NCBI GenBank assembly: GCA_000002445.1
Contig: CP000070.1
Span: 512,001-576,000 of the forward strand
Length of the DNA stretch: 64,000 bases
Direction: 5' to 3'
Source: Trypanosoma brucei
Lineage: Eukaryota
Positions 1 to 64,000 of this stretch are shown here, piece after piece. The translations under genes were made by a program, and so were the position numbers. The notes under the pieces are model-generated. The model did no database searches. It worked only from the letters and a program-made list of their open reading frames with translations, and was not told where the DNA came from. Within the stretch, counting starts at the first letter, position 1. Each line of letters begins with the position of its first letter.

Positions 1-454
1 CACGCATCATTTCACGACGGATGTAGACATTATTGTCCAATATCCCAATTCTCTGATATAAACTAATTAGACCACCTTGAAATCTATCTGAGGGCCAACC
101 CATCATTGATGTAAGGACAAAGATCTCCAGGCCAGTGGGTCTCTCCTCAAGTTCCGCATCAACTTCACAATGTTCAGGAGTTATATCCACTTCTTCTTCC
201 GTCCATATGTGTTGTGGTCTTCCAAAGAATACCTTCATACCGAGTGGCTCTTGATTATAACCTGACATCACATAACTCCACTTCGCATAATACAGAGACT
301 CATATAACTCCTCTTCACGAGATTTCCTTTTTCCAGTTACCGATGGATTCTGCATCTGTCGTCCACCTCGTTCCTGCACTTCACCTTGTGCACGATTAAA
401 CCGTTCGTTAAACACATTCTGAGTATTTCCCATATTGCCGTTGTTTTGAATCAT
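1..454 (-). CDS. Partial CDS (N-terminal ~151 codons; the rest lies beyond the window's left edge); hypothetical protein
   Basis: Manual reverse-complement translation from ATG (plus-strand cat at 452-454) runs without a stop to position 2: MIQNNGNMGNTQNVFNERFNRAQGEVQERGGRQMQNPSVTGKRKSREEELYESLYYAKWSYVMSGYNQEPLGMKVFFGRPQHIWTEEEVDITPEHCEVDAELEERPTGLEIFVLTSMMGWPSDRFQGGLISLYQRIGILDNNVYIRREMMR... An in-frame TAA stop lies 8 codons upstream of the ATG. The ORF is absent from the supplied track, presumably because it has no stop inside the window. Same strand as all other genes; codon usage is not low-complexity. Confidence 0.5.
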   Translation of the reverse strand, partial: MIQNNGNMGNTQNVFNERFNRAQGEVQERGGRQMQNPSVTGKRKSREEELYESLYYAKWSYVMSGYNQEPLGMKVFFGRPQHIWTEEEVDITPEHCEVDAELEERPTGLEIFVLTSMMGWPSDRFQGGLISLYQRIGILDNNVYIRREMMR

Positions 455-2252
455 TCCTATCTCAAAATAATAACTTTAAATAGGTAATATTGTGTTACTT
501 TCTGAACATATATGTGTGTGTGTGTGTTAAATCAAATAGTAAAATGAAGGGAATGATGTGTACACACTATCAAGCAACATATATATACAGTTCATGAATA
601 TCATAAACTAACAGAACAAATTATAACCCCTCCTTACAGTTAAACCCCTTAACAACCCCTTGCATATATTGAATAGTGATGTTCAATCAATTAAATATTC
701 TGTATGAAAGCATGAGTAATAAGATTTTTAGATATGAGAGATAACAAACACGAAATCCTAAGTGAAGAATACTACTATTTCATATAATATAATATGTATG
801 CATATAGTATAATATGTCATACTTTTTGAAATAATAAACAATAGTATTAATAATGAGATAAACAGAATTTACAATAATAGATTATACATTGCACACGTAA
901 TAATGAGGACAACGTATGTCACAAAGGTTCTTAATTATAACATCGAAAGAACATTAACTCAAAGCATCAGCAAACATGCACATACAAACTGTTATTCATT
1001 ATAACATCTTGGCTCCATCTCACAGCATAGACGACAATGTTTGAGTGTAAACCGTAACATACAAAACCCAACACAAATATCTTCTGTACTGTTAAATATT
1101 GGGATGGTATCTCATCTCATTATTAAACACTTTCAACATTATCTCGTTGTCTCCTTGTTTGGGAACTCTCATCTGTGACACTAAGGAATATGTGAAGATA
1201 CTAAGATCATTTATTTATTTATTTCCTAGTTGCATTTGCAATTGTTCACATATTCTTTCAGTACACGCAAAAAAATTGAAAGTTTAAGGAAAATTGAATT
1301 ATGAGAATGAGGAAACAAAGGATAAATTTTCTGTGAACAATAAAATATTATATAATATCTCAAATCTTCTGCAGTGATTCACCACATGTGGAAAATATAT
1401 GCAATAGTTACATAACACTGACAACACTGAATAAAGGAATATATTCAATATACTCAATATACTCAATATATTTAATGCAAATATTACATGGAATATAAGA
1501 AGTGTAAGGAATCAAAGGAATATAAAAAATAAAATGTAATGGAGAATGATGGAAACTGAAGATACATCTATGTGAGCATAGCGTTGTGTGAGTAGAAATC
1601 ATGTGCATATTTTATCTTAATCTTTCCCTATATTGTACTCACTCACTCGTAAAACTTAATCATGGAAATAAAGTTTAGGGAATAGTAAAGTTGTTCTTCC
1701 ACTCGCATCAAGACACAAATACCTGCTTTCTGTCTTTGAATGTGTTGATTTTGGTGTCTGTGTGATAAGGCCTGTTTTCGTAATAGTTTTCGTCGGCGTT
1801 TTATCACTCTGAGAATAAATTTTCTCTACGTAGGTAAAATTTTTTTTTTGTATTTCTAGTTGGTGCTGGAGAAAAATGTTAAAGTGGAGTTCGCAAATTA
1901 TGGGTATTAGGTGGAAATGGTTATGTGTGTGGGGTGAGCATCAGTTAGAGTTTCTTAAAATTAAAGGAATTTTGTGTGTTACCATTCCCAGGAGTGAAAA
2001 ACATACAACGTTTAAAGTTTTTTTTTCTTGATTGTTTGCTTCTCTGACACCGTTCGCGTTGGTAATTTAGCCCTCAGGTGGTGCGGTTGCGGGGTGATCT
2101 TGTCGTTAGGAGGGTTGGTAGGAACAACAGTTTCCACAATGTGCTGTGGAGCACGCAGCTGCGCGGGTAAATTAACACTCCGCCTTCGCTAATCCAATAT
2201 GTACCGTTAGGTTCGTGCTCACCACCAAGGTAATCGACGACGGTTTGGCTGT

Positions 2253-3074
2253 TTAATCGAACATATGGAAGCGAGAAGCCCAATATAATGGGTTGGTTGA
2301 TTGCCTGTCCGTTGGCTCGAGATACTGATAGTGTAACTCTTCTTCGGGGTGGATGCCACCTTCCGCACGCACAGTAACGTAAAAGTGCTCCAACAGCATC
2401 TGGTTTTGTTCACAGTGAAGGAACGGAAAACTTTCTACGGCCACGGTGATGTTTGGATCTTCGCTAGAGTGGTTGATGAGATCGACGAAGGGAACCAGTG
2501 CGGGCCCACCAAATATATCAGCATGTGTGGGGACGTCCACGCATCGACTGCTGCAAATTGCATGGGCTCGCTTCATTGTTTCAATACTAATGGGTACCCC
2601 AACGCTCCGGGCATCGACACAAAGCTGCGTGATAATTTCTGCATTTATTCTTTCAATCGTTCGCAGGTGTCCATACAATTCGGTTCCGAGGGCGTGGTTC
2701 ATACTAATATCATCCGGCCTCTCCACAACAATCCACTCCAAATACTCCCTTAAATCACTAGGACCATGCGACATGTGGATTGCACAGAGAACTGTGGTTA
2801 ACGCACTTTCCCTCGAATACTCTACCCTAACCATGCCCTCAGTTGTGCTATGAGATGAAACAGCTCTCATGAGAGCGGGGCCGTAGTGGATGTGGTTGGA
2901 AATGTTGGGCGCCACACACAAACAGCACGGGACGCTGCAAAGCACTTCACCCGCCTCTATTCCATAACGCCCAGGGCAACAAAATAAACCATGGACGGGT
3001 TTGTCAGGTTTAAGGCGCCTTACCAGTTTGGGATGGGGAACGATACCCATACGCTGAAGGATCTGGCGCCACAT
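2253..3074 (-). CDS. SET-domain protein-lysine methyltransferase, Rubisco-LSMT / SETD3-like
   Basis: 273-aa ORF with an ATG start (cat at 3072-3074). N-terminal GxG-like segment GRYGIEAGEVLCSVP. Core motif ALVPFVDLINHSSEDPN (compare LIPLWDMCNHT of the SETD3/RBCMT class). C-terminal EEELHYQY (compare GE(E/Q)I.I.YG). Domain order matches the LSMT-type SET fold. Confidence 0.6.
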   Translation of the reverse strand: MWRQILQRMGIVPHPKLVRRLKPDKPVHGLFCCPGRYGIEAGEVLCSVPCCLCVAPNISNHIHYGPALMRAVSSHSTTEGMVRVEYSRESALTTVLCAIHMSHGPSDLREYLEWIVVERPDDISMNHALGTELYGHLRTIERINAEIITQLCVDARSVGVPISIETMKRAHAICSSRCVDVPTHADIFGGPALVPFVDLINHSSEDPNITVAVESFPFLHCEQNQMLLEHFYVTVRAEGGIHPEEELHYQYLEPTDRQSTNPLYWASRFHMFD

Positions 3075-3352
3075 ATGGTGGCCACCACTAAAGGACTAGT
3101 GGACCTTCCGTAGTTGTGAATGAGTAAAAAAAAAAAAGAGGTCAGGGGAAGCATGGCAGATGCATGTAAATGGGTATTCTGAAGCTGGATCCACCTCTCC
3201 TATGGGGAAACCCTGCAGACCTGACGAGCGTGACAACGACAAACCTCCCCCTCGCCGACACAGAAAAAGTTGTCATGTACCCACCGAGACCGCCCAAAGT
3301 TTAACAGTCCATAACATTCAGGCACTTTTCGTTGTATCGGTAAGAAAGAAAA

Positions 3353-5776
3353 CTAACGAGTTTCCCTCTCCCTCCAAGAGGTTATTTTGCTCCAAGGGTT
3401 CTGGAGTTTCCTGAACTCCTTGCCGTCATCTGCAGACGGAATGTAAAACTCAAAGGGTGGTTTAACCGCTTGCAGGTGACGATACGCTTCCCCACGCTTT
3501 GCCTTCTGGACAAAGAACAATCGCAACCGTGGCACACCATTATTTAGACCCCCTTCCTCGCAGACAAATTCACCGGCGAAGTCATGCAGTACTCGCGCAA
3601 TTGTGACGGTATTTGCATGCTCGCCATTCACCACGATAACGTGAGCTGCTACCAATTTGTCTTCCTGACAAATGCGCTCCATGAAAAATAACGGCGAGTG
3701 CTGCTCAGGTGTCGCTATTGCTACGCTTAGCAACGGATCTGGAAGCTTAGTTTTGGGCGTCCTTGTCAGTAGGCATCCACGGCGGGGCTCAGGATCGACA
3801 GACTCAGAATTTATGTGATAGTAGTGGCACATGTTGTGAACGATGGCTCGCTTAGGGGCGGCCATTGCACCCAAACACATGACCCCTTCGCAGCCTACCA
3901 CGAAGGTATGAAGTATCCTTTCAAACTTCCGTATTTGTTCTACATCGGTCAATGCAGCTTCCCAAAGGAAGACGGAGTACTTGATCGGTGGATGCGGCTT
4001 TATACGCTTCGAGAGAATTTCAAGACGCTGCACAGCCAGGCACTCCGCATCGCACTTAATCAAGTAGCGCTGCCCCTGGTGTTCTTTCTTGAACTGAATT
4101 AATTTCCCACACGAAACCTGAACAACTCGACGGCGGCATTCGCAGTGTAGCTCTTCAACCACGATGCAGACCGGGCAGTTTGCCGATCCATGACATTTTG
4201 ACGCACATGCATGACCACAGACATCTTGAATTTTTCCACATGGTTGTCCACAGGGTCGCTGTTCATCAACACACGGTCCGCCGTGACAAAACCGCACACA
4301 CTTGTGACCACAAGATAATTGCTTACCACACTTATACGTGCACGTTGTAGACTCGGCGCTGCAGGGAACGTTTCGCACAATCCGGTGTCCACCGGCGCAA
4401 AGTCGTTCAACTGGAAACATACATGGCGGACAGTCACCGAAGTGACAAATATGACTACCTGTCGGGTGGCCGCATGGCAAAGGAACGCTACATGGTCTAT
4501 TGCATTGTGGTGGCTTAGTTCCGCAAGGCTGCGGGGGCATCAATTCCTCAGCACCGCATCTGCATCGTAGGCGTTCGGAGACTACATTGGGGCATGAGGG
4601 GCACGGACCACGGTGGCACAACTCCATGCAATTGTGGCCACAAGAAAGTTTTTTGTTGCACACTTGCCGGCAACAGTGCGCATCAGCATTATTTCCTTTA
4701 CGTGCGGGACAACACCGCGCGCGACATTGGTGCTTCCCGCAGGAGAGAGCAGCCTTACACACCTTGTTACAACGAAAACTACGCCGCATCAGACAAGGAA
4801 GAGTGGCCTGCGTCTTTCCACACGAACACGTCGCTGCGACCTGCTGCTGGCATGGTTCACAACCTCCCTCGTGGCATTTGGCATCACATTTGTGTTCACC
4901 GCAGTCCAGCCAACGCCCACACACGTTGCCGCAAACTGGCACGGGGTCACTGCACCGCGTCCTGACAACCACCAGAGGTACTGAGCCACAAGGACACGTT
5001 GCTACAACACTAGGGTCAGTCTTGCAAGGAGGACATGTGCCCTCGTGGCACATTCTTTCACAGTGGTGGACCCCACATTTCAATTCCCTGCCACATACCT
5101 TTCCGCAAGAGAAAACGGTGGAGCCGCACCGCATCGGCCTGACCTCCGACCCGCAGTGGCATGACGTGGTGGACTGCTTTGAGCAACCGCGACACGCCCC
5201 GTGGTGGCACTTGTCTGGACATAAGTGCTTTCCACAGGATAACATCTTCCCACAAATTCTATCGCATGTTTTCAACGGGTCCGGTTGACCACACCTCCAT
5301 GTGTACGAGGTGGAGCCACATCCACACGAACCGGGGCCGGATACGGCACTACACGGCACGCAGGGCCCCGGGTGACAAGGCAATGGACAACTATGCGGGC
5401 AGTTGTTGGGGCGAGCCTTTCCGCACGTATCTCCACAGCTATGGGGTGTGATGTGGGGATCATATTTTGGATCTCGCACCTTGCCACAGAAGCAGTAATA
5501 TTTCAGGTCAGACCGCTGCACAACTTGACAGTGTGGGCAACGAAAAGCATTGCCATCCCCACTTGCATCCTCTTTTGCCCATCGCTTTATGCAATAGAGG
5601 TGAAAAATACAGTAGCAATCTCTACACGAGAACACAGCCTTATCATGACGTATTTTGTTTAAGCAGTTGGCGCACTCATACCTTAGCGACTTGAGTTGCT
5701 CAGCGATACCATTGATCCTCTGTACAACCGCATCGTAACTGCTGCCGTCCTGATCGCCTGCAGTTGAACAGTTCAT
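3353..5776 (-). CDS. NF-X1-type zinc finger protein (NFX1-like)
   Basis: The track ORF starts at a GTG (cac at 5783-5785). The first ATG is at 5774-5776 (MNCSTAGDQ...), giving 807 aa. N-terminal RING/PHD-like finger CANCLNKIRHDKAVFSCRDCYCIFHLYCIKRWAK...CPHC. At least eight tandem NF-X1-type fingers of the form C-x-x-H-x-C-x3-C-H-x-G-x-C-x2-C: CGKHLCPDKCHHGACRGC, CGVHHCERMCHEGTCPPC, CGEHKCDAKCHEGGCEPC, CGKHQCRARCC, CGHNCMELCHRGPCPSC, CGHPTGSHICHFGDCPPC, CGHKCVRFCHGGPC, CGHACASKCHGSANCPVC. The C-terminal non-Cys region may be R3H-like (uncertain). Confidence 0.85.
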   Translation of the reverse strand: MNCSTAGDQDGSSYDAVVQRINGIAEQLKSLRYECANCLNKIRHDKAVFSCRDCYCIFHLYCIKRWAKEDASGDGNAFRCPHCQVVQRSDLKYYCFCGKVRDPKYDPHITPHSCGDTCGKARPNNCPHSCPLPCHPGPCVPCSAVSGPGSCGCGSTSYTWRCGQPDPLKTCDRICGKMLSCGKHLCPDKCHHGACRGCSKQSTTSCHCGSEVRPMRCGSTVFSCGKVCGRELKCGVHHCERMCHEGTCPPCKTDPSVVATCPCGSVPLVVVRTRCSDPVPVCGNVCGRWLDCGEHKCDAKCHEGGCEPCQQQVAATCSCGKTQATLPCLMRRSFRCNKVCKAALSCGKHQCRARCCPARKGNNADAHCCRQVCNKKLSCGHNCMELCHRGPCPSCPNVVSERLRCRCGAEELMPPQPCGTKPPQCNRPCSVPLPCGHPTGSHICHFGDCPPCMFPVERLCAGGHRIVRNVPCSAESTTCTYKCGKQLSCGHKCVRFCHGGPCVDEQRPCGQPCGKIQDVCGHACASKCHGSANCPVCIVVEELHCECRRRVVQVSCGKLIQFKKEHQGQRYLIKCDAECLAVQRLEILSKRIKPHPPIKYSVFLWEAALTDVEQIRKFERILHTFVVGCEGVMCLGAMAAPKRAIVHNMCHYYHINSESVDPEPRRGCLLTRTPKTKLPDPLLSVAIATPEQHSPLFFMERICQEDKLVAAHVIVVNGEHANTVTIARVLHDFAGEFVCEEGGLNNGVPRLRLFFVQKAKRGEAYRHLQAVKPPFEFYIPSADDGKEFRKLQNPWSKITSWRERETR

Positions 5777-6220
5777 GCGAGTCACACCCCAGCAAATCTA
5801 AAGAGTAGCGCCGAGTCGCAGTGAAAATGAAGGAAGGAAGGAAAAGAACACTTACACCGCAGGTGAACGGAGAAAGGCATGCTATTTCCCTGCATAACGT
5901 CATCCGGCAAACACTCATGTTGGTTGGGTCTGCCACCTCCTTTTTCCCCTTTTACTCTCTCATCCTCCTGCGTTCGGTGGGTTCACCAAACGGTGGCAGA
6001 AGAAAAAACCGAAGTGACTGCGAAGCTTCACCGAAAATTTCGTGCCAGCGGTTCACAGGTATGTAATCAACCGCAAGTAATGAAACGAAGAGAACGAATA
6101 CAAAAACAAAACAGTCGGTAAAAGCAAACGTATCCTCAAATCCGATACCAAATAAGGCACACCGTACACTGTATTTAGACTCGAATACCACCACCCATCT
6201 ATACCTGAGCTTGCCTCGTC

Positions 6221-7021
6221 TCATTGGCCACCTTCCTGCACATCTTCATCTTCACGATCATAAATGCAGCGAAGTGCCTGCTTCATTGTCTCTTGAGCTG
6301 GTCGTCTCTCGCTGCTTTCATCATTGCTTTCGTCTTGATCCCTTTGGAGAACGTCAGCTACTAGGCAGCGAGAGGTGTTGAAAGGCGCGTTAAGTACGGC
6401 GTGAAGTCTTCCCGCTTTCTTTTGCGCGAAACCCGGCAGTTCCGTAAGTTGCTCCGCCGTCGCAGTCAGAAGTCCTGCAACTGATCCGAAGCTGTTGACT
6501 GCACGAACAACGTCATTACGAGTCATTAGTTGCGGTGTTTGCGTTAATGCATCAATGAGTAGCTGCATCGGGGTACTATCCCTCCGCACACCCACACAAT
6601 AATCCGCGGTAGCAACGTTACTATCTGATAAACCTTCCAAATAGGCAGCACATTCCTCATCTGTCCAAAAAAGCATGACACCACAACCTTGTTCTACGCT
6701 GCAGTGCAAGTTAAGCCATGCGAGGATATCAGGTCGAACCTCTTCCGACACTACTCGGAGAAGAAGCACAACACAACGCCACGAGGCACCAGTATGAGTC
6801 TTCAGAACACTGAGTTGTTGTGACACTTTTGTCCTTCGCGCCGCATCCGACAGGTCGTCGGCATCATCAACGAAGACAACACAAGTTCCACCGCACAGGA
6901 AGTCATATGTGGGGTCATCTGCTTCTTCAATAACGTAACGATGCCGCTGCATGATCCGAATGATGTTGTCACCACGCAGTGCGCCGACAACTTTCACCAC
7001 GCCCCGTGGGAGGGGAGGCAT
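6221..7021 (-). CDS. ERCC1: DNA excision repair protein ERCC1 homologue (XPF partner; central nuclease-like domain plus C-terminal helix-hairpin-helix pair)
   Basis: The track start is a GTG (cac at 7049-7051). The first ATG is at 7019-7021 (MPPLPRGVVKV...), giving 266 aa. Central-domain similarity to human ERCC1: RIMQRHRYVIEEADDPTYDFLCGGTCVVFVDD matches [35 protein letters not shown], and LLLRVVSEEVRPDILAWLNLHCSVEQGCGVMLFWTDEECAAYLEGL matches [46 protein letters not shown]. HhH2 region: SFGSVAGLLTATAEQLTELPGFAQKKAGRLHAVLNAPF matches [38 protein letters not shown]. Confidence 0.75.
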   Translation of the reverse strand: MPPLPRGVVKVVGALRGDNIIRIMQRHRYVIEEADDPTYDFLCGGTCVVFVDDADDLSDAARRTKVSQQLSVLKTHTGASWRCVVLLLRVVSEEVRPDILAWLNLHCSVEQGCGVMLFWTDEECAAYLEGLSDSNVATADYCVGVRRDSTPMQLLIDALTQTPQLMTRNDVVRAVNSFGSVAGLLTATAEQLTELPGFAQKKAGRLHAVLNAPFNTSRCLVADVLQRDQDESNDESSERRPAQETMKQALRCIYDREDEDVQEGGQ

Positions 7022-7593
7022 TTCTGTACTAAAGAAACCTAAAACACGCACTGTAAATGAACGTTAGCATTTATAAGTGTTTTTGTTATTGTTGGGAGCC
7101 ACTCGAGAGAAGCATAAGGGAAAAGAAGGAGCGCGAAACACTAACAGGAACATCCATTCATCCCTCCATTAAAGAAGGATATTGTAACGGCGAGAGGTAT
7201 CTACACAACCACAGAAAGTCGCAACAGCGCAACATAATCTCCCCCCATTCCTTCCTCTCAGCGAATTGCGAGGAAATGAGGCTACTTAAGACGGTGCCAC
7301 TCACTGTGGTTAAACTTTTCCACGCACTTCCCTACCTATATATTATTATTATTTTTTTTACTTTTTTAATGACAATAATAACAATAATGATAGCATCAGC
7401 AGCATAAAAGGTGCAAGTGGAGCGCACGAGTGAAAAGAGGCACTACGTCGATGCACAGTAAAATAATTTAAAACACCCTAATCCTTTCGTCACTTTTTAA
7501 AAAGTTTTGCTACTGTTTTTGCTGCTACCGCTACCCCTCCCTTTTCTCCTTTCTTTCTTGCCTTCTTTTTTACTTCGCGTTGAGGGGTGACGA

Positions 7594-8580
7594 TCACTGC
7601 GCAGTACACCCAACGCTTGTCGTCTCCTGCTCTTCCACATCGTTCTCCAATTCCTGGCGAAGATGATCCAGTTCCTTTCTAGACACATAACACTCCTGAG
7701 CCATATCGCAGTGGCTGAGGTCCACGCTCCTCGGCGCCGGAAGGGCCTGGCGCAATATTTCCACTTGAGCTTCCTCAATCCTTTCGGGAAAACTGACGGC
7801 GAATTTAATAACTAGATCTCCAAACTTTCCTTTACGACCGCGTATCGGCATACCTTCACCCAAAACAACCTTCCTCTCACCCGGCCTAGTTATTTCCCCA
7901 CGCTCCCGTCGCACTACAAGTTGCCTACCATCGAGGTGTGTCAGTACGAGCTGGAAGCCACAGAGAGACTCCGCTAGTGAAATGGTATGCGTATAAAGAA
8001 GGTCGTCTCCCTCCCGCTCGAATCGATCATCCTTCATTTGCTCAAGAACAATTACAATATCACCTGCAGCATCAGCAGCAGGCTGATAGCTGCCCTCACC
8101 GTGGAAAACAATCTGCTCCCGATGCTCCATTCCAGGCTCCACTACAACAGTCAGAGAGGACTCCACTTGGTTTACGCGCCGGCCATCGCATACAGGACAT
8201 ATGTCACGAGGATCCATTCTCCTGCCCTCACCACCGCATGCATCACAAGGCACGGTCACTTGTTGTATCATCATCCCCATCTGGCGGGCTAACATACGCC
8301 GACCCGCCCCACGACACGCCGTGCAGGTAACATTTTTGCGGCTCTTCGCTCCTCTGCCATCACAGCCCACACATGGGGTTGTGCGGGTATGAGGAATTTC
8401 AATACTTCTCCCATTGTACAAATCCTTTAGAGTGACGGGAAGACCGTGAACGGTGTCCTTTGGTTGCCGCCTGCGACCGCGACCGCCACCTCCGGAAAAC
8501 ATATCACCTCCGGAAAACATATCACCGCCAGAAAAAAAGGCGTTGAACACATCGTCCATATGGTCCGAAAAGGCAAACAT
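7594..8580 (-). CDS. DnaJ-like protein, type I (DNAJA/Ydj1-class) Gly/Phe region + zinc-finger domain + C-terminal domain, with C-terminal CaaX box; no J domain present
   Basis: The track ORF begins at a GTG (cac at 8620-8622). An in-frame TAA lies 5 codons further upstream. The first ATG is at 8578-8580 (MFAFSDHMDDVFNAFFSGGDMFSGGDMFSGGGGRGRRRQP...). Four CxxCxGxG repeats: CVGCDGRG, CTACRGAG, CDACGGEG, CPVCDGRR. A DnaJ C-terminal beta-domain-like region follows. The protein ends in CTAQ, a farnesylation CaaX motif. No HPD tripeptide or J-domain helices occur in any minus-strand frame between 8580 and 8962. Confidence 0.75.
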   Translation of the reverse strand: MFAFSDHMDDVFNAFFSGGDMFSGGDMFSGGGGRGRRRQPKDTVHGLPVTLKDLYNGRSIEIPHTRTTPCVGCDGRGAKSRKNVTCTACRGAGRRMLARQMGMMIQQVTVPCDACGGEGRRMDPRDICPVCDGRRVNQVESSLTVVVEPGMEHREQIVFHGEGSYQPAADAAGDIVIVLEQMKDDRFEREGDDLLYTHTISLAESLCGFQLVLTHLDGRQLVVRRERGEITRPGERKVVLGEGMPIRGRKGKFGDLVIKFAVSFPERIEEAQVEILRQALPAPRSVDLSHCDMAQECYVSRKELDHLRQELENDVEEQETTSVGCTAQ

Positions 8581-8962
8581 ACCCGCAGATAACACCTTCC
8601 TTATCGACAAAATTCCAACCACTGGTGACGGTGATTAGTAGACTGATAACCTTTTAATTGAATGAGAAAAGCGAAATAATTTCGAAGTAAGTTGGAAAGG
8701 AAAAAATAACACCTGGTAGAATCGCACATTCGCATGCACGGTAACACAGTGACGATATAAGGGTAGGTAACATAAAGAGACGAGTTACCCCTGTAAAATA
8801 GTCGATAGGTAAGTGACGCCGCTTCGCTCACCATTCAATTGACGGTTCAGATGGTGCACATTTTCTTACCACACCTCGTCGCCAGTCCGTTATCTCCGCT
8901 CTGCGAACATAACACACCTCTTCTTTTTTTTCTGTTTTGTTTTCAGTGCTGGCCGACACGCC

Positions 8963-11900
8963 TCAAATCTTGACGAACAAGAAGGTTCTGAAGAGTCCTG
9001 CTGCCTCAGCCTCGTCTGGTGATAACCGCAGCCGCAAGTGGCCATCACTATCGCGTCTTCCCCCGTTCATCGATGCATCCCGAAGTTCCTGTCCCAATGC
9101 TGAGTTATAGTGCATGTCGCCGTACTCCACAAACCCAAAAGATTCCACGAGCTGAAGGTTATATGCCCCACAGAGGTTGACAAAGCGGTTCCACGGCACC
9201 AGGTATTCGGGCATCTCACTCACGCTACTCTCAAACGACACCGAATATTCCACTCCAAATGAGTCATTAGGAACCGCATCCGTGGGAAATCGCACGGTGT
9301 AGATTCCGTTACCGAATGTTGTCCCATACTGTCGCAGACGACGTAGTAGTTCAGTGTCACTTACCGTAGTTCCAATGAATATGCCACCACTCTTCAAAGT
9401 GGAAGAAACGGCTGAAAGGAACACTCGAACTCTTTCCTCGTTGCTACAACCGTAGTGAATGGAAAACTGGCACGATACAACATCCAACTTCCCGCCATCA
9501 TGGCACTGTTTCAGGAACTCCTCAAGCTTGGTGACCAAAGAACCCTTCTCATCGAACACATCCAACACACAGAATTGGGCCCGTATCCCAGGAGGGTTCT
9601 TGTCGTGAGGAACAACCTTTATACTTAATCCCTTGGTAATGGAGTAGCGTGCAGCAGCCTCCGCCACCGCCTCCAAGCAACAGTCCGTCATGAACAGCAG
9701 CTTCGGTTGGTGAGCCCTCCACTTGTGAAGGTCCCCACCGCGACCCGAACACAGGTCAGCCACCACCATACCATCGTTGTCAAACTCACCGCCCTTATTA
9801 TTCGACCTCAGGTAAGAAACAGAGGTGCTAATCAGTACGCCTTTTATCCAGTTGTTGTAATGCCGTAGAATGCTACGATTCTTTCCCGTTGATAGTTCCT
9901 TCGTTTTGCAAGCGTAATGTGCATTTACTTGCTCCACTTGTAAAACTGCAGGTCGCTCTACTCCCTGTAGGTGCAGTGGTATGACTCTTTCAGGAGTCTC
10001 AGTTGACTCTGGCGAAGCGCTGTCGACCCCTCGCTGAAGAAGCCACTGCAAATGGTGAATGACACCCACACATGTCGACCTCTTGTTGTCCCCATTAGGT
10101 TGCATTGATGCAATATTCCACCGCCCCGTCCCGCCGTTAAATACTGCCTCCACTGTGAAGTCGGACCACGCACAGCTACCACCGGCATTGGCAAGCGCTA
10201 TATATAGGTATTCCCTCAGCCGTGATGTAGGATCCTCTGCAGGGCAAGCAAAACCAAAGCCTGTGCACTCACTGACCTTGCAGTGGATGCACGGCACATG
10301 CGCCTTCTCCGACGGTAAGCGTACGGCCCAGTAAAGGTGAATTTCATGCTCACCCTGCGCCTGCAGTTGTGTGGCACGGAGCGTAAACTGGCACCTCTTT
10401 TTTTCATGCTTTTCCTCGACATCTTGAATCGCAGCCGTATTACCCCTTTCGCCGCCGCGATTAACCATATCGGCTGCGCTCTCCAATTCATGCACCTTCT
10501 CAGACGGAAGTGGCGTATCGTTAAGCCCAATGAGGTCGAAAAGGGTGCTAAGAGTTATGTCCTCCACTAGGCTTTCCATCACCGAAATAATGGTTACAAT
10601 AGAGTTGGCTTCGGCTTTGTCATTGCGCAGGCGTTCAATAGACCAACACTTCTGCTCCCGGTCAAATACGCACTCTGCCACTACAGAGCCTCTGGTGGGA
10701 ATGGGCAGGGAAAACGGGTTGAGTAGACTCATTTTGGAAGAAAGACGCACATGACCACAGCTGTCAGGTTGGTGTCCGAACCTTTTCTTGCGGAAGAAGG
10801 AGTCAACCACGAAGAAGTTATTTTGTCCTTCGAACGCTGTTAGGCTCCAGTCGACGGAAAGCATGGAGGGCCACTTCCACTTGAGCTGCGTCTTGCTGGC
10901 ACCCTGTAAGATATCGAACTTCTCTGGAGTGAAAATAAAACCATCACTCTTCGTCCACCCGTAAGGGCCATCGTAGAGATAGACCACGCCACCTATGTGG
11001 TTGGCGCTCTCTCCGCATCGAAGTCGCAGAACACAGTCGCCGAATTTATTCAAGGGAAACATTTCCTTCGCGAAGATGCGCAGTAGCGGTACCCCAACTG
11101 TCCCCCGCTGGAACTCTTCCATGGGTTCAATAATGTCCTTCCTGAGTGCTGCATGCCGCGCTGATGTGTGGGCTCGTGTCAGCACCACATCACGTGGGGC
11201 ACTTTCACCTACTATGACATACCGAAATACATCAAAACATCCAAGAAGCAACCTCGCAGACCCCTTTTGTATGGGGACCATCAGCTCTGCATCAACCACA
11301 AAGGAATGGAGTGAGGGGACGGCGTGCTCCTCCAGCAAAAGATAAGCGTAGTCCATAGATCTGTCAAAGCAGTATGCCATATGGCGCTTCCCAATGAGCC
11401 GCTCAGCTCTAATGACGTCACCACCTCCTTGTGACGACGATGAACCATTTTCACAACACCTCAGAGCAAACAACTCAACGGTGCCATAAGATGACTTCTC
11501 ATGCCATCGTTCCACAGCGAAGTGACCGAAAGAAAGGTGGATTTTCTGGTGTAGGTCACCCACTTGTGCGGTGTTTTCTTGGCACAATTGTTGCCTAGCT
11601 TCCTCCAAAGCCACGACATCATCCAACCGCCCTACGTGTTTGAGAAGGACATCACCGCCATTCTTGTCTTCAATACTCCAAGAGGGGCCTAAAGGGGCAA
11701 TCAGCGAAACGAGTACAACTCGCGTGCCATCGCTTTTCTCTGTAACAAAATATGGTGCAGACCGCAGCATACTCGCGTGAGACTTTCGCAAGGGTGAACA
11801 CAACGGCCCCATGAATTCACCCACACGAGTGCCGACGACAGCTTCAGCCGCGTGTGCATAAATAAATTTGGGAACACCTGATGAAGCAGGCGAAGTCGGA

Positions 11901-12115
11901 GCGTTATTCGCAGTTCGCTTTCGTTGGAGATTACGCGACACTAAATTTCTGTACGCCTCCACGAAATCAACAGCGGGTGCGACTTCACTTGCTTCTGAGG
12001 GAACTGGTGGATGAACTGCCTTAACAAACTCCTCGTCTACGGGTATTAACAGCGATCGGCCAAAACGCCTTTCAGCATATTTGTGTAGATCCGAAAGTGA
12101 ACTCGTCGATTCCAT
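8963..12115 (-). CDS. CGM1: Bifunctional mRNA capping enzyme: N-terminal GTP-RNA guanylyltransferase fused to C-terminal mRNA cap (guanine-N7) methyltransferase (trypanosomatid Cgm1 type)
   Basis: The track ORF (8963..12262) starts at a GTG (cac at 12260-12262) and its first 49 codons are low-complexity. The first ATG is at 12113-12115 (MESTSSLSDLHKYAERRFGRSLLIPVDEEF...), giving 1050 aa. That matches the length I recall for T. brucei Cgm1 (not verifiable here). Guanylyltransferase motif I FVTEKSDGTRVVLV (K-x-D-G). C-terminal methyltransferase block: VADLCSGRGGDLHKW (compare VLDLGCGKGGDLLKW of human RNMT), LDVVSCQFSIHYGCSNEERVRVFLSAVSSTLKSGGIFIGTTVSDTELLRRLRQ (compare [53 protein letters not shown]). 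Confidence 0.88.
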   Translation of the reverse strand: MESTSSLSDLHKYAERRFGRSLLIPVDEEFVKAVHPPVPSEASEVAPAVDFVEAYRNLVSRNLQRKRTANNAPTSPASSGVPKFIYAHAAEAVVGTRVGEFMGPLCSPLRKSHASMLRSAPYFVTEKSDGTRVVLVSLIAPLGPSWSIEDKNGGDVLLKHVGRLDDVVALEEARQQLCQENTAQVGDLHQKIHLSFGHFAVERWHEKSSYGTVELFALRCCENGSSSSQGGGDVIRAERLIGKRHMAYCFDRSMDYAYLLLEEHAVPSLHSFVVDAELMVPIQKGSARLLLGCFDVFRYVIVGESAPRDVVLTRAHTSARHAALRKDIIEPMEEFQRGTVGVPLLRIFAKEMFPLNKFGDCVLRLRCGESANHIGGVVYLYDGPYGWTKSDGFIFTPEKFDILQGASKTQLKWKWPSMLSVDWSLTAFEGQNNFFVVDSFFRKKRFGHQPDSCGHVRLSSKMSLLNPFSLPIPTRGSVVAECVFDREQKCWSIERLRNDKAEANSIVTIISVMESLVEDITLSTLFDLIGLNDTPLPSEKVHELESAADMVNRGGERGNTAAIQDVEEKHEKKRCQFTLRATQLQAQGEHEIHLYWAVRLPSEKAHVPCIHCKVSECTGFGFACPAEDPTSRLREYLYIALANAGGSCAWSDFTVEAVFNGGTGRWNIASMQPNGDNKRSTCVGVIHHLQWLLQRGVDSASPESTETPERVIPLHLQGVERPAVLQVEQVNAHYACKTKELSTGKNRSILRHYNNWIKGVLISTSVSYLRSNNKGGEFDNDGMVVADLCSGRGGDLHKWRAHQPKLLFMTDCCLEAVAEAAARYSITKGLSIKVVPHDKNPPGIRAQFCVLDVFDEKGSLVTKLEEFLKQCHDGGKLDVVSCQFSIHYGCSNEERVRVFLSAVSSTLKSGGIFIGTTVSDTELLRRLRQYGTTFGNGIYTVRFPTDAVPNDSFGVEYSVSFESSVSEMPEYLVPWNRFVNLCGAYNLQLVESFGFVEYGDMHYNSALGQELRDASMNGGRRDSDGHLRLRLSPDEAEAAGLFRTFLFVKI

Positions 12116-12129
12116 TCCCTTCCGAGTGA

Positions 12130-12195
12130 CTATTCCATACAATAATGCACGTGGCGTAAGGGAAGAAGAGAAAAATACGAAAAAAGAAATAGTAC
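12130..12195 (-). promoter_or_regulatory. Putative polypyrimidine tract plus AG trans-splice acceptor for the capping-enzyme mRNA
   Basis: The plus strand is purine-rich (aagggaagaagagaaaaatacgaaaaaagaaatag, about 12158-12192), which reads as a polypyrimidine tract on the coding strand 45-80 nt upstream of the ATG. The first downstream AG on the coding strand is at 12130-12131. Kinetoplastid spliced-leader addition normally uses the first AG downstream of such a tract (established knowledge). The exact site is unproven. Confidence 0.3.
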
Positions 12196-12432
12196 AGAGA
12201 ATTATAAAGCAGCGATTGCAACATAGAAACGGAGGAATCAGAGATACAGGTGGAGTATCCACTAGAGATTATTAAGAAAGACGAAAAGGATGCACAAGCA
12301 CACACACACATATATATATATTTTTTTTTCTCGAGCATGACCAAATGGTGATAATTTTCAATGGAAACAGAAAAAAAATAAAGGAGTCATTTCAGTTATA
12401 AAGTTGGAACCACTAATTCACCCCGCGGTTGC

Positions 12433-12454
12433 GGGTACGACTCGAGTCGTACCC
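12433..12454. repeat. 22-bp perfect palindrome GGGTACGACTCGAGTCGTACCC, GC-rich, preceded by the CCGCGG palindrome at 12423-12428
   Basis: The first half gggtacgactc is the exact reverse complement of the second half gagtcgtaccc. It is embedded in otherwise AT-rich spacer about 320 bp upstream of the capping-enzyme ATG on the coding strand. Confidence 0.9.
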
Positions 12455-15400
12455 TCAGCAATATTTCTTGTGAAGGGTAATCGACAGGTTTTCAATGGAG
12501 GAAAATGTGAGAATAATCACTCATACATTTAAAAACAAGGAGATATGACAATATCAAAACTCCACCCTTCCTTAGTAAAAAAAAAATTATGACTTGGGGT
12601 GTTTCTGTTAGATTTGTTGCTTATTGTAAGCGTTGCTGAATCCCGTAAAAACTCTTTCCATTTTTTTTCATTTAAACTTCACTCAGTTGGATCACATCAT
12701 TGTAGCCTCTTTCCCACATTATATTACATCACGGTGCCGCTGTGCGGGAGTAAACTTGTTGTTCTCATCTTTCTTTTTAAAAAAAAAACAAAAGTAGGAT
12801 CAAAAATAAATAAAAACAATCGAATATAAACCCCAAACGGGGTTCTTTCCGCTCAAATATTCCTCAACAAACCATCAAAGAAGAAAAAATGAACGGGAGA
12901 GGGGGAAAAAAAAGAAAAGAAAATTAACATTCGAAACATCCGAAAATAAAATGTGCGGGGACATGTTAATTCGTGAGATAAATGTCGTCGAATACGTGGT
13001 AACGCGCTCACACATGCATATATTTATTTATTTGCTGATGAATACCTGAGCAGAGGCTTTAAAAATTTAAAAAAAAACAATTTAAAAGAAAAAAAACACG
13101 GGAAAATAAAAGTAATAAAAAACACTCATCAAGCGGGAAAAGAAGGCATCTCTCCCCCTCATCCTTTTATTTTTTTCTTTTGTGTGTGTGTGTGGTGGGG
13201 GAAGTTATTGAAAGCAGGTGCACATCGTTTCCGCGAAGATCAGCAAAGGTAAAACACACGCGCGAGGAAAAAAAAAACAAGTCGGGAAACCCCCCCCCCC
13301 CAAAAAAAAAAGAAAAAATTAAGCAAAATAAACGTAATAACATTAATCAAAATAATAGTAATAATAATAATAACAATAATAATAATTATTATTATTATTA
13401 TGAACAGTAAAATAAAACAAAAAGCAGCAGGGGCCAAATGCACGTGAGAGTGCACATAATGGTTGTATATTCGAAAAAAAAAACTTTTGTTTAATTTTTT
13501 TTTCTTTCTTTCCATGTGCCGTCACCTTCGTCCACTTCCCCGATTCTCCTGTTCGTCCACTTCCCTTCCTTTCGCACATGCATATTTTGTATATAAATAC
13601 ATGTTTAAAGATATGAAAATAAACACAGTCATTTATAATAATCTCCTTTGGTTTTTTTTTCGTTTAATCTGATGTCATTTCTCTTTCTTTTTTTTCCAAA
13701 TATTAAATTATATGCTCCTCCCCACACCAAATCACTCACAAAAACGTGACAATACCGTCATTATAACAAACAATAACTATTTTTATAATCGGCATAATTG
13801 TTATTTCACTTTTTTTCTCTAATTGTATCTTTTTCTCTTCCTTTCAGATTCAATTGATTTAAAAAGGAAGAAAGATGAGCATATTTAAAGAATGAAAAAA
13901 AGAGAAGGAAGGAAGGAAGGAAAACGGCAGAAAAAAAAACAATTTAGAATTATCATATTACTGTTATTATTTTGCATTGTTGGTAGTCATATTTTTCAGT
14001 ACTGCATTTGCTTAGGAGTAACTGGGAATAATTAGACGAGAACCACCAATAATAATAATAATACAAATAACCGTAATAACAATAATAATAAAATGACTTT
14101 TATCATAGCGTCAAAGCTAGTTTTTTCTTTTTTTTTTTTGTGTGTGTGTATGTGCCATGGAAAAATTAAGAATCATTAAACAAAATAAGGAGCAACAGTG
14201 GAAATAAAAAGAAAAAAAAGAAAACAAACAACAATAACGACGAGACACATACACGGCTCTAAATATGTTTAAACATACGTACGAATTCATATGTATAAAC
14301 GTGCGAATACAAACACATGAGTGTCATCATGTTGGAGGTTATCGCAAAAAAAAAAAGGAAAAAAAGAAAAAACAAAACAAAACAAAATAAAAAAAACAGA
14401 ATAAAAGGCGCAGAAACCCAAACAAGTGTTAGTTTAGTCAACCAACCTAATAAGAGATATACAAAGTTAAATAAATAAATATTTATTTATTTAAATGCAC
14501 TTACAAAGATAAGTGCCCGCATGTGCGCTCAAAAACCGAAATTCATTTCATATTCATAAAATATACGCATACGCAAAAAAGAAGAAAAGAGAATACAAAA
14601 AAAAAAAGAGAACAGAGAGAGACAGGGAGAGGAGGGAAAATAAAAACAAACCAAAAAAAGAAATCTGAAAGCCTAATTACGTTAATGATGATATACATAA
14701 ATACATAAATACATAAATGAATATATACGAAAAGATTTAAAGGATCAAGTTAAAGAAATAAGTGTAAAACAGTAAGATGGAATGGAATTGAAAAGGGAAA
14801 AAAATTAACAATAGTAATTAAATTTGAAAGAAAGAGAAGGAATGAAGACCGATTTGTTTCCGTTCTGCACTAAAATATTTAAAAAAAATTCTCCAACTAT
14901 CACCCCCTCATCTGCTTTCATTCTTTTTCTTTCTTTTTTTTTCCCCCCTTCACCCTTCCAACAGTTTCTGTACTTTGCTTTGTAAAAATTTTCAAATATC
15001 TTCACACTTTAACCTCGATTTATTTTATTTCTTTCTTAATTTATTTGTCCCCCCCCCGTTCCCTACACTTGCAGATCTTCCCATCCCGTCATTTCATTTG
15101 GTAATTATTATTTAATTTACTTCTGATTATTTGTTTTATTTCTTCTTTTTTAAATCATCATTCGTGGGAAAGCAAAAAAAAAAATTAAGGTAAATTAAAT
15201 TTTACAAAAAAAAATTCACAAAGGAAAGAAAACATACAAACAAACAAACAGTAACAGCCGTTTCGGAAGTTAAAACTGAGACTCCTCATTTCCTTATTAT
15301 TATTATTATTTTAGAAAAGTGAAGAAAAAGGAAACTTTTCATTTTCTTCACTTTTTCTTTTACTTTTTCATTTACATGACACCCAAATTAATCAAGAAAG

Positions 15401-15966
15401 GAAAGGAAAACGGAATCATTAAACACACAAACGATATACATCAATACGACAACAATAAATTTTTTTGTTCTAAATAATATTAATAATAAAAGCAAACAGC
15501 GGCGCTTTTTGCAATCACAAAGAAAAAAAGAAGAAGAATGAGAGAAATAAAAGTGTAACATAAGCGAATCAGGTAATGATATGATATATGAAATATGAAA
15601 TGAATGAATGAATGGTATCATCAAAGACCCAATTTAATATAAATTCATTATCCATTTTTGTGTCATATATATATACATGTATATATATATATATATTTAT
15701 TCGTATACTAATTTAATTTGTTGCGCTTCAGTAGCTCAAATATAAGAAGACGTTCAGCAGAACAAGCGAAATATATAAATATATAAAGGAAATTATCGAA
15801 TAAATAGGCAAAATTGTGTAATAATATTGATAATACAACGGTGATCACAACAACAATTATTGTCATGATCTTGAAAACAAAGAGTGAAAAATCACAAATG
15901 TTTTGGAGGATATTTAAAAGAAAAAAATGGAAAAGGAAAGATCAAGCGGAAGCAAACAAAACTTCT

Positions 15967-16015
15967 CACACATACACACACATACACACACATACACACA
16001 CACACACACACACAA
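15967..16015. repeat. (CACACATA)n/(CA)n compound microsatellite
   Basis: cacatacacacacatacacacacatacacacacacacacacacacacaaatg. Confidence 0.9.
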
Positions 16016-17931
16016 ATGATAAAAGGTAAAATATTTTTTTTTTCAAAAATGAAAAAGGAAAGAAACAACACGCCAAAGAAAAAAAAAAGAAAAAGAGAAA
16101 CAGCGATGAGTTTCATGTATGTGTGGCATGTTTTCTTTTTTGTTTCTTTTCTGTTCTCCTTCGCAACATTGAATTAACAAGGAACATTGAATAAGTAAAA
16201 GAAAAAAAAGGAAATAAAACGGGACACAGAAGTACACATTTCATTTCATATCATATCATTATATATTTGGTCATGCAAATGTATACAAATATATAAACAA
16301 ACTTTTTGCATACATTTGCTTTCTGTTTTGTTTTCTCTGCTAAAATAGAGCAACATATATATATATATATTTTTTATTTATTTATTTAGAAAGAAAATAA
16401 AAGAAGGAAGAAAAACAAAACAATACAACATTAAATAGCAGAGGCAAAAAGACATTCAGATGCGTGAATGAGCACAAAAAACGCAAAACAAAAAAAAGGT
16501 CTCAGATATAAAAAAAAAGGAGGGAAAGTAAAGTAAAGGAAAGGAAAGGAAAGGAAAACGAAAAAGATAGACTTCGTGTGAGATTGAGAGTTCTGACATT
16601 GGTGATTTCGTATAAATCAAGGAAAACATAACTTTTCTTTTTTTCTTCTTTTTTTTTTCTGTTTCTTCTGTTTATTCTTTTATTTTTTGTAGTTTTTTTT
16701 GTTGATTAATTAAATCCACACGTAAGGAGGAGGGGAAAAGAAGTGCTAACGTCACCACTTGCACAAGTGGTTTTTCCGTTGTGAACATATTACTCCTTTT
16801 TTCATATATTATTTATTTATATATTTTTTCCCTTTTTCAACTGACATCGCTAATAAATGCAATGAAATAAAAAGAGAGAGAGACGTCACACAACCCGCAA
16901 CTGACGTGGAGAGCAAACAAAAAAGAAAACGAAAAAAAAACAAATCACAAAAACTAAATAAAAAGAAAAAGGACTACACGCGAACCTCGAGCAAAGTCAA
17001 TAATAATAATAATAGTAATAAAAGAAGCACCGGTATAATTACAAAAAAAAACTTTCTCTTTCTTTCTTTTTTTTTAAAAATAAAAGAAATAGATCATGAG
17101 AATAACAAATAAATAAAATAATGATCGTTTTTTTTTCCCCCTTTCCTTTGACAAATCAACTTGTCAAATTTGAAATACGAACAGTATATAGAAATATATA
17201 TAAATGTTATACAAACACACCGGTTATGCCGATCAGAACTCCCTCGACACTAATTTTCTAAAGAAAAGGGAGAGGGAGAGAGAGAGAAAAAAAAAAGAAG
17301 TCGAAAAACATCCCCTTCCTTTTTTTCTTTGCAAAATAACATCAAATGTTCATTTTAATAACGGTTTATTTTATTTTCTCATTTTATTCTATTTTTTTAA
17401 ATTTCACTCTGTTTGTTTTTCCCTCCCCCGTAAAAAAAGAAAAAACACTTTTCTGAACACCTTTACATTCCCGCCATTACGCTTTGGCCACTGTAAGGAT
17501 GAAGGTAAAAAAAAAAAAGAAAAGAGAACAAGTGAAACGGAACCAAACAACAATAATAATTTTTAAAAAGGTAAGGAGGAAGAGGGTTGCACATTTTATT
17601 TAGTTATTTATCGCATTATTACTATTGTAATAAACCTTATCATCTGTTGTCCCTTTTTTTTTTCCTCCTTTTCACTTGGGGACATCGTCGTTGCATTATC
17701 AGCAATTAAAACCACATGTACTAAAACGCAAAAACACATGAAACGTTAAATAAAAATACACAAATATAAATGATTAAATATATTTGTATCCATGCAGGTG
17801 AGGGCGGGAGTATGCACATATATCAACTGTTAAATATATAAATATATAAATAAATATATATATATATGTTTATATGTGCGTGTGTTAAACTCGCACATAC
17901 ATGTATGAATAGTTATGTATAAATATATAGT

Positions 17932-17969
<38 letters not shown>

Positions 17970-18181
17970 CTTGATTTCCTTTTCTTATTTCTTAACGCTG
18001 CCGATGATTCCGCTATAATAACAGTTGTTCCTCATTATTCTAATTTACTCTCTCTCTCTCATCCCTTTCTTTCTTTATCGTGCACCAACATCTTAACGTA
18101 TGATTTGTTTGTGATTGAATGCTTAGTTCGTGTCTTGTTTGTTTGTTTTTGTTACCGCTCAATCAACATAATGTTAATCGG

Positions 18182-18997
18182 CTACTGCATTGCTGGAACT
18201 AAAACGTTTTCTTCCACTCGCTTATTCGCCTCTTCAACTGCTGCAACCACCTGCCATGTTGCATTCACTTGATTTTTGCATGGGACGGATTCGGGCAACA
18301 CAAGTGGTGGGAAAAATAATAATTTGACACCCAAACGCTCCGACATACGCTCCAACTCCATCATTGTAGCACTTTGTGCCCCTCTTCTTGAATCCATAAC
18401 ATAAGAAGAATAATTAAACCATGCAAAACCAATCACAATGGCATCTCCCGTAGTTCCATCAACTCCCTGCACTCGGACGATGTGACGACGAAATGGAAGG
18501 GACATGTCACCTCCAAACCACAAACCCAACGCTGAAACATATTCCAGTGCCGTTTGAGGCCGCCTTAAAGGCTCAATGCCATTGTTTCCATTAAAAAAGG
18601 CTTCCACTTGATGAAGCAAAGACGCCCACACACGGCGGGTGAATTTCACAGTGGGTTCATCACAACCCCAACCGCGAACAAGTCGTACATCCCGCTCAGC
18701 TGCGGTTCGCACCAACAACTTAACGGCAGCCATTTGATCATCAAAACTCATCCCACCTGCGAACTGTCCAACAAATTCTTGAGTTTTGTTAATATGATGA
18801 CGCAAAACCGTGTCTTGTTGCAATTCCATGTCAGGTCGCATCGGTAAATTGGCTTCATCCAAAAAAAATCGGGCACGTGTTGCATCCGGATGTCGGTTCG
18901 CGTGAGAAACAGTGAAAGTATTTCCCCTTTTGCCACATGTTGCAGTGCACTGCTTTTGTGGCGAGTTGTGCATTAAATTCTTCACAACGTTGTCCAT
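18182..18997 (-). CDS. Hypothetical protein, 271 aa (no family recognised by eye)
   Basis: ATG start (cat at 18995-18997). Non-repetitive composition. Same strand as its neighbours and flanked by AT-rich spacers. MDNVVKNLMHNSPQKQCTATCGKRGNTFTV... Confidence 0.6.
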   Translation of the reverse strand: MDNVVKNLMHNSPQKQCTATCGKRGNTFTVSHANRHPDATRARFFLDEANLPMRPDMELQQDTVLRHHINKTQEFVGQFAGGMSFDDQMAAVKLLVRTAAERDVRLVRGWGCDEPTVKFTRRVWASLLHQVEAFFNGNNGIEPLRRPQTALEYVSALGLWFGGDMSLPFRRHIVRVQGVDGTTGDAIVIGFAWFNYSSYVMDSRRGAQSATMMELERMSERLGVKLLFFPPLVLPESVPCKNQVNATWQVVAAVEEANKRVEENVLVPAMQ

Positions 18998-20662
18998 GTA
19001 GTTAAATACAAGTATATATATATATATATATATATATAAATGTATAAATATTTATTTATATTTTCTCAGGGATGCAACTACAACAAAAAACAACAAAGCG
19101 AAACAGTTCCTCTAACAGCTACTTCAGACTCTTCTATTTATTTTTTCTTTATTTATTTTTTTTGTACTGTCTCTTTTTCAGTTCAAGTTTCGCTCAGTAG
19201 GGATTTCTTTAAGTTTTTTCTTTAACGTTAATGATTTCGCTCTGTCACGACTTTTGTTTCCTATGTAAAGAAAAGAAAAAAGTCAATGCTCTCGATTTGC
19301 GCTAACGTTATTATTATTATTTTTTTAATTTCTCGTTTCGGAACGGATCAGCGAGTAACCTAAATAAAATAATTTAAAAAAAGTACTAACAGTAAAAAAA
19401 AATGAAGGTTCAGTGGGCTAATATAATTAACCTTAGTTCACAGACACTTTACTCTTTTTATCTTTTACTTTTTTTCCTCAGAAAAAAGTTTGTGCAGTCT
19501 TTTTTTCTTTATTTTAAATTTAATATTTTTCATGTAAAGGGATAGTGGAAAAAAAGAGGGAAAAAAGATGATGAGAAATAGAACCAAAAATGAATAAATG
19601 ACAATTATGCATGAGGAAAGAGCGAAATGTAATGGAATATTATTACCAAATGACACTACGCAGCATCACGCACACTCCTATCCAGAAATAAAATAGAATA
19701 GTAACAATTAAAAAAAAAAACACCCAAACACACACACGCATATATATATATATACCATAAATGCGGAGAATATATGTACGGTGCGAAGGCGTTAACGCGT
19801 TATTGCATTTAATGTTAATGATCTTAACAACAGGTGTGAAGGGGAGACGGAGGGCATTGGGAAAATAACAACTATGAATTTCTCAACCACAAATAAATGC
19901 GCCCGCAAAAAAGAAAAGGAAAAAGGAAAAAGAAAAAAGAAAACGACGACAACAACAACAAATGGTTTCTCCATCCATCGCTACCACTTCCTGATGTAAT
20001 GAACTGTTTGGAACCCGGCACATCATCAAATACAAATACAACAACAGCAGTATTGCATACATACATACATATACACGCATAGCTATATATGATGAATATA
20101 TTCGTCCTGATAATGCACTACCCGCAAATTCGTACGATTGGTGAGCAATTATGAAATGTGTGTTTAATTTTCTTTTTTTCCCCCCTTTCCCCCGCATCAC
20201 AACATTCTTCTCTCTCTCTCTCACTCTTCAACCCACCTCGATTTATTAAAAATTTTTTTCTTTTTAAATCCTGCACATTCCTCCTTCTCTAACTTCGGCT
20301 ACTTGTTTATCACCCAATGGTTTCCTTCAGCCTCCCTCCGCCTCCCAAATTTATGTCCACAGTTGTTGTTGTTGTTTATTTACAGAAACGGTGGGTTGAA
20401 ATAAATCAAACAAAAACCGACAAAAGGAACGATGCCACCAAAAACAGGTTGGAGGTATCACAGTGAAGGGAAGAAGAAGTACTAAAAAAACAACAAAAAA
20501 AAAAAGTGGGCCCACACACTTCCGTTACGTTTCACCAAACTGCACCCGCGTCCCCCACTTCACTCGAGCCACCTACAAAACATTTTATTACCTTTCACAA
20601 ACTGTTTATCAAACTCATCGTTACTTTTTGTTCCGCTGTTGCATCACATAATGCTGAAGAGT

Positions 20663-22639
20663 TTATTCCCATTCCGTCGTCCCCGGCGGTTTCCCCGTGA
20701 GATCATACATAACGCGTGATATGAAGTCAAATCCCTGCAAAGTCTCTACAATTTCCTTAAGAGCTTCCAATGGCATATCGGCTGATCCCGGAGCCGCTGG
20801 GACACCAGTCATGAAATCATTTGTAATAAAAGGCCTTATCACAACACTGAAGGGACCCTTTTCCTCAAAACCTATGGGTAATAGTACCACAGGCACTTGG
20901 CTGAGCCGCCTCACAAGTCCATATTTAATTAAGGCACGGTTAACGGTGTCATCCGCAAGCCGAAGTTTGTCCAGCACCTCAGGGACAAGAGATGACTTGG
21001 TCGCTTTCAACGGTGCCTCAGCTCGTTTAGGTCCAAACATAAACACGATACGGTTAACATTTGACGTTAACTTTGGAATAACCAATGCAAGACGCCCAAG
21101 GGAGTTCCACTCTTCTTTATTTGGGAGGCGACCGATGGAAAGTGCCGCAGCGTAGGCATATGTCCTGCCGTCGCCCTGCACGCCCACCGTTCGGATTGGT
21201 AAAATGCAGCTTGCAGGTTGGAGGCTACGCAATTCCTTGCAGAGTGGCTTTAACAGTTCGAAACGCTCATCACCAGCGCACACGGCCCGAACGTTTTCTT
21301 CTGTTCGAGCGTAGTGCTCGTCCTTAAAGAGTGATCCGTCGCTGCATAAAACACGAATAGCCAAACCGGGCCCGGGAAAAGGTTGGCGCTGCACTAAGTG
21401 AGTTGGAATGCCGAGTCGAGTACCCAGTTCCCGCACCTCATCCTTATGGTAGTCGCAAAGTGGCTCGATGATTCGACCCTCCGCTCTCAGTTGCCGCACA
21501 ACTGCCGTATCATTGTGGTGCGTTTTTATTGCATCCGCCACCTTACTGGCGTAGGCCGAACCCGACTCGATCAAGTCAGGTCTCAAGGTTCCTTGAGCGA
21601 GTAACAGGTTATTCACGTCCAAATTAAGATCCTTCACCGCTGCATCACACACAGACATGAATGTGTTACCAATGATGACACGCTTCTCCTCAGGGTCTAT
21701 CGCCTCACAGAGTTTTCCCGTTTGGTACGCCCCTTTGCCACGCTTCGCTGGGAATTCCGTCGTTGCTTCAGAAAATTGTTTGGTTGCATCAATCAGCGTT
21801 ACGTTAACACCAGCGGCTCTCAGCGCCGCCACAACCTCTTGGCTTTCATTAAGCCGCATAAATCCATGGTCAATGTGTATGCATACCACTCGCTCCGGTC
21901 CAAGCGCTTTCAGCAGCAGCACAGCACAAACTGTACTGTCTACACCCCCTGAAGCGAGACACAAAACTTTTTGACCCTGAGTAGTGCGCTCACGAATCAG
22001 GCGCAGGGCCTTCTCCTCCCTATCCTCCATTGTAAATGTAAATTTACAGCCACAAAATGTTAAAAAGTTTTTCAAAATTTGAACTCCGTTCTCTGTAAGC
22101 TCCACCTCGGGGTGGAACTGTACACCAAACAGCGGAAGACTCTCATGTTGGACCGCGGCGATGATGTGTGCGCTACTTCGCGCCGTCACCTTCAGATGCG
22201 GCCCCGCTTCTGTGATGGAGTCGCCATGCGTGAGAAGCACCTTTTCTTTATTTGAAAGACCATGGAAAATGGGTGAGTTGGTATCAACGGTTATCTCATC
22301 TTGGCCATCCTCCCGTACTCCCGCACAACCAACTTTACCACCGAATGCTCGCGTGAGCAACTGCACGCCATAACAAATACCCAGCAAAGGTTTTCCAACT
22401 GAGAAGAGGTCCGTGTTATACGATGGCGCATCGGCGTCACTGATGGAACTCGGCCCACCACTGATGATAATTCCCTTAATTGAGGGATCACTACGAAGGA
22501 TATCAGTGGGGGTATCCAGTGGCATCACTCGAGACTCGACGCGAAGTTCCCGCACCTTCCTGTCAATCACCTTACCGTATTGAGAACCAGCATCAAGAAT
22601 GACAACACACTCCGTTACCGGCTCCTGTTGAACTGACAT
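20663..22639 (-). CDS. GMPS: GMP synthase [glutamine-hydrolysing]
   Basis: 658 aa with an ATG start (cat at 22637-22639). N-terminal class-I glutamine amidotransferase: VVILDAGSQYGKVIDRKVRELRV, GIIISGGPSS, catalytic Cys in GICYGVQLL, HGDSI. ATP-pyrophosphatase P-loop SGGVDSTVCAVLL. C-terminal GMPS dimerisation region ...IEPLCDYHKDEVRELG... The guaA domain order is complete. Confidence 0.92.
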   Translation of the reverse strand: MSVQQEPVTECVVILDAGSQYGKVIDRKVRELRVESRVMPLDTPTDILRSDPSIKGIIISGGPSSISDADAPSYNTDLFSVGKPLLGICYGVQLLTRAFGGKVGCAGVREDGQDEITVDTNSPIFHGLSNKEKVLLTHGDSITEAGPHLKVTARSSAHIIAAVQHESLPLFGVQFHPEVELTENGVQILKNFLTFCGCKFTFTMEDREEKALRLIRERTTQGQKVLCLASGGVDSTVCAVLLLKALGPERVVCIHIDHGFMRLNESQEVVAALRAAGVNVTLIDATKQFSEATTEFPAKRGKGAYQTGKLCEAIDPEEKRVIIGNTFMSVCDAAVKDLNLDVNNLLLAQGTLRPDLIESGSAYASKVADAIKTHHNDTAVVRQLRAEGRIIEPLCDYHKDEVRELGTRLGIPTHLVQRQPFPGPGLAIRVLCSDGSLFKDEHYARTEENVRAVCAGDERFELLKPLCKELRSLQPASCILPIRTVGVQGDGRTYAYAAALSIGRLPNKEEWNSLGRLALVIPKLTSNVNRIVFMFGPKRAEAPLKATKSSLVPEVLDKLRLADDTVNRALIKYGLVRRLSQVPVVLLPIGFEEKGPFSVVIRPFITNDFMTGVPAAPGSADMPLEALKEIVETLQGFDFISRVMYDLTGKPPGTTEWE

Positions 22640-23048
22640 CCGTTTCTGAAGCTTATCCGAACGCTTAGCTGAACTCTTTATGAAACTAATGGGTTAGATA
22701 TCAACATGTGTTGGTAACCAATATAACGGGGCAGAGCAAGTAACACAAAAATGACGTACACAAACGACCGCAATACAAATGATGGATGCGAAGAAAAGAA
22801 CACTTTCCCCCTTTCATCTATATATATATATATATATATAAGGATAATGCACCATACGCCGATAGCGTCACTTCAGGTGATTGTATACGCGCCGCTGAAT
22901 TACAACGATACCAACTGCCTCACCAGCCCTCGTAATTACCACTAATAAGCTTTCAGTTGCCATGGCAAACTATTGCTGTTATCAGTAGTGATGATAAGTT
23001 TCCTCATATGCATTTACACGTAAGGGAAAAGGGAGCTGTGACAGTGCA

Positions 23049-23294
23049 TCATCGCTTAACAAAGACGCGGAGAAATTCTCCACTGAATTCCATACCATTC
23101 ATATTACCCGCTGCAGCAATCGCATCATCCGCCTCTTCAAACCCAACCTCAACAACAGATTCCTCCTTCTTGGCTGTTGTTGTGGTGCGCCTGTCAAAGT
23201 CTGTCACTTCTCCAAATGACGAACAGATACGCAGCAAAGAGTTTTCATCAAAAGCAGGTGGCAAACAGCGAATACAAATCCGCCTAGACATCAT
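23049..23294 (-). CDS. Small single-RRM (RNA recognition motif)-like protein, 81 aa
   Basis: ATG ATG start (cat cat at 23289-23294). RNP2-like beta1 ICIRCLP. Helix DENSLLRICSSFGEV. RNP1-like SVVEVGFEE. Helix ADDAIAAAGNMNGMEF. Beta4 GEFLRVFV. Same strand as all other genes. The overlapping plus-strand 168-aa ORF (22957..23463) has no recognisable features. Short length keeps confidence moderate. Confidence 0.4.
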   Translation of the reverse strand: MMSRRICIRCLPPAFDENSLLRICSSFGEVTDFDRRTTTTAKKEESVVEVGFEEADDAIAAAGNMNGMEFSGEFLRVFVKR

Positions 23295-24242
23295 TTCTCC
23301 TTTAAAACGTTTAATTGCATCTAAAGAGTCCCTCCAGGTTTATTCCCCTGGTAACTTTGAACACCTTTCGTGCTCCCACTGTTGTCTCGCTTTTACGCGC
23401 TTGCGATCCTCCACTTCCTACAGGACCGCGGCGTCAAAATACTCAGCTTTGTTACACAATTGAAAATAGTGGCAAATAGTGGAAATGGAAAAAAGTTATA
23501 TTAGTTTGGTGAAACAAGGCTCTAAAAGAGATGATACAACGAAGATTGATAGGGAAAGGTTAGTTCGTGCATAAATAAGTGTTTTGATACGTGAGGTTTG
23601 GGTAATGTATCTAAATGAGCCTGTAGGGGAATCCCTACACAAGAAATTGAAACATGGCCAAAGAGTCAATCATTTATCACTGTTGAATCAAACCGCAACA
23701 AAAATGAGGCAGCAAAAAATACTCAATATCGGTGACACCACGCTCCTCTCAAAAGGTTAAAATTGAGTCACAAAATCAACGGCGAATACTCCGATTTAAA
23801 GCTTGGATATTGTCTCCTCCTTTCTTTGTTCGTTTCTTTCTCTTGTTTCTCTTCTCTTCCCTTCCTTTTCGTTTGGTTAGTTTTGGTTTGGTACTGTTTT
23901 GAAGATGATAACAACAAAAAAACACACCCGCTGGTTTGACACCGCCATCAACCCACAATCTAAGTGAATAAGAAAGTTAAGAAAGAAAAAAAAAAAGAAA
24001 ACAAACAGTACCTCATCATCTAGCAAAAAAGAAAAAGGAAAGAAAGGAAGAAGCGCCAAGCTTCAGTTCAACCCGTGTGCCTGTGAACCTGCTTAAATCT
24101 GAACAAGAAAAAGGGTTTGGGGGCCTTTGTAATATCTTCACACTCCCTGAACTATCATGGTTTCTTTGAAAAGACGGTGGGATCAGATTGGTGTAAACTT
24201 GCTATTTTCCATCAGTAAATGAAAGACCCATCCTTTCATCTC

Positions 24243-24998
24243 TTAACAGCATAATAAATCATCGAGAGAGGTCAGTAAGTTGGAATCCATTCTGAGGGCA
24301 CTGGCTTCCTTCATGATGGCGGCGCAGGCTTCCTTCCCTTTTCGTGCCTCTTCTGCTTCTTCAGTGAAGAACTTATGTCTTTCAATCAACCTCTGTTGTT
24401 TCCGCATCTCCGTCTCTACTACCCAAGCCCTTCTTTCCTCCTCCATGGTTGCTTCCACTTCAGCAATTTTGGAGCGCAGCTGTTGAACCTTCTGTTGATG
24501 ATCAACGGCTTCCTGTGCGTTAGTTTCCTCCAATTTGTGGATCTGATCCCGGTACTGTTGTTCACGCTCCTGGCAAGCTATTTGAAACGTTAAGAGTTGT
24601 TCCCTCATTTCCTTCTCCTCTTCTTCACGTTTCTTAAGGCGTTCTGCGATTTCAATAGCACTGGCTTCAAGTCGTGGTTCGTATTCCTCATTACGGGCAT
24701 GAAGCCGTTTAACTATTTCTTCGTTTTGTTTTACCTCTGCCCTGGCCTCCGTCGTTTTGCTCTCATTTTCTGCGATTTTTTCCTTCATTTTCTGAATAGT
24801 TGCCAAAACACCTTCCTTATCACAACTCCAGTCTCGCATGAGTTGTTCATGTTCGGCTAAAATTTGCTCATTTTTCTTGAGTTCATCATCCAAAGCGGAT
24901 TGCTCTTGTGCCACTGCGTTTCTCAGAGCCTGATGGGCTGAAATGGCTTCTTTTAATGCGGAGCCACGGGGTGCGGAAGTAAGTCGTGGCCTGGTCAT
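24243..24998 (-). CDS. Coiled-coil protein, 251 aa, hypothetical
   Basis: ATG start (cat at 24996-24998). Charged E/K/R/Q-rich heptad-like sequence throughout (EQSALDDELKKNEQILAEHEQLMRDW...EEERRAWVVETEMRKQQRLIERHKFF). Confidence 0.6.
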   Translation of the reverse strand: MTRPRLTSAPRGSALKEAISAHQALRNAVAQEQSALDDELKKNEQILAEHEQLMRDWSCDKEGVLATIQKMKEKIAENESKTTEARAEVKQNEEIVKRLHARNEEYEPRLEASAIEIAERLKKREEEEKEMREQLLTFQIACQEREQQYRDQIHKLEETNAQEAVDHQQKVQQLRSKIAEVEATMEEERRAWVVETEMRKQQRLIERHKFFTEEAEEARKGKEACAAIMKEASALRMDSNLLTSLDDLLCC

Positions 24999-25702
24999 AT
25001 CTAAATGATTAAAATAAAAACGTACGCCTCAGTGAGTAAATTTTTTTTTTAAAAAAGAAAACAACAATTATTCCTCTCTGTTAGACTAACTTGTTGTTTT
25101 TCTTTTTTAAAAATAAATCAACTTTCGTATATTCTTTCTGCTCGTTTGCTTGCCGTATGTGGTGACTTTTCCCTTTCTTTGTCAGCTTAACGGGACACGA
25201 TTTTGGAAGAGAGCAAAGATTACAGCACGTGGAATCTGTCAAACAAAAAGGAAGTAATTAGTATGAAGATGCCTTCCTGTAAAATTAAGTGTCTACTGTA
25301 TGCTTCGTGAAGAAATAATGGACCCAAAAAGAATAAAGGGAAAGAACCAAAAAAGAGGGGGATGATGCCAATATTAATAATTATTATTAATAATTAATAT
25401 TAACAGCACAGTAACAGTAACAGTGACAACTACAACAACAACAACAACAACTATTATTGTTATTATAAGCTCCCATTCAATGAGTGTTTGCTGCACATAA
25501 AGCAAAGCACGTGTAGGGTGGCGTGAGTAGGAAACAAATGAAGTTCTGCACGCTGCTTGTCCGTTCATTAAGACAAATATAAATACATACACTTTTTTTT
25601 GCTTGTTTGCTATTCGTTCTTTTTTTATTATTATTATTTTTTCGTTTTCTTGCGCCTTCAGAAGCGCAGATGACGTAAAGAGGTAATACGAGAAGCAGCA
25701 GT

Positions 25703-25759
25703 GGGAAGGGGGAGGGGGAACTTTTTTTTTTGGGGGGGGGAGGGGGGAAAAAAAAAGGG
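25703..25759 (+). repeat. G-quadruplex-forming motif: GGG-AA-GGGGG-A-GGGGG-AAC-T10-G9-A-G6-A9-GGG
   Basis: Six G-runs of at least 3 within 57 nt on the plus strand, which is the template strand for the minus-sense transcription unit. A second isolated G11 run lies at 55205-55215 and a C11A10 run at 13290-13310. Confidence 0.7.
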
Positions 25760-27580
25760 AAAGAGTAAAGAGGCAAAGGCGATGAGGACACGAAAATGTG
25801 TCTTCACTTCACTTCTCTTTTTTTGTGGGGTTGTTGTTGTTGTTGTTGTTGTTGTTTCTTTTCAAATGTGGTAAAATCAAGAAGGAAGGAGTGACAAAAA
25901 CTCAACCGCACACGAGATCTCATTGAAGGTTGGAAAGTTTTGACATACAAATGAGTTTCGTCCCTTATTTAATGATACAAAATACATTTACAAAAGAAAC
26001 GAGGTAATATTTCTTTTGTAAAAGCGGGCAGTAACGAAAGGTACGCGAGTAAAAGTAGAGAAGATGTAAAGGAGCGGGTGCCAAATGAAAGAAACCACTT
26101 TCTTGATAAATTCACAATCACAACTGCAAAAAAAAAAAAGAAGAAGAAAAGATGACTACTGTCAATTCAAACTGCAAAAATTACAAATTTCGCAGAAGAT
26201 GCATAACGGCAACGTCACAGCTACAAAAAGAGAAAATCTTTTTGTTGTTTTCCTTAAACCTTTTCTTTTTTTTTTTAATTGTATGCTTGTATCTTTGTGT
26301 GTGCGCAGAAGGCGCAATGATAACACCCTCACCTTCACATTCACATGGCCATATATGACTGGGACCGTTCTTTTCTTTTTATTTTCTATTTTATTTTTAT
26401 TTTTTTTGTTTTGTTTTTGTTTTTCTTCATTTTCGTTTCCCTTTTCCGTTTCTACAAACAGTTGTAAGCAACAACTATTGAACATTCCCATGCCATACGA
26501 TGTCGAAATGGAGTGAGAGAAGTATAAAAGTTGTTTTATTTTTTTTTTAAAAAATCAAACACTGCCATCACGGTGATGAAAAAGTTGACCGAAAGCAGTT
26601 GAGTGACACACAAAGCATGTACTCGCATCATTTGCGCATGACAGAAAAAAAAACACACACATTTAGCGATACTCTCACCCTCACTAAAAGATTAATGGAA
26701 AAAAAAAAGCAATACCAAACAACAATAAAAATAGAAAAACACACAATACTGTAATACAAGAAACCAAAAGGAAGGTGAGACAAAAAAAACAACTGTGGCA
26801 CAGTAGCGATAAGAAGAACATCAGGGTAAACGAATGTTCCTTTTTACCCTTTTCTCTCTTTTTTTTTTCGGAGATTTACTGTTCACAACACATACTTTAA
26901 CGTAATAACTTGTCATTAAAACGAAAGTGGTGAGAGAAACAAAAAAAATAAACAAAAAATTGTATTCGTAATGTGTTCGTTTGTCCGTGTTCATGTGTGC
27001 TTTTGTCTTTTTATTTTATTTTTTTTCCACCCATTTTGTTGTTGCTTCCTCCCAGTGAATATTCCTTCCTTCCTTCCCACTCACTCCCTCCGGTGAACCA
27101 ACCACTCACCAAATGCCTTATGTTACCTCATTGGCTCACGGTATTGATGTTATCATTAACATTACTGTCGACAAGAACATTATCATTGCACCCACCCACC
27201 TCCACCTATGACTTCTTTCACCATTCCTTCAACAGCCGCTTCGTTGCGTTTTGTTGTCATTCTCCTCCTCCTCCTCCTCTTTTTCTTTCACATTAACCAC
27301 ACCCTCCGGTGTGTTTTTTTTTTCCTTTTTTAAAAAAAATTATCATCAGCCCAACCCTGTAAACACACACACACACACACACACAAAGACAGGTAAGAAT
27401 GTGGCAACACATGTTCACTGTCTAAATACTTCCTCTTCCCTAATCATTAAGCTCCTTATTCCCTTTTGTTTTTTTTCTTTTCTTCATTTGTTACTGTTGG
27501 GCTCCCTTCTCAAGTTGCCTCTCCCCCTCCTCCTCCTCCTCCATTTCTTCCTGATTGCTGAAACTGCAAACACATCTTCT

Positions 27581-28828
27581 TCACACCACGCCATCAACCT
27601 TAAGGTTGTCCTGCAGCTCTGTTAGGCGCTTAACGGCTTGTTTGCGTCTCAACCGCCATTCGTCCTCTAAATCATTTAATCCATCCGTACGAAAAAGAAT
27701 GCGCATAAGTTCCTCATAGTAACCCTGTCTCTGGTTTAGTGTAAGTCCATCTTGATTAACCATCGGTTCCATAGCGGCTATATTTGACTCAATTTCAATC
27801 AGCATTGTTTTCTGGACACCATTGACTTCGTTGGGGGAAAAGTAAAGAGAATATATCCCATCCGCGTCGGGGTTGATGGGCACAGGTTCAATGGTACCAA
27901 CTCCTGAGCGAATGCCGCAGCTAGAGAGTTTGGTGCTCAAGTTATTTAGCTGCTTTCCACGGAAAACAAGTTTACATCCTGCAAGCCGTGGCTCCTGTGC
28001 TACGGCTGCGAGAAGTACATCATCCAGCGTGGCCTCATCCGGTAATGTAAGCAACACGTTTCGCTTCAGACCAGGAGACAAGCAACGGAGCGACACTACT
28101 GACCGCGGAGACAAGGGTTCTGATGGCTGACTTTGCTGCTTCATATCAGGTTGAAAATCATCAGCCGCCTTCGCACTTTCAGATTCTGTTGTGAAACTGC
28201 TACGTGTAATATTTGATGGCACCCCCATAGGCGACGGTATCGTTTGCCGCCCTGTTGCGGCATTGTTATGATGGGAGGTTTGAGGACGGCTATTTGCTGA
28301 TTCAAAAGCTGAGGGTGCAGAGTATCGCGTGTCATTACCAACGGATTGATGCTCGGAAGTCGGCTGCCGTTTGGGTGACTGCCATCCACTCAATGATGCC
28401 AATGGAGGTGAACCACCACTCAAGCGCACACCCGAAGCAAATGTTCGCTGCTTTGGCGAATACGCGGACTCCATCGTCCTATTGTATGGCAAGTTGTCGT
28501 TTTGTTGTGGTTGGCCCTGCTGCCTTGGGGAGTCTGTTTGTTGTTGCGTGCAGTACGGATGCTGATGATGTGACTGCACTCGAGAGCGCTGCGAAACGTT
28601 TGTGGGAAGCTCAATGATAAGTGATCCATCTGGAAAATCACTCAATGCACTGCGCGGGCCTATCTCTTGGTAGTCGTGTACTATTCGAGTCCCTTTTGGG
28701 TAGTCGTACTGATTCACAAGGAAGTTAACTAGTCTTTCTACTGTACAATCGCGTGGCAGCACGAGGTCTATGATTTCCCCGCGTGAAGACCGCAACCGTG
28801 TCGTCACAGTTGCAGACGTTTGATGCAT
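27581..28828 (-). CDS. BAG-domain co-chaperone-like protein with ubiquitin-like region(s) and a Ser/Gln/Pro-rich linker
   Basis: 415 aa with an ATG start (cat at 28826-28828). C-terminal segment YYEELMRILFRTDGLNDLEDEWRLRRKQAVKRLTELQDNLK fits the BAG-domain three-helix pattern (EEL..LL.kLD.i...gd..vR..RK..v..vq..l..LD). Upstream segment VSLRCLSPGLKRNVLLTLPDEATLDDVLLAAVAQEPRLAGCKLVFRGKQLNNLSTKLSSCGIRSG resembles a ubiquitin-like beta-grasp domain. The N-terminus (EIIDLVLPRDCTVERLVNFLVNQYDYPKGTRIV) may be a second one. Confidence 0.55.
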   Translation of the reverse strand: MHQTSATVTTRLRSSRGEIIDLVLPRDCTVERLVNFLVNQYDYPKGTRIVHDYQEIGPRSALSDFPDGSLIIELPTNVSQRSRVQSHHQHPYCTQQQTDSPRQQGQPQQNDNLPYNRTMESAYSPKQRTFASGVRLSGGSPPLASLSGWQSPKRQPTSEHQSVGNDTRYSAPSAFESANSRPQTSHHNNAATGRQTIPSPMGVPSNITRSSFTTESESAKAADDFQPDMKQQSQPSEPLSPRSVVSLRCLSPGLKRNVLLTLPDEATLDDVLLAAVAQEPRLAGCKLVFRGKQLNNLSTKLSSCGIRSGVGTIEPVPINPDADGIYSLYFSPNEVNGVQKTMLIEIESNIAAMEPMVNQDGLTLNQRQGYYEELMRILFRTDGLNDLEDEWRLRRKQAVKRLTELQDNLKVDGVV

Positions 28829-29723
28829 GTCACCGTATGCAATGCAGCCCCGCGGATAGTGTATTTAATCAAAATACTTTTGCCTTCACACCCTCCTGCA
28901 ATAGTTGGGTATGAGGAAGTAGAAAAAACAACAAAATTGTACGGCAGCAACGAAACTGAACGAAGCCAATACTAATAAAAAAAAATGGCCAACCCCCGGA
29001 ACGAATACAAGAAGGATGAAAAAGAAGAGGGACCAAATCTCCTTCCTCTTTCCTCCTTTCCTTTTATTTTTTAAAGGCGCGCAAATGAAAAAAAAAAGCT
29101 TTTGTTCACGCTACAGCTAAGTATGATGCAACCAGTATTCGGCTACGAACGAACTATAGTATATATATATATATAATTTTTTCTTCCCCTCGTAGTGAAA
29201 GCACAAATTAGCTAAATCCTAGTGAGTGTGTGCGCGTAAAATCCTTATCAATGCAATTATCGTTTGCGACACGTGAGGCTCCGCCGAGTTGAAGAAATAA
29301 AACTTAGGCTACACGGAAGATATGTATATATAAATAGAGAGAGTGTGTGGTGAGGCATAAGGAAAAGGGACAAAAGGGGAGCGATAAGAGATATGGCAAA
29401 GGAAGAAATCACATGGACCGTCACTGCAAGCGATCAAAGCAGAAAGTGATGGAGTGGTTTGAGGTGAAGAAGTTCCATTGATTCGCCACAGGGTTTTTCT
29501 CACCTTTATTCCTCTCCCCTTCTCTCTTTTTCTGCAGCCACTGCTGCTTAACACATTCTCTGTACCGTCGCCTCTCATTCATAAGTGATAGGCACCAAAG
29601 AGAAATCTCTTTTTTTTAAAAAAAAAGAAAGAGAGGTGGAAAAGATGGTACTCCAACATTGGCAAGGTACCGTTAGACAACAAACAACAGTTGTGAGCGT
29701 TGCGCACATCGCGTATGCGTGTG

Positions 29724-31106
29724 TTAAGAGAGGTTGCCATACATTACTGGACGACCAGGTACACGATACTCCTTAGCGTAACGAACGATAATGTGATCAA
29801 ACGCAACACCGGGATCCAGCAGCGGTGCAACGTACGCACGAAGCTCCTCCGCCTCCCACCGTCCAGGTCGAATTTCAAACAATTGCCGAGTGCGCAATGA
29901 AACGTCTGTTGAGAGGACATTGCTCGGGGCCCATACAGCACGAGCACCCACGTGACTGTCACCTTCAGCATTACGGACGACAATCACCGAGCCATATAAA
30001 AACTTAAGCAATGCATTCCGGTCCGATTGTGATGGTAGCGTCCCATCCGCAAATAACGAGGACGGGATGCTGGACGTCCATGAGTCATAGAAAATGTCGA
30101 AATCAAGCTCCGGGAAAAGGGAACCACGACGATTGACCGATTTCGAAAGTTTCTTGTCCTGTAACTCCGCTTCAGTAAACTGCGTATTCTGCTCTGCATC
30201 ATCAGCGAGCAACACTGAAGCAGCGAGTGCTTGCAACACTTTCGGTACCTGCAAAAACGCCGCCATCCCTCGAGGGGTTTCACCACTTGCGGTTGCGTTG
30301 CCGTATGCTGCCCGTACAGCCCGCAGGACAATGTGCGGGTAAACTGATGGACAGAGCTGTTCCATGACTCCTTCCCATGACATGGTGTCATACGCATCGA
30401 AAAAATTCAACGATGCTCGCAGGGCTTCACGCATGAGTGCGGGTTTCAATAAGCGAACATACCCATTGAACACTACAGCCCCCATATCAGAAAGAATTAC
30501 AGCCAGTTCACGCGCACTGCTACGGTTCAGAGCTACGAGTTGAGGAAAGGTGTAGAAACGTTGAGCGGAACTTGAGGTACCATTTTCCAACTCCTCCCTT
30601 TTTATGTATTCCACATTTTCGTCTGAGCGTTCCACTGTACCAAGAGTGTCGAGCTCCTTTAATGTAAGGGGAGATTCCAATAAGTGTTGCGAGATATCGT
30701 TGTAGGCTACGGAGGGTTTAACCTCGAAGACCCGCTCAGACGAGCACACCACCACATGCTCTCGCCCTTCCCCCGCATCGGAAGCATTGTCAGACTCAAT
30801 GATGCCATTTGTATCGTGCATTTTCGCTGCTTTTGCTTCTGCAAGGAGAAGTGTGTTGGAGTACTCAACACGCCGCACACGGAATGTTCGCTCATCATCA
30901 CATAAAAGCAGTTGACTGCCTCCCTTCATAGTCATTAGTGTTGTCGCCTCATGGTGAGTTTCATTGATTTTCCCCATTTCTTCACCAGTTTGCTTGCACG
31001 CCGCAACTTTGCATGTGATCTCCTTGAAGTGGTCAGCGCTCACTGACAAAATGCGGTAATCCGCGGCGCAGTCGTCAAAATCCTCGCGTAGCGTTACCCG
31101 CGCCAT
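29724..31106 (-). CDS. Sister chromatid cohesion protein DCC1-like (CTF18-RFC subunit)
   Basis: The track start is a GTG (cac at 31122-31124). The first ATG is at 31104-31106 (MARVTLREDFDD...), giving 460 aa. Similarity to human DSCC1: LLLCDDERTFRVRRVEYSNTLLLA matches AVLCSKDKTYDLKIADTSNMLLFI. C-terminal TDVSLRTRQLFEIRPGRWEAEELRAYVAPLLDPG matches IIFLLKVDDLPEDNQERFNSLFSLREKWTEEDIAPYIQDLCGEK. Confidence 0.5.
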   Translation of the reverse strand: MARVTLREDFDDCAADYRILSVSADHFKEITCKVAACKQTGEEMGKINETHHEATTLMTMKGGSQLLLCDDERTFRVRRVEYSNTLLLAEAKAAKMHDTNGIIESDNASDAGEGREHVVVCSSERVFEVKPSVAYNDISQHLLESPLTLKELDTLGTVERSDENVEYIKREELENGTSSSAQRFYTFPQLVALNRSSARELAVILSDMGAVVFNGYVRLLKPALMREALRASLNFFDAYDTMSWEGVMEQLCPSVYPHIVLRAVRAAYGNATASGETPRGMAAFLQVPKVLQALAASVLLADDAEQNTQFTEAELQDKKLSKSVNRRGSLFPELDFDIFYDSWTSSIPSSLFADGTLPSQSDRNALLKFLYGSVIVVRNAEGDSHVGARAVWAPSNVLSTDVSLRTRQLFEIRPGRWEAEELRAYVAPLLDPGVAFDHIIVRYAKEYRVPGRPVMYGNLS

Positions 31107-34100
31107 CACAAGTTTCCCTCTCACACAACGCTGAGGGTTTCCCTCCTGCCGACAGCGGCAGTTCCGTTGCTACCGTGGCAGGTTTTACCTGCTGAAAGGA
31201 AAGGAGGAAAAAAAAGAAAGAAAGGTGGAAAAATACACATAAAGATGGAAACGATGCGGAGAAGTATGAATGACACAATACACGGGGCGGCTGGATACGC
31301 AGAGATGTACCGTATGTTAAAAGAGATGATGGTGGTATTGATCAACTAAGTCATTTAAACTGCTTCCACGGCATTTTTTTTTTAAAATCGAACCACCATA
31401 AATGAAGTTAATGCGTAACTGTATAAATAGCAAGAATGGGGAATGACCGCGATGGAGAGGCAGTCTACCTCCATATGTAATCCTACTTTATTCCTCGTCC
31501 TCCACTTTGGCTCACAGTCAAACCAAACCTCTGTTTTATAAATTATCATAAAAGAATAATTCCTGTCCGCTCCCTTAACCTGAGAAGTCGAAAGTTCCAG
31601 AGCAGTGCCACATCAGATCGCACACATGATGAAACCTGCTGATACCATATGCTTTCACGGTGTATCACATGTGACTGCACTTATGAACCATTTCCACTAT
31701 TTCTTTTTAATATTCCTATTTCGTACATTTGTGTGGTGTTGCCGTTCACTGAAGTTTATTTCACTTTCCACTTCGTCTTCCTTCCCTCCCATGGAGACAC
31801 TACTTAATGCGTTTTCATGTGCATGAGCTTTTGCTTCTCACATCAAACAGAGAAAAATCCCATTTTTTTTTAATTTGAGGAATAAAGAAGTGATAAGAAA
31901 GGCAAAGAAGAAGAAGAGAAGGTGAAGATGGCAAACATAAAACTACATGTAGTGAAAGAACATCACGAGATACGAGGGTTACGCAAACACACATAAACAC
32001 ACGCACAAAAATAAATAAGTATATAAGTATTGCTGTCAGAGGGAATTAAAAAAAAAACCAGCCAAACAATGATAACATCAGTAATGTGCCAAAAAGCACA
32101 GAAAAAGTAGAAAGAGCATTTTTCCCCCCCTTTTGATTATTTGCGTGCGTGTGTGAGAGATTTTTTAAAAAAAAGGAAGAAAAAGAGGTAAGAAAGGAAG
32201 TGGAGAAGCTAAAGAAATGAAAGCAGCGGCAGCACTAGTGATGGCTGACTAATTGCACACGCATCTAGGCACACACATACACACACATATATATATATAT
32301 GAACACGGAGCAAGGAAAGATGGGAACCATGAGAAAAATTAAAGAAAAATAAAAAGGAAATGCACAGAGATTAGGAGCGAAAGTCAGAGAGAGGCTACAG
32401 CCTTTTCCTTCATAAATAAATATATATATATTTATTTGATTAATGATTTCAACTTATATTTCAGTATTTTTTCTTTCCTCTTTTTTTTTATTTCCCTAAC
32501 CTTCAATTCCCACTCCATCCCTCCCTGTGTGCGCGTGTATTTGTGCTGGGAAAAAGAGAAAGTAAAAAAGAAAAAGAAAGGAGGTTGGGGGAAAATATTA
32601 TTAAATTGAAGTTAGCGGTTCTAACTGAAGGTAAAAGCGAGGAGTAAAAGCATAAAAACTAAACTTGTTGTTGATTCATGAAGTGAATGAAATGACATAA
32701 AACGAAATAATGAATAAACAACGAGGAATGGCACGTCAAAGGCAACAAAGACCGCTGGGCGGTGCAAAGTATAAATATAAATATATAACAATAAGTTTGA
32801 GCCCCGCAAACAGTAAGGGCGGGCAGCAACGACAACAACAACAACAATAATAACAATGGGAGCAACAAAATGAAATAAAAAAAAGTAGTAAAATAAAAAA
32901 AAGAAAAAAGTTGTGTGTGTGGAAGAGTGGTGGATTGGATCACGGGAAATGGAATATGAGATGCATATATATATATTAGAGAAAATTTACAATAAATGAT
33001 GTTTAATGCCATGGACCTAAACCCCTCTTTTCCCTCCCCTTTCCCATGCACGTGAAAATGATTCGTCTTCCGCCATTTGCTTCATGTGACGATATTTTAC
33101 CTCGCTTTTTTGTAAGGTTGTATCCGCACATATTAATAATATAATTATACTAATAATAATAATCAACTTCATGAATTACGCCTTCATCGAATTAAGTTTC
33201 CCCCATTTTCCTCGAAAACAAACCACCTCATCAAAGAACAATAAAAACTGACATCTCTTCTTACTTTATTTCCCTCCATTTCACGCCACTTATGAAAATA
33301 AAAATAAATATAAGCAAGTATAAGAAGAAACATTCACACACAATCTCTTACTTATAATCCTAGTTTTGATTCACAGTATTTTCAATAAATTCTGCCTTTT
33401 TTTCTTTTTCTTACATTTTATTTTTTTCCCCCTCTTGAATGATGATTATCGTTACAGAATTTTCATCATTTATTACTCTCAGTCTTTTTCAACTCGCCGC
33501 TTCAAAAATACTCCGACACACAAAAAAAAAATCCCCTCCGCCGAATTCCTTTAAAGAAGTTAAGAAACACGTCAGTCATTACTGAAAGTTCTGCCGTCCG
33601 TTGCCTTAAAAGCGAAAAAAAAAATCTCTTTTTTGTTTATTTGTATATGTGTTTGAAAACTTAATTGCACTTAACTTACTCTCCTTTTTTTTTATAATAA
33701 TAAAGTAGATTTTCACTTCCGCCACACGTTTCCTTCCATTTCATATACACGAACAAAAACAAAAAGAAAAAAGAACAACAACGAATTTAAATATATGAAG
33801 CCGTCCAGTGGCACTTTGTTCCCCCCCCCATTTATTTCATAAATTTACCCAAAACAATTATTTAAAAATATAATAATTTGCTTTCGTCCGTTTCCAAAAC
33901 GTGAGGCAACTGCCGAACTTATCTCTTCCCCCCTTTTTTACTTTTCTTTTCTTTTGGGTTCTTCTTCTAAACACACTTCCGTATGCGCCTTCTTTTTAAT
34001 TTAATTTTCTTCTTTCTCTCTTTCTTTTCTTTTTTGGTATTCCGTTTTTCCGTGCTTCTGAATCTTCATAAGAATGATATATATATATATAAAGAGAAAG

Positions 34101-36227
34101 AGAAAGAGAAAGAGAAAGAAATACACAGAGAAAAGAAATAAAACGTGATTTTTCTTTTTTTTTAAAAAAAGCGAAAGAAAATAATAAATTCAAAAAGTTC
34201 GCAACAGGCAGTGGCGCGTGTCACGTATTTAAATTTTTGCGACCGCTTCTTTCTATTATTTTCTTTCATTTTATATTCCTTTCATTTGCTCTAACAACTC
34301 CGTTATAAAGTTTATATATATATATTCAACATCATAATTGGCTTTATTCCTCTTCTTTTTTTTTATATGTGAATTTCGTCAATTCTCACAAGTATCTTTT
34401 GCTTTATTAAAGTTATCCGCTTGAACACACACATACATAAATATATATATATATATATATAAATATATATATATATGTATTTGTGTGTGTGAATTTCTAT
34501 ACACTTATTAAAAATTCGTGAAGTGCAATGCGGAAATTAATTTGAAAAAACATTAAATTAAATTGAAAGAATGCAAGGGATGATAATGATGATGAAAGAC
34601 ACGGCAGAAGAAGAAGAAAAGCAAAAGATTTTAAAAAGAGGGCAACACCAAAAAAAAAAAAGAAAGAAAGATAAAGAGAAAGAGAGAGAGAGGAAGAGGG
34701 AGACTGCAGCACTTCCACTTTTTTAAACAAAAAAAAACAGAAAAAAAAACGAACGTCCGGCACCTCCTTTTGAATAAGTGAAGAGGTCAAACACAAAGAC
34801 GCACACGCACACGCACACAACTAAAGTTACGGCTAGTGAAACCTTTTAAAAAGAAAGTAAAGAGTTGTCTGCGCGTGTGAAAGAATGAAATTATGAAGGG
34901 AATTTGTTTCTTATTTCTCTTTTTCATTTAGTCAGTGGGCGGGGAACAAAACATAATAAACAAGACGAAGCGAAATGCACAAGAAGAAACAAATGAAATA
35001 ACAAAGGCAATGACAACCTACAAGTGGAAGAACGAAAGAAACAATAATAATAATAATAGTGATGAAATGAATTTAAAATAAAAACATAACCGATGAACAA
35101 TAAGATGCAGGAAAGATATGATGAGGAAAGCATAAAAGAAAAAAGGAAGAGAATATATATATATATATATATATATTTCTAATAATAATTTATATAAGAA
35201 AGTGTGAAAATTTGTGTGTCTGAGGTGATTGGCGGCGGAAAATGGGATGAAAAACACAAAATTTGTGTTTAATTCTGTTGGCAGTTCTGCCACAATTACA
35301 TCACACATAAATTCCCCTCCATGTCAGTTCTCACACACTTTCACACAAAAATGTGTTTAGGTAAAGCAGAAAAATATCTCTCCCTTTTCTGTTTTCTTCT
35401 TCTTTTTTTAAAAATGCTCTCTTTTGTTTTAGTAAAGGACCTTTTCCCACACGGACAAAACACACACACACACACATTTATTCATCTTCCCTTTTCTTTT
35501 GTTTCATTGTCTTTTCATTCCACCTTTATTCCTTTCTTCTTTTTTTTTTTTCGTTGCTGTCGATTCCTCCCCTCTTCCTCCTTTAAACTCTACCTCAACA
35601 CACACACACAAAAGCTTCCCTTAAAATAAACAAAAAAAAATGATAACATCCGGCCCCAACCGCTCGACCACTTTTTTTCTCTGTTACTTATTTTTTTATT
35701 TTATGCTTATGTTATATACCTATTGGCTTTTTTTTTTTTTTGATCTCTTCTCTTTAATAATAAACTCATGGTTTTTTTTGTCTATCTTCCATTTTAGCAG
35801 CTCTATTGGTACCGCTAGCGCATATTCCTTTACTGATACAATCCAACCGCCTGATTAGTTGACGCGAGTGCTAAAATGCGAGATAAAAGATAAAAAAAGA
35901 AACAACTATTACCTAAACCTTTACTTCTGTAATACATAATAATAATTATATATGTACATATACATACCCCCCCACATATATATATATATATATTATTTAT
36001 ATATACTTCCACATATTTATTTACTTACGTGTGTACAACAATAAACAAATATGTGTTGTATATGTGCGTAGGTAATCGTAGGTAGCTTTATAAGCGTTTT
36101 CTCCACCAAGTGTTTGTGCAACTGAACACATGCTGTTATTTAAAAGTAAAGAAAAAAAAAACAGAAACATTGGAAACAGAAATCATAAAGGGAAGAAGGG
36201 ATAAGATGGGGGAGAAGCTTAACATAA

Positions 36228-37358
36228 TCACTGCCCTAAAGAAGTTGCGCCGTATGGATTGTGTCTCACACTTCCCGTGTTACGGCGAGGTGCATTGGCC
36301 AATGGTCGAAGTAATGGCCCACCAAACATTGAAGCACCAGCGCCCACATTTTCACATACCTGATGATGACTGAAGGATTGACATGTACGAGAAAAACTGT
36401 GTGGATGCTGTTGTTCCATTCCTGGTCCCATGTATGAATTACTGTAGGAAAGGCCATGACCATAATGTACGTGAGTCATGTCACCGTATGGAGGCCAATA
36501 CGGGTAATTGGCAGCAGGAGGACAACTGTTGGCTTGAGGAGGAAAGAAACCAACACCGCCATCATCGGCATAACGCCCTCCTCTTTGAGGGTAACCGCCA
36601 TTACACCAATCAGGCGCATTGGGGTCAAAACTTCGCTTTCTTGAGCACTGCGAATCACGACTGCTGGTGCTTTGCATGAATGGAGGGGAACCAAAAGAAC
36701 TGTTAGGCACTTGTCGTTTCCTTCCACTTCCCAATGGCGAGGCGGAAGCGGAAGTACGCGAGTGATGGAGACCAGATCCCGTGCTTGAGGCGTCCTCTCC
36801 AACAAAAGCTATTTCCCGGCAAATGTGCAGGAAACCGCATTCCTCACCGAAGCGACACAATCCACGCCGGTGCTCACGACACACTTTTTCCCTCGGCAAA
36901 TCCAAAGTACTGTCACCGCGCTCTGCGTACGCACTCCACAGGCAATTTGTTGAATTCATACGGGGAAGAGTAATGGAGGTACCACCAACATTTACTTGTA
37001 AATTCAGCGGAAGTCCACTGGAGGTACACGGGGCGCCATGAAAGAAACAACACGTTGGTTGCTCAAGTGCCTCTTGCCGAAGTTTCTCCACCACTTCCGG
37101 ATTGGCGTGAACTTGAAAACACCGCGAGCCCTGACGGCATCGGCCCTCCATGTAAAGTCTGCAAACACCAGGCACAAGTCCGTCATCATACATGGCATTT
37201 GTTGGCTCTACGGCGGAACCAGGAATGCGTAATTTTGTGCTAAGATGATCGAGAGCATCCACATACGCTGGGGTGACGAAAGGTGAAGCCGTCATGACGT
37301 TGTGCTGAGACCCTAACGAATGAGGGGAATGAGTCACTGTGTTCATTGAGAAGGACAT
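36228..37358 (-). CDS. CCCH-type zinc finger RNA-binding protein (ZC3H family); two C-x8-C-x5-C-x3-H fingers and a Pro/Gly/Tyr-rich C-terminus
   Basis: 376 aa with an ATG start (cat at 37356-37358). Finger 1 VCRLYMEGRCRQGSRCFQVH. Finger 2 VCREHRRGLCRFGEECGFLH. The C-terminal half is low-complexity (PPQANSCPPAANYPYWPPYGDMTHVHYGHGLSYSNSYMGPGMEQQ). Confidence 0.8.
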   Translation of the reverse strand: MSFSMNTVTHSPHSLGSQHNVMTASPFVTPAYVDALDHLSTKLRIPGSAVEPTNAMYDDGLVPGVCRLYMEGRCRQGSRCFQVHANPEVVEKLRQEALEQPTCCFFHGAPCTSSGLPLNLQVNVGGTSITLPRMNSTNCLWSAYAERGDSTLDLPREKVCREHRRGLCRFGEECGFLHICREIAFVGEDASSTGSGLHHSRTSASASPLGSGRKRQVPNSSFGSPPFMQSTSSRDSQCSRKRSFDPNAPDWCNGGYPQRGGRYADDGGVGFFPPQANSCPPAANYPYWPPYGDMTHVHYGHGLSYSNSYMGPGMEQQHPHSFSRTCQSFSHHQVCENVGAGASMFGGPLLRPLANAPRRNTGSVRHNPYGATSLGQ

Positions 37359-39377
37359 GTTTCTTCTTGTTTTCCTGTTGAATGATGATTAGGAGAATAT
37401 CGCTTTCTTCTTTTCTCTCTGTTTTGATTACCTCTCGCCGTGTTAGCTTCACCCCCCTGACTTTTACTGTCGTCTGCCTAACTTTGCCTTTTCTTGGTTT
37501 CTCTCTCTCTCTCTCTTTTTTTTTTTAATATCCTCCTTTTCTTTTTTTTACCGGACGTTTACGTACAATACACCTATATCAGTTGCCTCTAACCTCTGAC
37601 TTGCTGATGTTAAATTACACTGACACCTATTTGAAAAAGTGAACGAAATAAGATAACAATGTTTTGTATAGATTTCTCTCCTTGACCTTTTTCCTTATTT
37701 GTTGGAAAAGCCTACTATTTCTTTGCTCGTGCCTTTCTTATTTGATTCTTTTGTTTAACTTTCGTCCTTACAGTGTTCGGTTTTTTTTTTGGTTCTCTTT
37801 GGTCCTACTTCACCTAACCGTTACGTATATGTAAACTTTTTCTTTGTCTTGCAATGGCTGCTGTTATCTGATTGAAAATAACAGTAACAATTATACGCCC
37901 ACCGATTCCTCCCTTTCCCTTTTCCTGTAATCTTTTTCCTTTCCTTTTTTTTTTTCACCTTGTGAGTAAATGTTTATTTGTATGGACCACAACTTCACTC
38001 CCTGAAGCTGACACACACTCACACAGTGAAAAACAAATACTATAAGAAATAATAATAGTAATATCAAAAATAAACCAAACCCAATCCAATCAAACACAGA
38101 AGTAAAGAAATAGATAGATCAAAAAAAAAAAAGAGTATAGGGATATGGAGAAAAGCTTGTACAGGCACAAACAAACAAACACACGCGTGGAAGTTACTCT
38201 TCCCTTGTTTTTTGTTTTAATTTTTGTTTTTGTTTTTGTTGTCACTTCAATTTTTTTTTTAAAAAGTTTCTCTTTTATATCTCCCCCCCCCACGCGAATG
38301 TGCTTTGATGTTGATGTCTGATGCCCTCACTACGCACTCTCTTCTTTTTTTTTCCTGCTCTTACTCGCTGTTAAAATTCTGTTTATCTTTTGTTGTTGTT
38401 GTTGTTTTTGCCTTGACTAAAAATTCCTATGATAATTTTTATTGTATTATTATTATTATTATTATTGTCCACGCTTCACTACCGAATTTTACAAGAATAA
38501 ACTAACACAAACACAAACACAAGCGAGCGAGCAAACAAACAAACAATCAACCAAAAGGGTAAGAAGTCTAAACGAATGGAAAGCAGTTGCACACAAACAC
38601 AATAAAGTGGCTCTTTAAATCCTCCTCCTTTTCTTTTCTTTTCTTTTTTTTTCCTTTCCTTAATTCTCCTATTGTTGAGTTAAACTTCACCTTTATATAA
38701 AATATGTATGTAAAAAAGAAGAATAATAACAATAATAAAGGAAGTAATGAAGGAAATAACAGAGACGTAGGTGGAAGCAAATGGTAAGGAAAGATCCATT
38801 TCATTGGTTGCATTGATCAGATTCCGTTTAAGTGTGTGTGAGTGTGTGTGAAAGCATTTACAAAAATAAAATAAAAGGGAAGGGGGAAGGAAAGGGGAGG
38901 AAAAAAAAAAGAAGAAAAATCCACACAATGCATTTCCTCAGCGATAAAATCAAAAAAAAATATTGCTAACTTGTCTCCTCCTTCACAAATGCGTGTCTGT
39001 CTATTTCTGTGCTGTTCTCTCCCATATTCCTTTAAAGCGTGATCGAAAAAAACAAAACAATAAAAAAGATGAAGTGCAGTGACTCACAATTAACGAAAGT
39101 AACAAACGAAACAAAGATGAAGAAATTTTTTTTTAAAAAAAGAAAAATGCTGCACGCACAACGACACGAATAGAAAAGGAAAGAAAAGAAAAGGAAAACA
39201 AGCAGCTACAACACATACATGAGAGAAATTGCGTGGTGGAAATACATTTGGCACACTGCTCTCGCATAAAGTCACGGTTCGAATCACACACAAACACACA
39301 AACAATCTCCTTCTATAAATGAAGACAGAATTGCACAAGACTGCCCTCTTAACTAAATCTTTTATTTTCCGTAGGTG

Positions 39378-39406
39378 GTGTGTGTGTGTGTGTGTGTGTG
39401 CGTGTG
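39378..39406. repeat. (GT)n microsatellite
   Basis: gtgtgtgtgtgtgtgtgtgtgcgtgtg. Confidence 0.9.
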
Positions 39407-39647
39407 AAGGCGGGCGAAACGAGAAACGCCTGCCACACCAGCGGAACGCGCGCAGTTACAGTAGTGTAAAAGCATATGTATATATGTTTGTTTATATAAA
39501 TATTGACATAGATGAGGAACAGAGGAAAGAAGAGGAAACGACAAAATAGAAATGCATATGCCGTCTACTCGTCTCCCAAGAAAGCTTCTATGAACTTCCT
39601 CAGTGCGAAGTGCTGAAACTTGTAAGAAACATCATTTGTAACGTATG

Positions 39648-42600
39648 CTACACGCAAACAGGGCGTAATGGTCGGTTCATGTTTTCTGTAAAGGGAATTC
39701 CCTTCTTTCCCGCCACAACATCGGTGATGATGCCTTGGTCACCACCTGTAATGTTGTTGTGTGCGGCTACCACCTTCGTAGCGAGGATGAGAATTCTTTT
39801 ATACTTCTGCCCTAAATTCTGAGGTTTGGGCCCCAACTTCCCCTTCATTACGCGTTTCCACAACCCCTGCAAGATATCCATGAGTTCGGAATCGGCGGTG
39901 ACCATGAAGCAACATTGGACCTGTTGCTGACGCAACCAACGAAGCGGATGGGAACCACCGTCGCGGCCGCTAATGACTGCAGCGCACATGAGTGACATCA
40001 GTGAGACATGACGGTGTAAAGAGAGGCAGCGACTAGGAAGTGTTTTCAGATCCGGAACATCTTTCGAACGTAACCGCTTAATTGTTACAGTCAGTGATTT
40101 TGCAGGCGGTCCCGCGGTTTTACGCCGCGGTGCGCAGAAACCTCCAGACGCCTCAACCGGCTGCTTCAACGCCTCGTCCAATGGGGTGTAAGTGTAACAA
40201 CTACCAGGACGAACAGGGAGTTTACCGCTTTTCAGTTTTCCACATGGCACAAGCACATGACCAACACAGTACGTGGTTGTCTCTCCAGATGCATCCACAA
40301 TGTCATAACACGCTTCCACATAAAGGGAATCCTCAATTGCACCAGTGAAGAAGAGGCGGTCACTACTGCTCTTGCCAAACTTCCACTTAAACCCCCCTTT
40401 GTTTGCTTTCCCCACTGACACAGCTTGAAGAACCTCCGCAGTCATCCATTCCGAATCCTTTGATTTTCGTACACTCACAAGACAATAGCAGCGGGCATTC
40501 TCCGGCACCTTTTCACTGATACGAAGTTTTTCTACTCCAACTTCAAGATAGCATCCCTCCACACCTTTCTGTGTCCAAATGTTGGCGCTCACAGTGGTGT
40601 AAGAGTTGGCAGTAGACATGAGTAAAGTGTTTAGTTCGTCATCTTTATCACCGTTTATCATAAATGGCGCCTTCGGTACAAGGTGTTTGGGCCGTATCGT
40701 ATCGTGGAGGACGGCGTCATCGCCCTCACATAAGTACCGGTCACGTAGATTTGAGTTGTTGGCCAATAACTTCACATATTTTTTTGGATTAAAGACGGAA
40801 CCAAAGGCCAGCTCGTAAAGAAATGACGTGGCATCTGTCACTCCTTTTACCGTTGGGTTCAGCAGTTTTTCGACTAGCGGAGTGTACAAAACACGCAACT
40901 TCATCCCGGTACCCACAGTAACTACCATAATAGCGTGGCACACATATAAAAATGCTTCGATATAACGAAGGAGTTGCACAGCCACCTTCCGTTCAGTGAT
41001 ACCTTTAGCCACAATAAATGATCCAACGAACACGTCACCCGATTCACCATTCCAGTACACTTTGTGATCGCCGTACTTCCACCCCTCTCCGCAGCATCGA
41101 ACAGTGGTTTCATATGTCTGCGGTTGTATCCACCGTTTCTCGCCTTCGGCATCATCTACGATGTTTTCAGTTGCTTCTTGAGGTTGATCCGCGACACAAA
41201 GAAGAATTTGGCCTTGAGAGACCTGAGGCCGCAGAAATATTTTAAATTTCCCAACGGTTTGGGTTACTAAACCACAATACTCAAGGATTTCGAAGGCAAT
41301 GCTTAGTGGGACTTCGCCCGAATAGAACTCGTCATACGCGACGAACATCGACATGACTTTCTCCGTGAGACACCTGCTACCGTAATACTCCAAGATTGTC
41401 CTTGCTTTTTCACGGGGCACCACCGTATCAACATCCTCAAGAATCTTATACCGCTCCTTGGCCTTCTCCACACCAACCGCCCTCAACGCAAACATCAAGC
41501 TTTTCCTAGTGAGATTCCTTGAGGGTATAACTGAGATCGGGGCTTCAACAATATCCGCTGGTGAGTTCGCCTCATCGGATGCAATCCTTTGCGAGTCAGA
41601 TACTTTCCTTTCCTTCAAATCCTTAGCTGCTTCTACTTCGGTGTTCAATACCTTCAGAACTCTGTTGCGTTCCATGGTTTCAACCTGTAACTCGGCAAGT
41701 TGGTCAAGAAACGATGATAAAGTGTCTTCCATTGAGCTGTGCGGAACTATGCAACCTCGTGGCAATGAGTGAAATCGGGGCTCTGCTTCGGACGGGGCGG
41801 CGAGCAAAATTGTTTTGCGTATCCTTGCGGGCGAGGGAATCTCAGTGGACTCCGAACTTGTCACGCCGCCTTCCCCACTGAGTTCGATGCTGTAATCACC
41901 ACTTTTTGAGGCGCTATAACTTTCCGATCCGGTGTAGCCGCTAGTAGTTGGCTTAATTAGTGATGTGGTGGTCTCAACAGTGCTTTTAGAATGCTGTTCG
42001 GCACCTTTCGGTTCTTCTACCGCCTTCTGGGTTTTTGTTGCGCTTTCCGAATAATCATAGGAGTAGTCGTATTCACTGTCGTAATATGAACCTGTATATC
42101 CCAATTCTGAGGAGCTAACCGATACTACGTTAGCATCTTGCTCTGGTTGTGGGGCTTTAACAACGTGTGATGGGGGTAGGGGGTGTTTCACCTCCGGCGA
42201 GCTCACACTGCCGTAAGAATAAGAATAAGAATAACTGTACGAATCATCGTCTTGAACTCTTCCTCTGACAATCGGGCTTGCCGCCGGTGGAGCAGTGTGG
42301 GAGTGTGTTTCTGGCTTCGGGGGCTCCACGGGCCGTGCAGGTGCAGCAGCTTTCACTGTAGTAGTGTAATCTCCCCCAGAGCTGTAACTCTGTCCAGGCA
42401 TCCTCTGTGTGTAGCTATAACTTGAGTAGGAGCCAGTGTAGGAGCCTGAATGCGAACCATATGGTGAATAACTATAATAATCAGAACCACTGCCACTGAA
42501 GTTGTCAATTTTGAGCCCCTCTGTCGAGGTGGCCGGTGCCCGACCGAGCTGAGTCTTTGAAGGCATTTGTTGTGTTCTCGCTGCCTGGTACTTGTGTGCC

Positions 42601-43459
42601 ATCCCAACTGGTTGCTGACTTCCCACACGTGGATGTTGAATATTTGCTGGCGGTTGCGAATGCACGGCGGGTGGTTGCTGATTTCCAACAGGCACCTGTT
42701 GAGCCCATGGAGACACCTGCTGAACTCCCATTTGTAAGTGAGGTTGAGCCATGGGAGGATGCTGATGACCCACAACGGCTTGTTGGTACTTGGCATTTGC
42801 TGGTCGTTGCTGAACACTCGTATGCGTCTGTTGTTGATCCTCTTTTGGAATCTCTGGAGTCCGCAGTGACGGTCGCCGACTTCCTGTTGGTGGCTGCTGC
42901 CGAGATCTTGCAGACATTAACGGATCGTCCCCATGCCGCTGTTGAATATTTGCTGGCGGTTGCGAATGCACGGCGGGTGGTTGCTGATTTCCAACAGGCA
43001 CCTGTTGAGCCCATGGAGACACCTGCTGAACTCCCATTTGTAAGTGAGGTTGAGCCATGGGAGGATGCTGATGACCACTCGTTTGCGACGTTTGTTGGGT
43101 TATGGTTGGCATCTGCATGCTTCCGATAGGTGCTTTCGGTGCACTAATATTTGTTGTGGTTCCTGCCGCGGCGCGTTTCTTTTCACTGTCTAACTGGGCG
43201 GCACCTGCAACGTGACCGGAACGGGCGCTGGCAACGACATTATGCCCCTCATCGGTGGAGTCGCTGTAACTATAGGAATAGCTCGAGTATGATCCGGTGT
43301 AAGACTCCGTTGAAACTCGTGCGGCGCTGTTGCCACGAGGCCCCTGCACACTTTTGGATGGCACTGGTTGCTGAGGTGCAACTGGGGCGCGAGGGGGATG
43401 TTGCGGTGCAAGTGGCTGAACCTGCAGTTGTGGCTGCAGCTGCCCACTTTGGGTGTACG

Positions 43460-43498
<39 letters not shown>

Positions 43499-43760
43499 CT
43501 CTCGCCGGTGGGGGCTGCGTTTTGGTGCCTGACGACTCTATGGTTTGGGAATATGATGACGATTCATTACTATTAGTCCTGCTGGATTGTGTATAAGAGC
43601 CGTAGTAGCTATAGTCGTCCGAATAGTCGCTGTAGCTGTAACTCGAGCTTTCATCTGCCTGTGATGCGCGCTTGTTTCCTGCGGGACCGGGGCGAGTACC
43701 CGCATAGGGAACAACAGTCACATCCCCAAATGTAACACGCGCACGGTTCGTCCGCTCCAT
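39648..43760 (-). CDS. Large low-complexity protein, 1370 aa: Ser/Tyr-rich and Gln-rich N-terminal two-thirds containing an internal duplication and a polyQ tract, followed by a C-terminal globular region of about 600 aa (unknown function)
   Basis: ATG start (cat at 43758-43760). YSYSYSYS/SGSY/DYSY runs. Q12 tract. A 44-aa segment HQHPPMAQPHLQMGVQQVSPWAQQVPVGNQQPPAVHSQPPANIQ occurs twice, 102 aa apart. The C-terminal region (about aa 770-1370) is non-repetitive. Confidence 0.75.
42635..43077. repeat. Perfect 137-bp direct repeat, two copies (42635-42771 and 42941-43077) with a 306-bp period, inside the 1370-aa CDS
   Basis: Both copies read gttgaatatttgctggcggttgcgaatgcacggcgggtggttgctgatttccaacaggcacctgttgagcccatggagacacctgctgaactcccatttgtaagtgaggttgagccatgggaggatgctgatgacc with 100% identity by eye. 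The flanks diverge. Confidence 0.85.
43461..43496. repeat. (TTG)12 on the plus strand, equal to (CAA)12 on the coding strand, encoding Gln12 in the 1370-aa protein
   Basis: ttgttgttgttgttgttgttgttgttgttgttgttg. The protein shows QQQQQQQQQQQQ. Confidence 0.9.
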
Positions 43761-43859
43761 TATTCGGTTTCTATGTTTTCTTTCCTCTCTGTTTCGAATA
43801 CGACTGGTATTGGAAACAGGAACAAGTTATGCAACGTTAATACAGAATCCCCCTGAGTC

Positions 43860-43863
<4 letters not shown>

Positions 43864-43896
<33 letters not shown>
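43864..43896. repeat. (TA)n microsatellite about 100 bp upstream of the 1370-aa gene start
   Basis: tatatatatatatatatatatatatatatatat. Similar (TA)n tracts occur at 47121-47156, 56611-56640, 58851-58880 and 63961-63996. Confidence 0.9.
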
Positions 43897-43903
<7 letters not shown>

Positions 43904-45951
43904 CCGACCGTCCCAGTTGATCTATGCGCTAAGGCACTTCCCTCTATGCTCCACCCTGAACGGAATGTCAGGGAGGCTTTTATGTCAAGCGTCCCTTCTA
44001 ACGAGTAACCCACGATGTGGTAAAATGGGGTCTCTGTTTTCTCTTCGCAGCGTTCCTAATAATAGTGCCGCTAAATCTATACAACAAAACACATGAGGAT
44101 GTTAAGAGAGAAACATATGCGTAAAAAAAAAAAAAAAGAAGCATTATACAGCCACAAAACAACAACATGGTACATCTTTCTCTCTCTCAAGCTGTCGTAC
44201 CATCTCCCTCCCGTCTCCTCTCTATTTACCAAGAACCGATACAACCATTCTCTTTACTTTCTCTCCTACACTTTATTCTTAATATATTATTTACTTATTT
44301 TTTTTAGGGGACGAGTGTGGAAAAGAGAGGTGACAATACATATCACTTCGCAAAGGAGGGTGGTAGTTAAGAACCTTCCAACAAAGCCTCCTTCCCGGTT
44401 TGTCATTAACTCTCTTACTAATCCATTTTTTTTTCATTTTTACCGCCATCAACTTTGCGATTTTTTTTTACTACTCAGTTCTCCTTCTTTTTTTTTTTGC
44501 GTGTTTCTTTTCCTTCCTTATTCATCCTCCCTCTTCTTATTCTTCAAGTATTCACCTTTGCGAAGTATTTATTCCTTCCCTTCTCTACCACCTTTTTTAC
44601 ATATATCGTTTACCCCTCTTCGTTAAGTTTATTATTGAATACAAGTAAGCAGAACATAAACAAAATAAAAAAACTGAGTCACTGTTAACACATTCGACAT
44701 GTAACAGTAGCAACCCACAACTGCAACTTATTCCCTCCCCCCCCCTTCCCTTCTGCTCTTATTATTATTATTATTTTTTTTCTTTACTGGTGTTGGTGTC
44801 ATAAATTGAAGTGGCAACAAAACTATAATAAGTAAAATAATAAAGACTAAGTATCCACATATAATTTAATCATTTTATTTTTGTATCTTTCATTTTTTTT
44901 ATCCAATACGTCTCCTCCATCCCACCCTTCTTCCTTCTCTTCTTTAATATTTCCTTTAAAAAGAGGTTCGAAAAAAAAAAAGTAGGGAAATGGGAGGAAA
45001 AGTTGAATGAAAAAAATGTTACAGCGTAACCAAACAACCGAGTTGGGTCAACAAGGAGGAGGGAAAGAAAAACAGTAAAAAAAAAAAGAAAAAAAGAAAA
45101 AAAGAAACAAAAAAAATTAACCACTACATTACCAGCAGCGGTAACACCTACCTCGCTTTGCAAGTTATAGGAAATTCACCTGCAGAAAACGAGAAATAAT
45201 CGAGCACAATACACACTCACACACGCACATTCGAAGGTAAATATAAATAAATTTGTACCTAAATATATTCAAGAAAAATTGTTTTTGTTCCGTAAGTAAG
45301 GGAAGTGTTAGGAAAATAGGTAAGAACGCCTATGGGACACGGACCACACGGTGGAAATAGTAATATTGATAGTAACAATGATGAAATGTATTGCTATCAT
45401 CATGATATAACTTCCTCTTCACGGTGAGGTACATGTGTGTGCGCGTGCCACGTATACACTTCACTTGCACAAGTACGTACATCCACCGCCACCCCCCAAA
45501 AAAAAAGAGCAACAATAAATTTTTGGTCCATCAACATGACCGATAAATGAATAAAGCTCCTCTTTTTCTCTTCCTCCCCCCAACATATGTTTTTTTTTTT
45601 GTACGGCTAACGCAGTCACTAACCACTTTCAAATACCTGCAAGGAGGGAAATTAAAAATAAATGAATCAGCGCCAGTATGTCTGCTTACACGGTTACGGC
45701 ACACATAAACAAAAACCAAAAGCAAAACAAACAAGTTATAACTCCACTAAAATGCTATTTCCGCCCTCCCATCATCCCTTTACTCTTTCTCTTGTCTAGT
45801 ACGATTTCACTACTCTTCGGTTGTGTTTTGATTATTTTTATTTTATTTTATTTTACTATCCGTTGCACAATCCATTCTATTCAATATTTCCCTTTTGGTG
45901 GTGTTGTTTCTCTTCCGCCTTGTTGGGAATGATTGTCCCACTCCGTATAGC

Positions 45952-46977
45952 TCACGCTGCAACCTTCTGCTCGTCTTGTACATCATCTCTGTCATCAGAT
46001 GTGTATTGTTTTACCTCCGCTACAAAGGCAGCTGCAGCCGATGCCACACGTTCCCCAACCACAGGGACGTGTTGCACTAGTGAAGGATTAATACAATTCC
46101 AAAGTGAAGCACCAAGTCGCATGCATGTTGACCCCTGTATGTATCGCATTGTGGAATTTACACGGTTTACTTTGCACATCTCAACGGTTATCACCCGTGA
46201 GAGTACAACCACACATGCGGTTGCCTGCGCTAGCGCTGTTACGAATAGTTGTAAATCGCGCTCTCCAACGGCTTTCATCCCAGTACGTTGCACCTCTGCC
46301 ACACGCGGTTTGCTAGCCTCAAAGAAGTTAAAGAGTTTCCCGCGGATGGACTTCATCGTCTCGACGTACGACTTTGCCCGCTCCCGCAATTCACCACCCG
46401 TTTGAGCCACACACCTCGTTGACTTCTCTGCAACACTTCTGGCGCTGTTCACAGTTGACCTCGCGGTTGCGGCACACATTTCCATCGGTTTACGGCAGTG
46501 AGGGACAGTTTTTGCTGCAACTTCCATTGCTGTGTGTTGATAAGCCCTGGCCCCATCCACCACTTGTTTCCCTTTTGCCACACACCCACTTGCCACCGCA
46601 CGGATGTTTGAGTTCTCGAGTACATCCTTCACCAGTTGTTTGCCTTCTGTGGCAAGCTTTCGAGCCTTTTCTGATGTTGCACGAACAGCGTCCCCCGCAG
46701 GAAGGCGAGACACAAACTCCTCCACGACACTGCCGATATTTTGAGAGTCCGCATCGGATTTATTTTCCTGCTGTTCCTGTTCCTGTTGCTGTTGCTGTGG
46801 CGGCTCCTGCACCTGCTCCCTCTCAGCTTTCTCAGCATCGACGCTCTCTGCACCCTCTACACGCAACGCAGCGGTTTCTTCGTGTTGGGGATGTTTGCCC
46901 TTGTGTCGATGATGGCGGCTTCGGTGCCCTCCGTTAGGTAAAATGTCACCGTGATCTCCTGATTCAGATGCTTGCAT
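45952..46977 (-). CDS. Hypothetical protein, about 341 aa, with a His/Gln-rich N-terminus
   Basis: The track start is a GTG (cac at 47008-47010). The first ATG is at 46975-46977 (MQASESGDHGDILPNGGHRSRHHRHKGKHPQHEE...). The remainder is non-repetitive and Ala/Val/Lys-rich, possibly helical. Confidence 0.5.
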   Translation of the reverse strand: MQASESGDHGDILPNGGHRSRHHRHKGKHPQHEETAALRVEGAESVDAEKAEREQVQEPPQQQQQEQEQQENKSDADSQNIGSVVEEFVSRLPAGDAVRATSEKARKLATEGKQLVKDVLENSNIRAVASGCVAKGKQVVDGARAYQHTAMEVAAKTVPHCRKPMEMCAATARSTVNSARSVAEKSTRCVAQTGGELRERAKSYVETMKSIRGKLFNFFEASKPRVAEVQRTGMKAVGERDLQLFVTALAQATACVVVLSRVITVEMCKVNRVNSTMRYIQGSTCMRLGASLWNCINPSLVQHVPVVGERVASAAAAFVAEVKQYTSDDRDDVQDEQKVAA

Positions 46978-47123
46978 TTGTGTCAAAGTAACTTTTTTTT
47001 TCACCTTCACGAATAAACGTAATAACGATGCTGTATGGCCTTCTTTCTCTTTGTTGTTTTTTTTTTTTGGTTCTTTTGGGGTTTCTTTTTTTTTTTTATT
47101 TTAGCGTTTACTGAATCTGCTTC

Positions 47124-47158
<35 letters not shown>

Positions 47159-47784
47159 CTCGAGTGCCCTTTAAATGGTCTACGTGCAAACTTGTGAGCC
47201 CGTTTGCGGGGGAAAAAGGCAGGTCGCCGACAGCAACGCGCGAAGGAAATTAACAGAGGAAACGGAACAAGTTATGAAGCGTAAACAAAAAAGAAGAAAG
47301 TGCACGGTAAAGTATGAAGGTAACACAACACGGCAACTGCAAGCAGCGTCTGATGCAGAAATGACGTGAGAACCGTGGGGGAAGAGTTTAGTTTGTTATA
47401 TACTTATTTTAGCGTCTCGTTGTTGCACCGCCCCAGTTTTCGCATGACGTACACAATACGAGCGTTCACCCAACCGATTTAGAAGTTTTCTCTTACTTTA
47501 CTTTCTTTTACACGCGCTCACATCCTCTTAAAAAGTGCTTGTACGTACCGTACAACCTCGAATCCCACATTTTCCACGAACAATGGTGCCGAGAATCCAT
47601 TGTATCACATTTCCTTTTTAACGCTTTCTTGTCAACACTTTACCTTTTCTTCCTTTTGCCTTGTTTTGGCTATCATCCTCTGGGTCGAGAATCAACCATC
47701 AAACTTTTTTGTGCAAAGAAGAAAAACTGTAACCTTCTCCCTCATGGTGATTTTTATTTCCTCAACATCACTGGAGACAACTTA

Positions 47785-50700
47785 CTACTCATCCGCGACA
47801 GCCGCTGCTGCAAGTTTTTGCTCACGCCACCTCTGGAATGCCTTCTCTCTTTGTTCATGCAGGCGACGCTTTCTCTCTCTGTTTTTGGCGATCCGCTCCT
47901 GCTTAGCCACCATGATCCGCTTGCGTTTTTCCTCTCTTTCCTCTTTCGTAAGGATTTGGGACCGCTCGGTACGAATCATTTGCCTCTCCAAGCGGTCGTT
48001 GATTCTGAGAGTTTCGCGTCGCCGCCGCTTAGCAGCCTTCTCCTCATCAGTCAATTCTCCGTTGCGGTGCGCTGCAAGTGCCCGCACAACCTTCTTTCGA
48101 ACACGTTTTGCACGGCGGTAAAATGCAGCCTTTTCTTTTCGTCCACTTTTCTCGTACTGTTTATATAAAACACTCACCGGAGACGGAGCTTTTGTCTCTC
48201 GAGCTCGCGGCGTGAGGTTGAGAAGATTTTCCATTGCTGCCAGAAGGCGGATAGTAGCGGCCGATGTCATTAATGAATCGTCGTCTACCACTTCCTTCAC
48301 AATGTTGGAAGCCCATGCCGTGTCCAGCTGTACACGACTATTGTACTTGAGCACCATTTTGAGGCAATGCAAGTAGTCGTACAGAAGTGTGTACTTCATA
48401 TTATATACCGAGGTTGGTGTTACCGATTGAAGGAAACTGCTGATTGCACTTGCGGCGGATGCACGTAGAGTTGCCCCCAAGCCGGAGAGCCGCGGTAGCA
48501 CCGCTTCTACCATCTGACAACATCCTTGAAACACTCTTACGCGCTGGGGCCCTTCCAGAACCTCCACTTCGCTAAACTTCTCCAATGCTGCGGGTAGCAG
48601 TGCCCACGCAAACCCGTGACGGTAATGATGCATATCCCGCTTTACGGAAGGCATTCGTTTCTTTCCATCCCAACCACGGTCGCAGAAGATGGACTTGTAA
48701 AACTCCATCAACGTCACTCGAACGTCTTCACCTGCGTGGTTCTTATGTGCGAGGAAGGCGATGAAATGAAACACGCGAAGAGCCACGTCCTTCAGTCGGG
48801 TCATGCGCCGACGAACTACAAGAGCGTGTCGTGCCGAACGGCTCTCTTTGTTTACTAAAACCCGGTCCAGTTTGCGGCAATAGCTTTGAATGTCGGAAAG
48901 AAGTTGGAACAGACTCTCTGCCACGAGAAACCTTCCGAAGTAACGATTCTTCGTCATCATAAGCATTTGAAGGGACGAAACGGTACTGTTGAAAATCACG
49001 TCATCCGCCGCCTTCACATTTTCTCGACAAACCGCCAACAGAACCTGAAAAATGTGTACTGTTAATGGAGAGCGCATAGCCACCCCAACTCGTGTTGCAA
49101 CTTGAATTGCTCGGACAACATCACCCTTCTCCTTATTGGCTGTATCCGTTGGATACACGAATTGAAGATCTACGTTCCCAATCATACCCTTCAGTGCGTC
49201 AATGTACTGCTGAGTTGGAGCTTCTTCTTCCTCTTCGTCACCTGTATCAGATTCTTCATCCTCTACATCTGGATTGAGTTGCTCCTCATCGGCTCCCTCC
49301 TCCGGCTCCGTTGCTTCGTCCTCCTCAGTGGGTTCTTCGCTTTCATCCGCCTCTGTTTCTGTTTCTGTTTCTGTCTTATCCGCTTCATCCTCAGAGGGTA
49401 CATCACCCCCCTCGTCTTCCTCATCTTCGTCTTTTTCATCAACTTGAGTGCCTTCGTTGTTCTCGTCCTCCTCGTCACCTTCTTCTTCATCAGCTGAAGA
49501 ATCTTCCGCCTCTGCAGCTACTCCCTTTGCTTTAGCTTGCCTTATTAGTTCCCGGTCGTCCGTATGATAAGCCTCACGAAGCGGAGCCAAGACAAGGTCC
49601 AGAGTTGGCCGCTCTCGAACATAACGAGCAAAACGTAAAAGATAACCCGTCGCAATGCGGCGCACGCACACCATAAGGGGTAACACGTGAAGTGCCGAAG
49701 ACGGTCGCATCACGAGCGCCATCAACACATCATAAAACAAATCCAGAGTTTCCAACGTGCCCGTACGAAAGAACTGGCAAAGATCAGGTACCGTACTGTT
49801 AGCGAGGTTTTTCGCCTCTTCATTGCTGGGGTCGTCGGTACTCAGAATCAGAAAAAGCAATACGAGCAGCACATGAATATCTCGCTCCTCATAAAACAAG
49901 ACACTGCGGGTGGAAGAGCTTTCCAGTGCCTCAACAATACAATTGCGGGCCTTGCGGAAGTTGCGCTCAGTTGCGCCAGTGGTGTATCGCGTGATGCCCT
50001 TCTCCTCAGCCGCAAGATAATCCCTAATAACGCTTAAGGCACTCAACGTGCATTTTGGTCTTGACAAGGCGGCGGTGTACGTGAAGGAAAATACGTCCGA
50101 AAAAAGGTAGATAGCCCGATTCATGCATTTCTCATCACTGGACTTCGGAGTGGGGTAAAACCCAAACCGCAGCAAGGCACGAACCGCCTCGTCGACGTAT
50201 GTGCAAGTTACGCCCTCACGTAGCGGCACACTTAAGCAAGCCCGCAACTCCCGTAGCACCCACGTGCGGTTGGCGTGCGCAGACGGGTCCGAGTCCCTAA
50301 TGCAAAAATATTGTTTAATGAGGTCTCGGACTTTAGCATCCAGCATTTCAAGAGGCATCATCCGAAGTTCGTTGGGATCTGAAGCTTTTGCAACTATCTT
50401 CCTTCCATAACCCACCGCTTGGCTGGCAATCTTCAACATTTCTTGGCGTTGGTCGGCATCGTCGTTTTTTACAACCAATTGACCTAAACGGGCGACGAGT
50501 TGCTGAAACAGCGCCCGGCGCGGAATATCTGAGTTACCACGGCGGTAAGGCGCAATGGCGTTGTGCATCATTGTACTTAAATGCTCCTGCAGTGATTCAC
50601 CAGCGGCACAGCGCTGCACAAGGAGGTCAAACCAATCGTCCCACACGGGATGAACCATTGGGTACACGGCAATCACCTGTTCCTTGCGGAACAGAGCATT

Positions 50701-52230
50701 GGCAATTTGTTCCACTGTTGTTGGTTCTAGCGGATCCATCGCAGCATACTTCTGCACGGTGGTTGGGAGAAACTTTTTAATTGCCGGAGGTTTCGTCTCC
50801 ATTGCCATCAGACGTAGGAGCAGTTGCACTCCCTCTGGGCGAAAGTATTCTAACTTGGGGTAGAGGAAAAAGGCATATGATATCCATTCCATCACCGACT
50901 CATCCTCCCACAGCTTGGGAAACTTTTGAAGCGTTATTAACAATAAAGCCGCTGTCATGACGCGCGTAGCCTTTTGCTCAACGTAGGCAAAACATAAGTA
51001 CTGGGCGGCATGACGGGCATCTTCCACTCGCATCTTCCCACGGTTTGCAACCACGGCTCCCATCGCAAAAACAGCAGCTACAATGCGCTGGTTACGCTCA
51101 CCCCGCGTAGGGTCATTAATTGTGTCTGGGTCAAAATCATCCCAATCTCCCTGGTCTTCTTTCTGTTGCTCGCCTTGTGTATCTCTTCTCGCAGCCCGTG
51201 CCTCTAGTCGAGCCTTTGTGACTTTTAGCCGGGCATCGAGTGCTATTTCCTCTCCAATGAGTGAAAGCACAATAGATGGTGTAATGTCCGTTTCGCGCAA
51301 TGCAAGAAATAGAATATGTGCATGCAAAACAATCATCGCCATGTCCTCAGTAACCATGCCTAGCAGCATACGTGACAGAGCGTACGGAAGTGCGTGGTGC
51401 GCTGTATCCCGCATACTTTTCAGCGATCGGCAGTCAACGCCATCCACTAATTTGGCCTTTAGATGGTTAATCAGTGAATGCTGACCTTCTTTCCGACGGG
51501 TCGAGTTATGCCGGAGGCACATTTGGAGCAACGCACGAACGTGTTCCCGCTCCTTTACATTTTTGGCGAGCACTGCTCGAGACCGACTGACTTTTCCGTG
51601 TGTTTCGACCTGTTCACCATCCTTTTGATCACTGGCAGCAGCCGCCTCCTCCTCCTCATCTCCGCTGGTTAAACCCTGCGCTTTATTGTCGTAGTGTTTT
51701 TTGGTTCCACCACCGCGGCCCTTCCCCTTATTAAGTTCGTACTCTGCCCACTCATACCATACGATAAATGCTTGTACACTATTCGGTGCACCGCGTTCAA
51801 ATTTGCTTAAATATGAACGAAGAGATCGCACATCCTCCGGCAAATGTTGCTGAATAAATGGAGGAGGCACAAACTTGAATATCTCACTCAAATCCGCACC
51901 AAAAATATTGGTAGCATTTAACCTCGTTTTGAAGCTGGACAGATCGGAGCGCAACTCGGAGGAAACCTTGGCAGCTAAATGAATGTCAATGTCCTTTGTC
52001 CGAGCCGATCTCTGATGGGATCTTCCCTCGTGATTCCCAACAGCGGTGTGCTGCTGCGCGTGATGACCGCGGCGCTCCACCTGCTCTCGCGCATACTTTT
52101 CTTTATGATACCTTTTCGCCTCCTTCTTCACGTTGGTTGCTTTCCCCATTTTAGCCGAAGGCTTAACGTTACGGCGAGGGCCGCCGCTGGTGCCCCCTTT
52201 ACTCCCATGCTGAGCAAAGGAACCAGACAT
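47785..52230 (-). CDS. Very large protein, 1481 aa, with a basic N-terminus, a long helical-repeat-like body, an internal poly-acidic stretch and a Lys/Arg-rich C-terminus. It may be a nucleolar MYBBP1A/POL5-like or similar pre-ribosomal factor (speculative).
   Basis: ATG start (cat at 52228-52230). The acidic run ...AEAEDSSADEEEGDEEDENNEGTQVDEKDEDEEDEGGDVPSEDEADKTETETETEADESEEPTEEDEATEPEEGADEEQLNPDVEDEESDTGDEEEEE sits at about plus 49230-49530. The C-terminal 130 aa are KR-rich and coiled-coil/NLS-like (EEKAAKRRRRETLRINDRLERQMIRTERSQILTKEEREEKRKRIMVAKQERIAKNRERKRRLHEQREKAFQRWREQK). Confidence 0.8.
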   Translation of the reverse strand: MSGSFAQHGSKGGTSGGPRRNVKPSAKMGKATNVKKEAKRYHKEKYAREQVERRGHHAQQHTAVGNHEGRSHQRSARTKDIDIHLAAKVSSELRSDLSSFKTRLNATNIFGADLSEIFKFVPPPFIQQHLPEDVRSLRSYLSKFERGAPNSVQAFIVWYEWAEYELNKGKGRGGGTKKHYDNKAQGLTSGDEEEEAAAASDQKDGEQVETHGKVSRSRAVLAKNVKEREHVRALLQMCLRHNSTRRKEGQHSLINHLKAKLVDGVDCRSLKSMRDTAHHALPYALSRMLLGMVTEDMAMIVLHAHILFLALRETDITPSIVLSLIGEEIALDARLKVTKARLEARAARRDTQGEQQKEDQGDWDDFDPDTINDPTRGERNQRIVAAVFAMGAVVANRGKMRVEDARHAAQYLCFAYVEQKATRVMTAALLLITLQKFPKLWEDESVMEWISYAFFLYPKLEYFRPEGVQLLLRLMAMETKPPAIKKFLPTTVQKYAAMDPLEPTTVEQIANALFRKEQVIAVYPMVHPVWDDWFDLLVQRCAAGESLQEHLSTMMHNAIAPYRRGNSDIPRRALFQQLVARLGQLVVKNDDADQRQEMLKIASQAVGYGRKIVAKASDPNELRMMPLEMLDAKVRDLIKQYFCIRDSDPSAHANRTWVLRELRACLSVPLREGVTCTYVDEAVRALLRFGFYPTPKSSDEKCMNRAIYLFSDVFSFTYTAALSRPKCTLSALSVIRDYLAAEEKGITRYTTGATERNFRKARNCIVEALESSSTRSVLFYEERDIHVLLVLLFLILSTDDPSNEEAKNLANSTVPDLCQFFRTGTLETLDLFYDVLMALVMRPSSALHVLPLMVCVRRIATGYLLRFARYVRERPTLDLVLAPLREAYHTDDRELIRQAKAKGVAAEAEDSSADEEEGDEEDENNEGTQVDEKDEDEEDEGGDVPSEDEADKTETETETEADESEEPTEEDEATEPEEGADEEQLNPDVEDEESDTGDEEEEEAPTQQYIDALKGMIGNVDLQFVYPTDTANKEKGDVVRAIQVATRVGVAMRSPLTVHIFQVLLAVCRENVKAADDVIFNSTVSSLQMLMMTKNRYFGRFLVAESLFQLLSDIQSYCRKLDRVLVNKESRSARHALVVRRRMTRLKDVALRVFHFIAFLAHKNHAGEDVRVTLMEFYKSIFCDRGWDGKKRMPSVKRDMHHYRHGFAWALLPAALEKFSEVEVLEGPQRVRVFQGCCQMVEAVLPRLSGLGATLRASAASAISSFLQSVTPTSVYNMKYTLLYDYLHCLKMVLKYNSRVQLDTAWASNIVKEVVDDDSLMTSAATIRLLAAMENLLNLTPRARETKAPSPVSVLYKQYEKSGRKEKAAFYRRAKRVRKKVVRALAAHRNGELTDEEKAAKRRRRETLRINDRLERQMIRTERSQILTKEEREEKRKRIMVAKQERIAKNRERKRRLHEQREKAFQRWREQKLAAAAVADE

Positions 52231-52744
52231 ACCGAACGCCTTTCTTTTTTAGTTGCTTATGTGCGTTCGGCCAGTAATTTCCTTTTGTTAGGTGGTTGTA
52301 ACGGCATTAAACAAGAGAGGCACCCCCCCCCAAAAATAAAAAATAATAATAATAATAACAACAGTAAGTAAAAAGGGGAAAGAAAACGCAGTAGAAGCGA
52401 AGGGTATCGGCAAACAGGGAAGTCAGCAGCAAAGAGATACAAAAAAAAATCAACATATCGCAACCCAACCAGCGTGGCCGAATAGGAAGTTGTTAAGACA
52501 GAGATGTAATAACTTAAGATAAAGGGTGGGTAAAACCAAAAATAGAGTAAAAATAAAACATGGCAAGGCGTTGTGAAGGAACGAGAAAATACAAATGGGC
52601 GAGATGAGGATGTCTTAAGCAAAAGTGTTTCGAACAGATACACACAAGTGCTGACATATCTCTCATGTGAATCCTCAATAGTAAGCACAACTGCAGTTGG
52701 CAATGCCCTCAAACGAAAAAAAAAGAAATTGTTAAAGGATAGAA

Positions 52745-52775
<31 letters not shown>

Positions 52776-53093
52776 TCATTATAATAATTATTATAGCACC
52801 CGCTGTCAAACAGCGGCAAAGGGTAAGGGAGTTCATTCCGTAACTTCCCCCTTCCATTAGGCAGGCACTCTGTTTCTTGCCATTAGAATTGGAGGGAAAT
52901 TTTCCCACGTTAGCAACAGGGTACGGACACGAATCAAAATAAAAAAGAAAAACAGTAAAAGCGAACGTTAATGGCGTAAACGCGGAGAGAAAAGTGAATA
53001 TTTGAAGTCGTTTTAGCTCAAACAAGTCAACACATAAAATGAACGTCTGTTGTTACCATCTGTTGGGGGAGGGGGAGGGACATAATAACAATA

Positions 53094-53846
53094 TTATTCA
53101 ACGCTAGACAGCATTTGCTTAACGGGTTCACTTTCCGTCGTACTTGCGCCTGCGTAGTCCATCTCTTTCAGGTTTACCTCCGTGTCAGATTTCTGCACAG
53201 CAGCCCCACTTACACCGTTGTAATTGGCGGAATCAAGCAATAACTCACCAGCACCACTCTCTGAGCGGCTGCGCTTGCGGCAGTTGAAAGAAGTTTCGTC
53301 ATCCACAGTTGTTGCTATCGTTTCCTCACCAATAATGTCCTCATAAACTTTCGAATCAGCATCGGTCTCTGCTTCCTTTGAAGTCGCTACCTCCACTTTT
53401 CCTTGAGCAGAAGCTTTAGGCGTTTCAGCGTCCGCTATTTGTGCCTGTGATATTTCCTCTGCTTCTGTTGTTGTCATTGTCTCCACTTCATCCGTGGCTG
53501 GAGGTTGCTGGACATCCGCTTTTCCCTCTTCATCCTCATTCACAATTGTTGAAGGGGTCACTGCTTTATTCACAACTGCAACAACTTCCTCCCTCTCTTC
53601 CTCCATAATTTTCTCAAACGGAGGTTTTGATTCATCCGACGTGCCCTCTTTTTCTTCAGAAACTGGCGATGGAGGAACTACCGCAATCATCTCCTCGGAA
53701 TTGATGTTTTGAGGTACTTTATTTACTGGTGCAACCTCTTCAGTTAGTAAAGAAACACAGTTAGGTGCTTCATTCACTTCGGTGCCATCAACAACAGAAA
53801 TGGACTCCAATACGGCGGGTTCTGCGGTAATTGGCACTTGTGACAT
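53094..53846 (-). CDS. Acidic, low-complexity hypothetical protein, about 250 aa
   Basis: The track ORF (to 54167) starts at a TTG. Its first 107 codons read through a (GT)n microsatellite and a purine-rich (coding-strand pyrimidine-rich) tract typical of spacer. The ATG at 53844-53846 (MSQVPITAEPAVLESISVVDG...) is the first in-frame start after the first M (MEGICDG) and lies downstream of that tract. Rich in E, T, V, A; ends ...ESEPVKQMLSSVE. Confidence 0.4.
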   Translation of the reverse strand: MSQVPITAEPAVLESISVVDGTEVNEAPNCVSLLTEEVAPVNKVPQNINSEEMIAVVPPSPVSEEKEGTSDESKPPFEKIMEEEREEVVAVVNKAVTPSTIVNEDEEGKADVQQPPATDEVETMTTTEAEEISQAQIADAETPKASAQGKVEVATSKEAETDADSKVYEDIIGEETIATTVDDETSFNCRKRSRSESGAGELLLDSANYNGVSGAAVQKSDTEVNLKEMDYAGASTTESEPVKQMLSSVE

Positions 53847-55797
53847 TAACCGTATAAACTGGAGTAGAAAATTTAATGGCGTGGTGTCTTCGTAAATGTA
53901 GTGATCCTGCCTGTTTGTCTGCGTGTGTGTGTGTTTGTGTAAATACTTATTAGCACTTTTCCGCTGTTTACTTAGCAAATTTAGACTTTTATGTGTACGT
54001 ACGTAGATGTGTAAATACGTGCGAATTGTTTCGTCAATGAAGTTATTTTTTAAAAAAATGATTTTTTTTCCAAAGGAAAGAGGAGAGCACAGGGGAGAAG
54101 AATTGTGTTCAAGATAAGTTAACGTGTACGACTCTCCGTCACAAATTCCTTCCATACTGCAACGCAACTGTTCATATATGCGAACATGTACGATAACGCA
54201 CTAAAAAACTACTGCTTTCTCCCTCTTTTTTTCTCCGTTTATTTCCCTTTTTTATTTCCCTCCATGTTTATTTTTCTCTTATTTTCATTATTATTTTTTT
54301 CGTTTTGTTTGTTTTATTTTTCATCATTAATCATCTGCATGACCCGCTGCAGCACGTTAAGAATGACATGTTTGATACACACGCACACGCAGCGCAGTAA
54401 TGGTACAGTCGCGCAACACAAGAGTAAAAAAAAAATGTGGAGAAAATAACCGCAATGAGGGAAAGAAGATGCAAACAGTGTTTTCTTTGTTGTTGTTGTT
54501 TCATATATATTTTGTTTGTTTGTTTGCGAAGTCGTGCCCTCATGTGAAATTTGGGAAATATCTTTTGGCTGCCTTCGCATCCATTGTAACTAAACACGCA
54601 ATTACTATTATTGGTCCTACACTTGTTCCCTCCTTGTCGATCACTACATTTCCGCCTACACATGAATAAACATGAAAATGTTCACCTCCACTAATTTATT
54701 TTATTTTTCTTTTCAATGGTACTCACCGCTCATGAGCACACATATGCACGCTTCGGTGTGGTGAAAGGAATGTGCAGAAAAGAGGAAAAGAGAAGAAAAA
54801 AGAAAAATAAATGACAAAGTGCAACGGTAAGACAACCCAGCACAAAGAGCGATGTGCAAAACACACAAACAAACAAACAAAAAAGAGGAAACAGAATTCT
54901 GATGCTCAGCTTTATTCAAAGCTTCGTTTGCAAGTGCGCCGCAGTTTAAGACCATTTTCTTCTGTTTTGAATAAATAAATAAATATCTTTATTTATTTAT
55001 TTATAAATCACTATTTACGGTCCCAAACAACCTTTCGGCCTCTTTATCTCTTTTTTTTCTTCCTTGTTGCATGATTCATTCCATCGTTTTCCCGAGGCAC
55101 CGAGTAGCTTGCATAGAAAAATATGTGCTGGGAATGCACTACATCGGTTAAGCTTGCTGTCACATCAGTTAGGACAAGTGAAAGGAAGGAGAAAAAGGGT
55201 AGGTGGGGGGGGGGGAAGAAAAAAAAAAAGAGGAAAATTAGCACACAATCAGCAACCAGTAGAAAGGGCACCTAGTTCGGAAACCAACAAAGAGAAGCAG
55301 CACAAAAGCGGGAGGGCACATAAAAGTGCGATATGCAGCTCAAAAAAAAAAAGTATAGAAAACTGCGATATCAACGCACATTTATTGCTCCCCTCCCCGC
55401 ATATTTTCCTCACATTTATTGGTTCCACCAGTTTAACCTCGACTCTTTCCCCTTTTCAATTTATGATAATGGATCTTCTGCCATTTGATTCTCCGTTAAA
55501 CCTATCCATCCATTTTCCCTCGTATTTCATTGCGTTGCAGCACACCCTCCCTCCATCTTCCCTTCACCCCTCTCAAAATTATATGTTCCGTTCCGACTTG
55601 TACGCGTTGGTCACCGTACGGTACGCCTCCCCACCCGATGCATCAGCTTCTTCATTCTTCCCTCGCACTCACAAACACGTTGCATTCCTCCACATTATGC
55701 GGCCATCTTCCACCCACACTAAAAGAGAAGGAACAAAAGAACTCAATCAGTTTCTCTTCCCCACAGGCGTTACACGGGTTACGACTGATGATGTGAA

Positions 55798-56598
55798 TCA
55801 TTTCTTCTTTTTCGGTGATTGGGAACTGCGTCGCATGAGGACGGCCTCCTTGTACCTCAAGTGTTCTTCACTCACATAATCCGGATCATAGCCATCGCCT
55901 TTAGTCCCAACCTCCACACGCCGACGCTCTGAACTCGATTCATTTTTGCCACGTAGAAGAGAAAGGATGCCATATTTGGAAGCCAATACGTACACGACAG
56001 CACAAGTAATGGCTAACAGTGTCAAGTATGTAAGGATGGTTGAAGGATCCGTATCCAGAGACGCTTCAATGGCCACTGTTTCATTGAATGCTGCAACAAA
56101 TTGGGGTTGCTCGGTTTCACCATTTTTATAGTAAACACCAACGATAAGGTGGTAGTCGTTAGGTTCCAGCAGAGCATGCGGAGTGAAGGTGTAGTGAAAA
56201 CTTGCGGATTCTCTGTACTGAACAATACGTGCATGACGAATGGCAGAGAAGTTCTGCAAGATCTGGTTAGGCGTGTGTGCAGGGGCAACACTGGCGGAAA
56301 CGAGAAGGACGGTGCTGTTCTGGCGTTGATCGTTGTTACGAAATGCGATTAGTGCATCAACACGCGAGCCTGCGTGAAAAGTGGGCGTCGAACCTCCACG
56401 AACCTTTGGGAAAATGGCTTGTACTGTAGGTAAAAACAATTTTTCCTCTTCTGCTTCCCCTTCACGCTCTGCGTCGTCACTCTCCGCTGTTTTGGCGGCC
56501 CCATCCGCCTCCGTGGCAGAGGCTGGTACGGCTGCAAGAAGGGACGAAGTTGCCGCTGCGAATAGAAGCAGCAACATTAAGGAACGACGGCAAGCCAT
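55798..56598 (-). CDS. Translocon-associated protein subunit alpha (TRAP-alpha/SSR1-like): signal peptide, acidic luminal N-terminus, single transmembrane helix near the C-terminus, short basic cytoplasmic tail
   Basis: 266 aa with an ATG start (cat at 56596-56598). Signal peptide MACRRSLMLLLLFAAATSSLLAAVPASA. Acidic run ESDDAEREGEAEEE. Similarity to human SSR1: QNFSAIRHARIVQ matches QNFTALPLNTVVP, ASFHYTFTP matches ATFEYSFIP, FNETVAIEA matches FNQTVTVIE. Transmembrane helix ILTYLTLLAITCAVVYVLASKY. KKKK C-terminus. Confidence 0.7.
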   Translation of the reverse strand: MACRRSLMLLLLFAAATSSLLAAVPASATEADGAAKTAESDDAEREGEAEEEKLFLPTVQAIFPKVRGGSTPTFHAGSRVDALIAFRNNDQRQNSTVLLVSASVAPAHTPNQILQNFSAIRHARIVQYRESASFHYTFTPHALLEPNDYHLIVGVYYKNGETEQPQFVAAFNETVAIEASLDTDPSTILTYLTLLAITCAVVYVLASKYGILSLLRGKNESSSERRRVEVGTKGDGYDPDYVSEEHLRYKEAVLMRRSSQSPKKKK

Positions 56599-57780
56599 CG
56601 CTGTTATTGTTTTTATTATATATATATATATATATATATTTTGTTATATCTCTTCCTTTCTCTAAATTGTTATTACTAATCTGTTTTGTTTGACGTTGGC
56701 TCCACCACTTGTGTGTGTGTGTATGGAATTATACCAATATTTAACAGTATATATGTCAGTTGCGCCTCCTAACCTAACAAGAAATCAATAATAATAATAA
56801 CAATAATAATAATAATAATCATCATCATCATCAAGTGTGGAGAGTAGAAGGTGACCTCAACATCTTCGCAAATACAATCAACACATGAGTTTTTTATTTG
56901 TATCATAGTTTCCACAACCATAATATATCCGTTTCGCGAACAGTAATTATTGCGGTCAAGTGATGACAATACTTGAAAGAAGGTAAGAAGATGTGTTAAC
57001 AGGGTTCAACGGCAGTTCATCAAACAAATATATGTGGTCTCCGGTAAATTGGCCTTTACTTCCGCTAACAGTGTTGCTGTTTTGCTCTTCCGTTCGGTTA
57101 CATTTTGTTTCTGTTTTGGTTTTTCTGTTTCACGTGCAGTTAGGCCAGTTTTCCATTCGAAGAAGAGGGTTGGTTTCCTCGTCACCGTTGGCGAAGCTCT
57201 TTTTTTTTTTTCTTCACAAGTGCGACCTTCACTATGAAATTTGCTGTTAGTCCTTCACATACTCCCAAATATCAAACAAACATCTGCATGTCAATTTTGT
57301 GCCTTTCCATCAGGACCCTCCTCCCGCATGTTTTCCTCAAAAGTAACTGTTCCGAGAGCAGTTACTTCACTAACTTGTTTACCGATAGTTTATTTGCGTT
57401 GGGTAATTGAAGGTCCGAAAAAAAAAAAAAAAAGTCACACAGCGGCTCAAAATAACTGCAATTGCACGGAGTAAGAGGGAAAGAAGAATATTTCCGGCTC
57501 AAAGTCCATTGGTGTCATAGTTGCCACTCACAATATTTTTCGAATGTCACTCTGCATTTGCCACTACACATAAGACTGCGAAATGCCATCGTAACAGTAA
57601 ACACGTCTCACATCTTTCCTCACATGCACACCATTTGGTTAATGCTGTGGGAACTGCGACTGTGGTGATAGTTTCTGTTATTATTATTTTTTTCTTTCGG
57701 TCTCCTGTGGGAAATAAAACTCACTTCTCCTTTGATTATATGCCTCGTCTTTGACCATAAAATCCCTTTTGCGTGTCGCT

Positions 57781-58017
57781 CTACAACTTCAACATTTGCT
57801 TCACAGCACCACCACCCGACTCCCCCTTATCGAGTGCTCGGTTGATAATATCGCTTGCCTGCAAATATTTTACCGCACAACGCTCCACACACTTCACCTC
57901 ATCCATGGTTAACTCTTTACTGCTGAGATTCTTGCAGCAAAATGTAAAACATTCGGACTGCAAGCGACTCATCAGTACCTCCAAACGGAAGGATTCTTGC
58001 TTTACAGCCAGGCGCAT
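57781..58017 (-). CDS. Small Tim family protein (mitochondrial intermembrane-space chaperone; twin CX3C motif)
   Basis: The track start is a GTG (cac at 58096-58098) preceded by poly-Phe/Cys low-complexity translation. The first ATG is at 58015-58017, giving 78 aa: MRLAVKQESFRLEVLMSRLQSECFTFCCKNLSSKELTMDEVKCVERCAVKYLQASDIINRALDKGESGGGAVKQMLKL. It contains CFTFC (C-x3-C), a 15-aa spacer, then CVERC (C-x3-C). This is the defining twin-CX3C arrangement of Tim8/9/10/13-type proteins. Confidence 0.6.
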   Translation of the reverse strand: MRLAVKQESFRLEVLMSRLQSECFTFCCKNLSSKELTMDEVKCVERCAVKYLQASDIINRALDKGESGGGAVKQMLKL

Positions 58018-58857
58018 GGAAAGAGAATTACGTCCGTAGCTGGTGCAAGCAACAAAACAACAACAATAACAAAAAAAGAAAGAAAGAAAGAAAAACACGG
58101 AAAACAGTACAAATATGAGCTATGTGTGAAAATATCTTTTCTTTGATCGTTAGGTAACAGGCGCTACAAAGCTACGACAGAGGAGGCTTACAATCCTCCT
58201 GCAACTCTTCCCTTCCCTCGGTGGTTAACGTTAGTTGAAGGGTGACGGTTCTTAGGGTACACGTCGCTATTCGACAAGGGGGAAAAAAAAAAGAGATATG
58301 AAGAAAAGAATAAAAGAAACATGAATGTATATATATGTATATAAAAGGAGGTAATTGAATTGCTTTCGGCAATACAATTCACAGAAAGCAAAAACAAAAT
58401 AATGAAAACGATAAGACACGTATTAGAGAGTGCTGCTTCTAGATTTATGTGACCCTGCGGTTACGTGATATGTTGTGTAAAACAGTCGCTTGGAGGTACC
58501 GAACACGAGGAAAGATGAACAAAATGTCACAGCTGTCGTCCACATTTCTGCCTTTCTCCTCTTCTTTTTGTTATGGGTCTCCTTAAAAAAAAAAAAGAAC
58601 CCTCTTCCCTAAACATCACATCACAGGCAAGTAATGGAAGGGAGTGCAGATAGATCCAAATATATGTGTAAAAGACGGGCCATAACGTCCGAGGGGAAGT
58701 AATGTAACACTAAAGTATTCACGCACTTCACTATCCTTAATGGAAGGTGTCCTCCACTCACAGTTGCATTACATTCCTATCAACCAAATCACCTACAAAT
58801 ACTTCAGTCAACCACAACATTAACAACAATATCACACACACACACACACATATATAA

Positions 58858-58892
<35 letters not shown>

Positions 58893-60048
58893 AATATATA
58901 CGGTTTACAACTCCCTCATTCACATCGCAATTACTCAGTACTCAAGTGGGTTCCACCATGTGTTTTTATCAACAGAATTCATCTCTCGTACCAGGCGTCA
59001 ACTCATTATTTCTCCCAGACTCTTTCTAGTAACACCGCAAACTCGTGAAACACATCTCTTTTTTTTTTTTTAGCCGTGACCTAACTTATTTTAAGTGCAT
59101 AAATTTCTTGTATTTTTTTTTGTAAAAAAAATTATTCTTTAGTTCAGTCTTCCTTGTTCTCCCCTCCTCTTTTGTGGTTTTTGTTTTTTTTTTTGAAAAA
59201 ACGATAATAGAGCCCAGCGTCATATACTGTAGCGACGTCTCGCTCACTCATTCATTCACTCACTCACTTAAATAATGGAGTTCTCCTTTCTTTCTTTCTT
59301 TTTTTTCTCTCTCTTTCTTATTGTAAACGGCCTCAACATAATATATCAGTCCCTCTGTGTTCCCTTCATCATCTCAAAGATATTTTTTCAATAGTACACA
59401 ACTCAAAGGAAAAGAAGGGGAAAACAACAACATCAACAACATCATCATCACACTGAAAAAAAAAAAGAAAGAACAGTGAGCATGTGCACAAGGGAAAGGG
59501 AGGCATGATGCAACCTTGTCATGGCATCCCACTAACCAACCAAAACATGTGTGGTAATTCAAATACAAAAAGAAAAAAAACAGAAAGGAAATCAACAACA
59601 ACACCACCAAATAGGGGAGAGAAAAAAAACGAGGTGTGCGTGTGTGTGTGTGGAGGAGGGGGGAGGAGGGAACAAACAGTAGAGTGTTGATATTGTAATA
59701 ATTTGTAAAAGAAAAAAGCGGTAACCCTACCGACAATCGTACGAGTTGGTAAAAAAAAAAACAAAAAATTAACCAAAACAAGACAGACGCATATAAATAA
59801 ATACTCCACCGAAAGATCAATGGGGACGGGACAAGTAGAAATCGCTTATCACCCTGTAATTATACACAGTTCCACAATGATAACGTCATACCATTTAGCT
59901 CCACTCTGCTATTATCCCCATTTCCTTCCCCACCCTCGTACTTTCTCCCTCCTTAACATTCTGATTTCCCTTCCCCTCCTCCCCCCGCTCTCCACCCCCC
60001 CCCAAAAAAATAAATAAATAAATAATAATAATAATAATAATAATAATT

Positions 60049-60423
60049 TCACGCACAGGTTACTCCGTTGAACTTTCCATCACATTGTCGCAAGACTTTA
60101 AATACTCTTTCGCATGCCAGGACACACGTTGATATATTCTGTAAGCAACTGAAACCATTGAGTGTTGCGCTGGTGATGCTGTTGGATTGCAGCATTACTG
60201 CCATGGCATGACTTAAAACACCTTCCAATGCATCGGAAGCAGCGCCAGGTGGTACGGCGGAGGAGGCCTCGGGGCCGAGCAGAGCACCACGCAATACTGA
60301 AGGAGTGGGAAGTGCACATGCGAGAGATGTGGGCCGAACATATCCAGTTAGAAGCGGGCTTCGGCACGCATTCAAATGCCGCTGCGTAAAGGTGCGACCC
60401 ATGAAAAACACTGAGCGACGCAT
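60049..60423 (-). CDS. Small hypothetical protein, about 124 aa, with an Arg-rich presequence-like N-terminus and a C-terminal Cys cluster
   Basis: The track start is a TTG (caa at 60541-60543). The first ATG is at 60421-60423: MRRSVFFMGRTFTQRHLNACRSPLLTGYVRPTS... The C-terminus is ...FSCLQNISTCVLACERVFKVLRQCDGKFNGVTCA and contains a C-x9-C (CERVFKVLRQC). Weak call. It could be spacer. Confidence 0.3.
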   Translation of the reverse strand: MRRSVFFMGRTFTQRHLNACRSPLLTGYVRPTSLACALPTPSVLRGALLGPEASSAVPPGAASDALEGVLSHAMAVMLQSNSITSATLNGFSCLQNISTCVLACERVFKVLRQCDGKFNGVTCA

Positions 60424-61083
60424 CCTTTTGTCACTAAGATTCAACAATTTTAGCCTCCAAATGTGATTCCTCCTTTCCCTCCTAAGATGTATCGTAGGAC
60501 AATTTCGGTGAGACGAGTCTTTTTTTCTTTTGTTTTTTAACAAAAAGATTTTACTTGTCTTTTTCTTTTCGTTGATAAGATTACACTGATGTTTAGCAGT
60601 CAGCGTTTCAGTCCTAGCGAAACCTCCCCGAAGTTTCCTCCGCGAAGTGGGTCTTCGCTAATAGTGATATTCCCCCTTGCAACGCGGTAAACGTCAAGAA
60701 AGTGGAAGATTGCACGTGAGCAAGGTTGGTCAGATAGCAACAAATAGAGTAACAACAGAAAAAGAAAGTACTCAGAAGGCTCAAGAATGTGCTTTGGTAT
60801 ACAAAAGCAATGGCCAAAGCACGCGTGATGCAACAAATGAAGGCATCGTATAATCTGCATTTCTCCAATCACCAGTTAGATTTTGCCTTCACCCGTAAAC
60901 TCAACACTTTCGAGTCGTCACCGGTAGTCATGTGGCCACGACTTGAACAACAACAACAATGCGATAAGCGATAAATGTTAAACACACTTACTTCAAACCA
61001 CTTATGCAATTACACCACCAGCGGGAAAGCACAAACGCACCCCTTCACGCCTCACCAAGCGACGGTGTAAAAATATTCTATCG

Positions 61084-63093
61084 CTACTGTTCCCTCGACC
61101 CACCGTCTGCACCGATGTATGAAATAATTGCGCTCCCCGTACCACTCCCCGACTCATCACCTCGCACGTCAAACCACATGGGAAGCTGTCGAGCTATGAG
61201 CACAATGGAGCCGTACCGACGAACTAACTGTCGTGCATCGCGTGGAAGGTAATTCAGTACGGTAGCTTCCTGAGCCCCACCCACAGTGAACATTGCAATC
61301 AGCCGCACAAGATCTGCAAGCGTACGACACGGTGAATGAAGTAATTCTGCAGGTGGAGGCTGGCCATCCCTACGACCAACGACAAGGACCGTACTGAAGA
61401 TCACTTCATATATTTTGAAGAACTCACGGTGACGCTCAAAGAACTCCTGTTTACACTCCCACACATCAAACGGAAGCTCTCGAGCAGCGGGTGAGTGGCG
61501 GAACCGAGTCCATAACACCGGATGCTCAATTGGCATAACTTGCATCAACATCCTCGCCTTCTCCTTTTCGCTCAGTTGCCTTCCAGGCCCGCAGACACTC
61601 CGAGCACCCGCAGAAGACGCGGGGATTCTTACGCCATGAGACGCAGCCGCGAGAAAAGGCGTCCACACGAAGCCCTCCTTCAACAGTAAGTATAACGAGT
61701 GCTGCTTTACAAAGGCTTCGACGGAGGCATACGCACATTGCAGTTGCCCTCGACTGCTTGTTGAAAGCGAGGCGACAAGTTCCTCAACCGAAAGGGGTTT
61801 CTCCCCAAGCAGCTGGAGACATTGGCGCAGGACCACTGGTATCGGAGTAGTCTGCCACGTCAAACTAGAAGGTTGTTCATGCCGTTCCATCACTTCCCAC
61901 GGCCTAACCATATATGCTGTCATGTTTACGTCGAAAAGGTGACGAAGTCGATCAAAGACAAAAATGCACGCGGCATCCTTGTGAGTTGCCGGATAAATGT
62001 GAAGCCGCTCCATAAGGTCTGACGGCAGCACATCATCCAACTCCGTCATAGCTATGCCTGACCGCAGGCGCTGCAGGTTCTCGGGACTTGCCGATGCAAA
62101 GTTACGGAATGCTTCGATTAGCGGTTGGCCAAGGTTAAGCACCTCAAACCCCTGAGCAGATAAAGCCTCGCTGCCAACGTAGGGACGACGGTCGGCATCC
62201 ATCATGCGGAGAAACACATCATTTATATCGTCTCCGGTCACACGACAATCGAGGATAGTGGCAGGTACACGCTGCAGTTCCTCCAATATCTCCTTCAAGG
62301 TGGCATCCGGAGAGAAGCACATACCAGAACGAGGCGATTGCATCACACTCCGAAGCGGAATATAAAATGAAAATGGAACAGTTTTTTGAAGAAGTAACAA
62401 GATTCGATTAAGCTTCGGATCATCAAAAGCGCTAATAGTTAACGTCGACTCATGAATGGATTCTGCTTGTCTGGTTGCATGACCAGCAGTAGAAAAGGCA
62501 GGAGCTGACGCTGCCAGTGGGTTGGATGTCGATGTTGGTGGTATCGGGTTCAACCCCATACGGGTCACAAAAGATGTTGGTGATGCCTTTACTATGCCAT
62601 TCTGTACCAGCACAAGTGATGCGTGCTGCAAAAGGAAGGCCTCCAGTAGGCGCTCATTACCACACTTCCGTTGCTCAAGCGCTGGTAAAGAACGGTACAA
62701 TTGTGAAACAGATAGTTGCTGTTGGGGTGAGGCGGCAACATTTGCCAAAACTTTTGCAATTAATGGAGTGCTACTTCCGGCGCGTCGCAGCTCGCTGGCG
62801 AGCATTACAACAGTTAAGCCGGACGAGGCGACCTCAACCTGAAACTTCGATGGCCGCTCCTTCACATACTGGCCGAGTCCACCTGTGTTATTTGATACAA
62901 GTTCCAACATTTCATCACTTAGTAAAGCGGAGACGCGCGGTAAGGGGAGTGCACCGTGACGACGCAATATAACCCGCATATTTTCCCACAGCATATCGTC
63001 CTCCTTCTGTGTGAGTCGCAAGCGCATGGAGTTCAAAAGTGCGCCGCAAGCCATTGTCACCGCTGAATGCGGATTTGAGCGGAAGCCGCGCAT
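61084..63093 (-). CDS. Hypothetical protein, 669 aa (no family recognised)
   Basis: ATG start (cat at 63091-63093). Long non-repetitive ORF on the common coding strand. N-terminus MRGFRSNPHSAVTMACGALLNSMRLRL... is basic. Confidence 0.7.
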   Translation of the reverse strand: MRGFRSNPHSAVTMACGALLNSMRLRLTQKEDDMLWENMRVILRRHGALPLPRVSALLSDEMLELVSNNTGGLGQYVKERPSKFQVEVASSGLTVVMLASELRRAGSSTPLIAKVLANVAASPQQQLSVSQLYRSLPALEQRKCGNERLLEAFLLQHASLVLVQNGIVKASPTSFVTRMGLNPIPPTSTSNPLAASAPAFSTAGHATRQAESIHESTLTISAFDDPKLNRILLLLQKTVPFSFYIPLRSVMQSPRSGMCFSPDATLKEILEELQRVPATILDCRVTGDDINDVFLRMMDADRRPYVGSEALSAQGFEVLNLGQPLIEAFRNFASASPENLQRLRSGIAMTELDDVLPSDLMERLHIYPATHKDAACIFVFDRLRHLFDVNMTAYMVRPWEVMERHEQPSSLTWQTTPIPVVLRQCLQLLGEKPLSVEELVASLSTSSRGQLQCAYASVEAFVKQHSLYLLLKEGFVWTPFLAAASHGVRIPASSAGARSVCGPGRQLSEKEKARMLMQVMPIEHPVLWTRFRHSPAARELPFDVWECKQEFFERHREFFKIYEVIFSTVLVVGRRDGQPPPAELLHSPCRTLADLVRLIAMFTVGGAQEATVLNYLPRDARQLVRRYGSIVLIARQLPMWFDVRGDESGSGTGSAIISYIGADGGSREQ

Positions 63094-63958
63094 TGCAGAT
63101 GTGTAAATGTGAATATGCTTCGAAACACCTAATACAATTTACCAATTAATTCCTCCTTCCACTTGCGTTTCCCTCAGTTCCGTCTGCTTCCCCCCCCCCA
63201 GTGATGAGATCAATAAACTCAACGCAACAGCCACTAGTACGTGGGAGACAGCTTACAAAGACAACAACACACAAAGAAAAAGCATACACGACGAAGCGTA
63301 TAAAACAGAATTAAACCAACATCAAAGGTTTTTTTCTTTTTGAAAGGGATCCGCAGGGGATATAAAAAAGAGTCGAGTAATAATAACAAGTTCAACGGCG
63401 TGCTTCGATAATTAAAGGAGGGCGTGGAAAAAGAAGAGCATGGAAAGCTTGTTAGGGACTGATGGAACTTAGTGTAACACTAAATCAAGACAATGAAAGA
63501 AATTTAAAAAAAACAAAAAAGGAAACGACTCAAGTTAAAGGAAAGAGAACATGAAAGACGATCAACAGATCCCTACCGCCAAAATTCGACACACAAACAG
63601 TCATGTAGTCTCTTTTTTTAAAAAAAAAGAAATGATGTCGTTGTTACTTCCTTTACTTTACTTTCCATATGAGTTTTGTTCATTTTCTCCTTCCCTCTTG
63701 CTTTTCACCCTCTTTTTCTCCTTCCAGGGGGCAGCGGGGCGGGGAGGCGGGAGGGGAATACACTTGCAGATCAGTACATTTACTTTAAACGCATATAAAA
63801 CTGAGAGTGTGAGGCCATCAAAAAAAAAAAAAGGAGAGAGATGGAAGGAAATGATGTATATGCTTACGTAAATTTCTTACGTCCGTTCCTGTTCTTGCGC
63901 ATGAGTTAAACAGCACATTTGTTATTACCGTATCAAAACAATAAAAACTATTGTGGTG

Positions 63959-63996
<38 letters not shown>

Positions 63997-64000
63997 TTTA

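What the first reader, a model, noticed from the sequence alone, without database searches (positions are those of the whole stretch)
39648..43760. 1370-aa Ser/Tyr/Gln-rich protein with a perfect 137-bp internal direct repeat and a (CAA)12 tract, a candidate length-variable prion-like or phase-separating protein
The N-terminal two-thirds are extreme low complexity (YSYSYSYS, SGSY, DYSY runs; Q12; Q/P/H-rich segments). Two 137-bp segments (42635-42771 and 42941-43077) are 100% identical at the DNA level, 306 bp apart, duplicating a 44-aa peptide. Perfect identity implies recent duplication or ongoing gene conversion and predicts repeat-number polymorphism between strains. It also creates a collapse risk in short-read assemblies. 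The SY-rich plus Q-rich composition resembles FUS-like low-complexity domains. The roughly 600-aa C-terminal region is non-repetitive and unrecognised.
Basis: seen in the sequence. Interest (0 to 1): 0.55.

Follow-up and report, generated by a model that had tools for sequence, protein, structure and literature searches.

The report
Trypanosome transition-zone protein TZP150, length-variable

Summary
A 1370-aa ORF lies on the minus strand at 39648-43760.

Gene order identifies it as T. brucei Tb927.7.2150: CGM1 = Tb927.7.2080, GMP synthase = Tb927.7.2100, ZC3H18 = Tb927.7.2140. Its mass of 150.07 kDa fits the name TZP150, a published flagellar transition-zone marker.

The predicted length variation is visible in public alleles.
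- Poly-Q is 12 (window), 9 (DAL972) or 8 (T. equiperdum, AAX69341.1).
- The 45-aa repeat is double in the window, DAL972 and T. equiperdum.
- It is single in AAX69341.1, a precise 306-bp deletion.
- The T. equiperdum assembly has a gap starting exactly at copy 1.

The SY-rich composition is conserved from Trypanosoma to Leishmania and unnamed relatives, and is encoded by mixed codons. That indicates selection on the protein. The Q/P-rich repeat region is specific to the T. brucei group.

Phase separation or self-association of the SY domain remains an untested inference. The gene is known; the interest is moderate.

The parts
39648..43760 (-). Complete CDS of TZP150 (Tb927.7.2150), 1370 aa, 150.07 kDa, including the stop codon
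   Evidence: ORF list; mass; gene-order anchors CGM1 = Tb927.7.2080, GMP synthase = Tb927.7.2100, ZC3H18 = Tb927.7.2140; 99-100% identity to T. brucei, T. b. gambiense and T. equiperdum entries
41841..43760 (-). N-terminal low-complexity, probably disordered half (aa 1-640): S 15.6%, Q 11.9%, P 10.3%, Y 6.6%; only 12.7% hydrophobic residues
   Evidence: Composition and hydropathy windows
43590..43649 (-). SY cluster 1 (aa 38-57, SSSYSYSDYSDDYSYYGSYT)
   Evidence: aligned SY positions invariant in three Trypanosoma orthologues
43461..43496 (-). (CAA)12 microsatellite encoding Q12 (aa 89-100); length-polymorphic: 12 / 9 / 8 / 8
43383..43397 (-). PPRAP short motif (aa 122-126), PPR[AV]P in all Trypanosoma orthologues examined
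43251..43304 (-). SY cluster 2 (aa 153-170, SYTGSYSSYSYSYSDSTD)
42940..43076 (-). Repeat copy 1 (N-proximal; aa 229-273), 137 nt identical to copy 2
42771..42939 (-). Unique 169-nt spacer between the copies (aa 274-330); deleted together with one repeat copy in allele AAX69341.1
42634..42770 (-). Repeat copy 2 (aa 331-375)
42408..42488 (-). SY cluster 3 (aa 425-451, GSDYYSYS...SGSYTGSYSSYSYT)
42207..42248 (-). SY cluster 4 (aa 505-518, DDSYSYSYSYSYGS); contains the SYSYSYS heptapeptide; partly a (TCTTAT)3 hexanucleotide repeat
   Evidence: heptapeptide self-assembly in PMC8163036
42048..42101 (-). SY/DY cluster 5 (aa 554-571, GYTGSYYDSEYDYSYDYS)
41955..41969 (-). TTSLI short motif (aa 598-602), conserved in most Trypanosoma orthologues
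41598..41723 (-). Long single helix (aa 680-721; model residues 41-82)
   Evidence: AlphaFold2 model m78f28d47c9e9
41274..41516 (-). EF-hand-pair-like helical domain (aa ~749-829) with a degenerate loop D-x-[FY]-[RK]-S-G-E-[LIV]-x-L
40731..41264 (-). Middle alpha/beta region (aa ~833-1010), high model confidence, no fold assignment obtained
40074..40556 (-). C2-type beta-sandwich (aa ~1069-1229) with the family signature D-x-[LI]-Y-[IV]-E-x-C-[YF]-[DE]
39714..40028 (-). C-terminal helical bundle (aa ~1245-1349)
39651..39665 (-). Conserved extreme C-terminus RPVCV (family pattern P-[VI]-x-[VI]-COOH)
   Evidence: Sequences
44123..44140 (-). Poly-T tract upstream of the ATG, a likely polypyrimidine signal for trans-splicing (inferred)
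   Evidence: Sequence read; kinetoplastid mRNA processing, from general knowledge

Best explanation
The ORF is TZP150 (Tb927.7.2150), a structural protein of the flagellar transition zone in the Trypanosoma brucei group. It has two halves.

Shown: the C-terminal ~730 aa is a folded module conserved across kinetoplastids and in more distant unnamed relatives. It consists of a long helix, a degenerate EF-hand pair (probably not Ca2+-binding), an alpha/beta region, a C2 beta-sandwich and a helical bundle.

Inferred: this module anchors the protein in the transition zone. The C2 domain would contact membrane lipid or microtubule/partner proteins, as C2 domains do in other ciliary-base proteins.

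Shown: the N-terminal ~640 aa is low-complexity. It has five Ser-Tyr clusters whose composition, and within Trypanosoma whose position, is conserved, and they are encoded by mixed synonymous codons.

Inferred: these tyrosine 'stickers' give multivalent, weak self- or partner-association that helps build the dense transition-zone matrix.

Shown: between the SY clusters lie poorly conserved Q/P-rich spacers. In the T. brucei lineage these acquired a (CAA)n microsatellite and a 137-bp intragenic duplication, and both vary between alleles.

Inferred: the variation arises by replication slippage and by unequal recombination or conversion between the copies, and it is most likely near-neutral variation in spacer length.
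For: Identity. Seven consecutive ORFs match Tb927.7.2080-2140 in steps of ten, anchored by CGM1, GMP synthase and ZC3H18, which makes this ORF number 2150. Tb927.7.2150 is called TZP150 and is used as a transition-zone marker in three papers. The calculated mass is 150,066 Da. Identity to T. brucei-group database entries is 99-100%.

SY domain. SY+YS dipeptides number 47 against 13.2 +/- 3.3 in shuffles. Six Ser codons and both Tyr codons are mixed within the tracts. SY positions are invariant in the three-species alignment. An SY-rich N-terminus (Y 4-21%) is present in every close family member, including Leishmania.

Variation. Q12/Q9/Q8, two versus one repeat copy, and a deletion junction made of the copy-1 upstream flank plus the copy-2 downstream flank. 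The Q/P repeat segment is absent from T. theileri and from the second orthologue.
Against: No experiment on the SY domain exists in the literature I could read. The primary paper (Dean et al. 2016) was not held, so I do not know any RNAi phenotype, exact sub-localisation or turnover. C2 membership rests on a predicted structure only; no Pfam C2 model matches any of the 26 members. A more distant subgroup of the family has an S/T-rich N-terminus with almost no tyrosine, so the SY stickers are not required for every member. The single-copy allele AAX69341.1 could in principle be an assembly collapse rather than a real allele. It differs from the window at four other residues, so it is at least a different haplotype or strain.
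Confidence: 0.6

Rival explanations
1. The N-terminal half is only a fast-evolving disordered spacer with no sequence-specific role. Its SY richness, poly-Q and duplication are all by-products of mutation (slippage, recombination, compositional drift). Function resides entirely in the folded C-terminal module.
For: The N-terminal half cannot be aligned outside Trypanosoma and varies from 263 to 640 aa. The Q/P repeat region is lineage-specific. A distant subgroup lacks Tyr entirely. Another transition-zone protein, basalin, is about 65% disordered and evolutionarily unconstrained.
Against: SY enrichment is kept across Trypanosoma, Leishmania and unnamed relatives despite complete sequence turnover. 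SY positions are invariant within Trypanosoma. The tracts use mixed codons, so they are not simple DNA microsatellites. Nearly all Tyr in the N-half sit in S/G/T/D/Y contexts (37 of 42), against 2 of 24 flanked by S/G/T/D in the C-half.
Confidence: 0.25
2. The SY clusters, flanked by Asp/Glu, are dense Ser/Tyr phosphorylation or docking sites. They recruit specific partners, or regulate assembly through the cell cycle, rather than self-associating.
For: The clusters have acidic flanks (DDSYSYSYSYSYGS, SYSYSDSTDE, YDYSYDYSE). Conserved short linear motifs (PPR[AV]P, TTSLI) in the same region suggest partner docking.
Against: No phosphoproteomic data were examined. The pattern is compositional rather than a fixed kinase consensus.
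Confidence: 0.2
3. One reading: a prion-like or phase-separating protein of RNA granules, whose repeat-number variation tunes its behaviour.
For: QNSYG content is 43% over aa 1-640 and up to 60% in 60-aa windows. There are 17 [GS]Y[GS] triads. The SYSYSYS peptide forms fibrils in vitro.
Against: The protein is a transition-zone marker, not a granule protein. No RNA-binding domain was found. The variable Q/P segment is the least conserved part. Asn is scarce, and the Q-rich part is interrupted by about 10% Pro, which is unfavourable for amyloid-type prion domains (general knowledge).
Confidence: 0.05
4. The 137-bp duplication is an assembly artefact of this window.
For: Perfect identity of the two copies. 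One database allele has a single copy.
Against: DAL972 has both copies at the same 306-nt offset with its own private differences. T. equiperdum retains the end of copy 1, the spacer and copy 2.
Confidence: 0.02

Closest known systems
TZP150 / Tb927.7.2150 (T. brucei transition-zone proteome, Dean et al. 2016, as cited in PMC7617938, PMC11190437 and bioRxiv 2025.11.06.687033)
   Same: Same gene: position next to ZC3H18, mass 150 kDa, 99-100% identity to T. brucei-group entries.
   Different: The papers I could read use it only as a positional marker. Its domain architecture, its conserved SY domain and its allele length variation are not described there.
C2-domain proteins of the ciliary base and centriole (CEP120 C2A/C2C among the hits here; CC2D2A, RPGRIP1L, C2CD3 from general knowledge) and AIDA-C2
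   Different: No sequence-level match to any Pfam C2 family. Different domain context (EF-hand-like pair, helical bundles, SY domain). Orthology to any of these proteins is not indicated.
FUS/EWS/TAF15 low-complexity domains
   Same: Tyr residues embedded in Ser/Gly/Gln/Thr-rich, hydrophobic-poor sequence; [GS]Y[GS] triads.
   Different: Here Tyr sits in short alternating (SY)n or DYSY clusters with acidic flanks, separated by long P/Q-rich spacers. There are no RRM, RGG or zinc-finger domains. The protein is a cytoskeletal flagellar component.
Synthetic prion-inspired heptapeptide SYSYSYS (PMC8163036)
   Same: The exact heptapeptide occurs at aa 160-166 and within aa 507-516, and in most orthologues.
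   Different: That work concerns an isolated peptide in vitro. Nothing shows that the tract forms polar zippers inside a 150-kDa protein in vivo.
Basalin (Tb927.7.3130), a disordered transition-zone / basal-plate protein (PMC6392502)
   Same: Kinetoplastid transition-zone protein with a large disordered fraction and rapid sequence divergence.
   Different: TZP150 has a large, well-conserved folded module detectable by HMM from Trypanosoma to Leishmania and beyond. Its disordered half keeps a distinctive composition.

Membership tests
TZP150 / Tb927.7.2150 orthogroup | Chromosomal position immediately after ZC3H18 (Tb927.7.2140) in the chromosome 7 polycistron | tested here: met
   CCCH ORF at 36228-37358 lies next to the target. 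CGM1, GMP synthase and ZC3H18 anchors fit the numbering. The DAL972 locus has the same neighbour.
TZP150 / Tb927.7.2150 orthogroup | Predicted mass about 150 kDa (TZP names follow mass; this naming rule is from memory) | tested here: met
   150,066 Da
TZP150 / Tb927.7.2150 orthogroup | Near-identity to T. brucei-group database proteins | tested here: met
   99-100% identity to AAX69341.1, XP_011774558.1 and SCU67894.1 apart from indels
TZP150 / Tb927.7.2150 orthogroup | Localisation to the flagellar transition zone | not testable with these tools
   Taken from the literature only
C2 domain superfamily | Eight-stranded beta-sandwich superimposable on solved C2 domains | tested here: met
C2 domain superfamily | Match to a curated C2 sequence model (Pfam) | tested here: not met
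   No Pfam hit for the window protein or for any of the 26 family members
C2 domain superfamily | Ca2+-coordinating Asp cluster in the top loops (Ca2+-dependent subclass only) | not tested
EF-hand | Paired helix-loop-helix fold | tested here: met
EF-hand | Canonical 12-residue Ca2+ loop (D1, D/N/S3, D/S/N5, G6, hydrophobic 8, E/D12) | tested here: not met
   The loop is D-E-F-Y-S-G-E-V-P-L-S-I. Position 3 is aromatic and position 12 is non-acidic across the family. It is therefore a degenerate, probably non-Ca2+-binding EF-hand.
FUS-family low-complexity / prion-like domain | Tyr-rich, S/G/Q-rich, hydrophobic-poor region of 200 aa or more | tested here: met
   aa 1-640: QNSYG 43%, hydrophobic residues 12.7%, 17 [GS]Y[GS] triads
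FUS-family low-complexity / prion-like domain | Association with RNA-binding domains (RRM, RGG, ZnF) | tested here: not met
   No Pfam domain. The folded part is EF-hand-like plus C2.
FUS-family low-complexity / prion-like domain | Demonstrated phase separation, hydrogel formation or prion behaviour | not testable with these tools
   Needs biochemistry. PLAAC and IUPred were not available.

The most novel reading that the evidence does not exclude
The conserved Ser-Tyr sticker domain of TZP150, held at the transition zone by the EF-hand-like/C2 module, forms a cohesive tyrosine-based meshwork (polar-zipper or hydrogel-like). This meshwork would be part of the physical ciliary gate, a flagellar counterpart of the FG-nucleoporin barrier, conserved across kinetoplastids.
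Probability: 0.1. Interest if true: 0.8.

Novelty: new member of a known kind. Interest (0 to 1): 0.35.

Why it matters
TZP150 is widely used as a landmark for the trypanosome transition zone, yet no mechanistic description appeared in the literature I could read. Three practical points follow from this analysis.
1. The gene is length-polymorphic at two sites. This matters for primer and tagging design, for RNAi and CRISPR constructs, and for interpreting short-read assemblies. One public annotation (T. equiperdum) is truncated because of the repeat.
2. The protein has a conserved folded module with C2 and EF-hand-like folds that standard domain annotation misses. This gives testable hypotheses for how it is anchored.
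3. It carries an ancient, compositionally conserved Ser-Tyr domain. That makes it a tractable case for asking whether low-complexity 'sticker' domains contribute to the material properties or gating of the ciliary transition zone.

Tried and rejected
- Pfam scan of the full protein and of all 26 family members: nothing. The single OB_SHLD2 hit at E 0.009 in one member is noise.
- First structure prediction with a 3-sequence alignment: poor (pLDDT 50.6) and not used.
- The afdb50 fold library was unavailable.
- First word-indexed homology search: only two relatives, and it missed the near-identical T. brucei entries. The exhaustive profile search was needed.
- Exact look-ups of the window protein and of AAX69341.1 in the contig index: nothing. 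I therefore could not read the DNA of the single-copy allele or determine which strain the window comes from.
- The primary TZP150 paper (Dean et al. 2016) is not held.
- Literature search for a described SY-rich domain in trypanosome transition-zone proteins: nothing relevant.
- Rfam scan of the whole window: no hit.
- Tandem Repeats Finder does not report the 306-nt unit. The duplication is A-B-A with a unique spacer, so I rejected the description 'tandem repeat array'.
Full report
**1. Observation**

The window reads as a kinetoplastid polycistronic unit. Nearly all ORFs of at least 200 aa are on the minus strand, and GC-richer coding blocks (about 45-53% GC) alternate with AT-rich spacers.

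The ORF at 39648-43760 (minus strand) encodes 1370 aa.

The exact direct repeat is 137 bp at 42634-42770 and 42940-43076. The offset is 306 nt, which is 102 codons and in frame. The duplicated peptide is 45 aa, at aa 229-273 and 331-375. Identity ends abruptly on both sides and the 169-nt spacer is unique. Tandem Repeats Finder does not call it. It is therefore an A-B-A intragenic duplication and not a tandem array.

(CAA)12 lies at 43461-43496 and encodes Q12.

Ser-Tyr clustering is far beyond what composition explains: 47 SY+YS dipeptides in aa 1-640 against 13.2 +/- 3.3 (maximum 26) in 5000 shuffles.

The low-complexity part is aa 1-640, or 47% of the protein. The remaining 730 aa have ordinary globular composition.

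**2. Identity**

Pfam annotation of the neighbouring ORFs gives these assignments:
- a bifunctional capping enzyme (8963-12262)
- GMP synthase (20663-22639)
- a BAG protein
- Dcc1
- a CCCH zinc-finger protein (36228-37358)

The literature gives CGM1 = Tb927.7.2080, GMP synthase = Tb927.7.2100 and ZC3H18 = Tb927.7.2140. The seven ORFs between these anchors fit the numbering in steps of ten, so the target is Tb927.7.2150.

Three papers name Tb927.7.2150 'TZP150' and use it as a marker of the flagellar transition zone, citing Dean et al. 2016. The calculated mass of the window protein is 150,066 Da.

An exhaustive profile search recovered near-identical proteins:
- T. brucei AAX69341.1 / Q57YH7
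- T. b. gambiense DAL972 XP_011774558.1
- T. equiperdum SCU67894.1

The primary paper is not held. I therefore cannot report any RNAi phenotype.

**3.

Alignment of the four T. brucei-group proteins, together with DNA from two of the loci, shows the following.

| Allele | Poly-Q / (CAA)n | Repeat copies |
|---|---|---|
| Window | 12 | 2 |
| DAL972 | 9 | 2 |
| T. equiperdum | 8 | 2 (copy 1 mostly lost in a gap) |
| AAX69341.1 | 8 | 1 |

- **Independent confirmation of two copies.** DAL972 is an independent assembly. It has the same 306-nt offset, and its copies differ from each other at two core sites.
- **The single-copy allele.** AAX69341.1 lacks exactly 102 aa. Its junction joins the upstream flank of copy 1 to the downstream flank of copy 2, which is what unequal recombination between the copies would produce.
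- **A distinct haplotype.** AAX69341.1 also differs from the window at four other residues. It is therefore a distinct haplotype or strain, not the same sequence mis-assembled. Collapse of a 137-bp repeat inside Sanger reads seems unlikely, but I could not see the reads.
- **Assembly gap.** In the T. equiperdum OVI assembly a 10-N gap begins at the first base of copy 1 and removes about 105 nt. The annotated protein therefore starts at an internal Met (aa 282).
- **Hint of gene conversion.** One core site is C in both DAL972 copies and T in both window copies and in the T. equiperdum copy. This is one site only.

The duplication therefore predates the divergence of these subspecies. It is real, it is an assembly hazard, and both it and the CAA tract vary.

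**4. What varies and what is conserved**

The Q/P-rich segment carrying the duplication is an insertion relative to T. theileri and to a second Trypanosoma orthologue. Poly-Q of eight or more occurs only in the T. brucei-group sequences; T. grayi has Q5 at the corresponding place.

The SY clusters behave differently.
- They align positionally across three Trypanosoma species, with invariant S/Y columns at aa 153-165, 436-445 and 507-515.
- They are encoded by a mixture of six Ser codons and two Tyr codons. That argues for selection on the peptide rather than microsatellite expansion. The exception is a short (TCTTAT)3 stretch in cluster 4.
- An SY-rich N-terminal region precedes the folded module in every close family member: T. 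vivax, T. grayi, T. rangeli, T. theileri, Leishmania (Mundinia) and several unnamed kinetoplastid-like sequences. Tyr is 4-21% and there are 16-63 SY/YS dipeptides.
- A more distant subgroup has S/T-rich, Tyr-free N-termini.
- Two short motifs inside the disordered half are conserved within Trypanosoma: PPR[AV]P and T[TG]SLI.

**5. The 'unrecognised' C-terminal region**

No Pfam family matches the protein or any of its 26 relatives. No PDB sequence matches apart from a compositional RTF1 hit and a weak centrin-1 hit.

With three sequences AlphaFold2 gave a poor model (pLDDT 50.6). With the 26-sequence alignment the model is good: mean pLDDT 79.2, pTM 0.62, and 360 residues at 90 or above.

Its elements, in protein numbering, are:
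- a long helix (aa 680-721)
- a helical domain (aa ~749-829)
- an alpha/beta region (aa ~833-1010)
- a disordered linker (aa ~1014-1066)
- a beta-sandwich (aa ~1069-1229)
- a helical bundle (aa ~1245-1349)

Foldseek against the PDB returns C2 domains as essentially all top hits: NEDD4L, CEP120 C2A, anillin, PLC-gamma, PI3K and Trichomonas C2 proteins, with probability about 1.0.

The C2 domain carries a family signature, D-x-[LI]-Y-[IV]-E-x-C-[YF]-[DE].

**6. Mechanism**

Shown:
- The gene is TZP150.
- It is a two-part protein: a conserved folded module with EF-hand-like and C2 folds, and a compositionally conserved SY-rich low-complexity half.
- The Q/P spacers vary in length between alleles.

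Inferred:
- The folded module anchors the protein at the transition zone. C2 domains are a recurrent feature of ciliary-base and centriolar proteins, and CEP120 C2 domains are among the structural hits.
- The SY clusters act as tyrosine stickers, giving multivalent cohesion with themselves or with partners.
- The Q/P spacers tolerate slippage and unequal recombination because only their approximate length and flexibility matter.

The exact heptapeptide SYSYSYS, present at aa 160-166 and within aa 507-516, self-assembles into polar-zipper fibrils as a synthetic peptide. This is a lead, not a test of this protein.

**7. Rivals**

- A purely neutral spacer reading is weakened by the deep conservation of SY composition. 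It is favoured by the Tyr-free distant subgroup.
- A phospho-regulated docking-site reading is plausible because of the acidic flanks. It is not tested.
- The RNA-granule or prion reading conflicts with the published localisation and with the absence of RNA-binding domains.
- The assembly-artefact reading is excluded by the independent assemblies.

**8. Novelty and score**

The gene and its localisation are already known. The repeat and poly-Q variation is ordinary low-complexity polymorphism, now documented from public alleles.

In the literature I could read, three things appear not to be described:
- the EF-hand-like / C2 architecture
- the family's extension to Leishmania and beyond
- the ancient conservation of the SY domain

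I file it as a new member of known kinds (C2-domain ciliary-base scaffolds; tyrosine-sticker low-complexity domains) and give it moderate interest (0.35). The most novel reading left open is an SY-based cohesive meshwork that contributes to the ciliary gate. That would be interesting, but it has no direct support here.

Noticed in passing
window 39651-39665 (aa 1366-1370) and family members P0004-P0026: The extreme C-terminus is conserved as P-[VI]-x-[VI]-COOH across the family (RPVCV, IPVCV, VPVRI, PPVCI, RPVIV). This may be a C-terminal docking motif that C-terminal tagging could mask.
   Followed up: no
window 43383-43397 (PPRAP, aa 122-126) and 41955-41969 (TTSLI, aa 598-602): Two short linear motifs inside the otherwise unalignable disordered half are conserved across Trypanosoma species: PPR[AV]P in all sequences examined, T[TG]SLI in most.
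   Followed up: partly
P0013 (EukProt, 3374 aa), residues ~1370-1858: A distant family member, probably a fused gene model, has three near-perfect tandem copies of a ~67-aa SY/DY-rich unit in the equivalent low-complexity region. Repeat-driven expansion of this domain has therefore happened independently in another lineage.
   Followed up: no
L002 3995-4004 (T. equiperdum OVI CZPT02000839.1): A 10-N scaffold gap begins exactly at the first base of repeat copy 1. The public annotation SCU67894.1 (1089 aa) is therefore an N-terminally truncated model of this gene.
   Followed up: yes
window 43863-43903: A (TA)~20 microsatellite about 100 nt upstream of the start codon, inside the probable 5' UTR. 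A poly-T tract at ~44123-44140 is the likely trans-splicing polypyrimidine signal.
   Followed up: no
window 12000-18000: A long AT-rich stretch (28-34% GC, AT skew up to +0.22) with no ORF of 200 aa or more and no Rfam hit, lying between the CGM1 gene and the next ORF. It is unusually long for a spacer in this unit.
   Followed up: partly
window 47785-52230 (minus strand): A 1481-aa ORF with no Pfam match. By gene numbering it should be Tb927.7.2170, a hypothetical protein reported to co-elute with PUF10 and to be captured on oligo(dT) (PMC5724185). The numbering is inferred, not verified.
   Followed up: no
window 61084-63093 (minus strand): A 669-aa ORF with a DUF7883 domain (E 4e-45) and a weak Egalitarian winged-helix match.
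   Followed up: no
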